Shown here in pieces: positions 1 to 64,000 of a stretch of DNA of 64,000 nt. Origin of the DNA: Candidatus Latescibacterota bacterium (GTDB lineage Bacteria > Krumholzibacteriota > Krumholzibacteriia > WVZY01 > JAKEHA01); the NCBI GenBank assembly GCA_963707635.1, contig OY970173.1:2112001-2176000 (forward strand), in the 5' to 3' direction. Every line of letters begins with the position of its first letter. Position 1 is the stretch's first letter. The notes beneath the pieces are model-generated. The model was not told where the DNA came from. It made no database searches and saw nothing but the letters and a program-made list of their open reading frames with translations. A program made the translations under genes and the position numbers.

Positions 1-1128
1 CGCGATGACCAGCTTCTGTATTTCCGACGTGCCTTCGTAGATGCGCAGCGGCCGGATTTCGCGATACAGCTCTTCCAGGATTGAGCCGGCGACAACGCCG
101 CGGGCGCCGAGAATCTGGACCGCGTCGTCGATCACGCGTTGCGCGCCTTCGGTGGCCGCGTACTTGGCCATCGCCGCCTCACGCGTCACCCGTCCCTCGC
201 ATTCGTCCCGTGTCCAGGCCGCGCGGTACACGAGCAGCGCCGACGAGTCGATAATCATGGCCATGTCGGCGAGTTTCTCCTGGATGAGCTGCAACTCGGC
301 GAGCGCGGACCCGAAGGCCCGGTGCCGTGTGGCGTGCGAAAGCGCCTCGGCGAACGCCCGGCGGGCGAACCCGAGGGCGGCGGCGCCGACGGTGGCGCGA
401 AACACGTCGAGGGTGCCGAGGGCGACCGCCATCCCCCGCCCCGGTTCTCCCACCATCCGGGAGGCGGGCACGCGACAGGCCTCCAGCCGCACGCGTCCGA
501 GCGGATGCGGCGCGATGATTTCGATCGGCGTGGTCGACAGCCCCGCCGTGTCCGCGTCCACCACGAAGGCCGACAGCCCCTTGCTGCCGCTGCCCTCGCC
601 GGTGCGCGCGAACACGACGTAGAAGTCGGCGATGCCAGCGTTCGATATCCACGTCTTCTCGCCGTCGATCACATAGTGCGAGCCGTCCCGGCGCGCGGTC
701 GTCTCGACGGCGCCGAGGTCGGAACCGGCGCTGGCTTCGGAGATCGCGAAGGCGGCGATCGCCTCTCCCGCGGCCGCGCGGGCGGCGTGGGAGGCCCGCA
801 GCGCCGGCGACCCGAAGAGGGCGATCGGGCCGGTGCCCAGCCCCTGCATGGCGAACGCGAAGTCGGCGAGTCCCCACGCCTCCGCCAGCGACTCGCGGGC
901 GATGCACGCGGCGCGCACGTCGACACGGGCCGGCGGTTCAAGGGAAAGCACGCGCGCGACCACCCCGTGGCGCCCCAGCGACGACACCAGCGCCCGGCAA
1001 CGCGCGCCGGCGCCGGAGAGCGCGCGAATCGCCGGCAACTCGCGCTCGCACCAGGCGCGGATATCGGCGTGGAACGCACGGTGCGCGTCGGCGAAGAACG
1101 GCCAGTCCAGGTGAGAGCGCTCGCTCAT
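1..1128 (-). CDS. Acyl-CoA dehydrogenase (AbmD-like), 3' end beyond the window edge
   Basis: Not in the ORF track because no stop falls in the window. The ATG at 1128 overlaps the upstream TGA. Reads [16 protein letters not shown]..., with [21 protein letters not shown] and the C-terminal [22 protein letters not shown] motifs. Confidence 0.92.
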
Positions 1129-1937
1129 CAGTCCCCCTTGAACTCCGGGGCACGGCCGTCCACGAACGCTTCGTAGGCCCGGCGAAAGTCGCGGGTGCGC
1201 ATGAGTACCGCCTGCTCCCGGGCCTCGTCCTGCACGGCGCGAACCAGGTCGAGGTTCCATTCGGCCACCAGCTGCCGCTTGGTGGCCCGGTGGGCGGCGA
1301 TCGGACCGTCGGCGATGGAACGGGCGAAGGCGTTGGCCTCTTCAGCCAGCCGGGGCGCTTCGCAGACCCGGTTGAAGAAGCCCCACTGCAGCGCTTCGTC
1401 GCCCGGCATGGTCCGGCCGGTGTAGAGCAGCTCCGCCGCGCGCCCGTGCCCGATGATCCGCGGCAGCATCGCGCACGCGCCCATGTCGCACCCCCCGAGC
1501 CCCACCTTGACGAAGAGGAAGGCGACGCGGCTGCGCGCCGTCCCGATTCGGATGTCCGAGGCCATGGCGATGGCGGCGCCGGCACCGACGCACACGCCGT
1601 CGACGGCGGCGACGATCACCTGGGAACAGGTCAGCATCGCGATCACGAGGTCCCCCGTCATGCGCGTGAACTCGTGGAGGCGCGCCTCGTCCATGCGCAC
1701 GAGCGCTCCGATGATCTCGTGCACGTCGCCCCCGGAGCAGAAATTGCCGCCCGCCCCGCCGAACACCACCGCGCGCACCTCCGGGGTCTCGCGCAGGCCG
1801 AGGAAGGTGTCGCGCAGCTCCGCGTACGCTTCGAACGTCAGCGGATTCTTCTTCGCCGGGCGGTCGAGCGTGATCGTGGCGACGCCGCGCTCGAACGTCC
1901 AGCGGAAATGAGAAGGGTCGAAACGAGTCGGGTCCAT
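1128..1937 (-). CDS. Enoyl-CoA hydratase/isomerase (crotonase family, AbmC-like)
   Basis: [11 protein letters not shown]...[30 protein letters not shown]. Start re-called to ATG 1937. Confidence 0.92.
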
Positions 1938-1945
1938 TCCTTCAC

Positions 1946-2740
1946 CTAGCCGAGCAGCGCGCCGCCGTCGACGACGATCGGTTCCCCGGTGACGGCGGCC
2001 TGCGCCGGGTCGCACAGCCACGCCACCGCGCCCGCCACCTCGTCGGGAGTGACCAGGCGCCCCTGCGGGTTGGCCGCGGCAAACAGCTGGCGGATTTCTG
2101 CCTCCGGCTTGCCGGTGCGCTCCGCGGCCCGCCGGACCGACTCGGCGAGGAGCTCCGTGTCGGTGTAGCCCGGGCACACCGCGTTGACCGTAATGCCGTC
2201 GCGCGCGGTCTCCAGGGCGAGCGAGCGCGTCAAGCCGACCAGCGCGTGTTTCGCGGCCGCGTACGCGGAGACGAATCGATAGCCCCGCAGGCCGGCGGTA
2301 CTGGCGATGTTCACGATGCGTCCTTCGCGGCGCGCGCTCATGGCCGGCAGCACGGCCCGGCTGCAGAATACCGCACCCATGAGATTCGCGTCGAGCATGC
2401 GTCGCCACAACCCATCGTCGCTGTCGAGGAACGCCGCGGATTCGGCCGCACCGGCGTTGTTGACCAGCGCGTACGGCGGGCCGATGGTTTCGACGGCGCG
2501 AAGGATGGCGCGGGAAACGGCCACCGCGTCGGTGACATCGGCGGGTGCGGCCAGCGCGCGCACGCCGAAACGGGACTCCAGCTCGCGCCGGGCCGCCTCC
2601 AGGCGCGAGGCGTCCCGGCCGAGCAGCGACACGTCGGCCCCCCTGCGCGCCAGTTCGCGCGCGATCGCCGCGCCGATACCGCGGCTGCCGCCGGTCACGA
2701 TCGCGTGGCGCCCCAGGAGGGGCGCCCCGGTTGCGTTCAC
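1946..2740 (-). CDS. SDR-family oxidoreductase (3-hydroxyacyl-CoA dehydrogenase-like, AbmB-like)
   Basis: TGGSRGIG, NNAG and YAAAK motifs. GAGGAGG RBS before the GTG. Confidence 0.92.
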   Translation of the reverse strand: MNATGAPLLGRHAIVTGGSRGIGAAIARELARRGADVSLLGRDASRLEAARRELESRFGVRALAAPADVTDAVAVSRAILRAVETIGPPYALVNNAGAAESAAFLDSDDGLWRRMLDANLMGAVFCSRAVLPAMSARREGRIVNIASTAGLRGYRFVSAYAAAKHALVGLTRSLALETARDGITVNAVCPGYTDTELLAESVRRAAERTGKPEAEIRQLFAAANPQGRLVTPDEVAGAVAWLCDPAQAAVTGEPIVVDGGALLG

Positions 2741-2756
2741 AGTTCCTCCTCGGAGG

Positions 2757-5039
2757 TCAAATGGGCCCGGTGGCCTCGCGCGCGCGTCGCGCGAGCGTCT
2801 CCAACTGCCGGCGCGCGGAGCGGTACTGGGGCGGCCATCCCACTCCGTCGTACCCCGCTTCCGCCGCCGCGCGCAGCGTCCACATCGGGTCCCACAGGTG
2901 CGGCCGCGCGAGCAGACACACGTCCGCGCGCCCGGCGGCGATGATGCTGTTCACCTGGTCGGGCTCGGTGATGTTACCGACGGCGAGGGTCGCCAGGCCG
3001 ATCTCCAGGCGGATTCGCTCCGCGTACGGCACCTGAAACATGCGCCCGTACACGGCGTGCTGGTCGGGGGAGACCTGCCCGGTGGACACGTCGATGAAGT
3101 CCGCCCCGTGCGACTTGAACGCGCGCGCGATATCGACGCTGTCGTCGAGCGTGATCCCGCCCGCGACCCAATCGGTCGCCGAGATGCGCACGCCGGCCGG
3201 AAGATCCGCGGGCCAGACCGCGCGCACCGCGTCGAACACTTCCAGTGGAAAGCGGAGCCGGTTCTCGAGCGATCCCCCGAACGCGTCGCTCCTTCGATTC
3301 GTCACCGGCGAGAGGAAACTCGACAGCAGGTAGCCGTGGGCGCAATGGAGCTCGACCGCGTCGAAGCCGGCGCGCACTCCGCGCGCGGCGGCGGCGGCGA
3401 ACTCGTCGCGCACGCGCTCCATGTCACCGCGCGTCATCTCGCGCGGAATCTGGTTCTGGTCGGACCAGGGAATCGCGGACGGACCCACCACGGTCCAGTT
3501 CCCGTCGGGGAGCGGAAGGTTTTCCCCTTCCCAGAGCACCCGGGTGGAACCTTTCCGCCCCGAGTGGCCGAGCTGCAGGGCGAACCTGGCCGCGCTGTTT
3601 TCATGCACGAAGTCGACCACCCGCTTCCAGGCGATCGCATGCGCGTCCTGGTAGAGGCCCGCGCACCGCGGTGAGATGCGCGCCTCGGGCGAGACACAGG
3701 TCATCTCGGTGAAAATCAAACCTGCCCCGCCCAGCGCCCGGGCACCGAAATGCACGAGGTGGAAATCGCCGACCGCTCCGTCGACCGCGCTGTACATGGC
3801 CATGGGCGACACCGCGACCCGATTGGCGAGCTCGAGTCCGCGGAGGCGAAACGGGAGGAACATGGGGCGCACGCCCGCGCGCTCGCCGGTGGTCCTGGCG
3901 CACAACCAGCGCTCGTAGGACTCGAGGTAGCCGGCGTCCCGGGCGCGCAGGCTCTCGTGGCTCACGCGCTGGCTGCGGGTAATGAGGCTGTACGCGAACT
4001 GTTCCGGCTCCAGGTTCGCCTTCAGCCCGACCTGTTCGAACCACTCCGTGCTGTTGCGCGCCGCGTTCTGGAGCCGGACCACCTCGACGCGCCGCTCGTC
4101 CTCATAGCATTGCAGCTTGTCCGCCAGTTCGCCTTCCCCGTGGAGGTGCTCGGCCAGGGCGATGGCGCTCTCCATCGCGAGTTTCGTTCCCGACCCCACC
4201 GAGAAGTGCGCGGTGGCGGCTGCGTCGCCCAGAAGCACGAGGTTGCGGTGGTGCCAACGCGCGCAGGACACGCGCGGAAAATTCAGCCACGCGTCGGAAC
4301 CGCGCAGGTGCTCCGCGTTGGACACGAGCCGGTGGTCGCCCAGGTGCCGCGCGAAGAGCCGCTCGCAGAACGCGATGCTGCTCTTCTGCGACGGGTGGTC
4401 GAGGCCGTCCGCCTTCCACACCGATTCCGGGCACTCCACGATGAAGGTGCTCCATCCCTCCGCGAACGGGTAGCAATGGGCCTGGTACCACCCATGCTCG
4501 GTCTTTTCGAAGTAAAAGGTGAAGGCGTCGAACGGCTTGCGCGTCCCCAGCCAGACGTATTTGCAGCGGCGGACGTCGATCTCGGGTTCGAACACATCGG
4601 CATGGCGCCGCCGGGTCGCGCTATTGACGCCGTCCGCGGCGACGACGAGGTCCGCATCCGCGAACGAGGATTCGTCGGGGAGTTCGGTCGCGAACGCGAG
4701 CTCGACGCCAAGGCCTTCCGCCCGCGCGGCGAGAACGTCCAGGAGCGCCTGGCGCGCGATCCCGCAGAACCCGTGGCCCCCCGATCGGATCACGGTGTCG
4801 CGATAGAACACGTCGATCGCGTCCCAGTGCACGAAGCGGCGGGTGATGTGCTCGTACGTGTCCGCATCCGCGTGGCGGAGTCGGTCCAGCGTCCCGTCGG
4901 AGAACACGACGCCCCAGCCGAACGTGCTTCCGCGACGATTTCGCTCCGCCACGACGATTCGGTGCGACGGATCCCGGAGCTTCATCTGTATGGCGAAGTA
5001 GAGCCCGGCCGGCCCGCCGCCGATGATGGCTACCTTCAT
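2757..5039 (-). CDS. abmA: Bifunctional anthraniloyl-/salicylyl-CoA monooxygenase-reductase (FAD monooxygenase + old-yellow-enzyme domain)
   Basis: N-terminal [37 protein letters not shown]-terminal OYE domain ([35 protein letters not shown]). Gene order matches the abm cluster. Confidence 0.9.
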
Positions 5040-5188
5040 ATCGCGGCCGATTGTCGCAAATATCGCACGCGGCGGAAACGACTACCTCGCGCGATTCGCG
5101 GCCAAAGGACGGAGGGTCCGGCGGATGCGTCCTGTCGCCGCGAACCCTCTCCCGAGGTCCGGCTCACTCCCAGGGGGTCCAAAGCGGT

Positions 5189-5194
5189 TATAAT
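5189..5194 (+). promoter_or_regulatory. Candidate sigma70 -10 box for the 5220 gene
   Basis: Perfect TATAAT in a GC-rich intergenic region, 25 nt before ATG 5220. No clear -35. Confidence 0.5.
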
Positions 5195-5219
5195 GCACGG
5201 CGACCCTCAACAGGCGACC

Positions 5220-7235
5220 ATGGATCCCTCCGAACCCTCAATTCGCCCGCCGCGCCGAAGCTCGCGCGCGCGAGCCGGCCTGCTCGTCGGCGTCGCCGCT
5301 CTGCTCCTCTTCGGCAGTACGCTCGACATTTCCCCGCTTCGAGAGCACCTGGCGTTGCGCGCGCTCCTGCTGCTCGCGGGTCTCATCCCGGCCGGGTGGT
5401 TCTTGCTTTCCGTAATCCCCCACGGGCGCATCGACGAATCGAACCGCCGCCGCTTCCTGCTCGCGGTTTTCGGGATCCACCTGGTGGCGACGCTGTACGT
5501 CTTTCCTCCCGGCGCCGTGTTCGATCGGCGTCCGTTCGTCACCGTCGATCACGCCGTCCATTACACGCAGTGCGTGCGGGCGAAGAGCGCCTTCTGGAAG
5601 TCGCTGCGGATGAACTCGTACAGCCCGTACTTCATGGCGGGCTACCCGGCGGGGACCGTCTTCGACGTGGACATGAAAGGCGCGGAACTGTTCTGCACCG
5701 TGCTTCCTTTCTCAACCGCTTTGACGCTCAAGGCGTTCATCCTCGGCGCGTATCTGACCCTGGTGTTTACGATGGTCGCGGGGGCCCGGATGCTCGGTTT
5801 TCGAACCGAGGAGAGCGTTTTCGGCCTGCTGGTGTTCCTGGCCTACTGGCACTGGGGAAGGCCGTACGCCGGGGCGTTCCGCTTCGTGGGCATGTTCTCG
5901 TTCGTGTTCGCGTCCCACCTCTGCCTGCTCCTCGCCGGTCTCCTGCGCCGGTTTCTCCTCGGCACCCACCGGCGGACGTTTTTCGTCCTCGCCCCGCTCA
6001 CCTTTCTCGTCCACATCTCCGCGCTGGTGATCGCGGGCGCTCCGCTGGTCAGCGTCATGGCGACGGATCGAGCCCGGCTGCACCGCCGCAACGTGGAAGT
6101 CCTCCTGATGTGCGCGCTGCTCGTGCTCTTCGTGAATGTGCTGTGGCTCAAGCCGGTGATCGACTTCCTGCCCGACAAGACGCCGACGAAGGTGTACTAC
6201 CAGACCCGCGGGCTTGCGGACCTGGCAGCACTCCTGGCGCGGCCTACCGCCGTACTCGCGCTCGCGCTGCTCGGGCTCGCCGTGGTGGGTGCGTGGCGCC
6301 TGCGCCGCGAGCAGCGCGGCGCCGTGGGCGCGCCCTGCGTCGCCGCCACCTTGTTCCTGCTCCTGTGCGCGAGCTACGGCGTGTACATGCCGGGGGTCGA
6401 TCAGATGGAACCCGGGCGATTCCTGTTCTCCGCCCTCGTCTTCGCGGCACCGCTCGCGGGTGTCGGCACCGCCTGGCTGCTCGACGCTGTCCTCACCCGG
6501 CGGGCCGGGACGGAAATATCGGTCCGGCGCGTCCGCGCGCGCGCCGTCGCCATCGTCGCCCTGGCGCTCGCCGGTCTGCCGTTGGCCATGGTGGAAGCGA
6601 AGGCCTACTACCGCCACACGGTCCACGTGGATTTATCGGCGCGGGTCAACGTGCTGCGCGCCGCGATCGACGCGCACGCCCGGCCGGGCGCCCGCCTCAT
6701 GATCGAAGACGCCAGCGCGGAAACCTACGATGGAGCGCACCTGCCCGCGCTGCTCCCGCTCGAGACCGGCGTCGAGCAGATCGGCGGGCCGTATCCCCAC
6801 ACGCCGCTGCGGCACTACCGCACGTCGTTTACCAGCGAGTCGATTCTGGGCACGCCGCTCGCCGAGTGGAAAGCCGACGATCTGCGCGCGCGCCTGAATT
6901 TTCTCCGCGTCAAATGGATCGTGACCGCGACTCCGGCGACGGCGGCGGTCGTCGCGTCGCTGCCCGGTGTCGCGCGAGTGTGGACGGAGTCGGCCTACTC
7001 GCTCTGGGAGCTGCCCGACGCCGGCGTGTGGGAGCCTCGCATCACGAGCACCTTCGACCGCCTCGAGGTGGAGTTCTCGACACCGTCGAACGGAGCCGTG
7101 CTCCCCTACCACTGGGTCCACGGCCTGGAGGCAGACGCGCCGGCGGACATCGTCCCCGTGCTTCGCTACGACGACCCCGTTCCCTACATCTACGTCCGCC
7201 CGCGCGGACTCTCCCACGTCGTCATCACGTACTGA
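5220..7235 (+). CDS. Polytopic membrane protein, probable GT-C-fold glycosyltransferase (PTPS-related/YfhO-like)
   Basis: Many hydrophobic helices, an early loop motif DHAVHY...YFMAGYP and a soluble C-terminal domain. The 3750-5219 extension in the ORF track is an antisense shadow of abmA. Confidence 0.6.
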
Positions 7236-7283
7236 GGCGAACTCGGCGGGCCGCAAAAGCGGGTCTTGTCGGGGAAGAGAGAA

Positions 7284-7358
7284 TGGAGGCGGCACCCGGA
7301 TTCGAACCGGGGATAACGGTTTTGCAGACCGTCGCCTTAGCCACTTGGCTATGCCGCC
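7284..7358 (-). tRNA. tRNA-Cys (GCA)
   Basis: Reverse complement GGCGGCATAGCCAAGTGGCTAAGGCGACGGTCTGCAAAACCGTTATCCCCGGTTCGAATCCGGGTGCCGCCTCCA forms a cloverleaf with U73 and encoded CCA. Confidence 0.97.
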
Positions 7359-7392
7359 TCCCGGCGACCTCGGGCGAGGCGCGGAAAAGAAA

Positions 7393-7467
7393 TGGAGCGG
7401 GAAACGGGATTCGAACCCGCGACATCCACCTTGGCAAGGTGGAGCTCTACCACTGAGCTATTCCCGC
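7393..7467 (-). tRNA. tRNA-Gly (GCC)
   Basis: Reverse complement GCGGGAATAGCTCAGTGGTAGAGCTCCACCTTGCCAAGGTGGATGTCGCGGGTTCGAATCCCGTTTCCCGCTCCA. Confidence 0.97.
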
Positions 7468-7492
7468 TCCGAAACCGATTGGCGTAGCGGCT

Positions 7493-7520
7493 ATTATAGT
7501 GTCCGGGCGTGGGTTGTCAA
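7493..7520 (-). promoter_or_regulatory. Consensus sigma70 promoter of the tRNA-Gly-Cys operon
   Basis: TTGACA-N16-TATAAT followed by a GC-rich discriminator, ~25 nt upstream of tRNA-Gly. Confidence 0.88.
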
Positions 7521-7537
7521 CCCGATCTTGGCCGGCG

Positions 7538-8074
7538 TCACGGGGTCTGCGCGCGTGCGACAACGACTTTCGAGGGCACGATCCACGCGTCGGCGTAGTC
7601 GGCCGCCCGAATCGTCGCGAGCGCCCTGTCCGCGTCCGCGCGGGTCACGAAGTCCCCCACGCGCACCTTGTAGACTCCGCCCTCGAGGTCGAGGTAGCCC
7701 GGGAGGCGGAGTCGCTGCGACGCCACCACCCGCGCGTTTTCCGCCACCTCGCGATCGGACGACGCGAAGACCTGCACCCGAAAGCCGTCCGCGGTCGTGT
7801 CGGCTGCGGCCGGTGCGCGTGTGCTGTCCACCGGGGGCGCTTCCGCCTCGCTCACGTCGATACTCTCCTGCGTCATCGGGATCTCTTCCACATCCGCCTC
7901 CGAGCGGCTGTCGGCGGGTGTTACCGGAGGAACCTGCCCTTCGCGCTTGAAGTCGTAGGGCGCGGCGTCGCTCGAGCGCGCCGTGGGAGCCTTGTGCGCG
8001 GTTGGAGCGGTAGATGCGCAGGCCCCGAGTGCGACGACGGCGACGCTGGCACATGCGATTCGACGCAGCAGCAT
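7538..8074 (-). CDS. SPOR-domain lipoprotein
   Basis: Lipobox VALGAC. C-terminal SPOR motifs GFRVQVFAS and YKVRVGDF...A..IV. ATG 8074 lies 7 nt after an extended -10 (TGcTATGGT). ATG 8086 is an alternative start. Confidence 0.85.
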   Translation of the reverse strand: MLLRRIACASVAVVALGACASTAPTAHKAPTARSSDAAPYDFKREGQVPPVTPADSRSEADVEEIPMTQESIDVSEAEAPPVDSTRAPAAADTTADGFRVQVFASSDREVAENARVVASQRLRLPGYLDLEGGVYKVRVGDFVTRADADRALATIRAADYADAWIVPSKVVVARAQTP

Positions 8075-8130
8075 GACGGTCACCATAGCACCGGCTTCGC
8101 AGGTTTCGGAAACAGAAATCGGCGCGCGCG

Positions 8131-9282
8131 TCACGGCATCCCCAGCACCCGGTAGTACTCGGCCTCCACCTGGTCGGTCACGAGATCCCAGTCGTACTCG
8201 GTCTCGAAGCGCGCCCGCGCCAGATTGCCCAGGGCGTCACGGGCCGCCGTATCATCCAGCAGTTGTTGAAGAACATTTGCCAAGGCCATGACGTCACCGC
8301 ACTTGAAGTACCTCGCCGCGGGCCCTCCGACCTCGGCGTTCTCCGGGATGTCGCTTAAGACGAGCGGGCGCGCGTGGGCCATGGCCTCGCACACGGTGAT
8401 GGGAAGGCCCTCCACGCGCGATGCCAGCACGTAGAGACGCGCGCCGGCGTAGAGCGCCTCCAGCGGTTCGCCAAATACGTCGCCGGTGAACACCACGCGC
8501 TCCCCTGCCAGGCGCTCGAGCGTGTCGGTATACGACGAGCGCGGCCGTTCCGACCCGACGATTACCAGACGAAGCGTCGTGGGCACCTGCTGAAAGGCCT
8601 CGATCAAGGTATCGAGCTCGCGATCGGGGATGATCCGCCCGACGGTGAGAACATAGTCGCCGGGCCGCAACCTCCAGCGCTCGAGCAGCGACAGATCCGC
8701 GGGCATGCGGCGCCGCGTGGCGCCGTTGGGAATGTAGCGGGCCTCGACTCCGTGGGCGTGCTGGATGTGTGCCTGCATCAGGCGTGACACGGCGATGACC
8801 GAGTCGCTTCGTCGCGCCCCCGTACGCTCGCCGCGCTTGAGGAACACTTTCGCCGATCGGCCCCACTTGACCTGGCGCCAGTCCAGGGCGTGGAACGTCG
8901 AGACCACACGGCGGCCGAACAGCCCCGCCACGGGCGCGAAGGCAGCGGGGCCGATGCCGTGCAGGTGGATGATATCGAGATCGTGCCGGAACGACGCTTC
9001 CAGCGCGCACCAGAGCGCGTGGGTGGCGGCGTCGAGGTGCTTGGTGGGAATGCTGGGGCGAAAGACGACGCGCACGCCCCGGTAGGTCGCCTCGCGTCGA
9101 GCCTCAACGTATCCGGGCGGCGCCTGGGCAGGATCGATCCGCAGCCGCGACCGGCAGAACACGCGCACGTCGTGCCCGCGCTCCGCCAGCCGGGCGGAGA
9201 TGTTCTCCACGTGGGTCTCGACTCCGCCGTAGCGAGCGGGGATGCCCTTCTGTCCAATCATGGCGACGCGCAGCGCGCGCAT
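8131..9282 (-). CDS. Glycosyltransferase family 4
   Basis: IGQKGIPARYGGVETHV, and SRVEGLPITVCEAMA (EX7E motif). Confidence 0.92.
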   Translation of the reverse strand: MRALRVAMIGQKGIPARYGGVETHVENISARLAERGHDVRVFCRSRLRIDPAQAPPGYVEARREATYRGVRVVFRPSIPTKHLDAATHALWCALEASFRHDLDIIHLHGIGPAAFAPVAGLFGRRVVSTFHALDWRQVKWGRSAKVFLKRGERTGARRSDSVIAVSRLMQAHIQHAHGVEARYIPNGATRRRMPADLSLLERWRLRPGDYVLTVGRIIPDRELDTLIEAFQQVPTTLRLVIVGSERPRSSYTDTLERLAGERVVFTGDVFGEPLEALYAGARLYVLASRVEGLPITVCEAMAHARPLVLSDIPENAEVGGPAARYFKCGDVMALANVLQQLLDDTAARDALGNLARARFETEYDWDLVTDQVEAEYYRVLGMP

Positions 9283-9404
9283 GCCGGTGCGACGCGTCAA
9301 GACCGCGCCTCCGGCGCGCGCCCCGCCGTGCGCAGCCCTTCAGACCGAAACCACTCGTGGGATGGGAAATCGACCACAACGACCGGCCGGCACTCGCGCC
9401 GACG

Positions 9405-10430
9405 CTAGTGGGAAAGGTGAGACTTGAGCTTCTCGCGGGCGATCCAGCCCAGCGCCTGCGGCAGGCTCTTCTTCAACTCCGAACGCGCCGTGCAAATCAT
9501 CCAGCATTGCTCGCACCCGGCGACTTCGCGCCGGACCGCCTCCGCCTGCTCCGATTCCCACACCGCTTCGAAGGAGCGTCCCTTCAGATCGCCCATCGGC
9601 GAGGGAATGGTCAGGCAAGGGTACACGACCCCCTCCGGCGCCAGGTAGAAGAAATCGATCGCGGCGCGGCAGGCCAGGATGCGGCGCTTTTCCTGATTGA
9701 ACACCAGCGTCCCCGACTCGAAGTAGGCGCGCAGCCAGCGCTTCGGGTGATAGCTCAACAGCTCGTGCTTCATCACGTACCCGAGCGCGTCGTAGAGCCG
9801 CTCATCGCTGACGTTCTGGTTTACCTGGGTCGAAAAATAGATCTCGGAGTTCTGCGCCACCGCGGTGGTGAACTGAAATCCCATCTCGCCCGCGTAGTCG
9901 TAGACGGCGCGCATCTCGTGCACGTTCTCGTTCATGGCCGTGAAACCGATGCGCACGTTGGTGAACCCGCGCTGCTTGAGCTGCTGCAGCGTCGCGCTCG
10001 CGTTCTCCCACGCGTGGGCGACCCCGCGGATGCGATTGTGGGTCTCGCCGATGCCGTCGAGCGAGACGCCGACGCCGATGTTCGGGATGGTCTTGCGCAG
10101 CTCCTCCATCGCGGCGATGATCTGCGCCGTCCGAAAGCCGTTGGTCGAGATCACGATTCGTGGCCGGTGGCACTTCTGGTGGACGACCTTCACGATGTCG
10201 ACCACGTCCTTGCGCATGAAGGCTTCGCCGCCCGAGATATTGATGTCGCGCAGAGACTCGGGAACCTTGGCGTAGTCGTCGATCGACAGGTACTCCTGCG
10301 GTTTGAGCTGCCAGATGTTGCACATCTCGCAGCGCGCGTCGCACCGGTAGGTCAGCGCGATGATCGCGTCGGTCGGGCCCGGCGACGTGGCTCCGTTGGT
10401 TCCGGATATGGGTTTGTGGGTCGTGCTCAT
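9405..10430 (-). CDS. Radical SAM enzyme with a SPASM/Twitch-type auxiliary cluster domain
   Basis: CDARCEMC (CX3CX2C), SGGE, VSLDG. C-terminal C...GVVYPC...MGDL...CEQCWMIC. Confidence 0.9.
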   Translation of the reverse strand: MSTTHKPISGTNGATSPGPTDAIIALTYRCDARCEMCNIWQLKPQEYLSIDDYAKVPESLRDINISGGEAFMRKDVVDIVKVVHQKCHRPRIVISTNGFRTAQIIAAMEELRKTIPNIGVGVSLDGIGETHNRIRGVAHAWENASATLQQLKQRGFTNVRIGFTAMNENVHEMRAVYDYAGEMGFQFTTAVAQNSEIYFSTQVNQNVSDERLYDALGYVMKHELLSYHPKRWLRAYFESGTLVFNQEKRRILACRAAIDFFYLAPEGVVYPCLTIPSPMGDLKGRSFEAVWESEQAEAVRREVAGCEQCWMICTARSELKKSLPQALGWIAREKLKSHLSH

Positions 10431-10443
10431 CGATCCGTCGCCG

Positions 10444-11589
10444 TCAGGCAGCGACTACCTCTTCGAACAGCTTCGAGTACTGGGCTGCAGTGCGCTCGAT
10501 GGAATACCGGGCGCCGACGCGCTCGCGGGCGCGCGCGGCCACGCGCGCCGCTTCCCCGGGGTTGTCGAGAACATGCGCGATCCGGTCCGCGAGGGCAAGC
10601 TCGTTCGCCGGCGGTATCAGCCACCCGGTCCGTCCGTCCGCCACCACTTCCGGAATCGATCCGACCGCGCTGGCGATCACCGGGATGCCCACCGCCATCG
10701 CCTCCAGGACGGCGAGCGGCAGGGTCTCCACCACCGCGCGCGACGGCAGGACCAGCGCGTCGCTCGCGTGCAACAGGCGCGCCACGTCGTCGCGCACGCC
10801 GAGGAAATCGACGCGGTCGGAGATCGCCAGCGCCGCCGCCCGCTCTTCCAGCAGATGCCGGCGTGGTCCGCCGCCCGCCACCAGCGCCCGCACCCGGCGG
10901 CCGCGTGCGCGCAGGGCGGCCACGGCCTCGAGGAGCGACTCGTGCGCCTTCTCCGGGCGCAGCGCGGCGACCATCACGACCACCGACTCGCCCGCGCCTA
11001 TCCCGAGCTCGGCCCGCGCGCGCTCCCTCGCCGCCGGGCTCACGGGAGTCCACGCGCCCAGGTCGATCCCGTTCTCGATCACGACCAGGCGCCGACGGTC
11101 GATCCCCTCACTCGCATTCAGGTACCCGGCGTGGCTCTCCGACACGGCCACGACGCGGGTCGTAAACTCCATCATTACACGGTCGCTCGGACGAAAACTC
11201 TTGCGCACGGTTCCGTCGCGCCCGGCGAGCCCGGTCGAGTGCGAGGCCACCACCGACGCCCGCGCCCCCGCGAGAATCCCGGCGATGCGTCCCACCAGCA
11301 TGGCATCGTGGTGGTCGAGGCAAAACACGACGTGCGGTCGCTGCGCGCGCAGGCGCCGCGTCAGGCGGGCGAGCGCGCGCGAGTCGCGCGGGCGCTTGCA
11401 CAGCTGCTCGGTGCCCCCGAACCCCCGTTCGAACAGTGCGCGGCCGACGGGTCCGGCGCCGCGCAGGAAATAGAGGCGGGTCTCGAATCGGTCGCGCGGA
11501 AGCCGGTCGAGCACTCCGGCCGTGACGCGCTCGGCACCGCCGACGCCGAACGTCGATGCCACCAGCGCGATGCGGATGGTGCCCACCAC
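10444..11589 (-). CDS. Glycosyltransferase family 4
   Basis: GGAERV, ETLPLAVLEAMAVG. Confidence 0.9.
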   Translation of the reverse strand: MVGTIRIALVASTFGVGGAERVTAGVLDRLPRDRFETRLYFLRGAGPVGRALFERGFGGTEQLCKRPRDSRALARLTRRLRAQRPHVVFCLDHHDAMLVGRIAGILAGARASVVASHSTGLAGRDGTVRKSFRPSDRVMMEFTTRVVAVSESHAGYLNASEGIDRRRLVVIENGIDLGAWTPVSPAARERARAELGIGAGESVVVMVAALRPEKAHESLLEAVAALRARGRRVRALVAGGGPRRHLLEERAAALAISDRVDFLGVRDDVARLLHASDALVLPSRAVVETLPLAVLEAMAVGIPVIASAVGSIPEVVADGRTGWLIPPANELALADRIAHVLDNPGEAARVAARARERVGARYSIERTAAQYSKLFEEVVAA

Positions 11590-11596
11590 GCGGCGC

Positions 11597-12643
11597 CTAG
11601 GCGCCTTCGGCCCCCCCCGAGTGGCTGGTGATCGGCTCGATGTCGATCATGCGGCCGTCTTCCCGGATCGACTCCATCGCCGCTTCCAGCACACGCACTA
11701 CCTCGAGGCCATGGACCCCCGAACTGCGCGGCGGCACTCCCTTCTCCACGCAGTCGAGGAAGTGCTGGCACGCGACCTTCAGCGGCTCCGCGTCGTCGAG
11801 GCGCGGGATGGTGATGTCTCCGTAACGGTAGGACAGCTGAAACTCGCCGAACGTGTCGTAGTGAGGCGTCACGGTGACGCCCTTGTCGTAGATCCGAATC
11901 TTCTCGAGCGCGCTCACGTCGTCGTACACCAGCATCTTCTTGCTGCCCACCACGGTGGTGGATCGAATCTTGTTCGGGTTGAGCCAGCTCACGTGCACGT
12001 GCGCCAGTATGCCGCCGGGGTAGCGCAGCGTGAGAAAGGCGACGTCCTCGACCCCCTTGCGAATGTACGAGTTCGCCTGCGTCGCCACCGATTCCGGCAT
12101 CCGGTTCAGGATGTAATTCAGGATCGAGACGTCGTGGGGCGCGAGGTCCCAGACCACGCTGATATGCTCCTGGAAGATGCCGAGGTTGACGCGGGTCGTG
12201 CTGATGTAGAGGATCTCGCCCAGCTCGCCCGAGTCGATCACTTCCTTGATCTTGTTCACCGCCGCCGTGTAGACGAACGTGTGCCCCACCAGCAGCACCC
12301 GTCCGGCCTTCCGCGCCGCCGCCACCATCGCGGCTCCGTCGGCCGCCGACGTCGACAGCGGCTTTTCCACGAACACGTGCTTGCCCGCTCGCAGCGCTTC
12401 CTGGGTGAGGGTGGTATGCGTCTCCGGCGGGGTCGCGACCACGACCGCGTCGACATCGCTGCGCGCCAGCACGCGGCGAAAATCGGTCGAGGTCTCGATG
12501 CGCGGGTAGAGGCTGTGCATATGGGCGAGGCGTTCCTCGCTCAAGTCCGAGCAGATCAGGACTTCGGAGCCCTTCAGATGCGAGAAATTTCGAATGAGGT
12601 TGGGGCCCCAGTACCCACAACCGATCACACCGATGCGAACCAC
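11597..12643 (-). CDS. Gfo/Idh/MocA NAD-dependent oxidoreductase (nucleotide-sugar dehydrogenase-like)
   Basis: GVIGCGYWG, HVFVEKP, WDLAPHD. GTG start with AGGAG RBS. Confidence 0.9.
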   Translation of the reverse strand: MVRIGVIGCGYWGPNLIRNFSHLKGSEVLICSDLSEERLAHMHSLYPRIETSTDFRRVLARSDVDAVVVATPPETHTTLTQEALRAGKHVFVEKPLSTSAADGAAMVAAARKAGRVLLVGHTFVYTAAVNKIKEVIDSGELGEILYISTTRVNLGIFQEHISVVWDLAPHDVSILNYILNRMPESVATQANSYIRKGVEDVAFLTLRYPGGILAHVHVSWLNPNKIRSTTVVGSKKMLVYDDVSALEKIRIYDKGVTVTPHYDTFGEFQLSYRYGDITIPRLDDAEPLKVACQHFLDCVEKGVPPRSSGVHGLEVVRVLEAAMESIREDGRMIDIEPITSHSGGAEGA

Positions 12644-12675
12644 GGTAGCGTACTCCTGTGTGGTGAGGAAGCGGG

Positions 12676-13425
12676 TCAGTACCCGCCAAAACCGAACAAC
12701 ATGACCGGGATCGTGCGCAGGATGATCTTCACGTCGAGCGTGAGGGACCAGTTCTCGATATAGTAAAGATCCAGCATCACCATCTCGTCGAACGGCACGG
12801 TGCTGCGCCCGCTCACCTGCCACAGCCCGGTGAGCCCGGGCTTCACGGCGAGCCGGCCGCGGTGCCACTCTTTGTAGTGGGCCAGCTCGTAGGCCAGCGG
12901 TGGGCGCGGGCCGACGAGCGTCATCTCTCCGCGCAAGACGTTAATGAACTGCGGCAGCTCGTCGAGGCTGCTCTTGCGCAGAAAGCGCCCGATCGACGTT
13001 ACGCGCGGATCGTGCTGGATCTTGAACACGCGTTTGCTTTCGCCGGCGGACTCGTGCATGAGTCGACCGGTGATGAACTCCTGCGCGAAGTCCCGGTGCA
13101 AGCTGTCGCTGTTGTCCGCGACCATGGTCCGGAACTTGTAGAACTTGAACGGCTCCCCGTCCCGGCCGACGCGGTCCTGGACGAACAGCACCGGCCCTTC
13201 CGAGGTGAGCTTGATGAGAGCGGCGATGAGGGCATAAAACGGCAGACCCAGAACGATCACCGCCAGCGCGAATAGCATGTCGATGGACCGTTTCACCGCG
13301 AACGCACCCAGCCGCCGATCGGGCAGCGAGGTCGCCAGCGGGTACGAACCCTGGACCGCGTCCGTCGCGTAGAGCGGGATCACTTTCTGGTCGGAGTATC
13401 TGAACGTTGCAAGGTTCTTCTTCAC
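12676..13425 (-). CDS. Phosphoglycosyl transferase (Bac_transf, short form)
   Basis: KRSIDM, FYKFRTM, DPRVT, SLDELPQ, GPRP, KPGLTGLWQVSGR, DLYY. GTG start with GGAAGG RBS. Confidence 0.92.
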   Translation of the reverse strand: MKKNLATFRYSDQKVIPLYATDAVQGSYPLATSLPDRRLGAFAVKRSIDMLFALAVIVLGLPFYALIAALIKLTSEGPVLFVQDRVGRDGEPFKFYKFRTMVADNSDSLHRDFAQEFITGRLMHESAGESKRVFKIQHDPRVTSIGRFLRKSSLDELPQFINVLRGEMTLVGPRPPLAYELAHYKEWHRGRLAVKPGLTGLWQVSGRSTVPFDEMVMLDLYYIENWSLTLDVKIILRTIPVMLFGFGGY

Positions 13426-13457
13426 GGGTGCTGACCTTCCGAATCTGGTGGTGCAAT

Positions 13458-14579
13458 TCAGACTGATACTTCGACCCTCTTGAGGAGCACATCGGCGGTG
13501 TAATCGACCTGGTCGTTCGTCAGCTCCGGGAAGACGGGCAACGACACCAGGCTCTTCGACAACGACTCGCTCACCGCAAACGACTCGCCCGTGCGAACGA
13601 GGTGTCGATACGCGGTGTGCCGATGCGCGGGCGGAACGATATGCTTGCCCCATCCGATTCCGGCCGCGGTGAGAGCTTCCTGGACGGCGCGCTGGCGCGG
13701 GTGCCGCGCCGCGAGAATGTGATACACGGGTACGGACCCGGGCACCCGAGCCTGAAACACGAACTCCGTTCCCTGCAGGCGCGATTGGTAGCGCTCCGCG
13801 ATCTCGCGCCGGCGCTGATTCCAGCGGTCGAGATGCGGGAGCTTGACGCCCAGCACCGCGGCCTTGAGGGTATCGAGCCGGTAGTTGTAACCGACGGCCG
13901 GAAACACGTTGGGCTCGAACTGACCGTGGTGCCGAAGCGCTTTCACCTTCGCGGCGAGCTCGGGGTCGTTGGTCGTGAGTGCCCCTCCGTCGCCGATCGT
14001 CCCCAGATTCTTGGTCGGGTAGAACGAGAACGCGGCCGCGTGGCCGAACGAACCCACTCTGCGCCCGACGAACGTGGCCCCGTGCGCCTGGCAGGCGTCC
14101 TCGACGATCGCGATTCCATGGCGGGACGCGATACTCGAGATCGACTCCATGTCGCACGGTTGCCCGTACAGATGAACCGGGATGACGGCTTTGGTACGAG
14201 GCGTGATCGCCCGCTCCAGGCGGGAAGGATCCAGACCGAAGGTCTCCGGCGATACGTCGACGAGCACCGGCGTCGCGCCGGTGTACACGATCGCTTCGAC
14301 GGTCGCAATGAACGAGTTCGGGACGGTGATCACTTCGTCGCCGGGCCCGATTCCGAGTGCCACCAGCGCCAGGTGCAGCGCGGCAGTTCCGGAACTGAGA
14401 CCCACCGCGAACTCGCATTCGCAGTAACGAGCAAACTCCCGCTCGAAATCGTCGAGCGACGCTCCGAGGATGAAGTCACCACGGTCGATCGTGCGTTCCA
14501 CGGCCGCGTTGATTTCGTCGCGAAGCTCTCGGTGTTGCAGCGTCAGGTCCAGGAAGGGGACCGTTCGCTTCTGCCCCAT
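13458..14579 (-). CDS. DegT/DnrJ/EryC1/StrS PLP-dependent sugar aminotransferase
   Basis: SSGTAAL, PVHLYG, EDACQAHG, SFYPTKNLG. Confidence 0.93.
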   Translation of the reverse strand: MGQKRTVPFLDLTLQHRELRDEINAAVERTIDRGDFILGASLDDFEREFARYCECEFAVGLSSGTAALHLALVALGIGPGDEVITVPNSFIATVEAIVYTGATPVLVDVSPETFGLDPSRLERAITPRTKAVIPVHLYGQPCDMESISSIASRHGIAIVEDACQAHGATFVGRRVGSFGHAAAFSFYPTKNLGTIGDGGALTTNDPELAAKVKALRHHGQFEPNVFPAVGYNYRLDTLKAAVLGVKLPHLDRWNQRRREIAERYQSRLQGTEFVFQARVPGSVPVYHILAARHPRQRAVQEALTAAGIGWGKHIVPPAHRHTAYRHLVRTGESFAVSESLSKSLVSLPVFPELTNDQVDYTADVLLKRVEVSV

Positions 14580-14635
14580 CGATGACACCCGGATACCCCT
14601 ATCGGATGGTCCTTCCCCTTAGCGCGAGTCAGTTG

Positions 14636-14644
14636 ATTCTAGCA
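14636..14644 (-). promoter_or_regulatory. Candidate extended -10 promoter (TGcTAGAAT) for the degT sub-operon
   Basis: Lies in the AT-richer 130-nt gap between the GT4 and degT genes. Confidence 0.45.
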
Positions 14645-14711
14645 CACTTACAAAGCCCCATCCAGCCGTTTTTTCGCGTACGGACGGCTTTTCCAAGGCC
14701 CGGGCAGGCGC

Positions 14712-15929
14712 TTACCCGGCAAGGCGTTCCACGCACGCGCGCAGCCCCGGGCCGCGCGCCTCGGGCCCGTAGGCCCTCCAGGCGTGGTCGCGGGCCCGGG
14801 CCGCGAGCCGGGCGGCGAACTGGGGATCGTCGAGCAGGCGGGCGACGTGGGAGCGATAGTCCGCCGGCGTTCTTGCCACCAGCACGTGCTGCCCGGCGTC
14901 CAGCGCCATCCCCTCGACGGCGGCCGGCGACGCCACCACCGGTAACCCCGCCGCCATGGCCTCGATGATCCGGATGCGCAACCCTCCGCCGTAGCGAAGC
15001 GGGACCACCAGGCACGCGGCGCGCTCCAGAAACGCGCGCAGGTCGCGGGCGTGACCCGCCACCTCGACGTTGGGCGCGCCCGCGAACGACTCCAGCCCGG
15101 GCGGCAGTTCCCCGCCGACGACGGTGAAGCGGATCCCCTCGATGGCGGAGAGCCCCGGATGGAGGTCGCGCGCGAAGTGAATCAGCGCGTCGCGATTGAA
15201 GGCGGCCCCCATCGCCCCGACGAACAGCACCTCGCGCGAGGCGCGCGGACCCGCCGCGGGCGCAAAACTGGCGGCAGGCAGACCGAACGGAAGCACCTCC
15301 ACCTGCGCGTTCCCGGCCGTGAGTGCGCGGGCGGCGTCGGCGTCCCGCGTCGTGAGCGCCAGGATGCGCCGCGAGCGCCGGTACGCGTGCCGTTCCTCGC
15401 GCCGCTCCATCCGCCACCGCGCCAGCGCTGCTGCGCGCGCCCACACTCCGCGCTCGAGGCGGGCGCGTTCGCGGTTGACCAGGAAATCGATGTCGTGCGT
15501 GAGCAGCACCGTTCGCTCGGGCGCGAAGACGTCGAAGAGCGGGTACAGCTGCCAGTATTCGAGCACGACCAGGTCGAACCCCTCGCTCACCAGTGCGCGC
15601 GCCGCGCGCACGAGCGACCCCGGACAGTCGTACTGGCTCTTGAGCGAGCGCCCGGTGAAGAACGCGCGCAGCAGGTAGCCGGCTCGAAAGGCGACGCGGG
15701 CGGCGAGGCGGGTGCGATTGAGTGGGAGCACGGTGACGACGCGCACGCCGCGCGTGGTCAACTCGCGCGCCAGCGCTTCCTCGCGCGGGTCGAGAAGGCG
15801 CGCCAGCACGGTCACGTCGTGCGCGTCGGCGAGCGCCTCCACGATCGCGAACGATACCACCTTCGTCCCCTGGTCGGGCGGGTACGGCAGCACCGGTTTG
15901 ACAAGGAGGATCTTCTTGCGCGCCGTCAT
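14712..15929 (-). CDS. Glycosyltransferase family 4 (type common in PEP-CTERM/EPS loci)
   Basis: LPYPPDQG N-terminus, VVPLRYGGGLRIRIIEAMAAG. Confidence 0.88.
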   Translation of the reverse strand: MTARKKILLVKPVLPYPPDQGTKVVSFAIVEALADAHDVTVLARLLDPREEALARELTTRGVRVVTVLPLNRTRLAARVAFRAGYLLRAFFTGRSLKSQYDCPGSLVRAARALVSEGFDLVVLEYWQLYPLFDVFAPERTVLLTHDIDFLVNRERARLERGVWARAAALARWRMERREERHAYRRSRRILALTTRDADAARALTAGNAQVEVLPFGLPAASFAPAAGPRASREVLFVGAMGAAFNRDALIHFARDLHPGLSAIEGIRFTVVGGELPPGLESFAGAPNVEVAGHARDLRAFLERAACLVVPLRYGGGLRIRIIEAMAAGLPVVASPAAVEGMALDAGQHVLVARTPADYRSHVARLLDDPQFAARLAARARDHAWRAYGPEARGPGLRACVERLAG

Positions 15930-17035
15930 GCCGGGATCCCGCGCGCGAGGCGTTCGTAGAGTGCGCTCATGGTCTCGACCTGCCGCTCGAGTGTGAACCG
16001 TTCTTCGAAGCGCCGGCGCGCGTTTGCGCCCAGGCGCTCGCGCAGCGGCGCGCTTTCGATGAGGCGCGCGAGCGCCGCCGACAGCGCGGGCGCGTCTTCC
16101 GGCGGCACCAGGAGTCCGGTTTCGCCGTCGACCACCACCTCGGGAATCCCGTACACGTTGCTTGCGACCACCGGAAGCGAGCTGGCCATCGCCTCCAGGA
16201 TGACGTACGGCAAGCCTTCCATCGCGGACGGGAGCACGAGTGCGTCCGCCGCCGAGAGGTGTTGCTCCACCTGCGCCGGGGACTGCCGTCCGAGGAACGT
16301 GACCCGCGACGCCAGACCGAGACGATCGGCGAGCTCGCGACAGCGCGTCTCGTCGGGCCCGGCGCCCACGACGCGCAGGCGCCAGCCGCTCGTCACCTTC
16401 GAGAGCGCCTCAAGCGTGGTGTGCAACCCCTTGTGTGCGATTATGTTTCCGACGAATACCAGGGTGAGGTCGCCGCCGCCGGGCCGCGCGGGGCGCGCCG
16501 ACCCGAACCCGAATGGGATCCCGTTGGGAACCACCCGGACCCGCTCGGCCGGCACACGCTGGCGTTCGACCAGGCACGCGGCGTTCGCCCGCGTCATCGT
16601 CACGGCGACGTCCACGGAGCGCATCGCGAGTCGCTTGAGCGCCCGGCGCTTCCACAGGGGAGGCACCATGGGCAGGTGCTCGGTGGTAACCACGCGCGCG
16701 CCCGCCGCGCGGGCGATCGGGGCAAGCAGGGCGTTCTGACCGCTGTACGGGCCCGGCATGTTGACGTGCACGACGTGCGGGGCGAGACGGTCGAGTTCCC
16801 GCCACACGCGCGGCGCGTCGTCCAGCCGCCACGGCAAGCGCATCGGCGCGCGCACGACCCGAATTCCTTCCGCGGCCAGGCCCGTCGCCCACGCGTCCAG
16901 TGCCCCATCCTGGCCATCGCCCATCAGCAACGAGACCGAGAAGCGATTTCGATCCAGCGCGGTGGCGAGACGCGACACGTAGTACTCCGCCCCGCCGAGA
17001 AACGGGGCATCGACGCCGAAGCAGAGCCGGATCAC
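15926..17035 (-). CDS. Glycosyltransferase family 4
   Basis: GTG start overlaps the upstream TGA. FLGGAEYY, EGLPYVILEAMA. Confidence 0.9.
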   Translation of the reverse strand: MIRLCFGVDAPFLGGAEYYVSRLATALDRNRFSVSLLMGDGQDGALDAWATGLAAEGIRVVRAPMRLPWRLDDAPRVWRELDRLAPHVVHVNMPGPYSGQNALLAPIARAAGARVVTTEHLPMVPPLWKRRALKRLAMRSVDVAVTMTRANAACLVERQRVPAERVRVVPNGIPFGFGSARPARPGGGDLTLVFVGNIIAHKGLHTTLEALSKVTSGWRLRVVGAGPDETRCRELADRLGLASRVTFLGRQSPAQVEQHLSAADALVLPSAMEGLPYVILEAMASSLPVVASNVYGIPEVVVDGETGLLVPPEDAPALSAALARLIESAPLRERLGANARRRFEERFTLERQVETMSALYERLARGIPA

Positions 17036-19578
17036 GGGCGTCCCCCGGAGCCCACGACGGCATCGGCGACCACCAGCGTCGCACACGGCCTGCCCGAGTA
17101 GTGATCCCGGTTGAACAGGAGGTCGTCGAGGTGGAAGTTGGGCAGGAGCGACTCCCGTTCGACCTTCACTTCGACGCGATAGGTCCCCGGCCGGGTCGCG
17201 CCCGGAACGGCGACGACGAAGCGTTCGCACAACGCCGTTCCCATCGGCCACACGTCCGGCTCGAACACGCCGTGGCCCGGGCGCACGTCGGCGCGAAAGC
17301 GAACGAACGAGCCGGACCACCGCTCGCGGGCGCGCCGCAGGTACTTCTCGCCGGGCACGCCCCGCCGTGCCGGCACGCTGGTGTGGTCGAAGCGCAGGTG
17401 AATCACGAAGGGAAAGCCGAAGGCGCAGGGCTCGTCCCTCCGGTAACCGATCGTCACCACCACCGAGTCTCCGGGCAGCACCCGCGGCGGCGACACCGAC
17501 ACCCCGGTCAGGCTGAACACGTCGCCGGGAACCGGCACGTCGCACGGGAGAGCGTCCACGGGGCCGAACGCGACCGGCGGCGCCGGCCCCAGGGCCGGTT
17601 GCGGGGCGATCCCGTCGGGCTGAAAGCGGAACGCCACCGCGTCCCCGTCCGCGAGCACGCGCAGGAAACACGCCGGCATGGACTCGATGCGCGCAACCGC
17701 CGGCTCGAAGAGAGCAGGAAGCCAGTACGACAGCACCCCGGTCGGCCCCTCGCCGGCCCCCCGGCTCACCACGACGTAGTCGACGGCGTAGCGGCGGCAC
17801 GCCGCCGGCGCCGCGCTTCCAATCGCGAAGGGCGAAAGCGCGTCGCGCACGGCGCGAAGGCGATCGAGCGCGTACGGGTCGTACGGATTCGCGTGCTGTT
17901 CGTAGAGCGCCACGAAGCGGTGCGTGGTGCAGGCACTCAGCTCGTAGCTGGTGGCGGGGTCGGAGAGAATCGTGCTGCCGGGCGGAAGCCTGCGCGCCCA
18001 CTCGGCCAGGGCGGTCGGGCAAAGACCGGCCCGTGCCGGCGGGCGGCGCACGCGTCCGGCGTCGGCGGCAAACGCGCGCACGGACGGGGCCAGAAACACG
18101 AGCGCCCACCACGCGATGGCGATCGCCGTGACCACCCGGCGCAGCGCGCTGCCCCGTCGCGCCGACCGCACGCTCCACACCACCACCAGGACCAGCGCGG
18201 GAACGACCGGCGCGTTCAAGAGCACGCGCAATACCATGTAGCTGGCGCGCGCGAAGAACGGCGTGGCGAGCCACGGCACGAACGCCAGCGCGAGCGGCAG
18301 TATCGAAAACGCCAGCGTGAGCGGCGCGCGGCGGTCCGAGCGCCGCGCGGGCACGAGCAAACCCACGAGCAGGATTCCGCCGAGAAACACGAGGCCGTGT
18401 TCACGCAGTACTTCCATCGGGCTCGCGACCATCCAGCCCTTGCCCACCGTCATCATTCCCTGCACGTGGGTGTGGATTTCATTCGCGGCGCCCCGTTCCC
18501 CGGCCAGGCGCGCGACGGCGGCCGCCCCGCACGACGCGGCGACCAGCAGCGCCACCCGGGTGCGCGCCGCCCGCGGCAGCATCGCCATGCCTCCGAAAAG
18601 CGCGAGCGTGCACGCGAGCACGAAACCGTGTGCCGCCACGCCGAGGTGCACCAGGGTACCGCCCGCGCCGACAAGCGTGAGCAGCGCCGCGCCCGCCCGC
18701 GAGAGCCTGCCCGTGGCCGCGCGCACCGCCAGCGCGGCCATCACCCAGTACCAGGTGGCGGCGAGATTCTGTCCGTACGCGGAGGTCGGCGCGAGCTGCC
18801 ACACGGTGCCGCCATAGGAAAGCGCGAAGAGCACGATGCACGCGGCGAGCATTCCCCCTCCCCCGACGAAGGTCGCCGCGAAGGCGGCGAACGCGAGCAC
18901 CGCGGCCGGAAACATGACGACGGGAAACCAGACCCAGGTCGTCGCGGGATCGCTCCCCGCGAGTACGGTGATCGAGGCGAGCAGCGAGTGCAGGCTGCCC
19001 TTGCGGGGATCGCCCGGCAGGGCGGCCGGCGCGTCCTCGGGCCACGCGAGCACTCCGTCCGGACGCATGGAGTCGAAGTCAACGGCTCGCCGCAGGTAGC
19101 CGATGTGGTCCAGCGCGTCTTCGTTCGGCGCGAGCGTCGGCCGGGCCAGGACGGCGATCGCCGCCAGCGCCATGACGACGAGCGCTCCGGCCATCACCCG
19201 CCGCCCGCCGATGACGCGCGCGCGGTGCCGACGGAGAACGGTCACGATCACCGCCAGATACGCCGCGAGCAGCGCCCACACCGTCGCGTCCGTATAGCTG
19301 GAGAGGCGGCACCCGGCGCGCCACGCGGCTTCCGATGCAATCGCGTGCACGGAGAGCGCGCCGACGATCGACAGCGGGTACGCGAGGAGGAATGAAGGAG
19401 TCGTAACGCGCGCGGAAACGATCGCCAGCGCCACCGCGGCGGGCGCGACGATGACGCCGATGAACACCGTGATCACCCGCGCCGCTTCCGGGGCGGCGCC
19501 GAGCCAGCCGGCCGCCGCCAGCCCGGTGGCGGCGAATCCGATTCCGGCCGCCGCGGCGGTGAAGACGGAGTGTTTCAA
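17032..19578 (-). CDS. Large polytopic membrane protein with a C-terminal Ig-like domain, probable GT-C glycosyltransferase
   Basis: TTG start overlaps the GT2 stop. Many TM helices, loop motif NEDALDHIGY, and C-terminal PGDSVVVTIGY...WPMG...PGTYRVEV. Confidence 0.6.
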   Translation of the reverse strand: MKHSVFTAAAAGIGFAATGLAAAGWLGAAPEAARVITVFIGVIVAPAAVALAIVSARVTTPSFLLAYPLSIVGALSVHAIASEAAWRAGCRLSSYTDATVWALLAAYLAVIVTVLRRHRARVIGGRRVMAGALVVMALAAIAVLARPTLAPNEDALDHIGYLRRAVDFDSMRPDGVLAWPEDAPAALPGDPRKGSLHSLLASITVLAGSDPATTWVWFPVVMFPAAVLAFAAFAATFVGGGGMLAACIVLFALSYGGTVWQLAPTSAYGQNLAATWYWVMAALAVRAATGRLSRAGAALLTLVGAGGTLVHLGVAAHGFVLACTLALFGGMAMLPRAARTRVALLVAASCGAAAVARLAGERGAANEIHTHVQGMMTVGKGWMVASPMEVLREHGLVFLGGILLVGLLVPARRSDRRAPLTLAFSILPLALAFVPWLATPFFARASYMVLRVLLNAPVVPALVLVVVWSVRSARRGSALRRVVTAIAIAWWALVFLAPSVRAFAADAGRVRRPPARAGLCPTALAEWARRLPPGSTILSDPATSYELSACTTHRFVALYEQHANPYDPYALDRLRAVRDALSPFAIGSAAPAACRRYAVDYVVVSRGAGEGPTGVLSYWLPALFEPAVARIESMPACFLRVLADGDAVAFRFQPDGIAPQPALGPAPPVAFGPVDALPCDVPVPGDVFSLTGVSVSPPRVLPGDSVVVTIGYRRDEPCAFGFPFVIHLRFDHTSVPARRGVPGEKYLRRARERWSGSFVRFRADVRPGHGVFEPDVWPMGTALCERFVVAVPGATRPGTYRVEVKVERESLLPNFHLDDLLFNRDHYSGRPCATLVVADAVVGSGGRP

Positions 19579-20246
19579 GCGAACCGCTTCGTGACCAGAA
19601 AGAGCAGATTCCGAAACCCGTCCCGCCACTTCTGGAGTTTCACCTCTCCCACGCGGGGATGGTAGTCGATGGGATACTCCCCGAAACGGACCTGCGGGTG
19701 GCGGATCGCTTCGATCTTGATCTCTTCCGAAAACGCCATCCCGTCGCTCTTGACCGTCAGTTTCTGATACACCGGCGAGCGAAACACCCACATCCCCGAT
19801 TGCGAATCCCGCACCGCCCGGCCGTACAGGATCGCCATGCCGATCGTGAGCACGAGGTTCCCGACCTTGTTGGAGAAGTTCATTGCGCGTGGATTCCGCA
19901 GCGGGAAGCGCGACGCGCTGACGAAATCCAGTTCGCGTTCCACGAGGTGGTCCACCAGCTCGGGAATCTGCTCGGCCGGGTAGGTGCCGTCCCCGTCCAG
20001 GGTGACGGTCACGTCGCCGGTGACGGCGGGAAGCCCCGCCTGGTAGGCGGCGCCGTAGCCCTTGCGACGCTCGAATACCACCCGCGCGCCCAGCGAGCGC
20101 GCGGTCTCGGCGGTGCGATCGGTGCTGTTGTTGTCCACCACCACGACTTCGTCGACGCAGGCGGGCAGCTGGCCGATGGTGTGGCGAATCCCCTGCTCCT
20201 CGTTATAGCACGGAATCACGACGCTGATTTTCAAACCAAGGTGCAT
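19575..20246 (-). CDS. GT2 polyprenol-phosphate glycosyltransferase (DPM1-like)
   Basis: ISVVIPCYNEE, VVDNNSTD, GYGAA, LDGDGTY, DSQSG, RVGEVK. AGGAGG RBS. Confidence 0.9.
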   Translation of the reverse strand: MHLGLKISVVIPCYNEEQGIRHTIGQLPACVDEVVVVDNNSTDRTAETARSLGARVVFERRKGYGAAYQAGLPAVTGDVTVTLDGDGTYPAEQIPELVDHLVERELDFVSASRFPLRNPRAMNFSNKVGNLVLTIGMAILYGRAVRDSQSGMWVFRSPVYQKLTVKSDGMAFSEEIKIEAIRHPQVRFGEYPIDYHPRVGEVKLQKWRDGFRNLLFLVTKRFA

Positions 20247-20266
20247 GGTCGCCTCCTGTCGGCGGT

Positions 20267-21796
20267 CTACCTGGGAGCCCCCAGCAGGCGCGCGAGACGC
20301 CCCGCCATGGGGACCGGAATGGAGGCGACGACGTCGAGCTCCTCGGGGGTGAACAGACGCGCGGCGCGGTACGCCGCCGCCACCGCCACCACCGCCGCCG
20401 CGGTCGCGGCGGCCAGCCCCACGCTTCCCTCCACGCGCCACAGCACGGGCACCGCCACGAGAACCGCCGCCGAGGCGAGAAAGCAGCGGCCGATGAAACG
20501 AAACGGAATCGAAATCTCCGGCACGAAACGCCGAACGGCGATGAAATACGCGATGGGCTGCGCGGCGATCGCGATCGCCACCGGAATCATCGCTCCCGGC
20601 ACGCCGTACTTCGGTATCAACACCAGATCCAGACCTATATTGATGATGGCGAGGAACAGGTAGATTAGCAGATTGACGTGGGTTTTTTCCAGAACGTAGA
20701 GCGCCATCGACAGGGGGGTGGACACGAAAGACACCGTGAAGATGGCGAAGAACAACTGCGTCGGGAGCGCGGCAGCGCGCATGCCGTCGCCGAACATATC
20801 CACCACCACCCGCCCGCCCAGCACGATGCCTCCCGCGCACAGCGGCGCGCACAGCAGGAACAACAGCCGATAGTAGCGCTCGACCACGCCGCGCAGGCGG
20901 GCGGGATCGCGCGAATACGCTTCCGACATCCCGGCCATCACCAGCGGCCACACCGTGCCCGGAACGAATTCGAGGATGGTCTGCGGCAGCCGGTACGCGA
21001 GGTCGAAGAACCCCGCCTCCGCCGCGGTTCGAAAGTGCCCCAGTAACAACGTCTCCGACTGGCGCCACACCACCAGGTTCAGCACGCCGATGGCGGCGAA
21101 CGGGAGCGAGTACTTCCAGAGCCGCGCGCGTGTGACCTCCGCTTCCGTGTCGCGCGCGGGAAATGCCGTCGCGCTGCCGAGCCGGCCGACGATCATGGCG
21201 CACGCCACCGCGTTTCCGAGCGCGCCGGCGGCGAGTACCCCGACGACTCCCCACCCCATCGGAATCGCGACCGCGACGGCGGCGGTGTAGACGACGTGGC
21301 TGGCCAGCGCGGCCGCGCTCAGGCGCGCGGTGTCGTAGCTCGAGTTGAGCACGTGGGCGGCGACGGTGAAGAGGATTTCGAACAGGGCGAGGGCCACGGC
21401 GGCCGCGACGTACACCCCGACGCCGTCGCCGTGGAATACGCGCTCGGCCGCGCCCCGGAAGACGAAGGCGCCCGCGGCCAGCCCCAACCAGGTGAGCGCG
21501 TGGATGGCGACGACGCGCCGCACGAGCCGCCGGGCGGCAACCGCCGACCCGCTCACCCGCAGCACCGGGAGGAACTTCAGCAGCGCCTGGCCCGTGCCCA
21601 GCCCGGCGAAGAGGACCGCGAACATCAGGATCGAGCGCACGACGCTGAGCACGCCGTAGTCGTGGTCGCCGAGCCCGCGAACCACGATCACGCTGCTCGC
21701 GAATCCCAGCACGAAACGGGCCGCGCGCGACGCGACCGTCCACGCCATCGCCCGGCCGATGCGCTGGGTGGTGCCCCCTGCTTCAGCGTGACTCAT
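20267..21796 (-). CDS. wzx: Wzx-type oligosaccharide flippase (MOP superfamily)
   Basis: ~12-14 TM helices, RGLGDHDYG, AGFFDLAYRL, LIPKYGVPGA. Confidence 0.85.
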   Translation of the reverse strand: MSHAEAGGTTQRIGRAMAWTVASRAARFVLGFASSVIVVRGLGDHDYGVLSVVRSILMFAVLFAGLGTGQALLKFLPVLRVSGSAVAARRLVRRVVAIHALTWLGLAAGAFVFRGAAERVFHGDGVGVYVAAAVALALFEILFTVAAHVLNSSYDTARLSAAALASHVVYTAAVAVAIPMGWGVVGVLAAGALGNAVACAMIVGRLGSATAFPARDTEAEVTRARLWKYSLPFAAIGVLNLVVWRQSETLLLGHFRTAAEAGFFDLAYRLPQTILEFVPGTVWPLVMAGMSEAYSRDPARLRGVVERYYRLLFLLCAPLCAGGIVLGGRVVVDMFGDGMRAAALPTQLFFAIFTVSFVSTPLSMALYVLEKTHVNLLIYLFLAIINIGLDLVLIPKYGVPGAMIPVAIAIAAQPIAYFIAVRRFVPEISIPFRFIGRCFLASAAVLVAVPVLWRVEGSVGLAAATAAAVVAVAAAYRAARLFTPEELDVVASIPVPMAGRLARLLGAPR

Positions 21797-22907
21797 CCAG
21801 CACCCGTTGCAAGTACGCCTTGAAGCCGAGGATCGACGCCGGCACCGTGTTCGACGCGGTCGACATGAAGCACCCGCGCGAATACCGGTCCTCGGGGTGG
21901 TAGCCGTGCATGGCCGCGATGGGTCGCGCCCCCATGAAGCTGGGCACGATCAGCACGCCCGCGTCGGCGAGGAAGATGCTGCGGCCGTACTCGCGCTCGG
22001 GAAACAGGCAGCCGAGCGACGCGAGCTCGGAGTCGTCCAGGCGCCGCCCGAGCCCGCCGAAGGCCTCGGCCACCGCCCCATCCACGTCGGCATCGCCCCA
22101 CACCCGCGCCATGGTCGAGTCGAAAAACGCGAGGTAGTCGCGCCCCAGTGCCAGCCCACGACGCGTGAGTGTGCCCCAGACGTCGACGGTGCGCGTAACC
22201 GCCGTCATGCCGTGGTCGCTCAAGAGCACAATCGAAAGCTCTACGTCGCGCGCGCGCGCCTGCGCCCGCGCGTCCGCCAGGAAGCCCTCGTAACGGGCCA
22301 GCTTCGCCCGCACTGCCTCGTGAACGATGCCGACGCGATGCATGAGCGCGTCCAGCTCCGCCGTGTAGACGAACAGGACCTCGGCGTCGCCGCCCAGCGC
22401 CGCGACCGCGTCGCGGAAGTTGTCCTCCTCGGGCGTCCGGTAGTACCACGCCCGATAGTGAATGCCCCGCGCGCGCATCCAGTCGAACACGGACTCGCAC
22501 CCGAGCCCCCCGGGCTCGAACGGGTCGGTACGCTGCGCGACGTCGAAGCGATGCAGCAGGTGCACGGGTATGTCATAGAGATCGTAGTACGATCGCACGC
22601 CCCCGCGCCGGTCGACCCAGCGGCGCACCCAGCGGCGCGCGCGCCAATCGACGGCGTGCGGCAGGCGCGGCACCCCGCGCAGGAACGCGAAGGTACCGCC
22701 CGCGCGGGCAGCGCGAAACATGGAAAACACGCCGTGCTCGCGCGGCTCCGCCCCGGTAAGCAGACTCGGAATGGCGGTGGAGCTGTACCCGAGCACGGTA
22801 CCGAGCGACGAGCGCCGCGCGAAGGTGCGGTTCCCGAAGCCGTAGTACTCCGCGATCTCCCAACCGAGCGCGTCCACCAGAAATACCAACGTCACGCGGC
22901 GCGCCAT
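21783..22907 (-). CDS. Alkaline-phosphatase-superfamily protein (nucleotide pyrophosphatase/phosphodiesterase-like), no signal peptide
   Basis: FLVDALG, GYSSTAIPSLLTG..P..HG, ELDALMH, LSDHGM and MHGY metal/nucleophile motifs. Confidence 0.82.
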   Translation of the reverse strand: MARRVTLVFLVDALGWEIAEYYGFGNRTFARRSSLGTVLGYSSTAIPSLLTGAEPREHGVFSMFRAARAGGTFAFLRGVPRLPHAVDWRARRWVRRWVDRRGGVRSYYDLYDIPVHLLHRFDVAQRTDPFEPGGLGCESVFDWMRARGIHYRAWYYRTPEEDNFRDAVAALGGDAEVLFVYTAELDALMHRVGIVHEAVRAKLARYEGFLADARAQARARDVELSIVLLSDHGMTAVTRTVDVWGTLTRRGLALGRDYLAFFDSTMARVWGDADVDGAVAEAFGGLGRRLDDSELASLGCLFPEREYGRSIFLADAGVLIVPSFMGARPIAAMHGYHPEDRYSRGCFMSTASNTVPASILGFKAYLQRVLDESR

Positions 22908-22918
22908 CCCGGACTCCC

Positions 22919-24064
22919 TCACGAAATCGCCCGGTGCGCGGCCGCTGTCCGGCGCGCCACCGAGCCGTCGGCGAAGCCGAGCACGGTCGTCAGGCGCTCC
23001 ACGTAACGCTCGAGTGCCGCCAGGCCCGGGGCGGAGCCCGGTTCGGCGCGCCGCAACTCCGCCACGAGCGGATGGGTTCGCAGCGCGACGCGCGGCGAGA
23101 AGGAGGCGAACCGGAGTCCGCGCACGGCGCTTTGCGCCCGCGAGACGCCGCTCGCGTGCCGCAGCCGAACGAATTCGCGATAGTTGCCCCAGCGACGCCC
23201 TTGCCCGCAGCGCCGGTTGACCTGGGCCACCACGTCTCCCCCGGCGCCGAGGACACGGGCGGCGAGGGCTCGCCACGCGTCCGCGGCCAGCATGACCGCG
23301 CGGGCCACCTCGGCGGACCCACCCCCCGCCCCCACGTATCCATCCAGCCGGCCGTAATCCGCAAACGCCGCTTCGATGTCGGCGCGCGCGCGCGCCGACA
23401 TCGCAGCGGGCGTGCGGGCGCGAATCGCATCTACGCGACCCTGGACGGAGGACGCGTAGCCGCCTTCCGCAATCAGGTGAGCGGCAGCGATGTCGAGGCG
23501 CGCCTTGAGCGCCTGGACCCTCGCGAACCGTTCCTGGGCCGGGTCGGCCGGCGTCGCCAGCCACGACAGCTCCGCGATCCGATTCTCGAGCAGATAGAGC
23601 GCCTCGGCGGGCGCGATCCTGCGCGCTTCCAGCGGCGCGAGCGCGTCGAGCAGCGTGCGGTCCCCGAACAACCAGAACGACTCCCGGGCGAGGCCCGCGG
23701 TCCCCGGCCGCGCGGGCTGGGCCACGAGGTCCTCGAGCGTGTACACGCCGACGTCCGCCCCGCGCAGGAATCGCGCGCCAACTCCTGCGGCAGGCAGACG
23801 CTCGCTCGCCGCGCTGGCCTGTGCGCGCACCGGCGCCATGGCGCCCGGGCCGGACACCACCAGGTAGACATCGAGATCGGAGTAGATTTCCCAGTCCCCA
23901 TCCACGCGAGCGGCCCACACGTCGCCGCGCGCCGCGCTGCCGCCGAGAAACACCGCGCGAACACTGCCCGCCGGCACCGCCGAGAGAATGTCGGCGCACA
24001 GCGCGTGCGCGCGCGCGCGCAGGAGCTCGATCGGGGAGTCGTTGAGAGTCGAAGACTGCTGCAC
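22919..24064 (-). CDS. Pol-beta-superfamily nucleotidyltransferase-domain protein with a helical C-terminal region
   Basis: VFLGGSAARGD...YSDLDVYLVV (hGS-X-DxD), with a third acidic residue in ADVGVY. Confidence 0.7.
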   Translation of the reverse strand: MQQSSTLNDSPIELLRARAHALCADILSAVPAGSVRAVFLGGSAARGDVWAARVDGDWEIYSDLDVYLVVSGPGAMAPVRAQASAASERLPAAGVGARFLRGADVGVYTLEDLVAQPARPGTAGLARESFWLFGDRTLLDALAPLEARRIAPAEALYLLENRIAELSWLATPADPAQERFARVQALKARLDIAAAHLIAEGGYASSVQGRVDAIRARTPAAMSARARADIEAAFADYGRLDGYVGAGGGSAEVARAVMLAADAWRALAARVLGAGGDVVAQVNRRCGQGRRWGNYREFVRLRHASGVSRAQSAVRGLRFASFSPRVALRTHPLVAELRRAEPGSAPGLAALERYVERLTTVLGFADGSVARRTAAAHRAIS

Positions 24065-24083
24065 GGCGCAAGTACCGCCGGGG

Positions 24084-24926
24084 CTACAGCCGTCGATAGA
24101 TGAAGGCGGGGATGTAGTAGCGCTTGCGGTTCAGCACTACACCGACGACGCGACCCTTGAACTGCTCGACCTGTTTCACGGAGCGCTCGACGGTCTCGCG
24201 CTTGGTCCGGCCGCAATGCACGACCAGCGCCACCCCGTCGGCGAGGGGAGTGATCGGCGGCGTCTCCGGGCAGGCCACGATCGGCGGGGCGTCCACGATC
24301 ACCGCGTCGTAGGTCCGAAGCGCATCCGCGAACAGGCGCGGCAGCAATCGCTCGAGGTTGATCTGGATCAGGGTCGGGTCGGCGCGCCCGACGTGTAAAA
24401 TGTCGAAGTCCTCGCCAGCGGGGCGCTGCACGAGTGAATCGAGCGGTGCTGCGTGCTCGAAGTAGTCGGTGACGCCTTCCGGCCGCGGCAGCGCGAACGT
24501 CCTGGCCAGCGACGGGGTCCGCGCGTTGAGCTCCACCAACAGGACCCGCGCCGCCCCATGCATCGCGAGCAGACGACTGTAGCCGACCGCGAGCGTCGTC
24601 ACCCCTTCGCCGTGCATCGCCGACGTGAAGACAAGCACGCGCTTCGCGCCGCGTTCGAGGCGCGTCTCGAGCGAATTGCGCAGGATCCCGAGCTCGCGCA
24701 GGAGCTCGCCGGGAAACGGATCCGACCCGTTCACCGACGGCGCCTGCGCGGGCGCCTCCGCGGCCACGTCGGCGTCGGGACGCGCCCGCACTGGCGCGTC
24801 GGCGCGGCGGAAGTCGGGCCGCGCGGGCGCGGGGTCCGCGAGCACCTCGCGTACGGTGTCCACGGACTCGTGCTGCCGGCGCCTTTCCGCCTCCGCGCGC
24901 CGCAATGCGTCGAACATCTTGCTCAA
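24084..24926 (-). CDS. CpsD/CapB-family BY-kinase-like protein (degenerate Walker A)
   Basis: TTG start overlapping the ATPase stop, MSKMFDALRRAE, FTSAMHGEGVTT, LLVELNARTP, IVDAPP, GVVLN. Confidence 0.8.
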   Translation of the reverse strand: MSKMFDALRRAEAERRRQHESVDTVREVLADPAPARPDFRRADAPVRARPDADVAAEAPAQAPSVNGSDPFPGELLRELGILRNSLETRLERGAKRVLVFTSAMHGEGVTTLAVGYSRLLAMHGAARVLLVELNARTPSLARTFALPRPEGVTDYFEHAAPLDSLVQRPAGEDFDILHVGRADPTLIQINLERLLPRLFADALRTYDAVIVDAPPIVACPETPPITPLADGVALVVHCGRTKRETVERSVKQVEQFKGRVVGVVLNRKRYYIPAFIYRRL

Positions 24927-25783
24927 TGCGCGGCGCCTCCCCCGGCCGCCCGCCGGTTCGGAACGTCGTGCCCGCCGGTGACCCCGAGCTCCTGCGCGCT
25001 CGCGAACACCAGGTCGGATTCGATCGCGCGTGCCTTCTGCAGGTAACCGCGCACGAGGATGCGGTCGCACAGCATGTTGATCAGGCGCGGCGTGCCCGCC
25101 GAGTACTCGAAGATCCCGTCGATCGCCTCTTCGGAGAACACCAGCTGACCGTTCGTCAGCCCCGCGACCGCGAGGCGGTAGCGCACGTATCGGTACACTT
25201 CGTCCCGCGACAGCAGCTTCATGTGGCAGACGCCGGAAATGCGCTGGCGGAGCTGGCGCAGGTCGTCGCGCTGGAGCAGGTGCCAGAGTTCGGGCTGACC
25301 CACCAGCACGATCTGGATGAGCTTCTGCTGATTCGTCTCCAGGTTCGAGAGCATGCGCAGCTCTTCGAGCACGTCGGGCGAGAGGTTCTGCGCCTCGTCG
25401 ATGACGAGCACCGGGTTCTGATTCTCGGCGTAGCGCTTGATCAGGAACTCGTTGAGTTGCGCGAGCATTGCCACCTTGAGGTCGCTCTTGATCTCGACGC
25501 CGAAGTCGGTGAGGAGCATGTAGAGCATTTCGCGGAAATCGACTTTGGTGTTGATGACGAACGAGACTTCCAGACAGGGGTGGAACGTCTGCACGAACGC
25601 GCGCACCACCGTGGTCTTCCCCACCCCGACCTCGCCGGTCAGGGCCAGGAAGCCCTTCTTGAGGAATATCCCGTGCGCCAGGTACGCCAGCGCCTCGCGG
25701 TGCGCGCGGCTCTTGTAGAGGTAGCGCGGATCCGGGGTGGTCCCGAACGGGTTTTCGCGCAGGCCGTAGAACGCCTCGTACAT
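24923..25783 (-). CDS. ExeA-like AAA ATPase (type associated with PEP-CTERM/EPS loci)
   Basis: MYEAFYGLRENPF..TPDP, GEVGVGKTT, IDEAQNL, LVGQPEL, GTPRLIN. Confidence 0.9.
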   Translation of the reverse strand: MYEAFYGLRENPFGTTPDPRYLYKSRAHREALAYLAHGIFLKKGFLALTGEVGVGKTTVVRAFVQTFHPCLEVSFVINTKVDFREMLYMLLTDFGVEIKSDLKVAMLAQLNEFLIKRYAENQNPVLVIDEAQNLSPDVLEELRMLSNLETNQQKLIQIVLVGQPELWHLLQRDDLRQLRQRISGVCHMKLLSRDEVYRYVRYRLAVAGLTNGQLVFSEEAIDGIFEYSAGTPRLINMLCDRILVRGYLQKARAIESDLVFASAQELGVTGGHDVPNRRAAGGGAAH

Positions 25784-25784
25784 G

Positions 25785-27185
25785 CTACCCACCCCCACCC
25801 GCAGCCGTGCGCTTGCGGCCGCCGGTCTCGCTGACCACCGCCAGCACCGTCACTCCCAGGAACTCCTCTGCTTCCGCCCGGCTCTTGACCGAGTGATCCA
25901 TGCTCTCCAGGAAGAACGCGATGCCCAGGCCCACGATGATGCTGAGCAGCGGGCCCAGCGCGAGGCGGATATAGTCGCGCGTCTTCTTACTGTACGGGGC
26001 GCTCGCGTGCTGGAGGATCGCCACGTCCTGCTCGGGGCTTCCGGCTTGGGCGATCTCGGACTCGCTCTGACGGTTCTGCAGCAGCTCGATTCTACGAGCG
26101 AGATTCTTGATGGTCTCGTCGAACTCGGTGAGCTGGCGCTCGCGGTTGGGGATCGCGTCCAGTTCGGCGCGGGCGGTATTCAGCTCCTCTAGAACCGCCG
26201 CGAGGCGCGCCTCCATTTCGCTCAACGACACCTTCTCCACCAGATAGGCGTTCTCAACCTGTCGTTTCAGGTCGGCGTGCAGGTCGGCGATCTGCTGATT
26301 CACCGCCAGCAGTTCCGGGTGCTTGTCGGTATATTTCTGCATCAGGTCTTCCCGTTGCAGGTTCAGCTGTTGCAGCGAAAACTTGATGTTCTGGACGACG
26401 GCGGATTGCAGCACGTGCTGCGATACCGAAAAAGCGAGCTCGCTTTCCAGCTCCGGCCCGCTCCGCTTGCTCAGCTGTTCGAGATTCGCGACGCGAAGCC
26501 GCTGGGAGGACACGTCGCCGTTCAATTGCGAGACCCGCGCCTCGAGCGTTCCGATCTTGCTCAGGAGAAAACGGCTGGTCTCATCGGTGCCGAAGAACTT
26601 CTCCCGGTTCATGAATTCGTTGCGCCGCGCGCGCCACAGTTCGAGCTGGGCGCGCGTGTCGGCCAGCTCCGCCACGAAAAAGTCACTCAGCGCGGGCGGG
26701 CTCTTGCGTTCGCGATAGTACTCCTGGAAGGCCTGGGTCACGACGTTGCACCCGAGCGTGCACACCTCGCGCCGAACGTCGGCGTAACTGATGACGAATG
26801 CGTTCGACTCCCCGATCACGTCGGCGCGTACCGCCACCGCGTTGAACGTCCAGTCCGCCGGCAGGCCGCGATCCTTCACGGAATCCGCGAACGCGACTCG
26901 CGCGCGGCTGAAGACGTCGTCGGAGAGGATGACCTGGATCTCCGAGGCCACCTCTTCCGCCCACCCCAGGGTCCGTATGGCCGGACTCAACAGGCTCGTC
27001 TGTTCGCCGCGGCGCACGAGGACACGGGAGCTGGATTCCCAGAGAGCGGGTCTCCGCGCGTCGAGGATGACCACCAGCACGCTCGCGAACGCGAACACGG
27101 ACAGGATGACCCACTTGCGCCGGAAGACGACGTCGAGAAAGTCGCGGAGACTGGTTTCCTGGCGATTCTGAAGCTTATCTGGCAT
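25785..27185 (-). CDS. Wzz/GumC polysaccharide co-polymerase (no fused kinase)
   Basis: SLRDFLDVVFRRKW, N- and C-terminal TM helices, coiled coil, KYTDKHPE, LESMDHSV. Confidence 0.88.
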   Translation of the reverse strand: MPDKLQNRQETSLRDFLDVVFRRKWVILSVFAFASVLVVILDARRPALWESSSRVLVRRGEQTSLLSPAIRTLGWAEEVASEIQVILSDDVFSRARVAFADSVKDRGLPADWTFNAVAVRADVIGESNAFVISYADVRREVCTLGCNVVTQAFQEYYRERKSPPALSDFFVAELADTRAQLELWRARRNEFMNREKFFGTDETSRFLLSKIGTLEARVSQLNGDVSSQRLRVANLEQLSKRSGPELESELAFSVSQHVLQSAVVQNIKFSLQQLNLQREDLMQKYTDKHPELLAVNQQIADLHADLKRQVENAYLVEKVSLSEMEARLAAVLEELNTARAELDAIPNRERQLTEFDETIKNLARRIELLQNRQSESEIAQAGSPEQDVAILQHASAPYSKKTRDYIRLALGPLLSIIVGLGIAFFLESMDHSVKSRAEAEEFLGVTVLAVVSETGGRKRTAAGGGG

Positions 27186-28053
27186 TGATCTGGGTGGGGT
27201 TGTTGGCCCGGAAATACTCATAGCTCGACGACAGGTTGGCGATCTGCCAGCCCTTGAAGACCGCGTCCAGCGGGACCGTAATGATCTTCCCCACCTGCTC
27301 CATGAAATCCGCCGCCGAATAGATGGGGTGCTGCGGCACGAACACGATGTCGTAGTTGCGCAGCCGCAAGTCGTTCTGCATCGTCGAACCGTCCATGACC
27401 GCCTGCAGGTCGACTTCGACCCCGACGATCTTGGAGACCGCCTGGCGCCGGATCAGAATCACGTGTCCCGGGAGCGCTCCCTTCCTGAATCCGCCGGCCG
27501 ACGCGATCGACTGCAGCATGGTGATGTCGTCGTCGAACTGCACCTGGCCCGGGACCTGTACTTCGCCGAGCACATACGCCCTCTGCGGGGCGGGCTTCTT
27601 CACGATTACGGCGAGACTCGGGTCGCGGAGGATTTCGCTGAAGCGAACCTCGAGCAGCGAATCGAGCTCCATGGGCGTGATGCCGGCCGCCATGTGGTCG
27701 CCCACGTACGGGAGCGAGATGCGCCCGTCGCGGCGTATCACCAGGTCCCGCGTGGTCAAGTTGCTGTGGTAGAGGAACACGATCTCGAGCAGGTCGCCGA
27801 CGCCCATCACGTACTCGGGATCCAGCAGCGGCTGGATCGTCTGGCGGGTTTCGGCGTCGAACACCGCCAGGGAATCGCTGTCGTACCAGCCCTGGGAGCG
27901 ATCCGCCCCCTTGGCACCGGACGCGCAACCCGTGGCCACCATCGGCAACGCTGCCGCCAAACCCAGCGCGCACGCGAGCGATGTGTGGGCCTGCGCCCGA
28001 CGACCCGTGAGCCGCTTGCCCCAGCTCACGCCACTAAAGAAAACGCAACTCAT
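27175..28053 (-). CDS. wza: Wza-like polysaccharide export lipoprotein
   Basis: GAGGAG RBS, lipobox VATGC, YVMGVGD, RRDGRISLPYVG, VLGEV..PG, SLBB domain. Confidence 0.88.
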   Translation of the reverse strand: MSCVFFSGVSWGKRLTGRRAQAHTSLACALGLAAALPMVATGCASGAKGADRSQGWYDSDSLAVFDAETRQTIQPLLDPEYVMGVGDLLEIVFLYHSNLTTRDLVIRRDGRISLPYVGDHMAAGITPMELDSLLEVRFSEILRDPSLAVIVKKPAPQRAYVLGEVQVPGQVQFDDDITMLQSIASAGGFRKGALPGHVILIRRQAVSKIVGVEVDLQAVMDGSTMQNDLRLRNYDIVFVPQHPIYSAADFMEQVGKIITVPLDAVFKGWQIANLSSSYEYFRANNPTQINAR

Positions 28054-28102
28054 TAACTCCTCGACGATTATGAAAAGCCTGATGGGCGTTTGGATTACAA
28101 GC

Positions 28103-28117
28103 GCAAGGCGCATGCCA
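28103..28117 (-). promoter_or_regulatory. sigma54 (-24/-12) promoter candidate upstream of wza
   Basis: TGGCATGCGCCTTGC matches TGGCAC-N5-TTGC, ~50 nt before the ATG. Confidence 0.7.
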
Positions 28118-28132
28118 CCAACAGGAGCCGCA

Positions 28133-28828
28133 TCAGTATGCTCCACGCCTTGCCATCACGGCAGGAATCGTCTTCACAAAGATGAGGAAATCGGTCCGCA
28201 AACTCCGGGTGCGCAGATACTCCATGTCCAGCCTCATCCACTCGTCGAACCCGATCTGGCTGCGGCCCGAGATCTGCCACAGGCAGGTGATCCCGGGCTT
28301 GACCTCCAGGCGGCGACGGTGACTCGGGAGATAGCGCGACACTTCCGCCGGCAGCGGCGGCCGCGGACCCACGATACTCATGTCACCCTTGAGAACATTC
28401 AACACTTGCGGGACCTCGTCCATGCTGGAGCGCCGCAGGAAACGCCCCACCGACGTCACCCGCGGGTCCAGCCGCATCTTGAATACGGGGCCGTCCTGTT
28501 CGTTGCGGCCCTCGAGCTCTTTCTGTCTGCGATCCGACTCCACGTACATCGAGCGGAACTTGTAGAACTTGAACGGCCGGCCCCCCTCGCCAATGCGGTC
28601 CTGGCGGTAGAACACCGGCCCCGAGCTGTCGAGCCGGATGATCAGCGCGATCAACGGGACGACGGGAGCGAGCAGAATGAGGATGAGAAAACCGACGATC
28701 AGGTCGAAGATTCGCTTGGCGGCCACGTACCCCGGGGGCACGCGCAACTCGACGCCGTCAAATTCCGACACTCGCGTGCCCTCAAACCCACGAGTTCCTC
28801 TGGACTCCACTTGCACGAGGTGCTCCAT
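28133..28828 (-). CDS. Phosphoglycosyl transferase (Bac_transf, short form)
   Basis: [42 protein letters not shown]. Confidence 0.92.
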
Positions 28829-28868
28829 CACGCGGCTGCGGCTCGGCTCGGCGTGGGACGTCGGGAGT

Positions 28869-28907
28869 AAAAAAATAACCGCAGGGGGAAAACCACCCAC
28901 GCGGTTA
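28869..28907 (-). terminator. Intrinsic terminator (possible attenuator) 40 nt upstream of the PGT gene
   Basis: TAACCGC-gtgggtggttttccccct-GCGGTTA followed by TTTTTTT. Confidence 0.75.
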
Positions 28908-29030
28908 CACGCCCCCGAACTGGCCTGACTAACGCTCACCCGCGCGCGCCGGGGCGCGCAGGACTGTGTCTTGAACTGACAACGAGAACCGTTAACAGAC
29001 GAGTCCGGATGAACCTCCTGAAACGCGCAT

Positions 29031-29059
29031 ATAGTATCAAGTTGTGAGCGTGCTGTCAA
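29031..29059 (-). promoter_or_regulatory. Near-consensus sigma70 promoter
   Basis: TTGACA-N17-TACTAT with an extended TG, overlapping the end of the O-antigen ligase/polymerase gene. Confidence 0.75.
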
Positions 29060-30536
29060 GCCGCGGGTCGGCGGGCTGGAGCGCGGCCTCTGCCTCCTCC
29101 CGGATCAGGCGCGCCCCGGCCACGACCACACCGAACCACAGCCACAGCATGTACGGATAGATGTCATCGCGCTGGTGGTCGCTTCGGAGCTGGAGGACCG
29201 CGAACACCACGAACCAGACGTGGGCCAGGGCCATCAGGTCGCCGACGGGGTGGCTCTCGTTCTGCCAGACCCGCTGCGAGAGGGTCATGCGATAGATCCG
29301 AGCCATGATCCACATGAACGCGCCCAGGCCGAAGAGGCCCAGCGTCTGCAGATAGAACAGGTAGGCGTTGTGAGGCCAGAACTGGAACGCCAACCCCTCT
29401 ACCACGTCAAAGTACGGGCCGTGGCCAAAGAACGGGTGCTCCATGCTCTTGGCGATCGACGGGGCCCACGTCATCGTGCGCGTCTCCGGAACCATTCCCA
29501 CCATCTCGGTATGCAACAACCGGTCGAGTGGCGAAGTAGCCACCGTGTAGCGATCGAGGAGATAGGCCACCGATACCACCAGCAGTACGAAGGCGAGCAC
29601 CGCCGCGGACAGCTGTCGAAACGGCAATTTCCGGCGGAACAGAAACGTGGTGTATACGATCGCGATGGTGAGACCGATCAGACCGCCGCGGTTACCCGTC
29701 GAGAGAACGCCCACCAGTGTGGCCGCGGTCGCCAGTGCCCAGAAGGTCTTCTCCAGGGGGTTGCGCGCTTTCCACGCGAAGTACCCCAGCAGGCAGAACA
29801 CGTAGCTGCCGAAGTCGGCCACGTTCGCATCGCTGGCGAGGGCTCCGCCCACGCGGATCTTGTGCACTCGAGCCGCGAGCCGGCCACCCTCTTCCAGCCC
29901 TCGGCCCAGGTCGATCCAGCCGGGAATGATCACGGTGCCCGGCGCCACCAGTTCCACGATCGCCGTCAACATGACCAGCGTGATGCCGAAGGCCATCAGC
30001 TTCAGCAGACGGGTCAGCTTCTCCGGCGTGTCCACGAACGTGACGATCATGTAGAAGAACGCGAAGCACGCCAGTTGCCGCCACAGCACCTTAAGACCCA
30101 TGATCAAGAGGTGGTTGGTATCCACATTCATGAACGAGAGCACATAGGCGAGCGCGAAGAGCGCGATCGGGGCGTCGAGCGTCGTGCGGCGAAACAGACG
30201 CGCCTTGGTGGAGGCCGCGCGCACCGCCCAGATCATCGGGATCACCGTCATCAGGACGCTGTTGCTGCTCGCGATCGAAATGCCGCTCGGAAAGATGAAC
30301 AGCACGGCAAAGAGATAGACCGCGTAGACCATCTCGAAGCGAAACATGAATGCCATGAGCCCGAGAAACAGCGCGGCCTTGATGGCGCGGTGCTGGGGCT
30401 TGACGGCCTGCTCAGCGGAAAACAGCGCGCCGATGGCGACCAGGGTGGCGACAGGTATGATCCGCACCGCAAGGTCGAGGCCGCGCGCGAACCACGCGGT
30501 CCCGCGGCGCTGAGTCTTTTCAACCGTCGTATTCAC
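29037..30536 (-). CDS. O-antigen ligase/Wzy-like polymerase
   Basis: ~12 TM helices, STGNRGG, R..TW....HPFFGHG, PHNAYL. GTG 30536 start with an AGGA RBS (alternative 30590). Confidence 0.85.
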   Translation of the reverse strand: MNTTVEKTQRRGTAWFARGLDLAVRIIPVATLVAIGALFSAEQAVKPQHRAIKAALFLGLMAFMFRFEMVYAVYLFAVLFIFPSGISIASSNSVLMTVIPMIWAVRAASTKARLFRRTTLDAPIALFALAYVLSFMNVDTNHLLIMGLKVLWRQLACFAFFYMIVTFVDTPEKLTRLLKLMAFGITLVMLTAIVELVAPGTVIIPGWIDLGRGLEEGGRLAARVHKIRVGGALASDANVADFGSYVFCLLGYFAWKARNPLEKTFWALATAATLVGVLSTGNRGGLIGLTIAIVYTTFLFRRKLPFRQLSAAVLAFVLLVVSVAYLLDRYTVATSPLDRLLHTEMVGMVPETRTMTWAPSIAKSMEHPFFGHGPYFDVVEGLAFQFWPHNAYLFYLQTLGLFGLGAFMWIMARIYRMTLSQRVWQNESHPVGDLMALAHVWFVVFAVLQLRSDHQRDDIYPYMLWLWFGVVVAGARLIREEAEAALQPADPRLDSTLTT

Positions 30537-30596
30537 GGCAAATTTCCTGATGCCGGACCCTCCGGCGGAGGCGGGCACGGTCCCGCGCACGGGTGG

Positions 30597-30612
30597 AGCA
30601 AAGGACGTTCCG
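30597..30612 (-). promoter_or_regulatory. sigma54 promoter candidate upstream of the ligase/polymerase gene
   Basis: CGGAACGTCCTTTGCT (GG-N10-GC with ACG and TTGCT). Confidence 0.45.
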
Positions 30613-31566
30613 CTACCGTCCGTCTTGCAGGAGAAGATACAGAAGGGGCAGCAGAATCTCGTGGTGCCCGGTGATCATGTGGCTCTCGCCGGCGCCCCGG
30701 AACGGGCGCGACAGCACGTTCTCGCGCACCCGGTACTGCGGCAACATGTCGAAGCAGGCGGTGAACACCCCGCCCGGCGTCGCCCCCAGATTATAGGCCA
30801 CCGAGACGGCCTTCAAGAACACCTCGGGCAGCACCACCGCGGAGCCGGCCAGGATCACGACCCCGGCGTCGAACACGCGGCCCACCCGGTGGGCCAGGAT
30901 GCGAAAGTCGCGCATGGATAGTTCCGCGGCGTCGGCGGCCGGGAATCCCGGGTGCGGGTGGGTGATATCCGTGCCGAGCGCCACGTGGACCGTGGCCGGG
31001 ATGCCCCGGGCGTGAGCCCCCGCGAACACGCTGGTGCGACGGTGGGGCGCACCCTCCGCCGCGATGTAGGCACCCATCCCCTGCCCCAACCCCATCGCGT
31101 GAGCGGCCGCGAATCGAATCGCGGCGTTGAAGCGCTGCGACGTCTCCGCCGACATGCCGAAACGTCCCCGGGGCAGCTCGGCCGCCACGTCTTCCGAGGT
31201 GTGTCCGAAAAAGGCGAGCTCCAGATCGTGAATCGTCGACGACCCGGTGGTGGCCAGACAGGTGACGAACCCGTCGTCGACCAGCGCGTTCATGTAGCCG
31301 CCGAGCCCGCACTTGATGACGTGCGCGCCCATCAGCCACACGATCTCGCGCCCTTCGGCGCGCGCCCGCCGCAACGCCTCCGCCGTGCGCTGGAGCGAGT
31401 CGGCCGCCAGAATGCGCGGGAACGCCCGCGCCAGTTCGGTGGCGGAAACCGTCACCGGCGCGGCGCGCGGGTCCACGATGTCACCGACGTGCACCTTCGA
31501 GGCGCGCCCTTCGATCGGGGTCGCGCGGATCCGGGAAAGGTCGGCTTCTTCGAAGCGCTCGCTCAT
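30613..31566 (-). CDS. Conserved hypothetical protein (GSU2086-like; deoxyhypusine-synthase-like fold suspected)
   Basis: MGAHVIKCGL, IHDLE, GHTSEDV...GRFGM, HVALGTDI.H, GSAVVLPEVFLKA, GHHEILLPL. Family recalled from motifs. Confidence 0.6.
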   Translation of the reverse strand: MSERFEEADLSRIRATPIEGRASKVHVGDIVDPRAAPVTVSATELARAFPRILAADSLQRTAEALRRARAEGREIVWLMGAHVIKCGLGGYMNALVDDGFVTCLATTGSSTIHDLELAFFGHTSEDVAAELPRGRFGMSAETSQRFNAAIRFAAAHAMGLGQGMGAYIAAEGAPHRRTSVFAGAHARGIPATVHVALGTDITHPHPGFPAADAAELSMRDFRILAHRVGRVFDAGVVILAGSAVVLPEVFLKAVSVAYNLGATPGGVFTACFDMLPQYRVRENVLSRPFRGAGESHMITGHHEILLPLLYLLLQDGR

Positions 31567-31588
31567 GGCTCCACGTCTCCCGCGCGCG

Positions 31589-32422
31589 TCACTTCTTGCC
31601 CACCTGATAGCTCTTCAGCACCGCGGCCACGTGCCCGATGATAACCTTGCTCTTCATCAGCACCGGCATTCGCCTGCGGTCGTCCGTCACCCACACCATG
31701 AGCCGCCCCTTCTGGGTAAACACCCCCGGGCCGCGCAGAATCGGCTCCACCACCAGGCAATCGAACTCCCCCGCTTCCACCTTCACCCGTTCCCGCCCGT
31801 GCACTTTCACGATCAGCGGGTAGTTCTTGCCGTCGGTGTGGTTCGCGAACGCAATCGACATTCCGACCTCGAGGGGCAGGGTGCGGACATAGTACAGCGC
31901 CGAGAGGACGTCCTGGCTCCGGGGCGCAATCGGAACCACCTTGTCCTTGTACGTCGCCCGGTGGTTGACCTGGTCGAAATCGACCGCCTGGTCGCGCTTG
32001 AACTTGCCCTCGCGAATGTGCTTCTCGTAGCGCAGGCTGTACAATTCGGTGGTGTCCACGTAGGACTCGTAGCGGTCGCGCACCTCGAAGAACTTCGAGA
32101 AGAAATCGTTGCTCCGCGCGTCGGACACGATCCGGTAACACGGCCGACCCTCCAGGGTGGCGATGTTGCGAATCTCGAGGGTGGCCTCGCCGGCCGTCAC
32201 CAACCCGTACTGCACGGTAAACACGAGCCGCTCCCCCACCCCGAACCCGACGAACTCCGGCCCGATGTCGACCACGGTGTCCACCGGCAGGTCGGACTCG
32301 TACAGCGAATCGTAGAACGTGTACGAGGAGTCGCCGCCCGCCCCGGCGCGGAGCGGCGCGGAACCCGGCAACGCGGACCAGACCACGGCGCCGGCGATCG
32401 CAAGAGTAACGCGTGCAATCAT
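31589..32422 (-). CDS. Exported DUF3108-family protein
   Basis: Signal peptide, FGVGERLVF, DVLSALYYVR, E.VKVEAGEFDC, VWVTDD.RRMPV. Confidence 0.75.
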   Translation of the reverse strand: MIARVTLAIAGAVVWSALPGSAPLRAGAGGDSSYTFYDSLYESDLPVDTVVDIGPEFVGFGVGERLVFTVQYGLVTAGEATLEIRNIATLEGRPCYRIVSDARSNDFFSKFFEVRDRYESYVDTTELYSLRYEKHIREGKFKRDQAVDFDQVNHRATYKDKVVPIAPRSQDVLSALYYVRTLPLEVGMSIAFANHTDGKNYPLIVKVHGRERVKVEAGEFDCLVVEPILRGPGVFTQKGRLMVWVTDDRRRMPVLMKSKVIIGHVAAVLKSYQVGKK

Positions 32423-33543
32423 GCTGCTCGTTCCCGTCCCGGGAAATGGTGAACGTCGCATAGCGCCCGGTAGACGTCCAGGGTTTTGTTCACCATGGTG
32501 TGGTAGTCGTACCCCGCCGCGCGGCGCGCCGCTTCCCGCACGCAGGCCGCGCGCAGAGTGTCGTCATTCAACATGCGAAGAATCGCGTCCGCGAGCAAGC
32601 CCGGGTCGCGGGCGGGAACCAGCAGTCCGCTCACGCCGTCTTCCACGATTTCGGGGATGCCGCCCGCGCGCGTCGCGACCACCGGAACCCGCAGGACTTG
32701 CGCGTCCATGATCGACGTCCCCAACCCTTCCAGGTACGAGCTCATGACGAACACGTCGAAGATGCTCAGCAGTTCGAGCGCGTCCTGGCGAAACCCGGTG
32801 AACACGACCGCGTCCGCGATCCCAAGCTCGCGGGCGAGGCGCTCGAGCTCGGCGCGCAGTTCGCCCTCGCCCACCAGGAAGAAGCGCACCCCCGGGCGTT
32901 GCGCGCACACCCGCGCCGCCGCGCGCAGCAGATCCGCGTGCGCCTTGTGCGGCGCCAGCGCGGCGACGCTGCCCACGATGCGCTCGCCGTCGCGCACGCC
33001 GAATTCGTCGCGCAGGTAGGACGCGTCGCGCATGTGCTTGAACTTGTCGAGGTCGATTCCGCTGTGCGCGAGAAACACGCGCGCCGGCGGAATCCCGCCG
33101 GCGACGAGCACGTCGCGCACGCCCTCCGAGATGGCGATGTACGCGTCCGCGCCGCGACGGTATTTCAACGCCGCCAACACGCTCCTTCCGGGCGCGAAGT
33201 CCACGCGCCGGCTCACGACGTGGATGGGCCGCGGTCGCACGCCCACGCGCGCCAGCGCCGCCCACCCGTGCGCCCGCGACGCGTGCGAGTGGACGAGGTC
33301 GAACGCCCCGCGCGCGATGATGCCGCGCAGCCTTGCGCCGCCCACAATCGTATCCGGCTTCCATCCATGCCGGACGACGCGCAACCCCTCCGTCCTCGCA
33401 CACAACGCGCCATCCGCGGGCGCCGCCAGGTGGACCTCCACCCCCACCTCCACCAGGCCCTTCATCAGGAGCAGGACCTGCGCCTGCCCGCCGCGCCAGG
33501 TCCGTTCCGAATCGACCATCAGCACGCGGAGCGGCGCGCTCAT
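32419..33543 (-). CDS. Glycosyltransferase family 4 (LPS-associated)
   Basis: DSERTWRGGQAQ, SSYLEGLGTSIMDA. Confidence 0.9.
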   Translation of the reverse strand: MSAPLRVLMVDSERTWRGGQAQVLLLMKGLVEVGVEVHLAAPADGALCARTEGLRVVRHGWKPDTIVGGARLRGIIARGAFDLVHSHASRAHGWAALARVGVRPRPIHVVSRRVDFAPGRSVLAALKYRRGADAYIAISEGVRDVLVAGGIPPARVFLAHSGIDLDKFKHMRDASYLRDEFGVRDGERIVGSVAALAPHKAHADLLRAAARVCAQRPGVRFFLVGEGELRAELERLARELGIADAVVFTGFRQDALELLSIFDVFVMSSYLEGLGTSIMDAQVLRVPVVATRAGGIPEIVEDGVSGLLVPARDPGLLADAILRMLNDDTLRAACVREAARRAAGYDYHTMVNKTLDVYRALCDVHHFPGRERAA

Positions 33544-34640
33544 CGGGACATCGTCTCCTCGCAAATAGCCACGAAGCGCCTCGCCAGGGGCACGGGCGAA
33601 AACTCCCGTCGCACCCGCTCACCCGCCGCCCGCCCGATGCGTTCGCGCAACGCGGGGTCGCGCGCGAGGCGCACGATCGCCGCGGCGAGGGCATCCGCGT
33701 CGCCGGGCGCGGCGAGCACGATATCCACGCCGTCGCGGAAGGTCTCGCGGACGGCCGCGGTGTCCCCCGTGATCACCGCGCGCTCCATGCCCATGCACTG
33801 GTAGACCTTGTTCGGAACCACGCGCGCCGCCTTCGACGTCGTGCCGAACACGCCGAGGCAAATGGACGCGCGCGCGATGCGCCCGGGAAGTTCCGCCAGC
33901 GGGACGCGCGGAAGAAATTGCACGTTTCCGAGTCTCGCGTCACGAGCGAATCGTTCGACGGACGCGTGGGTCTGTCCCCCGCCGATCAACTCGAAGCGGA
34001 TGCCGGGCGTCTCGCGCAGGCGGGCCGCCGCACGAACGATGCACACCGCGCCGTGCAGCGGGAGATAGCTCCCGTAGAAGAGCACGACCACCGGATCGGC
34101 GGCCGCCCCCGCCGCGGGCGCGGCGGTGAACAGCGCGTCGTCGTATCCGACCTCCAGCACGCGTATGCGCGTATCCGGAGGCGCCAGGTCCCGGGCGAAG
34201 TATTCGGCGTGCGCGCGGGTGTCGGCGAGCACGGTGTCCGCCAGCCCCATCGCCAGCCGGTCCAGGTTCTGGTTGTGCCACGCCTGCGCCCCGCGTTCCC
34301 CGGCGTCGCGGCGGTCCCGCACGCGGGTGTCGAAGCGCGAGACCAGCGGGTCGAACACCACCCGTTTGCCGGTCGCGCCCGCCAGCGCGGCGGCGAGCAC
34401 CATGTCCTTGTGACGGAACTCGGGTACGAAGAGCACCTCGTAATTACGATCCATGGACCCGTAGCGGCGCGCCAGCGACGCGTAGCGCCGGATCACCTTG
34501 AGCCGCGGAGACGCGGTGCAGCTCGCCACGGTCACGCCGAGCCGGCGCAATCCTTCCAGGAGGACGGCGCTGCGCGGGTAGCCGACGTGATGGCCCCCGA
34601 AGAGACACACGCCCTTCAGTTGTTTCGCTTCCGTTCCCAT
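33540..34640 (-). CDS. Glycosyltransferase family 4
   Basis: GYPRS, LADT..HA, FYGSYLPLHG, CLGVFG..KAARVVPNKVYQ. Confidence 0.85.
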   Translation of the reverse strand: MGTEAKQLKGVCLFGGHHVGYPRSAVLLEGLRRLGVTVASCTASPRLKVIRRYASLARRYGSMDRNYEVLFVPEFRHKDMVLAAALAGATGKRVVFDPLVSRFDTRVRDRRDAGERGAQAWHNQNLDRLAMGLADTVLADTRAHAEYFARDLAPPDTRIRVLEVGYDDALFTAAPAAGAAADPVVVLFYGSYLPLHGAVCIVRAAARLRETPGIRFELIGGGQTHASVERFARDARLGNVQFLPRVPLAELPGRIARASICLGVFGTTSKAARVVPNKVYQCMGMERAVITGDTAAVRETFRDGVDIVLAAPGDADALAAAIVRLARDPALRERIGRAAGERVRREFSPVPLARRFVAICEETMSR

Positions 34641-35365
34641 GCCTTGGAATACTTGAGAAACACGCTGAACGAGGAAAGCAGGCACAGCACGAGTCCTGGG
34701 TATCCGTCGAGAAAACCCCGCTGCAGCATGTACATACGCACGAAGCGAAACGGTGGGTGCAGCACCATGTTGAGCAGCTCGAGCCGGCCGCCCCGTTCCA
34801 CGTATTGCTGGGCACCCCGCGAGGTGTACGCGTCGATCTTCTCCAGGTGGTGCTCGACGCCGCGGTAGGGCGTGTGGGCCAGCGGCGCCTCGAGCCGGCC
34901 GACGGGCCCCGCCGCCTCGACTTCCTCGTGTACCCGCGCCGGCGGGTACGACGCGCGCCGCCGGTCGTAGAGGCGAAGCACCTTGTCGCGCTGCCAGCCG
35001 CACCCGCGAATCGTGCGGCCGAGGTAAACGCTCCGCCGCCGTATCCAGAACCCGGCGCGATCCTGCGGATCGAGGGCGGCGATCTCGGCGCGAAGCCGCT
35101 CGCTCACGACCTCGTCGGCGTCGAGCACGAGGAGCCAGTCGCTGCGCGCGCGCCCGGCGGCCCAGTTCTTCTGTTCCGAGGGCGACGCGTACGGCCGCTG
35201 GTAGACGGCCGTCGCGCGCACGCGCGCCGCCGCCACCGTTTCGTCGCCGCTGAAGGAATCGACCACCAGCACCTCGCCGAATCCCCGCACGCTCTCGAGG
35301 CAGCGGCCGATGGTGGCAGCCTCGTTGAAGGTGGTGACGACCACGCTGACGTTCGCGAGGTTCAT
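34616..35365 (-). CDS. GT2 LPS beta-1,4-glucosyltransferase-like (WaaE/KdtX type)
   Basis: VTTFNE, VVDSFSGDET, QKNWA, LDADE, VHE, GFLDG.PG. Confidence 0.88.
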   Translation of the reverse strand: MNLANVSVVVTTFNEAATIGRCLESVRGFGEVLVVDSFSGDETVAAARVRATAVYQRPYASPSEQKNWAAGRARSDWLLVLDADEVVSERLRAEIAALDPQDRAGFWIRRRSVYLGRTIRGCGWQRDKVLRLYDRRRASYPPARVHEEVEAAGPVGRLEAPLAHTPYRGVEHHLEKIDAYTSRGAQQYVERGGRLELLNMVLHPPFRFVRMYMLQRGFLDGYPGLVLCLLSSFSVFLKYSKAWERKRNN

Positions 35366-36417
35366 GCGGCGCGACCCACGACGTCGAGGATCTCCCGCTC
35401 CACATCCGCCACCGCGATGTCCATGCACGGCGAGCCGAACGGGCACTCGAGGCGGCGGCACGGTGAGCACGACAGCCCGCGCCAGAGCGCGCGATCGCGC
35501 GCGGTGCCCATGTGCCACTCGCGCGGGTCGGTCGCGCCGAACACGGTCACCGTCGGCACGCGCGCGCACACGGCGAGGTGCTTCAAGCCGGAGTCGATGC
35601 TAACCAGCCCCCCCAGGTTCGCCAGCGCCGCCGGGAGTTCGTCGAGCGCGAACCGCGGCGCCAGCACCGCGTCGCCGCCGGCGCGTTGCACGATCGCCTC
35701 CGCCGCTTTCTCTTCCCCGGGGCCCCAGAACACGACTACCGCGCACCCCGCGCCCGCGAGCCGGCGCGCGAGCGCGACAAACCGGCCCGGGTCCCAGGCC
35801 TTCACCGGCACCGGCCGGCCCGGGTTGAGCCCGACGACCCGCCCCGCGCGCAGGGCGTCTCGCGACACGCCGCTCTCGACCAGGCGATCGCGCGCCCGCG
35901 CGATCGCCCCGTCGTCGCGCGCGACCGCCGGCAGGACGGACGCGGCCTCCGCGGCGCCTACGTGTCGCGCCAGCCGCATCCCCGCCACGATCGAATCGTA
36001 CGGCACGCGCCGCCCGTCGAGCCAGTCGGCGCGTCCCTCGACCGCCGTGTAGGCGCGCTTGCGCACGCGCACGTCGAATCCGACGCGCAAGGGCGCGCGG
36101 GACGCCAGCGTGATCAGCGCGGATCGCGCGCTGCCGTGAAAATCGATTGTCGCCGTCGCCCGGAGCGAAGCGACTGCCGAGAGAAAGCGCCACCAGGCCC
36201 GCAGACCCTCGCCGCGCGGCGGTATCAGCACCCGGTCGACGAATTCGAACTTCTCCACCACCGCCGCGTACGGCCGGTCGACGACGTACGCGATCGAACG
36301 TCCCGGCCGACCTTCCTTCACCGCACGGAGCACTTCCAGCGCGGCGAGCACGTCGCCGAGCTGGCGCAGCCGGATCGCCAGGATCCACTCGCGCGCCGGT
36401 GCGACTCTCGCGGTCAC
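35362..36417 (-). CDS. GT9 heptosyltransferase-like
   Basis: IRLRQLGD, NPG...KAW, IDSGLKHLA, FGATDP, CSPC...CP. Confidence 0.88.
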   Translation of the reverse strand: MTARVAPAREWILAIRLRQLGDVLAALEVLRAVKEGRPGRSIAYVVDRPYAAVVEKFEFVDRVLIPPRGEGLRAWWRFLSAVASLRATATIDFHGSARSALITLASRAPLRVGFDVRVRKRAYTAVEGRADWLDGRRVPYDSIVAGMRLARHVGAAEAASVLPAVARDDGAIARARDRLVESGVSRDALRAGRVVGLNPGRPVPVKAWDPGRFVALARRLAGAGCAVVVFWGPGEEKAAEAIVQRAGGDAVLAPRFALDELPAALANLGGLVSIDSGLKHLAVCARVPTVTVFGATDPREWHMGTARDRALWRGLSCSPCRRLECPFGSPCMDIAVADVEREILDVVGRAA

Positions 36418-37472
36418 GTCGATGCGCTCCCGGCGCGCGACCCTTCCGTCAGCACCCGCTCCAGATCGTTCCACACCGACTCGGCGGAAAGGTCCATCAG
36501 GCACGCCGTGGTTCCCAACGGGCACTCGTGCCGGTGACAGGGGCGGCACGGCACCTCCACGCGCGCGGCGCGGAATGGCCCGAACGATTCGTACGGAAAC
36601 CACACCTCCCACTCGCTGCTCCCAAAGATGCCCACGGTCGGCGTTCCCACCGCGACCGCGACGTGCATGATCCCGCCGTCACACGCCACCATCGCGTCCA
36701 GCTGCGCGATCACCGCCGCGACCGATCTCACTCCGAGCACCGGCAGCACTCGTACCGCGTCCCCGCAGCGCTCGTGTACCGCTCGCGTCGCGTCCTGTTC
36801 GCCGGGTCCGGTGAAGAGGACCACGTCCGTCCCGCCGCGGGAACGGGCGAGCTCTGCCAGGCGCGCGAACTTCTCGGCGGGCCAGCGTTTGACCGGCCAC
36901 TTCCCGCCCGGATGCATGCCCACCCGAGCCCGGCCGCCGCGTGCGCCGACGCCGGCCAGGACGTCCTCCGCCGCCGCCCGCTCGGACGCCGTGACCGCGA
37001 GCGACGGTTTGCCTGCGGGCCGCTTCTCCAGCCCTACGGCCGCGCCGTAGGCCAGAAACACCTCCGTTACCGCCCGCGTCGACGATGGAACCCGCACGGG
37101 GTGGGTGTAGAGACGCCGACGGCCGCGCCGGTCGCCTCCCACCCGGATCGGCGCGCCCGAGAGCCACGAGAGCCACGCGCTGCGCGGGTTCGAGTACAAA
37201 TCGATGACGGCGCGGTAGCGCCGTTCCCGCAGCGCGCGCGCCGTGTGCACGCCTGCGAGAGCGCCGGATTCCAGCCCCAGCACGCGCGCGAATCGTTCGT
37301 CACCCGCGAGCAGGTCGGCGCCGGGGCGTCGCGAGAGGTAGTCGATCTCGATGCCGGGAAACTGCGCGTGGAGGGCATCGACCAGCGGCAACGAGAGCAC
37401 GACGTCGCCCAGATAGTTGAGGCGCGTCACCAGCACGCGGTCGCCGCGTCCGAGCGACGGCGGCGCGGTCAT
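36414..37472 (-). CDS. GT9 heptosyltransferase-like
   Basis: TRLNYLGD, HPGGKWPVKRWP, CDGGIMHVA, CRPC...CP. Confidence 0.88.
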   Translation of the reverse strand: MTAPPSLGRGDRVLVTRLNYLGDVVLSLPLVDALHAQFPGIEIDYLSRRPGADLLAGDERFARVLGLESGALAGVHTARALRERRYRAVIDLYSNPRSAWLSWLSGAPIRVGGDRRGRRRLYTHPVRVPSSTRAVTEVFLAYGAAVGLEKRPAGKPSLAVTASERAAAEDVLAGVGARGGRARVGMHPGGKWPVKRWPAEKFARLAELARSRGGTDVVLFTGPGEQDATRAVHERCGDAVRVLPVLGVRSVAAVIAQLDAMVACDGGIMHVAVAVGTPTVGIFGSSEWEVWFPYESFGPFRAARVEVPCRPCHRHECPLGTTACLMDLSAESVWNDLERVLTEGSRAGSAST

Positions 37473-37969
37473 GACGGCCCCGTGCCGCCGCCCCGCCCCG
37501 CCGAGCGCACGCGCGTGACGATCTCCCTCGACGCGTGGGACTTGGCGTCGCCGGTGACGATCGTGCGAATGCCGAGACGTTCCGAGACCGCGAACTCCGG
37601 TACGGTCTCGGGGCGGTAGTCGGTTCCCTTCGCGTGGACCGCCGGCCGCAGGCGCTCCAGAATCCCCGCCACGCTGTCCTCGTCGAATACGAGCACGGCA
37701 TCGACCCAGCGCAACGCGGCCACGACGCGCGCGCGGTCGGCCGCGCCGACGACGGGACGGCCTTCGCCCTTGATCCGGCGCGTCCCCGCGTCGCTGTTGA
37801 CCGCCACCACCAGGAAGTCGCCGTGTCGTTTCGCATCCTCGAGGTAGCGAACGTGGCCGACGTGGAGCGGGTCGAAGCAGCCGTTGGTCAGAACCACGGC
37901 TGCCGGGTTGGCCGCGCGGACGGCGGCCACCAGCGCGTCGAGATCCGCGTAGACCGGGGCCGCTCTCAT
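37469..37969 (-). CDS. hldC: D-glycero-beta-D-manno-heptose 1-phosphate adenylyltransferase (RfaE domain II)
   Basis: TNGCFDPLHVGH, VAVNSD, KG.GRP, HAKGTDY. Confidence 0.9.
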   Translation of the reverse strand: MRAAPVYADLDALVAAVRAANPAAVVLTNGCFDPLHVGHVRYLEDAKRHGDFLVVAVNSDAGTRRIKGEGRPVVGAADRARVVAALRWVDAVLVFDEDSVAGILERLRPAVHAKGTDYRPETVPEFAVSERLGIRTIVTGDAKSHASREIVTRVRSAGRGGGTGPS

Positions 37970-38982
37970 GCGCGCTCACCCGCGGCGCCGGGCGCCGCGA
38001 TCGCCGAGCGCACCTCGTCGGGCGACGCCGTCGCGGTGCCTCGCTTCATCACAACCACCGAGGCCGCGAACGTCGCCATCTGCGCGGCTTCGGCGAGTGT
38101 TCCGCCGGCGGCCAGCGACAGCGCGACCATGGCCGCCACGGTGTCTCCGGCTCCGGTCACGTCGGTGGCCTCGCGGCTGCCGGCGATGCCGATGGTCGCG
38201 TAGGCGCCGTGCGCGTCGCACACGATCATCCCCAGGCTTCCCCGGGTCACGATGAGACCCTCCAGCCCGCACTCGGCGACCCGCCGCTTCATGGCCTCCG
38301 CGTCCATCAGGTCCGCCTCGCGCTCGATGCCCAGCGCCTCCATCGCCTCCACTTCGTTGGGGACCGCGACCGTGGCGCCGCGAAACCACGCCAGCCGGTA
38401 GCGGCTGTCGACGACGATCGGCACCGCGCGCGCGCGTGCACGCGCGATGGCGTGCTCCACGACCGGGGGCGAGAGCACACCGAGGCCGTAGTCGGCGAGC
38501 AGCACCACATCGCTTGCGGCAACGGCGTCGGAAATCGCGGTCAGGAGCCGCCCGGCGAGGCCGTCGGCGAGTGCGACGCGGTGGGAGCGGTCCACCCGCG
38601 CGACCTGCTGCTTCTGGGCGTTCATCTCGCCGGCCATGATGCGGAGCTTGGTCGAGGTCGCCTCTGCGGGTGCGACGAGCAGCGCGTGCGTGTCGACGCC
38701 GCGGCTGCGCAGGAGTTCGCAGAGCGTCACACCCTCCGGATCGTCGCCGAGCACGCCCACCGCCACCGCGGCCCCGCCCAGGGCGGTCACGTTCTGCGCC
38801 GCGTTGGCGGCCCCACCCGGGTGGTGCGCGCTCTGTTGATAGTCGATGACCGGAATCGGCGCCTCGCGCGAGACGCGCGACGTCGTGCCCAGGATGTACT
38901 GGTCGAGCAGGTAGTCCCCCACGACCGTCACCCGTCGTGAGCGAAACTGCTCCAGGAGGTCGAACAAACGTTTTCGATTCAT
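37966..38982 (-). CDS. hldA: D-glycero-beta-D-manno-heptose-7-phosphate kinase (RfaE domain I, PfkB family)
   Basis: VGDYLLDQY...RVSREAPIPV, GGAAN, DVTGAGDT. Confidence 0.9.
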   Translation of the reverse strand: MNRKRLFDLLEQFRSRRVTVVGDYLLDQYILGTTSRVSREAPIPVIDYQQSAHHPGGAANAAQNVTALGGAAVAVGVLGDDPEGVTLCELLRSRGVDTHALLVAPAEATSTKLRIMAGEMNAQKQQVARVDRSHRVALADGLAGRLLTAISDAVAASDVVLLADYGLGVLSPPVVEHAIARARARAVPIVVDSRYRLAWFRGATVAVPNEVEAMEALGIEREADLMDAEAMKRRVAECGLEGLIVTRGSLGMIVCDAHGAYATIGIAGSREATDVTGAGDTVAAMVALSLAAGGTLAEAAQMATFAASVVVMKRGTATASPDEVRSAIAAPGAAGERA

Positions 38983-38994
38983 GGGGTCACCGCG

Positions 38995-40095
38995 TCACGA
39001 GCTGGCGCGCGCGCGGGAGATTCTATCCGACGGCCCGCCCCCGCGACGACTCGAATCTCGTCCCGCGCGCAGCACGGCGCTCACCCGTTCCCGCACGGCA
39101 TCGACCTCGATGCCGTGGAAACACTCGAGCTGGGTGGGACACTCGCGTCGATAGCACGGATTGCAGTGCACCTTGTGCTGGAGGACTTCCACTGTCCGGC
39201 CCAGCGGCGCCGTCCACGCGGGCGACGTGGACCCGAACAATACCACCACCGGCACGCCGAGCGCGGCAGCCACGTGCGGCGCGCCGCTGTCGTTGGCGAC
39301 CAGCGCGCGCGCCGATTCGACCACGGCGAAGAACTCGCCCAGGGTGGTTCGTCCGGCGACGTTCACGACGCCGTCCATGCCGTCCGCGATCTCCGCGCAC
39401 ACGGCGCGGTCACCCGCGCCCCCGCACACGATCACCGGCGCCTCGCGCGTCAAGAGCCGGCACAATGCGCGATATCGCTCGCGCGGCCAGGCCTTCGCCG
39501 GTCCGAACGCGGCGCCCGGAACGACCACCAGATAGTCTCCGCCGCTCACGCCCGCCGACCCCAGCAGCCGCGCCGCCGCCGTGCGCTCGCCGTCGCTCAC
39601 GCGCAGCGCGGGAAGCGGCAGGTCGACCGCGGCGTCGCCCGGGAGGCCCAGCGCCGTCAGCACCCGCCGTGCCACCCGCGCGTAGCTCGTGCCGAGGTGC
39701 ACCTCGCGCGAAGGCGGCCCAAGAGACGCGGTCAACAACGCGCGCCGGGCATCGCTGTCAAAGCCGACGCGATGGCGAACTGCCGCAACGAACCCGGGAA
39801 GCGCGCTTTCGAACGAGGGTGGGAAGAGGGCCACGGCGTCTGTCCCCAGCGCGCGCATGGTGCGCGCGCGCGTCGCGATGCGCCGCAGGCGTCCCGACGC
39901 CGCGTCGACCCAGACTTCGTCGACGCCGTCCACCCCCCAGAACACCCGCGCCACGTAGGGTGCGCTGACCACGACGGTGGTGACGCCGCCTCGCGCCAGG
40001 AGTGCCACGGCCGGCAGGCACATCACCGCGTCGCCCAGCCAGTTGGGGGCTACCGCGACCACCTTCGGGGGCCGGCTGCGCGCGCGCGTCGTCAT
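38995..40095 (-). CDS. waaF: LPS heptosyltransferase II
   Basis: APNWLGDAVM, PGAAFGPAKAWP, NDSGAPHVA, CNPCYRRECP. Confidence 0.85.
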   Translation of the reverse strand: MTTRARSRPPKVVAVAPNWLGDAVMCLPAVALLARGGVTTVVVSAPYVARVFWGVDGVDEVWVDAASGRLRRIATRARTMRALGTDAVALFPPSFESALPGFVAAVRHRVGFDSDARRALLTASLGPPSREVHLGTSYARVARRVLTALGLPGDAAVDLPLPALRVSDGERTAAARLLGSAGVSGGDYLVVVPGAAFGPAKAWPRERYRALCRLLTREAPVIVCGGAGDRAVCAEIADGMDGVVNVAGRTTLGEFFAVVESARALVANDSGAPHVAAALGVPVVVLFGSTSPAWTAPLGRTVEVLQHKVHCNPCYRRECPTQLECFHGIEVDAVRERVSAVLRAGRDSSRRGGGPSDRISRARASS

Positions 40096-41930
40096 ACCGC
40101 CGCGTGGCCGAACTGAATCTGGTAGAGGCGGTGATACACGCCCTGACGATCCATCAGTTCCGCATGGGTTCCGTGCTCGGTCAGGCGCCCGCGGTCGAGC
40201 ACGAGGATGCGGTCGGCGTGGCGGACGGTGGAGAGCCGGTGCGCGATGACGAAGGTCGTCCGTCCCGCGAGCAGGCGATCCATCGCCTCCTGGACCAGCC
40301 GCTCGCTCTCGCTGTCGAGCGCGCTGGTGGCTTCGTCGAAGATGAGGATCTCGGGGTCGCGCAGGATCGCGCGCGCGATCGCGAGCCGCTGGCGCTGCCC
40401 CCCGGAAAGTTGCGCGCCGCGGTCGCCGACCACGGTCTCGTAGCCATTCGGAAGCTCCAGGATGAAGTCGTGCGCGTTCGCCGCCCGCGCGGCCTGCTCC
40501 ACCTGGTCGCGGGTGGCATCCGGCGACCCGTAGACGATGTTGTTGTAGACCGAATCGTTGAAGAGAATCGTCTCCTGGGTCACGATTCCCATCAAGGCGC
40601 GGAGTGAGTGCAGGGTGAACCCGCGCGTGTCTTCGCCGTCGAAGGTGATGCGCCCGCCGGTCGGGGCGTAGAAGCGCGGCACCAGGTCGACGAGGGTGGT
40701 CTTGCCCGCCCCGCTCGAACCCACGATGGCGACGACCTCGCCCTTGCCCGCGCGAAACGAGACGTCGCGCAACACCGGCTCCCCGGCGATGTATTCGAAG
40801 TCGACGTGCTCGAAGCGAATCTCGCGCGCAAAGCGGGCTTCCCGCGCCCCCTCCTCCACCGGCTCCCCGGGCACGTCGAGCAGGCCGAAGATCCGCTGCG
40901 CCGACGCGACCGACTGCTGCACCACCGTGCTGAGCTTGCTCAGGTTCTTCAGCGGCGTGAGCACGAACAGCATCGCCGCCACGAACATCACCAGGTTCTC
41001 CGCCGGCAGCGAGCCATCGAGCACCCGGCGCCCGCCGTACCACAGCACCACCGTGAACGACAGCGTTCCCAGCATCTCGGAGGCGGGGGCCGAGAGCGCG
41101 GCGTACATGGTCATGCGGATGTAGTGGATCATGTGCCGGTGGCTCGCGCGGCCGAACCGCTCTTGCTCGTGCTCGTGGGTGCCGAACGACTTGACCACGC
41201 GCACGCCTGCGATGGCCTCCTCGAGGTTGGCGGTCATGTCCGCCATTCCCTCCTGCGCGCGGCGGCTCCGGCGCTTGAGCTTGCGGCCGACCAGGTCGAC
41301 GAGCACCACGTTCACCGGCACGATACAAAGGACCAACAGCGTCAGGCGCCAGCTCACCGTCAAAATGATGAACAGCGCGACCGCCGTCATCAGCACGTTG
41401 CGCAATACGCTGGCTGCGACCCCGATGACGGCGCCGCGCAGCAGGGTGACGTCGTTGGTCACCTTCGAGATCAGGTGCCCCGAACGTTCCCGGTCGAAGT
41501 AGGAGAGCGGGAGCTCGAGGATGTGCGCGTACACGTCGCGCCGGATCCGGAACAGCACCTTCTGCTCCAGGTACTCGGTGAAGTAGGTCTGCACGTAGCC
41601 GAACACATTCTTGGCCACCATCAACGCCAGCAGGAGCCAGATGAATCGCATCAGGCGTGCATCGGCGTCGCCCGCGTACATCCAGCCCTCGAACGCCGCC
41701 TTCGACGCGAGGCGCGCCCGCTCGACGACGTGCGGGAGCGGGAGCCCCTCGCCGGGGCCCGCGTCCGTGACCGCCGGCGGGTCGCGGTCGAGAATGACGC
41801 GCAAAAACGGCGGGATCAGGGTGAGCGAGATCCCGGAGAGCGACGCGAACAACGCGATCACGCACGAAAGCACGAGCATTCGCTTCCAGTACGGACGCAC
41901 GTAGGCGAGCAGCCGGAGGTAGGTCTTCAT
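40092..41930 (-). CDS. msbA: Lipid A-core flippase, MsbA-type ABC exporter
   Basis: TMD+NBD, GSSGAGKTT, LSGGQRQR, DEATSALD, IAHRLST. Sits in the LPS operon. Confidence 0.85.
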   Translation of the reverse strand: MKTYLRLLAYVRPYWKRMLVLSCVIALFASLSGISLTLIPPFLRVILDRDPPAVTDAGPGEGLPLPHVVERARLASKAAFEGWMYAGDADARLMRFIWLLLALMVAKNVFGYVQTYFTEYLEQKVLFRIRRDVYAHILELPLSYFDRERSGHLISKVTNDVTLLRGAVIGVAASVLRNVLMTAVALFIILTVSWRLTLLVLCIVPVNVVLVDLVGRKLKRRSRRAQEGMADMTANLEEAIAGVRVVKSFGTHEHEQERFGRASHRHMIHYIRMTMYAALSAPASEMLGTLSFTVVLWYGGRRVLDGSLPAENLVMFVAAMLFVLTPLKNLSKLSTVVQQSVASAQRIFGLLDVPGEPVEEGAREARFAREIRFEHVDFEYIAGEPVLRDVSFRAGKGEVVAIVGSSGAGKTTLVDLVPRFYAPTGGRITFDGEDTRGFTLHSLRALMGIVTQETILFNDSVYNNIVYGSPDATRDQVEQAARAANAHDFILELPNGYETVVGDRGAQLSGGQRQRLAIARAILRDPEILIFDEATSALDSESERLVQEAMDRLLAGRTTFVIAHRLSTVRHADRILVLDRGRLTEHGTHAELMDRQGVYHRLYQIQFGHAAV

Positions 41931-41990
41931 GCCAATCGGCCCCGGCAGCCCGGGGCCAGGGGACAATATGGAGCAAAGGAGCGATCGGCG

Positions 41991-43082
41991 CTAGCGCGCC
42001 GAGAGGTGCAGGAGCGTGTCGACCTTGGAGCAAACCTCTTCAACCGACACCTGCTGGCCCCGCACACCCTGAATGATCTGCACCCAGGGGGTGGATTTTG
42101 GAAACCAGTTGGGACCATCGAAACGCGTGAAGAACCCGATGGTGGGCCGGTGCATGCCCACGGCGCAGTGGAAGAAATCCGTATTGCCCGCCAAGACTAG
42201 ATCGGCGCGCGACAGGAGCGCAAGCGCTTCCTTGACGTTCTTGGGCTCCAGGTCGATCAAGTCGGCGTTCAAGAGCGATCGAAAGCGGGCCATCCCCTTC
42301 GCGTCGAGGTTGTTGGAGAGCACGATCACCTTCGCGCCGTGACGGCGCGCGACCTCGTTGGCGATGTACGCGAGCGCCGTGTCGACCAGGCGATGGCGAC
42401 CCTTGCCGACCCCCGGGTCGACCACTAGGAGCATCGTGTCCTTGTCGGGCTTGCGGAAGTGGATCATCTGCGACGCCCAGCGCGCGTCGGTTTCCGGCAG
42501 CCGCCAGGCCGGCACGGAATCCCCCGGGCTCTGGCCCAGCACCGAGAGGAAGCTCAGCGACCGCGGCGCCTCGTACTGCGCCTGCCCGGACGGGCGGATC
42601 TCGCAGTTGACGAACGGATAGGTGAATCGCTGCGAGAAGCCGACGCGCAGGCGCGCGCGCGAGTACAGCGCCACCATCGAGCGCGCAAAGCTGAATTCGC
42701 GTCCCAGCAGGAAGACGATGTCGAACCCGCGCCCCTTGATGCGTTTCAGGAGCGCCAGGTAGGCGGTGGAGAGAAACGACAGCTGGTCTTCCTCGTACGA
42801 AATGATCTCACTGATCTGCTCGAGCGTGCGGAGCATCTCCCCGTTGCCGTGGCGCACGAGCACGGTGAACTTCATGCCCGGGTAGCGGTGCTTGAGGTGG
42901 TTTAAGACCGGGGCGAAGAAGAGCAGTTCCGTCAGGTCGCCGGAGTCGACGACGAGGACGCGGCTGGTGTTGTTGATGTCGCGCGGCAGCGAGAACGACT
43001 CGCGCCGAACCATCCGGCCCAGGATGGGGGTAAGCATCCCCACCATCTGGTCGCGGCGTTCTGTCAGGGTGGTGGTGGTCAC
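41991..43082 (-). CDS. Atypical GT9-fold protein
   Basis: GT9-like layout (RVLVV...P.L..LK..YP, RVGF, ADLVLA...H.A....PT) with non-canonical motifs. Start uncertain. Confidence 0.7.
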   Translation of the reverse strand: MTTTTLTERRDQMVGMLTPILGRMVRRESFSLPRDINNTSRVLVVDSGDLTELLFFAPVLNHLKHRYPGMKFTVLVRHGNGEMLRTLEQISEIISYEEDQLSFLSTAYLALLKRIKGRGFDIVFLLGREFSFARSMVALYSRARLRVGFSQRFTYPFVNCEIRPSGQAQYEAPRSLSFLSVLGQSPGDSVPAWRLPETDARWASQMIHFRKPDKDTMLLVVDPGVGKGRHRLVDTALAYIANEVARRHGAKVIVLSNNLDAKGMARFRSLLNADLIDLEPKNVKEALALLSRADLVLAGNTDFFHCAVGMHRPTIGFFTRFDGPNWFPKSTPWVQIIQGVRGQQVSVEEVCSKVDTLLHLSAR

Positions 43083-43112
43083 GGTGGGTTCCCGTCGAAA
43101 CGCCTATAGCTG

Positions 43113-43128
43113 TGCAAGATAGAGGCCA
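43113..43128 (-). promoter_or_regulatory. sigma54 promoter candidate upstream of the LPS core/msbA operon
   Basis: TGGCCTCTATCTTGCA (TGGC-N7-TTGCA) in an 80-nt intergenic gap. Confidence 0.65.
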
Positions 43129-43162
43129 GTTACCCGGTCGGGCTTCTGGAGAGAGCGCACCC

Positions 43163-45529
43163 TTATTCCTTCTCCCAGACCAGGGTCCGGTCGAGGGCCT
43201 CACTGGCCCGGTGCATGGCGACCAACTTCAAGTCTTTCTTGATGATATCGGGGATCTCGTCCAGGTCCCGCCGGTTGGCGTCCGGGAACAGGACGGTCCG
43301 GATCCCGGCCCGGTGGGCGGCGATCACCTTGTCCTTGAGACCCCCGATGGCCAGGACCTGGCCCGTCAGCGTGATCTCCCCGGTCATGGCGAAGTCGTTG
43401 CGGACCGGACGGTCGAACAGGAGCGACGCGATCGTGACCGCGATCGCCACCCCGGCGCTGGGGCCGTCCTTGGGGACCGATCCGGCCGGCACGTGGATGT
43501 GGATGTCGTGCGTCTCGAAGAAATCGCGTTCCTTCGCCTTCGCGAGGTAGTGCGACGCGACGTACGACAGCGCGGCCTCCGCGCTCTCGCGCATCACATC
43601 GCCGAGCTGTCCGGTCAGACGCAGCCGGCCCGCGCCCTTCATCTTCACCGCCTCGATGAACAGGATCTCGCCGCCGTCGAAGGTCTTGGCCAGCCCGGTC
43701 ACCACGCCCACCGTGGGACGCTTGCGGGCGATCTCGCTGTGGTACTCCTCCTGCCCCAGGAACGTCGACACGCTGCGCTCGGTGATGCGCACCGGGCGCT
43801 TGTTCCCGCTCGCGATGCGGCGCGCGATCTTGCGGCAGATCGCCCCGTGCTTGCGCTCGAGCTCGCGCACGCCGGCCTCGCGCGTGTAGCGACGAATGAT
43901 CTGCCGGTGCCCTTCGTCGGTCACCTTCAAGAGCTTGGGCGGAATGCCGTTCTCGTCCATCTGCCGCGGCAGCAGGTATTTCTTCGCAATCTCGAGTTTG
44001 TCCAGGGTGATGTAGCCCGGGATCTCGATCACCTCCATGCGATCGAGCAGCGGCCGCGGGATGGAATCGAGCACGTTCGCGGTGGCGATGAACAGGACCT
44101 TCGAGAGGTCGAAGGGAATGTTGAGATAGTGATCCTCGAACGAGTCGTTCTGCGCCGGGTCGAGGACCTCCAGCAGCGCCGCGGCCGGGTCGCCGCGGAA
44201 ATCGGCGCCCAGCTTGTCGATCTCGTCCAGCATGAAGACGGGGTTGTTGCTCCCCGCGGTGCGCATCCCCTGCAGGATCCGCCCCGGCAGCGCCCCGATG
44301 TAGGTGCGCCGGTGGCCGCGGATCTCGGCTTCGTCGCGCATCCCCCCGAGCGAAATGCGTACGAACTTCCTCCCCATCGCGCGGGCGATCGACTTCCCCA
44401 GCGAGGTCTTGCCCACCCCGGGCGGCCCCGCGAAACAGATGATCGACCCCTTCATCGACTGCTTGAGTTTCTTCACCGACAGGAACTCGAGGATGCGCTC
44501 CTTCACGCGCTCGAGGTCGTAGTGATCCTCGTTGAGGATCTTCTCCGCCTCCGCGACGTCGAGGCTGTCGTCGGTCGACACGCTCCAGGGCAGATCCAGG
44601 ATCCAGTCGATGTAGGTCTTCGAGACCGTGTACTCCGCCGCCCCCGGCGACATTTTCTGCAGGCGATCGAGTTCCTTGAGCGCGACCTCGTGGACGCTTT
44701 CGGGCAGCTTGGCCGCGTCGATCTTGGTGCGCAGCTCCTCGGTCTCCACCGTGCGGTCGTCCTCCTCGCCGAGCTCGCGCCGGATGGCCTTCAGCTGCTG
44801 GCGCAGGTAGTACTCGCGCTGCTCGCGATCCATTTCGCGCTTCACGTCCGCCTGGAGTTTCTTGCCGAGCTTCTGCACTTCCATCTCGTCGGCGAGAAAA
44901 CGGGCGAGCAGCTTCAGGCGTTCGGTGGCGTCGACCTCCTCGAGCAGCTTCTGCTTGCGATCGAGCTCGATGTTGAGGTTGGTCGCCACCACGTCGGCGA
45001 GGCGCCCGCCTTCCTTGATGTTGTTGATGATGATCTTCAGTTCGTCCGCGAGCGTGTCGGAGTCGTCCACCATCTTGGTGAAGGTCCGGATCACGTTCTG
45101 GACGTAGGCCTTGTGCACGTCGCTGTCGCGCTCCAGCTCGGCCAGCGGCCGGACGCGGCCCTTGAGGTACGGGACCACCTGGGTCACCTCGTCGAGGCGG
45201 ATGCGCCCGATCCCCTGCGCCAGCAGGCGCATTTCCCCGTTCGGGAAGCGAATCATCTTCTGGATCTGGATCGCGGTCCCCACCTTATAAATGTCGTCCG
45301 GCCCCGGCTGCTCGGTCTCCGGGTTGCGCTGGGTGAAGGCGCCGATGATCTTGTGTTCGGCGAGGGCCTCGTCGGCCAGCCGCAGCAGGTTGGGGTCCCG
45401 CAGGATCAGCGGGACCATCATCAGCGGAAACACGACCGCGTCGTTGATGGGCAGGATGGCGAGCTCGCTCGGAATGCTGCTCGTCGCAACACCCGGCTCC
45501 TCGAACTCGAGAGTGCTCCGCGATTTCAC
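43163..45529 (-). CDS. lon: ATP-dependent Lon protease
   Basis: LON N-domain, GPPGVGKT, DEIDK, HRRTYIGA, catalytic PKDGPSAG and IGGLKDK. GGAGGAG RBS. Confidence 0.97.
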   Translation of the reverse strand: MKSRSTLEFEEPGVATSSIPSELAILPINDAVVFPLMMVPLILRDPNLLRLADEALAEHKIIGAFTQRNPETEQPGPDDIYKVGTAIQIQKMIRFPNGEMRLLAQGIGRIRLDEVTQVVPYLKGRVRPLAELERDSDVHKAYVQNVIRTFTKMVDDSDTLADELKIIINNIKEGGRLADVVATNLNIELDRKQKLLEEVDATERLKLLARFLADEMEVQKLGKKLQADVKREMDREQREYYLRQQLKAIRRELGEEDDRTVETEELRTKIDAAKLPESVHEVALKELDRLQKMSPGAAEYTVSKTYIDWILDLPWSVSTDDSLDVAEAEKILNEDHYDLERVKERILEFLSVKKLKQSMKGSIICFAGPPGVGKTSLGKSIARAMGRKFVRISLGGMRDEAEIRGHRRTYIGALPGRILQGMRTAGSNNPVFMLDEIDKLGADFRGDPAAALLEVLDPAQNDSFEDHYLNIPFDLSKVLFIATANVLDSIPRPLLDRMEVIEIPGYITLDKLEIAKKYLLPRQMDENGIPPKLLKVTDEGHRQIIRRYTREAGVRELERKHGAICRKIARRIASGNKRPVRITERSVSTFLGQEEYHSEIARKRPTVGVVTGLAKTFDGGEILFIEAVKMKGAGRLRLTGQLGDVMRESAEAALSYVASHYLAKAKERDFFETHDIHIHVPAGSVPKDGPSAGVAIAVTIASLLFDRPVRNDFAMTGEITLTGQVLAIGGLKDKVIAAHRAGIRTVLFPDANRRDLDEIPDIIKKDLKLVAMHRASEALDRTLVWEKE

Positions 45530-45578
45530 CGATTGCTCCTCCGGGCCGGCACCCGCGTGCGCGCGGGTCGGCGGCGCG

Positions 45579-46037
45579 TCATTCGATGGCCACCCGGCGT
45601 CGTCCCGGGCTCTCGTTCTTCTTCTGCAGGCGAATCTCGAGCAGGCCGTTCGCGTAGCGCGTCGACAGACTCTGGCTGTCTACCGGCACCGGAATGCCGA
45701 TCAGGCGCTGAAACGGCCCCACCTGGATCTCGAGGGAATGAAATTGCTTCTTTCCGGGGGGGATCAAGTCTTTGCGGACACCGCTGATGCGGACGATGTT
45801 GCCGTCAGTGACGACCGTGATGTCACTGCGCTCCATTCCGGAGATATCCATGATCACGATGAACTCGGTGTCGGTTTCGAAGACGTTCATCGGCGGTTCC
45901 CACCCGAAGCTGGTCTTCATCTTGATCTTGTGCTTCGCGGGGGTGTGCTCGGACATCAGCATCTCGAGCAGTTCCCGGATGTTGTCGAACTCGTTCGTGC
46001 GGTAGGCAATCCGCGCGTGGCTCATCTTCGGGATCAT
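45579..46037 (-). CDS. Hsp20/alpha-crystallin small heat-shock protein
   Basis: WEPPMNVFET, DISGM, ISGVR, GPFQR.I..P..VD, YANGLLEIRL.K. Upstream of lon. Confidence 0.9.
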   Translation of the reverse strand: MIPKMSHARIAYRTNEFDNIRELLEMLMSEHTPAKHKIKMKTSFGWEPPMNVFETDTEFIVIMDISGMERSDITVVTDGNIVRISGVRKDLIPPGKKQFHSLEIQVGPFQRLIGIPVPVDSQSLSTRYANGLLEIRLQKKNESPGRRRVAIE

Positions 46038-46110
46038 GGATCTCCCCTCCTCACGAGGGCAATAAAGGCATAACCAGCGACGCCGCCGTGCATTACAACG
46101 GCTGGCGTTG

Positions 46111-46140
46111 ACAATACCGGCGGCGAACGAGCGGTGTCAA
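46111..46140 (-). promoter_or_regulatory. Candidate sigma70 promoter for hsp20-lon
   Basis: TTGACA-N18-TATTGT. Confidence 0.5.
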
Positions 46141-46190
46141 GCAAAGCCGGCCCGCCGCAGGCGGCAACCGCGGCAACGGCTTCGCCGGCG

Positions 46191-46664
46191 TCAGGGGGAA
46201 CGCAGCGACGGCTGGGTGACGCCCCGCGCCCAGGCCGGGAGCGGAGGCGGGGAATCGGGGTGGAGCGCGTCCACCGGGTCGCCGGAGGCAACGTTGCGGC
46301 TGGATTCCCATTCCACCAGCTCGTTGCCGACGAACACGAACTCGTAGCGGACCCAGTCGACCGCGTTGTCGTCGAGGAGCACGTAGCCCCAGCGTTCCCG
46401 GTTGCGGAGCGTAGAGACCGAACGCTCATCGGGAATTCCCCAGGATGCCAGCACTTCGTAGAGGCTCATCCCCTTGACGATTTCACTGCGGACGATGTGG
46501 TCGTTGTAGCGGCCATCCGGGTAGAAGCGAAGGTACTCCTCGCGGATCTGACGGATGGCGGCGGTTTCGGTCCGCGACGGGGGCGACGACGCGCACGCGG
46601 GCAGCGCGAGTGCAATCAACCACAACCATCGTGCGCGAACGCGACGAGCTGCGCGGGGACGCAT
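46191..46664 (-). CDS. Lipoprotein of unknown function (BamE/SmpA-like motif)
   Basis: Lipobox ALPAC, KGMS..EV..SWG.P...ERWGY. GAGGAGG RBS. Confidence 0.7.
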   Translation of the reverse strand: MRPRAARRVRARWLWLIALALPACASSPPSRTETAAIRQIREEYLRFYPDGRYNDHIVRSEIVKGMSLYEVLASWGIPDERSVSTLRNRERWGYVLLDDNAVDWVRYEFVFVGNELVEWESSRNVASGDPVDALHPDSPPPLPAWARGVTQPSLRSP

Positions 46665-46767
46665 GGGGGCCTCCTCAAGGTGCGATTTCCGGTAATGCCG
46701 CGCGATGGCGCGCGCGCGCGAGTTCTATCCGGCCGTGCCGAACGTGCTCCGGTGTGGCGGACACGCT

Positions 46768-46783
46768 TGCACAAAGCGTCCCA
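46768..46783 (-). promoter_or_regulatory. sigma54 promoter candidate upstream of the lipoprotein gene
   Basis: TGGGACGCTTTGTGCA, very similar to the prkA site TGGTACGCTTTTTGC. Confidence 0.55.
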
Positions 46784-46799
46784 ATTGCGCGGGTGCGCG

Positions 46800-48317
46800 C
46801 TAGTCTTTTCGGAAGAAATGAATCGCGGTGACGCCGGCGAACTCGAGAGTCTCGGCCGGACGGTAGCGGGACTGGATCTCGGCCAGCACACGCCCGTCGA
46901 AGTCATCGACCCACGGGCGCGCGCGGATGTACCACAGCGACGCGCACGACGCGGACATGTCGGAGAGCTGCCGGTCCATCACGGCCGGGGCGTCGCGGTA
47001 CACGTAGTGGAGGGGCGCGTCGCTCTCCCGATAGTGCGCCACGATCTGCCAGACCGTGGGCGCGAACAGGCACTCGCCGGGCGCGAGCCGCTCCTCTACC
47101 GCGCGCACGGCGCCGCGGACGTCCTCCTTCGCGTAGGCGGGATCGAAGTAGTGGTTCTCGAGCGACAGCGCGCACGTGCCCAGCGCGAGCGCGGCCGGAA
47201 CCCAGGCCCGCGCGCGTCCCAGCACCTCGATGCCCACCGCCGCCAAAGCGAGATACGCGGGCAACCCCACCAGCACGTAGCGCGCGTTGAACGCCTTTGC
47301 GTTCTGCCAGTTCAGCACCAGGGTCGCGGCCAGCGGGACGACGATGAAGGCGAGCATTTCCACCACGCTTCCCCACCCGAACCGGCGCGCACCTCCGACG
47401 CACCCCGCCACCAACAGCGCGCCGAATACCGCCGCCACCCACACCACCGTGGCGGCGTGGCGTTGGAGCACGGCTGCCAGCGACGCGTCGTCGTGGAGCT
47501 CGCGCAGCGACGGGCCGAGGGTGAATCCCACGCTGTAGGTGTACGCGAGATACGGAACCGACTCCAGGCGAACGGTGGTGTCGCCCCGCAACCGCTGCGC
47601 GGGTTCGATCTCGCCCGGAAGCACCGGCGTCGCCAGCCGGGAAAAGTCGACGTAGGTCGTTACCCGGTAGATCCACGGGGAGATCAGCGCCGCCGCCAGC
47701 GCGACCGTTACCGCCCAGCGCGCCCAGCTCGTCCGCGTCCACCCGCCGCGCCGCAGCCAGACCAGCGACTGCACCGCCAGCGCGAACACGGTCGAGAAAT
47801 TCGAGAGCGCTGCCGCGGCCACGCACGCGGCGATCGCGAGCGCGCGCGCCGGCGACCAGCGTGCCAGCGCGCGGTCGATCTGCACGCAGCCCAGCAGCAC
47901 GAAAAAGACGGCGAACGCGTAGTTGCGGAGCTCCTGCGAGTAGTAGACGTGGAGTGGATTGACCGCCAGCAGCAGCGCCGACCAGAGCGCCACCCGGTCG
48001 CCGAAGCGCGGCCGCGTCCACGCGAACAGGAGCGGCACCGACGCGGTGCCCGCCAGTGCGCTCGGGAGGCGCAGCCACCCGTCGGACTCGTTCACGGCGC
48101 GAAACAGGAATACGACGAAGGTGTGGAGCGGTCCGTGCACGTTGTGCAGGAGCAGTTGCCAGATGGGGTAGCCCGGCTTGGGCGTGGCCACCGTGAGCGT
48201 GAGCATCTCGTCCACCCACAGACTCTGGTGGCCGAGATGAAAGAGGCGCAGGATCGCGGCGAGCGCCACGATGGCGGCGAGCAGCGCGCGCGTGCGATTG
48301 GCGGGATGGGCGTTCAT
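46800..48317 (-). CDS. GT-C glycosyltransferase (PMT_2/ArnT-like, GT39/83)
   Basis: LRLFHLGHQSLWVDE, HGPLH, LRLPS, YYSQELRNY. Multiple TM helices. Confidence 0.85.
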   Translation of the reverse strand: MNAHPANRTRALLAAIVALAAILRLFHLGHQSLWVDEMLTLTVATPKPGYPIWQLLLHNVHGPLHTFVVFLFRAVNESDGWLRLPSALAGTASVPLLFAWTRPRFGDRVALWSALLLAVNPLHVYYSQELRNYAFAVFFVLLGCVQIDRALARWSPARALAIAACVAAAALSNFSTVFALAVQSLVWLRRGGWTRTSWARWAVTVALAAALISPWIYRVTTYVDFSRLATPVLPGEIEPAQRLRGDTTVRLESVPYLAYTYSVGFTLGPSLRELHDDASLAAVLQRHAATVVWVAAVFGALLVAGCVGGARRFGWGSVVEMLAFIVVPLAATLVLNWQNAKAFNARYVLVGLPAYLALAAVGIEVLGRARAWVPAALALGTCALSLENHYFDPAYAKEDVRGAVRAVEERLAPGECLFAPTVWQIVAHYRESDAPLHYVYRDAPAVMDRQLSDMSASCASLWYIRARPWVDDFDGRVLAEIQSRYRPAETLEFAGVTAIHFFRKD

Positions 48318-48397
48318 GCGTCGCGCCGCCGTGACAACGCGCCGCTCGCCGGCGTGCTATACTCCACCACCGTGCGGCCCTCCGATCCGCGCGTGTC

Positions 48398-49318
48398 GTG
48401 AACACGGACGTCGAACACAATCTGCACGTCGGACCCGCCGGGTGGCACTACGACGACTGGGACGGCGTCGTCTACCCGCTCCCGCGGCCGCGTGGGTTCG
48501 ACCCGCTCGCCTATCTCGCATCGTACTTCAACCTCATCGAAATCAACAGTACGTTCTATAACACGCCTGCCGCGCACGTCTGCCGACGCTGGCTCGAGCG
48601 CGTGCGCGCGCGCGCGGACTTTCGATTCACGGTCAAGGCGCACCATTCGCTGACCCACCGCCGCGGCCCCGAGTCGTCGGCGGAGCTGCCGGCCGTGCGG
48701 CGCGCGCTGGAGCCGTTCGTCGACGCGGACCGCCTCGGCGCCGTGCTGCTCCAGTTTCCGTGGTCGTTTCGCTTCGACGCGGACGCACGCGCGCACGTGG
48801 ACGCCCTGCTCGACGCCTTCGGCGACACGCCCGTCGCGCTGGAAGTGCGCCACGGCAGCTGGGAGTCGCCGCCCGCCACCGAGTATCTCGCGGGGCGTTC
48901 CGTCACGGTGTGCGGCATCGATCAGCCCGTGATCGGCGACTCGCTCCACCCGTACCGTTTCCAGGCGGGTCGCGCGGGCGCCTACTTTCGACTGCACGGC
49001 CGCAACTACCGGGAGTGGTTTGCCGCCGACGCAGGGCGCGACGCGCGCTACGATTACCTCTACTCCGACGCCGAACTCTCTCCGTGGGTGGACGTCGTGC
49101 GCAGCGCCGCGCAAAGCGGGACACCCGTGTTCGTCGTGCTCAACAACCATTTCCGCGGCAAGGCGCCCGCCAACGCCTTCGCAATGGCGGCGATGTTGCT
49201 TGGGCGCGCGCTGCCCGCCCCCACCCAGCTGCGCCGCGAGTACCCGCAGATCGAGTCGTGGACGTTCGCCGCGGATCACCCCCCGGGCGCGCGTGCACAG
49301 GACCTGTTTGGCGGGTAA
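48398..49318 (+). CDS. DUF72 (YecE-like) TIM-barrel protein
   Basis: GPAGWHYDDW.G.VYP, EINSTFY, LLQFP.SF, EVRH.SW, YFRLHGRN, RYDYLYS, NNH. Extended -10 TGcTATACT at 48355-48363. Confidence 0.9.
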   Translation: MNTDVEHNLHVGPAGWHYDDWDGVVYPLPRPRGFDPLAYLASYFNLIEINSTFYNTPAAHVCRRWLERVRARADFRFTVKAHHSLTHRRGPESSAELPAVRRALEPFVDADRLGAVLLQFPWSFRFDADARAHVDALLDAFGDTPVALEVRHGSWESPPATEYLAGRSVTVCGIDQPVIGDSLHPYRFQAGRAGAYFRLHGRNYREWFAADAGRDARYDYLYSDAELSPWVDVVRSAAQSGTPVFVVLNNHFRGKAPANAFAMAAMLLGRALPAPTQLRREYPQIESWTFAADHPPGARAQDLFGG

Positions 49319-49320
49319 CG

Positions 49321-51042
49321 TCAGCGCAGGGCGAGAACCAGCAGGGCCGCAATGACGAGCACGGCCGCAGCGCCGGCGTAGAGCGCGCGGCGAACGCCGG
49401 GGCGGCGCCACGCGCGGGCGGCCGCGGCGGGCGCGGCCGGTTGGCCATCGAGCGGGTTTTCGGATGGGTTGGCGAAACCGCTATGCATGCCCGGCACGTC
49501 GATCTTGTCGGTCTTGTCGAACAGGCGCAGGCAGATCGAGCAGAACCTGGCGTCGGCCTCTTCCTCCCATCCGCACCGCGGGCACAGGATGCCGCCCGTC
49601 GTCGAACGCCGCTCGACGGTCTTGCCCGCGGGGTCCGAACGCAGCGTCGATTCCGGCCCCGGCGCGTCGGGCGTCGGCACCCGGTCGTCGATCACCTCGA
49701 GCCGTGCCGTTCCACCCAGCTCTTCGATCACCGAAATCAGCCATCGCGCCTTCTTATAGGGAATCCGCTGCATGATGATGCACGGCGCGCGCGACACCAG
49801 CGACCGCATCCGCGGCAGCGGCGACTTCAGCCGCATCGACAGCTTGAGAGCGAACGTCTCCGCGGTTTCGACGTTGGGGTCGATCGCCTGGAGGATGACC
49901 AGGTATTCCGCGTTGGGGTCGGCCGCGGGCGCCGCTTTGGTCGGGGTCTTGCGCGTCGGGGTGACGCCGGCAACCGGAATCTCTTCGCTCACGACCGGTG
50001 CGCCCAGCTTGGCCAGCGACGCCTTCGCCCCTTCGTCCCCCGGGTCCAGATAGAGCACCTTGCGATAATGGAGGATGGCCGCGTCGCGGGCGCGATTGCG
50101 CGGGTTTCCCGCGGGTGCATCCCCCGCCAGCCGTTCGAGCAGGCTGTGGTTCACAGCATCGGTATAGCCGACCGGGTCGCTGACGAACTTGCCCAGCGTG
50201 CGCTGATCGCGCCGCAGGCCGTAGCGGTCCATGAGCGCCTCGAGGTCCATGATCACCTCGGAGGCATGGGCGTATCGCTCCGCCAGCGGCTTCGCCAGGA
50301 GCCTCGACACCACCAGTTCGATCGGGGGCTCGATCATCGGATTGATCGAGCTGATCGCGGGAGGATTCTGGCGCTGAATCTGGTCGACGACTTCGCCGTA
50401 ACTCGACCCCGAAAAGGGACGGCGCCCGCAGAGCAGCTCGAAGGCGACGACTCCGAGCGAAAACAGATCGCTCTGGGTGCCCACCGGCTCGCCGCGGGTC
50501 TGTTCGGGAGACATGTAGGCGGGCGTTCCCACCACCTTGCCCGGCTGCGTGACCACGACGAACTTGTCGACCGACTTGGCCAGACCGAAATCCGCGACCT
50601 TGATCGCCCCCTGCCGGGTGAGAATGACGTTGGCCGGCTTGATGTCGCGGTGGACGAGCTGGGCGGCGTGCGCCGCCTCGAGTCCCCCGCACACGCTGAG
50701 CACGATGGAAAGCGCCACGTCGAGCGGAAGGCGCGGCTGGTTGCGCAGGAGTTCCTCGACGGTGAGCCCGTCGTAGTACTCCATCACGATGTAGTAGGAC
50801 GAATCCGCTTTTCCGTAGTCGACAACATTGACAATGTTGTCGTGCTGGACCTTCGCCGCGACCTCCGCTTCCTGCTGGAAGCGCGCGATGAAGCGACTGT
50901 CCGCCGCGAGGTGCGGGAGCAGTACCTTGATCGCAACCGGCTTCTTTACGGAGAGTTTTCGCGCCTTGTAGACGACCGCCATTCCGCCGACGGCGATCTG
51001 CTCGAAGGAGTCGTATCCGTAGATTCGTAGGGTCGCCTGCAT
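49321..51042 (-). CDS. Hanks-type Ser/Thr protein kinase with TPR-like, L7/L12-CTD-like and zinc-ribbon regions and a C-terminal membrane anchor
   Basis: GGMAVVYKA, VAIKVL, HRDIKPAN, DFG, GTPAYMSPE, CPRC...CSIC, hydrophobic C-terminus. Confidence 0.9.
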   Translation of the reverse strand: MQATLRIYGYDSFEQIAVGGMAVVYKARKLSVKKPVAIKVLLPHLAADSRFIARFQQEAEVAAKVQHDNIVNVVDYGKADSSYYIVMEYYDGLTVEELLRNQPRLPLDVALSIVLSVCGGLEAAHAAQLVHRDIKPANVILTRQGAIKVADFGLAKSVDKFVVVTQPGKVVGTPAYMSPEQTRGEPVGTQSDLFSLGVVAFELLCGRRPFSGSSYGEVVDQIQRQNPPAISSINPMIEPPIELVVSRLLAKPLAERYAHASEVIMDLEALMDRYGLRRDQRTLGKFVSDPVGYTDAVNHSLLERLAGDAPAGNPRNRARDAAILHYRKVLYLDPGDEGAKASLAKLGAPVVSEEIPVAGVTPTRKTPTKAAPAADPNAEYLVILQAIDPNVETAETFALKLSMRLKSPLPRMRSLVSRAPCIIMQRIPYKKARWLISVIEELGGTARLEVIDDRVPTPDAPGPESTLRSDPAGKTVERRSTTGGILCPRCGWEEEADARFCSICLRLFDKTDKIDVPGMHSGFANPSENPLDGQPAAPAAAARAWRRPGVRRALYAGAAAVLVIAALLVLALR

Positions 51043-51075
51043 GCCGTGTCCTCGCCCAGGGGGCGGCTACAGGCA

Positions 51076-51091
51076 TGCAGGGATCGTACCA
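51076..51091 (-). promoter_or_regulatory. sigma54 promoter candidate upstream of the Ser/Thr kinase
   Basis: TGGTACGATCCCTGCA, with an AT-rich tract 30-80 nt upstream. Confidence 0.6.
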
Positions 51092-51170
51092 CGCAGCGCG
51101 GCCCGGACGGGCGACCTGCAGTTATGCACGAAGCAATCGTTATAATCTACAGTTAAATAATTACTTGTGA

Positions 51171-51575
51171 CTACGGAGCCTCGGCAGAGGTGTAGTGGCC
51201 CTCCACGTTTCCGGTGCTCACTGCCGCGACACCCATCTGCAGACCCGTGATCTGGAAGGGCAACGTGGCCGGGAGCGAGGTATTGGTCGTCTCGGCCACC
51301 AGCTCCGGCGCCGTGCCGAGTTCGAGAAGATAGACCCGATAGCGATCCACGTCGGTGGCGTCGCTGATGGTCCAGCTGAGGTCGTAGTCGTAGCCGCCCT
51401 GTGGATTCGCGCCCGCGTAGGTGATCACGAAGTTGCCCGGTGTCGGCGGCACGGCCAGGTCGACCGCGGCCGGGAAGTCGGCGTGCTCCGGGCACCCGAG
51501 CGCACCGACCAAGAGTACCAGCAGGCACAGTGCCGCGGCGCGCCGGCGAATCGTCACGGGGTGGATGGAACGCAT
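51171..51575 (-). CDS. Small lipoprotein with a fibronectin-III-like beta-sandwich
   Basis: Lipobox GALGC, PPTPGNF...LSW...YRVY...VAAV...NVEG. GGGAGG RBS. Confidence 0.65.
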   Translation of the reverse strand: MRSIHPVTIRRRAAALCLLVLLVGALGCPEHADFPAAVDLAVPPTPGNFVITYAGANPQGGYDYDLSWTISDATDVDRYRVYLLELGTAPELVAETTNTSLPATLPFQITGLQMGVAAVSTGNVEGHYTSAEAP

Positions 51576-51585
51576 GGGCCCTCCC

Positions 51586-52119
51586 CTAGAAGTGGATCGT
51601 GCGCACGAGACGCAGGCCGTCCCCGTGCCACTCGAGTGAAGTCTGGGTCGGTTCGACATTCTCCCCGGTGTCGGGATCCGACAGCAGAATGTCGATGAGG
51701 TTCAGCGCGTAGACACCGATCAGCGCTCCGAGGAAGATATTTCTCCATTGGGCGTCGTCCTCGGCGTCGTTCCAGCTGCTTTCCATCGCCGCGTAGGTGG
51801 CATTGACGTCGTCGATCTGGACGACCTGGCCGCTGTCGATGGCGGTCTGGTAATAAAGATAGTCGCGCTTGCTGTTGTTGTATGTGTCAGCCGAACGGGC
51901 ATAGTTGATCTGGGTCGCGAAGAGCCCGGTGGCCGAGATGATCGCCGCCGCCGCGAACGCGGTTCCACGCCCGTAGTGACCGTCCTGCACCTGGCCGAGG
52001 CCGGGGAGCAGCGCCGACAGCAGCACCGAATCGACCGCCGCCGCGGGGGATGCAATCGACGTAACGAAAAAAACCGCCAAAACGGCCGCCGTCGCGCGCT
52101 TCGTCTTGCCACGTTTCAT
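51586..52119 (-). CDS. Exported/membrane protein (DUF5683-like)
   Basis: Signal peptide, SALLPGLGQ...Y.RG, YALNLID, C-terminal ...LVRTIHF. Confidence 0.6.
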   Translation of the reverse strand: MKRGKTKRATAAVLAVFFVTSIASPAAAVDSVLLSALLPGLGQVQDGHYGRGTAFAAAAIISATGLFATQINYARSADTYNNSKRDYLYYQTAIDSGQVVQIDDVNATYAAMESSWNDAEDDAQWRNIFLGALIGVYALNLIDILLSDPDTGENVEPTQTSLEWHGDGLRLVRTIHF

Positions 52120-52273
52120 GTATCCGCCTACGTTTCCTTGGAGGTACGAACACCCTCGGCGGGGACACCGCCAACCTGGACGCTAAATGTACGCGGTCAA
52201 GCGCCGAATGTTACGGGCAATTCCCGCGCGAGGCAATTTTTTTCTGCGCCCGCCCCGGGGCTTGCGGCCCGCG

Positions 52274-52303
52274 TTGACGCCCGTGCCACCCCAAGGTTAG
52301 CAT
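52274..52303 (+). promoter_or_regulatory. Candidate sigma70 promoter for the ABC operon
   Basis: TTGACG-N18-TAGCAT. Confidence 0.45.
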
Positions 52304-52330
52304 GGCGGCTCCACCGGACGCTGTGTCCCT

Positions 52331-53266
52331 ATGATTGAAGCAAACGGTCTGACCAAGCGGTTTGGCGCTCGCGACGCCGTCAGCGGCGTCTCCTTCCGGG
52401 TCGAGGTGGGCGAGATCGTCGGCTTCCTCGGGCCCAACGGGGCCGGCAAGACCACGACGCTGCGCATGCTCACGACCTACCTCCCCCCCACCGCCGGCAC
52501 CGCGCGCGTGGCCGGCTTCGACGTCGAGTCGGACGCGATGGCGGTGCGCTCGCGCATCGGCTACCTCCCCGAATCCGTGGCCCTCTATCGGGACCTGACG
52601 GTTCGGGCCTATCTCGACTTCGTCGCAACGCTCAAGGGGATGTCGCGCGCGAGCCGCGCCCGCCGCGCCGAAGAGGTGGTCGACGCGTGCGGGATCCGCG
52701 AGGTCTACGCGCGCCGCATCGGGACGCTCTCGCGGGGCTACCGCCAGCGCGTCGGGCTCGCGCAGGCGCTGATCAACGACCCCGAGGTGCTGTTTCTCGA
52801 CGAGCCCACGGTGGGCCTGGACCCGCGACAGATCGTCGAGATCCGCGACCTGATTCGCAGCCTGGCCGGGAGACGCACCGTGATCTTGAGCACGCACATT
52901 CTCCCCGAAGTCAACCTGCTCTGCCGGCGCGTGCTCATCATTCACCGCGGGCGCCTGGTCAGCGACGGGCCTCCGCGCGAGCTCGCCGCCCACGCGGGCG
53001 GCCCGCCGCGCCTCGAGCTCGAAGTGCGCGGCACGCGCGAGGCACTCGCCGTCGCCCTCGCCGGAATCCCGGAGCTTCTCTCCTTCGAGATCGACGTCGA
53101 CTCCGATGGCACGTGCCGGGCGCGCGTCGTCGCGCGTGACGGCCTCGATCCCCGCGAGGCCATCGCGGAGACGCTGGTCCGCCACCGCCTGGGGCTGCGC
53201 TCGATGACGATGCGCACCGCGTCGCTGGAAGACGTGTTCCTTCAACTCGTGACCCGCGAGGACTGA
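52331..53266 (+). CDS. ABC transporter ATP-binding subunit (GldA-like)
   Basis: GPNGAGKTT, LSRGYRQR, LDEPTVGLDP, STH. Confidence 0.92.
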   Translation: MIEANGLTKRFGARDAVSGVSFRVEVGEIVGFLGPNGAGKTTTLRMLTTYLPPTAGTARVAGFDVESDAMAVRSRIGYLPESVALYRDLTVRAYLDFVATLKGMSRASRARRAEEVVDACGIREVYARRIGTLSRGYRQRVGLAQALINDPEVLFLDEPTVGLDPRQIVEIRDLIRSLAGRRTVILSTHILPEVNLLCRRVLIIHRGRLVSDGPPRELAAHAGGPPRLELEVRGTREALAVALAGIPELLSFEIDVDSDGTCRARVVARDGLDPREAIAETLVRHRLGLRSMTMRTASLEDVFLQLVTRED

Positions 53267-53267
53267 C

Positions 53268-54038
53268 GTGTCCAAGTTTCTGGCCCTGTATCGCCGCGAG
53301 CTCGCCTACTACTTTCAATCGCCCGTCGCCTATGCGGTCGTGGCCGTGTTCCTGCTCTTCTGCGGGTATTCGTTCTACAATCTGCTCGGCTATTTCAATC
53401 TGCTGTCGATCCAGGTGATGCAGAATCCCCTGCAGGCGCGCACGCTGAGCATCACCGCCTCGGTGCTGGCACCGCTGTTCGGTAACATGAGCACGATTCT
53501 CCTCCTGATCCTTCCCCTGCTCACGATGCGCCTGTTCACGGAGGAGCGCCGGAGCGGCTCGGCCGAGCTCCTGTTCACCTACCCCGTCTCCGACCGCAGC
53601 GTGATCGCCGGAAAATTCATCGCGGCGATTACCGTGCTCGCCGTCATGCTGGCCATGACCGCGCCCTACGTCGCGTTGCTCGCGCTGTTCGCGTCGCCGG
53701 AGCCCGGGCCGGTGATCTCCGGCTACCTGGGCGTGTGGCTCATGGGGGTATCGTTCGTCGCGATGGGAACGTTCTTCTCCGCTCTGGGCGAGAGCCAGCT
53801 CGTCGCGGGAGCCATGACGCTCGGCTGCGGCCTGCTCTTCCTGGTGATCGGATGGATCGCCCCGTTCGTGTCTCCGGCCGTGGCGGCGGTCCTCGACGAG
53901 CTGTCGATCATCCGCCACCTGGAGGGCTTCGGGCGCGGTGTCCTCGACACCAACGATCTGGTCTTCTACGCCAACCTCACCGCGCTTTTTCTCTTCCTGA
54001 GCGCGCGCGCGCTGGACTCGGTACGCTGGCGGAGCTGA
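53268..54038 (+). CDS. ABC-2 permease (GldF-like)
   Basis: RELAYYFQSPVAY, LTMRLFTEERRSG..ELL.T.P, 6 TM helices. Confidence 0.9.
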   Translation: MSKFLALYRRELAYYFQSPVAYAVVAVFLLFCGYSFYNLLGYFNLLSIQVMQNPLQARTLSITASVLAPLFGNMSTILLLILPLLTMRLFTEERRSGSAELLFTYPVSDRSVIAGKFIAAITVLAVMLAMTAPYVALLALFASPEPGPVISGYLGVWLMGVSFVAMGTFFSALGESQLVAGAMTLGCGLLFLVIGWIAPFVSPAVAAVLDELSIIRHLEGFGRGVLDTNDLVFYANLTALFLFLSARALDSVRWRS

Positions 54039-55573
54039 TGGTGACGCGGACGTCGATCTCCCGGATGGTCGCCGCACTGGGGCTGGCCGCCCTGCTGGCC
54101 GGCGGGACGCTCTACGCGGCGCGCGGCGGGACCACCGCCTGGACGCTGTCGCTGGCGGCCGGCGCGGCCCTCCTTGCCGTGGTCGCCGTGCTCAATCGGC
54201 GCGCCCTGCTCGCGTTCTGCCGCGGCCGTGGCGCGCGGCGCGGCGCCGACGCCGTCCTGGCCACGATTTTCTTCGTCGCGGTGCTGGCGGTGGTGCAGGC
54301 GACCTCGGTGCGCCGTTCCCATCTCTTCGACCTCACTCGCAACCAGCGCAACACCCTCGCGCCCCAGACCGTCGCGCTGCTCGATTCGCTCGACCGTGAC
54401 GTGACCGCCACCGCCTTCTTCCGCCAGAACTCGCCGGTCCGCGCCGGGGCCGAGCAGCTGCTCGGACTCTACGCCCGCCTCTCCCCTCGATTCCGCACTC
54501 GCGTGGTCGACCCGGACCGCCACCCGGAGCTCGTCGAATCGCTCGGCGCCAACGCCGACGAAATCGTGCTCGAGGCCGGTGGAGCGCGGCGCATCGCGCG
54601 CGCGGCGAGCGAGGACGCCGTGACCAACGCGCTCCTCCAGGTCACGCGCACCGGTGCCAAGACGATCTACTTCCTGACCGGACACGGCGAACGCGCCATC
54701 GATCTCGAGTCGTCGGACGGTTTTTCGTCCGCACGCGCGGGGCTCGAGTCGCAGGGATACACCGTGCGCGCGCTTTCGCTGCTCGGCCTCGCCGCCACCC
54801 CCGACGACGCGGCGGTGGTGGTGATCGCGGGACCGCGGAGAGATCTCCTCGATCCGGAGGTGACCCTGCTGCGCGACTATCTTGCCGGCGGCGGCTCGCT
54901 CCTCGCCCTGGTCGACCCGCGTGCGCAGGTTCCGCTCCTGGGCGCCCTGCTGGCTGAATTCCGGCTCGCGCTCGTGGACGCGGTGATCCTCGACGAGATC
55001 GTGCTCGACGCCGGCAATCGCACGTTCGACGCGACCGTGGCCAAGATCCGGCGCTACGAGCGCCACCCCGTCACCCGCGGATTCAACTTCGTGACCATGT
55101 TTCCGCGGGCGCGGCCCGTGCGCATCACCGCCGACAGTGCCGAGGTCGGCCTCGACGCGCGCTATCTGTGCGTCACCGACGACGTCGCGTGGGGCGAGGT
55201 GGACATGGACCGCTTCCAGACCGGGAGCGCCTCGCGCGACGGCGAAGACATCGCGGGCCCGCTTCCCGTCGCCGCCGCGGTCGAGCTGACCCGTTCGGGC
55301 AGGTCGAGCCGCGTGGTGCTGGTGGGAGACTCCGACTTCGCGAGCGACGGCTTCTACGGCGTGCTCGGAAATTCGGACCTGTTCCTGAACATGATCGCCT
55401 ACCTGGCCGAGGAAGAGAGCCTGATCACGGTCCGCCCGCGCCCACCGCTCGGCGACAGCGTCTACATCACCGAGAGTCAGGGGCGGCTCGTCTTCGCCGT
55501 GTGCATGGTGGCGCTGCCGCTGACGTCGATCGTGACCGGGCTCTTCGTCTACCTTCGCCGCCGGCGTTTGTGA
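54038..55573 (+). CDS. GldG-like ABC auxiliary protein
   Basis: ATG overlaps the permease TGA. DLTRNQRNTL, YFLTGHGE, VGDSDF, NSDLFLN, C-terminal TM helix. Confidence 0.88.
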   Translation: MVTRTSISRMVAALGLAALLAGGTLYAARGGTTAWTLSLAAGAALLAVVAVLNRRALLAFCRGRGARRGADAVLATIFFVAVLAVVQATSVRRSHLFDLTRNQRNTLAPQTVALLDSLDRDVTATAFFRQNSPVRAGAEQLLGLYARLSPRFRTRVVDPDRHPELVESLGANADEIVLEAGGARRIARAASEDAVTNALLQVTRTGAKTIYFLTGHGERAIDLESSDGFSSARAGLESQGYTVRALSLLGLAATPDDAAVVVIAGPRRDLLDPEVTLLRDYLAGGGSLLALVDPRAQVPLLGALLAEFRLALVDAVILDEIVLDAGNRTFDATVAKIRRYERHPVTRGFNFVTMFPRARPVRITADSAEVGLDARYLCVTDDVAWGEVDMDRFQTGSASRDGEDIAGPLPVAAAVELTRSGRSSRVVLVGDSDFASDGFYGVLGNSDLFLNMIAYLAEEESLITVRPRPPLGDSVYITESQGRLVFAVCMVALPLTSIVTGLFVYLRRRRL

Positions 55574-55577
55574 CCCC

Positions 55578-56894
55578 ATGCCGTCGCGCACCACCCGCGT
55601 CCTCGCCGTCCTCGCCGTCCTCGCCGTGGCAGCGTTTGTGGTATTCGAACTGCCGCAGCGACGTGCCCGCGAACAGGCCGAGCGGAACGCCTCCGCACTG
55701 TTTGGCTTCGACGCGACGGGCGTCGACGGCGTCCGCGTGCGCCGGGGTGGCGAGGAGCTGGTCTTCGTGCGGCGCGATACCGGATGGGAAATGCTCTCTC
55801 CACTCGCCGATCACGCCGAGACCTCCGCGGTGGCGTCGCTGATCCAGGCGCTGCACGATGCCGGCGTGGAGCGAAACCTGGGCCGGGAGGACGACGACGA
55901 GCGCTTCGGGCTGCGCGCGCCCGCGGCGGTGGTATGGATCGCCGCCGGCCGCGACACCGTCGCGCGCCTCGAGATCGGCCGCTACACCCCCGATCGCGCG
56001 TTCGTCTACGCACGCCGGAGTGACGGCGACATCGTGCTCGCGCCGACCGACCTCCACCGCGCTGCCACGCTTGCGCTCGACGCGTACCGAAGTCGTCGCG
56101 TCGTCGACTTCGAGCGTGCGGCGGTGCGTTCGTTCGAACTTCGCAACCCCGCCGGCGCATCGCGCTGGGCGCGCTCTGGCCCCGCTGCGTGGCTCGCCGT
56201 GGTCGCGGGCGACACCATCCCGGGGGACTCGACCGCCGTCGAGGCAGTGCTCCGCACGCTGCGAGGTTTGCGGATCTCGCGCTTTCTGGCACCCACCGAC
56301 ACCGCCCGCGCACTCGACCACGCCGAGGTGGCAATCACCATCGAACGCGCAGCGCCGCTACCCTCAGTCCGGGTGCGCTTTCGCTGCCCGGGCGCCTCGT
56401 GCCTCGTGCACTGCGACGGCGAGACGCGGGTGTCGGAAATTGCGGACGGCATCGGCGTGCTGATGACCGCCGGCATCGACGACCTGCGCGACCGGCGCCT
56501 GCTTCACTTCGCGCCCGAACGGGCGGGTCGAATCGAGATTTCCATCCCCGACACCTCGGCGGTGCTGGTGCGCGCCGGCGACGCGTGGGCGGTGCCCAAC
56601 CCGGCGATGGGAACGCTCGACCGCGGGCGGACGGCCGACTTCGTCCGCACACTGCAGTCGCTGCGCTGGACCCGCATCGCCGTGCCCGCGAAGGACCCGC
56701 CGCGCGGCGCCTCGACGGAGTACGCGCTGGTGGTGTACGCGCGCGACGGAGGCATTCTCGACGACGTGCGCGGCGCGGTACGCGGCGACCCTCCGGTCTA
56801 CACCGGCAGGTCGCGTTCCAGCGGCCTGCTCACCGAAACCGACGCTTCCGCGTTCGAGGCGCTGGTCGCAAGCCTCCGCCGGTTGCAGCGATGA
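55578..56894 (+). CDS. DUF4340-family periplasmic protein
   Basis: N-terminal anchor, repeated W.M..P..D.A...V..L...L units, FGL..P, LEIG..TP, LRDRRL. Confidence 0.75.
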   Translation: MPSRTTRVLAVLAVLAVAAFVVFELPQRRAREQAERNASALFGFDATGVDGVRVRRGGEELVFVRRDTGWEMLSPLADHAETSAVASLIQALHDAGVERNLGREDDDERFGLRAPAAVVWIAAGRDTVARLEIGRYTPDRAFVYARRSDGDIVLAPTDLHRAATLALDAYRSRRVVDFERAAVRSFELRNPAGASRWARSGPAAWLAVVAGDTIPGDSTAVEAVLRTLRGLRISRFLAPTDTARALDHAEVAITIERAAPLPSVRVRFRCPGASCLVHCDGETRVSEIADGIGVLMTAGIDDLRDRRLLHFAPERAGRIEISIPDTSAVLVRAGDAWAVPNPAMGTLDRGRTADFVRTLQSLRWTRIAVPAKDPPRGASTEYALVVYARDGGILDDVRGAVRGDPPVYTGRSRSSGLLTETDASAFEALVASLRRLQR

Positions 56895-57751
56895 ACCCCT
56901 CGAACGCGATACGCCAGCCCGCGGTCGCCGGGATGTTCTACCCGGGCGAGCGTGGCACGCTCCTCGCGGCGGTGGACGCCCTCCTCGCCGCCGCGCCGGC
57001 GCCGGCGCTGCCGAACCCGCCGCGCGTGCTGCTCTCTCCCCACGCCGGGTACGCGTATTCCGGCGCCGTCGCCGCGCACGCGTTTCGCTGCCTGGAATCG
57101 GCGGCCGCCGACACGTTCGTGCTCATTGGCCCGTCCCACGTCGAGGCGTTCGACTTTTCCTCGGTGTTCGATGGCGATGCGTACCGCACCCCGCTCGGCG
57201 ACGTGCCCGTCGACGCCGGGCTTGCGCGCGCCATCGCCGGGCGGGCACCGTCGATCCGGCTTTCGCGCCGCGGCCACGTTCGTCCTCCGCTGTCCCGGGG
57301 CGAGCACAGCCTCGAAGTGCTGCTCCCGTTTCTCCAGCGTATCGCGCCGGACGCGAGCATCGTCCCGATCGTGATGGGGTCACAGACGTGGGAGGCGTGC
57401 GAGGAACTCGGCGCCGCCGTTGCGGGTGTTGTGCCTCCATCCCGCGCCGTGGTCGTGGCCAGCTCCGACCTCTCCCACTTCCACGCCGACGCCGAGGCGC
57501 GTCGCCTCGACGCGGTTTTTTGCGAGACGCTCGAGGGCGGCGACGCGGCGGCGCTCTTCCGCGCCGTCGACGAGGGACGGTGCGAGGCGTGCGGCGCGGG
57601 GCCGACGATCGCGTCCGTGCTCACGTCCCGGCGCTGGCTGGCGCCGTCGTGCCGCGTGCTCGCCAGCGCCAACTCCGGCGACGTGACGGGCGACCGCTCC
57701 AGCGTGGTGGGCTACGCGGCCGCGGTCGTCACTGCCGGCGGACCGGCGTGA
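56891..57751 (+). CDS. amrB: AmmeMemoRadiSam system protein B (MEMO1 family)
   Basis: IRQPAVAGMFYP, PHAGYAYSG, GPSH, EHSLEV, SSDLSH, CG, NSGD, VVGY. Confidence 0.92.
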   Translation: MNPSNAIRQPAVAGMFYPGERGTLLAAVDALLAAAPAPALPNPPRVLLSPHAGYAYSGAVAAHAFRCLESAAADTFVLIGPSHVEAFDFSSVFDGDAYRTPLGDVPVDAGLARAIAGRAPSIRLSRRGHVRPPLSRGEHSLEVLLPFLQRIAPDASIVPIVMGSQTWEACEELGAAVAGVVPPSRAVVVASSDLSHFHADAEARRLDAVFCETLEGGDAAALFRAVDEGRCEACGAGPTIASVLTSRRWLAPSCRVLASANSGDVTGDRSSVVGYAAAVVTAGGPA

Positions 57752-58299
57752 GCACCGACGCGCAATCGCAGGGAGCGCTGCTGTTGCTCGCGCGCGCCGC
57801 GATTGCGTCGTCGCTGGGTGTGGAGCGCGCGCCGCCCGCGGCCCACCTCCCGGTCTTCGACCGGCTCCAGGGAGCATTCGTCACCCTGACCCTCCGCGAG
57901 CGCCTGCGCGGCTGCATCGGCCGCATCGAGCCGAGCGAAGCGCTGCGCGTCCTGATCCCCGCGGTGGCGCGCTCCGCCGCGTTTTCCGACCCGCGCTTCG
58001 CGCCCCTCGAGATCGACGAGCTCGCGCGCGTCCGCATCGAGATTTCCCTCCTGTCCGTGCCGGAGCGCGTGGACGCACCCGACGAGCTGGTCGTCGGCCG
58101 TCACGGCGTGATCGTCGAGTGGCGCGGGGTGCGCGGACTGCTGCTCCCGCAAGTGGCGGTCGAATACGGATGGGGGCGCGACGAGTTCCTCGCGCACGCG
58201 TGCGGCAAGGCGTCGCTCCCGCCCGACGCGTGGGGGCGGGGTGACGTTCGCATCCTGCGCTTCGAGGCGGAGGTGTTTCGGGAGCCGGCGGGCGGCTAG
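57748..58299 (+). CDS. amrA: AmmeMemoRadiSam system protein A (AMMECR1 family)
   Basis: GAFVTL...LRGCIG, AAFSDPRF, EISLLS, GRHG, GLLLPQVA. Confidence 0.92.
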   Translation: MSTDAQSQGALLLLARAAIASSLGVERAPPAAHLPVFDRLQGAFVTLTLRERLRGCIGRIEPSEALRVLIPAVARSAAFSDPRFAPLEIDELARVRIEISLLSVPERVDAPDELVVGRHGVIVEWRGVRGLLLPQVAVEYGWGRDEFLAHACGKASLPPDAWGRGDVRILRFEAEVFREPAGG

Positions 58300-59798
58300 G
58301 CGGCGGTGGCTTCGGTGAGGGCGCGCTCGCGGTGGGTGGCGCCGTCGTACGACAGGAGCGTCGTCGTCTCGCCGACCACGGTTTGCACGTGCACCGGCCG
58401 CGACCACACCCGGTAGAGCGCTTCGATCGTCGCCTTGGCGTAGTCCTGGCGGAGTTCCACTCCGTCGAACCGGTGGCCCAGATACAGCTCGCCCCGGTTG
58501 TCGAAATTCCCGTCCACGACGGTAATGAACGGGTGGCCCATGTTGGTCAGCTGGAACATCAGCTTTTCCTTCACCGCCTGGAACTCGCGGTCGGCGATCT
58601 CGTAGCGCCCGTTCCGCTCGTTGAGCGAATACGTGAACAGCCGCTGCTCGCGGCAGAACTCCTCGGTCAGGAACTCGTCGATGAAGGTCATGTCATTGTA
58701 GATCGCGCGTACCTGGAAGATCTTTTCGCGCCCCTTCCCCGTCTGCCGGTTCCACGCGGCGCGCGTGGCGATATCGTCGCACTCTTCGTACTCCTTGCCG
58801 AACCGCCCGGTGTTCCAGCGCCGCTCGATGTCGCAATAGAGCTCGTACCCGAGCTTGTAGGGGTTGAGCTGCCCGGCGTGCACCGCCAGCGTCGACGAAT
58901 GGTGATCGGCGAAGTCCACGAGCTCGGCCGCTTCGAGCGCGCGCTCGGTCATGATCTTCTCATGCCAGTACGACGCCCACCCCTCGTTCATGATCTTGGT
59001 CTGCGCCTGGGGAGCGAAATAGTAGGCCTCTTCGCGCATCATGGAGAGGATGTCCCGCTTCCAGTTGGGCAGCGGCGCGTGCTCGATCAGAAAGCGCAAC
59101 ACATCCTTGGCGGGGCGCTCCGGGAACATCCGCCGCGCGTGTTCCTCCGCGCGCGCGCGCCGGCGCTCCTCGAGAAAATCGGGAGGGTTGATGTACGGCT
59201 CCATGTAATCCTTGCTCTTGAGGCGCGGCACGTCCTGGACCGCGACCTCTTCGTGGTCGCGCCCGCCCCCGTTGCGCTCCTCGCACAGAAACAGCGCATT
59301 CGGGTCGATCAGGTTCTCGATCGACGAGCACGTGTCCAAGAATTGCTCGACAACGTCCTGCCCGTGCGCGGCCATGTACCCCTGGATTCGGCTCCCGTGA
59401 TTCGCCATCTCGTCCATCATGTGCCGGTTGGTGTTCCGGAAGTAGGCGTTGTTCTTGAAGAAGTCGCAATGGGCGAATACGTGGCCGATCACCAGCTTCT
59501 GGTCGACCAGCTGGTTGGAGTTGAGCAGGTACGCGTAACAGGGATTGCTGTTGATCACCATCTCGTAGATCTTGTGGAGCCCGTACCCGTAGCTCTTCTG
59601 CATGTACTCGTATTGCATGCCGAATCGCCAGTGCGGATAGCGGGTCGGAAACCCGCCATAGGAGGCGACCATGTTGATCTCCTCGTAGTCCAGCATCTCG
59701 AATATGACGGGGAAGAAATCGAGCCCGTAGGCGCGCGCGTACCCCTCGATTTCCTGGATGATGGCCGCGAGGCGTTGTCTGTCGATCACCGGGCTCAC
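58296..59798 (-). CDS. spoVR: SpoVR/YcgB family protein
   Basis: [49 protein letters not shown]. Confidence 0.93.
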
Positions 59799-60898
59799 CG
59801 TCCCTTGCCCAGGAACTTCTTGATCGAGTCGTAGATTTCTTCCCGGCTGCCGATCTCGGCGAGCACGACGTTCTCGGCCTGTCCGAACGCCCCCGCCAGG
59901 TCGTTGACGAACGCCCCGCTCCCGTACGGGCTCGCGACCTGTCCGTAGCAGAACAGATTCGCGCTGGGGAGAATCTTCTCCGCGAGGAGCTTGACGCACA
60001 CCTGCGTGTCCCCACCTCCCCAGTTGTCGCCGTCCGAGAAATGAAACACGTAAATGTTCCACTCACCCGGCGGGCACTCCTCGTCGATCAGGCGGGCGGT
60101 GAGCTGGTACGCGGAGGAAATGCGGGTCCCGCCGCTCTCCCGGGTGTGGAAGAAGGTGTGCTCGTCGACTTCCCGCGCCTCGGCGTCGTGGACGATGAAA
60201 CGCGTCGCCACGCCCTTGTACTGGCGCTGCAACCAGGTGTTGATCCAGAACGACTCGTTGCGCACGATGTCCTTCTGTTCGTCTCCCATCGATCCCGACA
60301 CGTCCATGATGTAGATGATCACCGCGTTGGTCTCGGGGGCGTGGATGGTGCGCCGGGCCCGGTAGCGGCGGTCGTCCTTGATGGGGACGACCACGGGCCG
60401 GTCGAAGTCGTAGGCGCCCGACGCGATCTGACGCTTGAGCGCCTCGCGGAAGGTGCGGCGAAAGTGGCGCAGGGACTCCGGGCCGGTGCGGTGGATGCCG
60501 CTGAAGCGCCCGTGCTCGGCCTCGATCGCGTCCTTCGACTTCGGGCGGATGTTCGGGAGTTCGAGTTCCTCCGCCATGATCTCGGCCAGTTCGGCGAGCG
60601 CGACCTCGACCTCCACCACGTGTTCGCCGGGGGCGTCGCCGGCGGCGCCGCCGCCGCTTCCCTCCGCCTGACCGATGGGCGTCCCCGGCTCGCCGTCGCC
60701 CTGCCCCACCCCACCGAAGCGGCGCGTCTCGTGGCGAAAGGTCGGAATCTCGATCTGGCGGATCGGGATCGACACCAGGTCCTTCCCATGGCGGCCCACC
60801 AGTTCGCCCGTCACCATGTACTTGCGCAGGTCCTTCTTGACGATGCCGCGGACCACCTGCCGGAAGCGCCCCAGGTCACGGTCGATTCGCTGCACCAT
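59795..60898 (-). CDS. yeaH: YeaH/YhbH (DUF444) vWA-like protein
   Basis: GVGQGDG, MDVSGSM (MIDAS), [23 protein letters not shown]. Confidence 0.92.
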
Positions 60899-60916
60899 AC
60901 CGTCTCTCCTCCGGCG

Positions 60917-62971
<2,055 letters not shown>

Positions 62972-63084
62972 GAATCCTCCGAGTGTCGAGGTCGACCGGG
63001 TGTTACGGGTCCATCAGTCGAGATATTGAATGCCGTCGTCGCCGCGCGCCGGGGCCGCCGCATCGGGACGCGCTTCCCAAACGG

Positions 63085-63099
63085 GCAAAAAGCGTACCA
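63085..63099 (-). promoter_or_regulatory. sigma54 promoter candidate for prkA-yeaH-spoVR
   Basis: TGGTACGCTTTTTGC, near-perfect TGGCACG-N4-TTGC. Confidence 0.75.
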
Positions 63100-63284
63100 A
63101 TGGCTTCCGTGCGTTCCCCATCGTCCCGCGCTGCCCACGGTCCCCGTTGCCGCGCGCGTGACTCCCCCGGTCGAGGCGTGCAACTCCTGCCCCGATAGCG
63201 GTCTGGGCAATCGCGCCCGCGGGCCGCTATACTCCGTCGCGCGGGCACCCCGGCCGGTGCCCGGGCGCAACGCGCGGAGGTTCC

Positions 63285-63626
63285 ATGACCAATTGCATCT
63301 TCTGTCGAATTGTTTCCGGTCAGATTCCGTCGAAGCGGGTGCACGAAGACGCGGACGTGGTCGCGTTCGAAGACGCAAGTCCGGTCGCGCCGACGCACGT
63401 CCTCGTCGTTCCCCGGCGGCACCTGGCGACTCTGGACGAGGCGAGCGACGCCGACGCAGGCTTGCTCGGGCAGCTAGTGGTGGTGGCGCGAGCGATCGCC
63501 GCGAAACGCGAACTGGGGAGTGGATACCGCTTGGTGATGAACGTGCACGCAGGGGCGGGACAGTCGGTCTTCCATCTCCACCTGCACGTCCTCGGAGGGC
63601 GGGCGTTCGGCTGGCCGCCGGGCTAG
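63285..63626 (+). CDS. hinT: Histidine-triad nucleotide-binding protein (HinT-like)
   Basis: CIFC, P.APTH.LVVP, GQSVFHLHLHVLGGR..GWPPG. GGAGG RBS. Confidence 0.93.
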   Translation: MTNCIFCRIVSGQIPSKRVHEDADVVAFEDASPVAPTHVLVVPRRHLATLDEASDADAGLLGQLVVVARAIAAKRELGSGYRLVMNVHAGAGQSVFHLHLHVLGGRAFGWPPG

Positions 63627-63997
63627 CCGTCGGTGCCGAAGTAATTCTCTTCCAGGATGGCCCGGAGGTCGATCTCCTGGTCGAAGTCGGCGCGCGTATC
63701 CTCCTCGCGCTTCGACAGCACACCGGCGTCGATCAACTGGAAGACGATCTCGCCTACGTCGCTCCCCGCGCGTATCCCCCACGAACGCAGGACCGTGAGG
63801 GCCATCAGTCCGTAGACGCGGCGGGCGTGCTCACAGGCGCCGGCCAAGAGCTCGGCCGCGCTGACGTGGCGGCGCTCCCCAGCCGAGCGAACGGTCGCGT
63901 CCAGCGCTTCCATCACGAACGCATACGCCTCCGGCCGGTAGCGACCGTCCGCCGCGCGGATCCGCTCGACCAACAACCAGAATTCCGAGCCCGACAC
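63623..63997 (-). CDS. Minf_1886-like conserved small protein (start may lie beyond the window)
   Basis: D.RY..EAY.FV.EAL, RHVS..ELL, YGLMA..VL..WGI...D.G.IVF.L...G.L.K...D...DF. Confidence 0.7.
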   Translation of the reverse strand: MSGSEFWLLVERIRAADGRYRPEAYAFVMEALDATVRSAGERRHVSAAELLAGACEHARRVYGLMALTVLRSWGIRAGSDVGEIVFQLIDAGVLSKREEDTRADFDQEIDLRAILEENYFGTDG

Positions 63998-64000
63998 GTC

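Follow-up and report, generated by a model that had tools for sequence, protein, structure and literature searches.

What do a nucleotidyltransferase and a phosphodiesterase-like enzyme do together in the middle of an exopolysaccharide operon? The parts list of Wzx/Wzy pathways is thought to be well known, yet two adjacent genes, here called NT and AlkP, fall outside it. They lie in the window, the whole 64,000-nt stretch of Candidatus Latescibacterota DNA that we analysed, among the following features.

8131..20243, minus strand: downstream glycan genes, namely a GT2, a large unassigned membrane protein, four GT4s, a DegT aminotransferase, a second WbaP-like transferase, a Gfo/Idh/MocA oxidoreductase and a radical SAM/SPASM protein
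20267..21796, minus strand: Wzx flippase (PF13440/PF01943)
21783..22907, minus strand: AlkP, 374 aa, NPP-clade member of the alkaline-phosphatase superfamily (PF01663, E 6.7e-14)
22919..24064, minus strand: NT, 381 aa, Pol-beta-superfamily nucleotidyltransferase of an uncatalogued family
24084..24917, minus strand: CapB-like tyrosine-kinase-fold protein (TIGR01007 at E 1.6e-20, under the cut-off)
24923..29059, minus strand: XrtA/PEP-CTERM-type ATPase, Wzz, Wza and WbaP-like priming transferase, the upstream genes for export and initiation
29037..30590, minus strand: Wzy-type polymerase/ligase (PF04932)

The arrangement was as the original prediction described it: NT is followed after 11 nt (22908-22918) by AlkP, the pair sits between the CapB-like gene and wzx, and the last 14 nt of AlkP also form the beginning of wzx (start at 21796). 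The capB-like stop and the NT start are 19 nt apart, and the CapB-like protein has Val in place of the Walker A Lys (EGVTT) and lacks a tyrosine-rich tail. NT and AlkP are real genes, because both have full-length homologues and their AF2 models reach pLDDT values of 95.6 and 95.9, respectively. The names given to these homologues go no further than "hypothetical protein" and "alkaline phosphatase family protein", and no characterised one was found; a targeted literature search of listings and abstract openings yielded no description of the pair.

NT had been read as a Pol-beta-type enzyme from its GS...DxD motif, and the residues conserved among homologues and the structural model agree. The motifs are GGS41-43 and SD63LD65. 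G42, S/G43, D63 and D/E65 are each present in 260 of 260 homologues, and D104, the third carboxylate of the metal-binding triad, is D or E in 255 of them; in 4 of 84 locus copies of NT, and also in L163, Asn takes the place of D63, the first Asp of the catalytic site. The model contains the NTase core fold, with an MNT-like catalytic part (G42, S43, D63, D65, D104), a HEPN-like helical bundle (E154, N161, R162, K187, R210) and a further helical part at the C-terminus. NT is thus confirmed as a Pol-beta-fold nucleotidyltransferase with an intact acidic triad. Clustering at 50% identity divides its family into about 1,000 groups; the members examined are single NTase-plus-helical proteins of 350-450 aa, without regulatory or remover domains of the GlnE/GlnD type. 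The window NT had no match in Pfam, NCBIfam or PADLOC, PDB profiles matched it weakly (E 0.08-1), and the 30 matches in the ESM Atlas had no Pfam in common. Neither a signal peptide nor an export signal was found in NT, whose maximum 19-residue hydropathy is 1.55.

The best Foldseek matches to NT were sugar-hydroxyl nucleotidyltransferases throughout (ANT(4')/KNTase/AadA; E 1e-4 to 8e-4, probability 1.0), and its best VIA match was ANT-3,9 (Z 11.3, rmsd 3.8, 221 aligned). DrrA (Z 10.8) and GlnE (Z 10.0) scored level, or almost level, with the ANTs; the modelled fold does not tell a sugar acceptor from a protein one. ANT(3'')(9)/AadA, ANT(9) and ANT(4')/KNTase (7uy4, 6fzb, 6sxj, 6nmk, 1kny) share with NT an MNT-like domain plus four-helix bundle and the hG[GS]...[DE]h[DE]...[DE] triad. 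NT differs from them in sequence (11-18% identity), in some 110 additional C-terminal residues, in its chromosomal location within glycan operons, in its NPP-like partner and in the lack of any match in a plasmid search; the curated ANT/KNTase models of NCBIfam and Pfam gave no sequence-level membership. A role as an MNT-HEPN toxin-antitoxin or defence protein was rejected: no His, and hence no Rx4-6H histidine of the HEPN RNases, is found among NT columns at least 70% conserved, and PADLOC was negative. On inspection, a weak match to the NT profile (L133) proved to be an unrelated MNT-HEPN-like fusion protein.

The view that a Pol-beta fold is unusual in glycan synthesis stood only in part. 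LicD, FKRP and CpsC are described as Pol-beta-fold enzymes of glycan synthesis (PMC2794190, PMC11666461); NT itself is not a LicD member, with PF04991 negative in 30 members of its family and in the genome. LicC/LicD, FKRP/fukutin and CpsC resemble the window's case in that an NTase-fold enzyme, encoded within a glycan locus, handles nucleotide-linked phosphoryl groups. In these systems, however, the NTase fold belongs to the transferase, the activator has a GT-A fold and there is no NPP partner.

All motifs listed for AlkP in the original prediction were verified in the window (D12ALG, YS42S, D186xxxH190, SD231H232G and H334GY), as was the lack of a signal peptide; a TM segment is likewise absent, and maximum 19-residue hydropathy is 1.36. 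These motifs predict a bimetal site formed by D12/S42/D231/H232 and D186/H190/H334, with Ser42 as the nucleophile and all metal ligands kept. Across 118 rows, conservation was near complete (D12 115, S42 116, D186 116, H190 117, D231 116, H232 118, H334 116), and the family has a motif of its own, D263-S-T-M-x-R268. The first metal ligand, residue 12 in the window, falls at residues 2-19 in 116 of 120 homologues, those in which the motif was found. The AF2 model matched the NPP-clade fold in Foldseek at E 1e-16, and this fold is present with its cap domain (Z 25.8-28.7 over ~310 residues). Z scores were 28.7 for ENPP6, 28.1 for ENPP4 and 27.0 for Xac NPP, as against 15.0 for EptA and 14.9 for PorX. 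Judged by sequence and model, AlkP is an NPP-clade enzyme without an export signal, and diesterase activity is predicted. We rejected its assignment to PglZ/PorX, given the lower score and no PglZ Pfam or PADLOC match, and to EptA/LtaS-type transferases, given the score and no membrane anchor.

AlkP shares PF01663, the full-length fold (Z 24.9-28.7) and all six metal ligands with ENPP6, ENPP4, ENPP7, Xanthomonas NPP and phosphonoacetate hydrolase. It is unlike them in having no signal peptide, a Ser nucleophile, the DSTMxR motif, only ~15% identity and an altered pocket. Nucleotide-preferring NPPs carry a base-stacking Phe after the nucleophile; the residue there in AlkP is Ser, as in ENPP7. 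The phosphoryl-binding Asn of NPPs corresponds to M63 in the window AlkP, as aligned through weak HMM segments with no superposition. By the same weak alignment, the Asn111-equivalent column of the 118 rows holds Met in 49, Tyr in 36, Ser in 14 and Phe in 14, and Asn is absent from its six commonest letters. In NPP this Asn contacts a phosphoryl oxygen, and SPAP exemplifies an NPP fold capable of monoesterase function (PMC3145672).

Whether the two genes belong together was assessed from their distribution. Among 151 genomes of the window's own phylum, 63 had both, 2 had NT only, 5 had AlkP only and 81 had neither; the corresponding counts in 201 Verrucomicrobiota genomes were 43, 1, 0 and 157. 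The pairing thus holds with very few exceptions in two phyla, and the pair is sporadic in at least four more. In four Verrucomicrobiota genomes (G205, G341, G326 and G323) NT and AlkP share a contig but are separated by about 140 kb to 3.9 Mb; because they co-occur even at such distances, linkage alone is insufficient to explain the pairing. A mirror-tree comparison, in which the identities of the two proteins correlated over 68 loci (Spearman 0.68), and the Fisher p-values obtained with it are confounded by kinship and were therefore left out of the evidence.

Wzx and glycosyltransferase genes were the constant neighbours of the pair, and CapB was not. The gene directly after AlkP was most commonly wzx (51 of 107 loci), and 64 of the 107 had a wzx no more than 7 kb downstream. 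A divergent pair (HH probability 97.5) sits between wzx and a GT4, next to a Polysacc_synt_2/epimerase sugar block, on an 18-kb contig with an O-antigen-like locus that has neither capB nor wza. Co-occurrence and context support the proposal that NT and AlkP form a conserved module of glycan loci not described before, and we lean towards glycan tailoring of some kind as its role. The original prediction would have fallen if homologues of the two failed to co-occur or to be enriched in glycan loci, or if the NT model lacked its acidic triad; neither was the case. Of the two options originally offered, activation followed by transfer onto the repeat unit would fit this gene context best, as far as sequence can tell. 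The other, nucleotide-based control, was weakened in its CapB-specific form, as was the idea that NMPylation replaces a CapB pseudokinase: a CapB-like gene is absent from 36 of 79 fetched stretches with both genes and from the divergent pair, and 8 of 45 CapB-like proteins in pair loci retain the Walker A Lys.

Our best explanation, put forward tentatively, is that NT adds an NMP to a sugar hydroxyl and that the nucleoside is then removed, so that phosphate stays on the repeat unit. The substrate would be the lipid-linked repeat unit or its precursor before flipping. NT, on the model of the aminoglycoside nucleotidyltransferases, would move an NMP (probably UMP or CMP) from NTP to the hydroxyl, releasing PPi. 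Ser42 of AlkP would then attack the sugar-NMP phosphodiester and expel the nucleoside, and the sugar-phosphoryl group would pass either to water, which leaves the repeat unit phosphorylated, or to a different hydroxyl, which creates a phosphodiester bridge. The polysaccharide would thereby gain phosphate without a kinase. In favour of this scheme are the pairing, the position next to wzx and other glycan genes, the ANT-like fold of NT and the altered NPP pocket of AlkP. Mannose-6-phosphate tagging uses a GlcNAc-1-phosphotransferase and then an uncovering enzyme. A two-step route of this kind is described (PMC9246025). The logic is the same, a capped phosphate that a phosphodiesterase uncovers, but the folds are unrelated, the system is eukaryotic and the cap is a sugar instead of a nucleoside. 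If the best explanation is true, phosphorylated or phosphodiester-bridged bacterial glycans would arise by a new route that needs neither kinase nor NDP-alcohol donor, and aminoglycoside adenylyltransferase chemistry would gain a housekeeping role in glycan synthesis.

A fuller version, in which a resistance-type nucleotidyltransferase adds a UMP/CMP tag, the cytoplasmic NPP frees the nucleoside and a uridine kinase salvages it, is slightly less likely. Uridine kinase (NF004018) occurs in 20 of 44 non-type-A (Verrucomicrobiota-type) loci, immediately before NT in L103 and two genes ahead of AlkP-NT in L120. Within Verrucomicrobiota it was present in 14 of 44 NT-bearing genomes against 11 of 157 others, counts in which kin are not independent, and lay within the EPS cluster in 6 of the 14 NT-bearing carriers and none of the 11 other carriers. 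A family II pyrophosphatase directly follows AlkP in two of 107 loci (L121 and L122). These neighbours fit with bulk NTP turnover. However, the family II pyrophosphatase is confined to those two loci, and in L148, a locus whose genome lacks the pair, udk likewise has an H+-PPase at its side. Further, udk may be a housekeeping passenger, since four of the five genomes checked carry no other udk and none was found in 30 of the 44 NT-bearing genomes. Its absence from 36 of 36 type-A loci, the window included, counts against the best explanation; in the window's genome it lies ~1.6 Mb from the pair. In canonical NPPs it is the NMP that is kept and the other substituent that leaves, a direction in which the AlkP step would be a mere reversal of the NT step, and this too counts against it. 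So do the near-equal scores of DrrA and GlnE, the NT copies with Asn for D63, and several loci in which NT or AlkP neighbours SpoIIE or response-regulator genes and the vicinity holds no glycan genes (L099, L102, L113-L116 and L118).

The same glycan context and co-occurrence are shared by an unlikely alternative, a LicC/LicD-like route run on different folds. NT would make NDP-X from NTP and X-P (a polyol-, amino-acid- or sugar-phosphate), and AlkP would transfer P-X to the repeat unit through a Ser42-P-X intermediate, with NMP leaving. Conserved basic residues of NT (R162, K187, R210, R296) could hold an anionic acceptor. NPP-clade enzymes split pyrophosphate bonds, and a covalent intermediate is used by transferases of the AP superfamily, EptA among them. 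Tam41 is an NTase-fold activator of a phosphomonoester (PMC7018664). Against this route, no conserved kinase, transporter or other supplier of X accompanies the pair in the loci surveyed, and release of NMP leaves the uridine kinase unexplained. Moreover, the AP-superfamily transferases known to us are membrane-anchored and outward-facing, whereas AlkP has no anchor and matches EptA poorly. Least likely among the alternatives is reversible capping or precursor housekeeping, in which NT would cap a sugar intermediate with NMP and AlkP would take it off, as a checkpoint or as a nucleotide swap on a sugar-1-phosphate, the polymer gaining no group. Both closest folds would then be used in their canonical chemistry, AlkP in the canonical NPP direction, and the position just ahead of wzx would suit such a cycle, as would portability across differing sugar chemistries. 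Yet each cycle spends one NTP, the changed pocket residues of AlkP speak against canonical NMP handling, and no precedent was found in the literature searched.

Ranked between these two, and also improbable, is a writer/eraser pair: NT would NMPylate an EPS-machinery or Rsb-type partner-switch protein, or make a nucleotide signal, which AlkP would remove or degrade. GlnE and DrrA act on protein tyrosines, and both fall within 1.3 Z of the best NT match; the GlnE adenylyltransferase domains (3k7d, 1v4a) and DrrA/SidM have the NTase-plus-bundle fold of NT (Z 9.5-10.8), and many NT members carry a GGYGRGE motif similar to GlnD. This reading would also suit the pairing of unlinked genes, the frequent catalytic degeneracy of CapB and its missing tyrosine tail, and the SpoIIE/response-regulator genes that, in many loci of Verrucomicrobiota, adjoin one or other member of the pair, at times without close glycan genes. 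PorX is an AP-superfamily diesterase in signalling (PMC9757075), but it is a remote fold match to AlkP, and PADLOC was negative. Unlike GlnE, DrrA and GlnD, NT has no regulatory domain or fused remover, and sensor and receiver domains are absent from both proteins. No one protein target is conserved: CapB is often missing, as noted above, and Rsb genes are absent from type-A loci, the window's type. The dead kinase is also uncoupled from the pair: 8 of 45 CapB-like proteins keep the Lys, and CapB is dead in a genus without NT as well.

Every surviving reading would give Wzx/Wzy pathways a function not described for them, whether new phosphate chemistry on glycans, a cytoplasmic NPP that works as a transferase, or control of export by NMPylation. 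NT and AlkP, as small soluble proteins whose catalytic residues are defined (D63/D65 and S42), are amenable to direct in vitro work.

In the genus without NT, which also lacks a wzx orthologue, AlkP is decaying (D186G, H190R and D231A in L084); because this genus has lost most of the locus, the decay does not point to NT alone. GT2 was rejected as a conserved third gene, the neighbouring GT2s forming three separate clusters.

The pair lies in a Wzx/Wzy exopolysaccharide (EPS) operon of the PEP-CTERM-associated type, which also holds wzy, two WbaP-like genes, wza, wzz, an XrtA-type ATPase gene, GT2 and GT4 glycosyltransferase genes, and DegT and Gfo genes; the nearest named relatives are Ca. 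Krumholzibacteria, and the host probably belongs to that phylum. Every sequence feature that the original prediction had described for the Pol-beta-type nucleotidyltransferase (NT) and the alkaline-phosphatase-superfamily enzyme (AlkP) was present, in this order:

24084-24917, minus strand: capB-like gene, directly before NT
22919-24064, minus strand: NT, 381 aa
21783-22907, minus strand: AlkP, 374 aa, separated from NT by an 11-nt gap
20267-21796, minus strand: wzx, overlapping AlkP by 14 nt

Elsewhere in the window, a large membrane protein without a Pfam or NCBIfam match (17032-19791) is conserved after wzx-GT2 in 24/81 loci, and is possibly a GT-C whose polyprenol-phosphate sugar donor would be made by the adjacent GT2. 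A radical SAM/SPASM protein is encoded at the far end of the EPS operon (9405-10430), and GSU2086-family (deoxyhypusine-synthase-like) and DUF3108 genes (30613-32461) are each conserved upstream of the EPS locus in 16/81 loci.

The expectation that homologues of NT and AlkP co-occur was borne out. The window's phylum was sampled with 151 genomes, of which 65 had NT and 68 had AlkP: both in 63, NT only in 2 (81-84% complete, with partial matches), AlkP only in 5 and neither in 81. Of the Verrucomicrobiota genomes, 201 in all, 44 had NT; full-length AlkP was detected in 43, every one within those 44. This AlkP count leaves out 24 genomes whose AP-superfamily matches were all weak and partial (E 1e-19 or weaker), under a cut picked post hoc, after the gap below 6.5e-54 was visible. 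The genes were co-retained though distant in genomes G323 (4.65 versus 0.71 Mb) and G326 (1.60 versus 2.38 Mb), and also in G341 and G205. AlkP was rare in the other phyla sampled, those of genomes G152 (3/151), G156 (2/301) and G153 (7/201); in the first two of these samples all five genomes with AlkP had NT as well, and the AlkP genome G157 gave no NT match. Within the best 80 of 559 AlkP loci in the genome collection, NT was found in 51, directly upstream in 30 and elsewhere in 21, the other 29 loci being mostly truncated where a contig or the 10-kb flank stops. These counts are descriptive only, because related genomes are not independent. We conclude that NT-AlkP is a real, strongly coupled and undescribed module; a literature search of titles and abstract openings among openly available articles found no description of the pair.

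The glycan-locus setting, also anticipated, shows in the position of wzx, which lies directly 3' of AlkP in 51/107 loci and within 7 kb in 64/107 (loci with room to tell, 14 short loci excluded; labels by BLAST to our own Pfam-checked clusters). Two gene orders recurred. Type A, under Krumholzibacteria, Latescibacteria and Eisenbacteria titles, reads wza-wzz-(ATPase)-capB-NT-AlkP-wzx-GT2. Type B, from Verrucomicrobia and others, reads GT-udk-WecG-LbH/WbaP-SpoIIE-RR-AlkP-GT4-wzx-GT2-NT-acetyltransferase, with many rearrangements (one annotation round scanned 96/181 candidate ORFs). A distant pair in genome G408 has the order wzx-NT-AlkP-GT4 adjoining Polysacc_synt_2/epimerase genes, and its 18-kb contig carries neither capB nor wza. 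In genus g22, where the search of the locus did not recover NT, wza, wzz or the wzx orthologue and the greater part of the EPS locus was not found, AlkP is decaying (L083:11413-12729, L084:2015-3409).

NT had no match in Pfam, NCBIfam or PADLOC, and 5/30 close homologues weakly touched Polbeta/NTP_transf_2. A profile search gave 988 clusters at 50% identity, and a broader profile gave 2,215 proteins (7,997 candidates scored). The metal-binding acidic triad, which the original prediction had named as a test, is retained (D63 and D/E65 in 260/260 homologues, D/E104 in 255/260), and E154, N161, R162 and K/R187 are likewise conserved. In one subclade Asn replaces the first catalytic Asp (4/84 locus NTs); NTs with this HNNLD motif (L053, L069, L037, L044, L163) still have an AlkP partner. 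The AF2 model (pLDDT 95.6) joins an MNT-like domain to a HEPN-like bundle. Foldseek ranked aminoglycoside nucleotidyltransferases first (E 1e-4), and a wide structural search returned ANT-3,9 (Z 11.3), DrrA (10.8), ANT-4 (10.6), HEPN (10.4), AAD(9) (10.0) and GlnE (10.0), scores so close that sugar-modifying and protein-modifying relatives are indistinguishable by fold. By the tests run, NT was not assignable to the ANT, LicD, GlnE/GlnD or MNT-HEPN families. A second NT paralogue in G153 (L117:7940-9172), with neither AlkP nor glycan genes nearby, is convergent with a calcineurin-like phosphoesterase gene. In protein P0226 the C-terminal third of an NT is fused to an apparent transposase, presumably IS66, probably through insertion into an NT gene.

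AlkP matches PF01663, and its model (pLDDT 95.9) resembled ENPP6 (Z 28.7), ENPP4 (28.1), Xac NPP (27.0) and ENPP7 (26.0) against 15.0 for EptA and 14.9 for PorX; on this model AlkP is clearly an NPP-clade enzyme. Diesterase activity is assumed from the clade. Ser42 and every metal ligand are retained in 115-118 of the 118 aligned rows. Neither a signal peptide nor a TM segment was found, and compared with NPPs AlkP is an atypical, cytoplasmic member. In NPPs an Asn contacts a phosphoryl oxygen of the substrate (PMC3145672); as mapped through weak HMM segments, AlkP has Met, Tyr, Ser or Phe there, and the residue following its nucleophile is mostly Ser, like ENPP7. G326 also encodes a second, degenerate AlkP paralogue amid housekeeping genes (L133:8167-9294), in which other residues stand in place of the metal ligands D12 and D231.

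NT and AlkP each fall within a known superfamily. NTase-fold enzymes occur in glycan synthesis as LicD-type transferases (PMC2794190, PMC11666461); these share the fold with NT and, unlike it, have no NPP partner. We tentatively favor, as the most likely single reading, a two-enzyme modification of the sugar: NT would transfer an NMP onto a sugar hydroxyl, AlkP would remove the nucleoside via a Ser42 intermediate, and the phosphate would be left on the unit or transferred onward before Wzx flips it. The uridine kinase gene, udk, bears on this reading. It was found in 20/44 type-B versus 0/36 type-A loci and in 14/44 NT-bearing versus 11/157 other Verrucomicrobiota genomes, with up to 14 candidates per genome scored; it sits within the EPS cluster in 6/14 of the former and 0/11 of the latter. 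A step that frees a nucleoside would account for udk, since the usual Wzx/Wzy reactions yield UMP and UDP rather than uridine. Against this, it is the sole udk in 4/5 genomes examined, and in the window's genome it is remote. A family II pyrophosphatase lies directly 3' of AlkP in 2 loci. Both associations are hints and fall short of proof.

Alternatively, NT might make an NDP-X from which AlkP transfers, a somewhat unlikely route for which Tam41 offers a precedent (PMC7018664). Glycan tailoring by the pair, in either form, is on balance slightly favored. In several loci NT or the pair adjoins SpoIIE/RR genes and the surrounding ~5 kb holds no glycan genes, which counts against a purely biosynthetic role. 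Writer/eraser control, in which NT modifies a protein or messenger and AlkP reverses this, has a precedent in PorX (PMC9757075). Its CapB-specific form was weakened by our survey of loci. The general form is an unlikely rival. A reversible cap or nucleotide swap is less probable still.

The window's CapB-like protein (24084-24917) lacks a tyrosine tail and no longer has the Walker A lysine (EGVTT), a residue missing from 37/45 homologues in fetched loci. The same genome has a second, intact Wzc-type kinase (EGKST and tyrosine tail) around G000:C1:2.055 Mb, beyond the window. In L101, L103, L104 and L107, NT is preceded by a recurrent fusion of a degenerate sugar-phosphate nucleotidyltransferase, a left-handed beta-helix and a partial WbaP domain, and followed by a Wzz/Wzc-like protein without a recognizable Walker A. 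Type-B loci (L042, L048 and others) gave EPS_EpsC (E 1.8e-33, cut-off not reached) and EPS_EpsD as top NCBIfam matches and also carry GH9 and WecG genes, a set that we take to resemble the Myxococcus eps locus.
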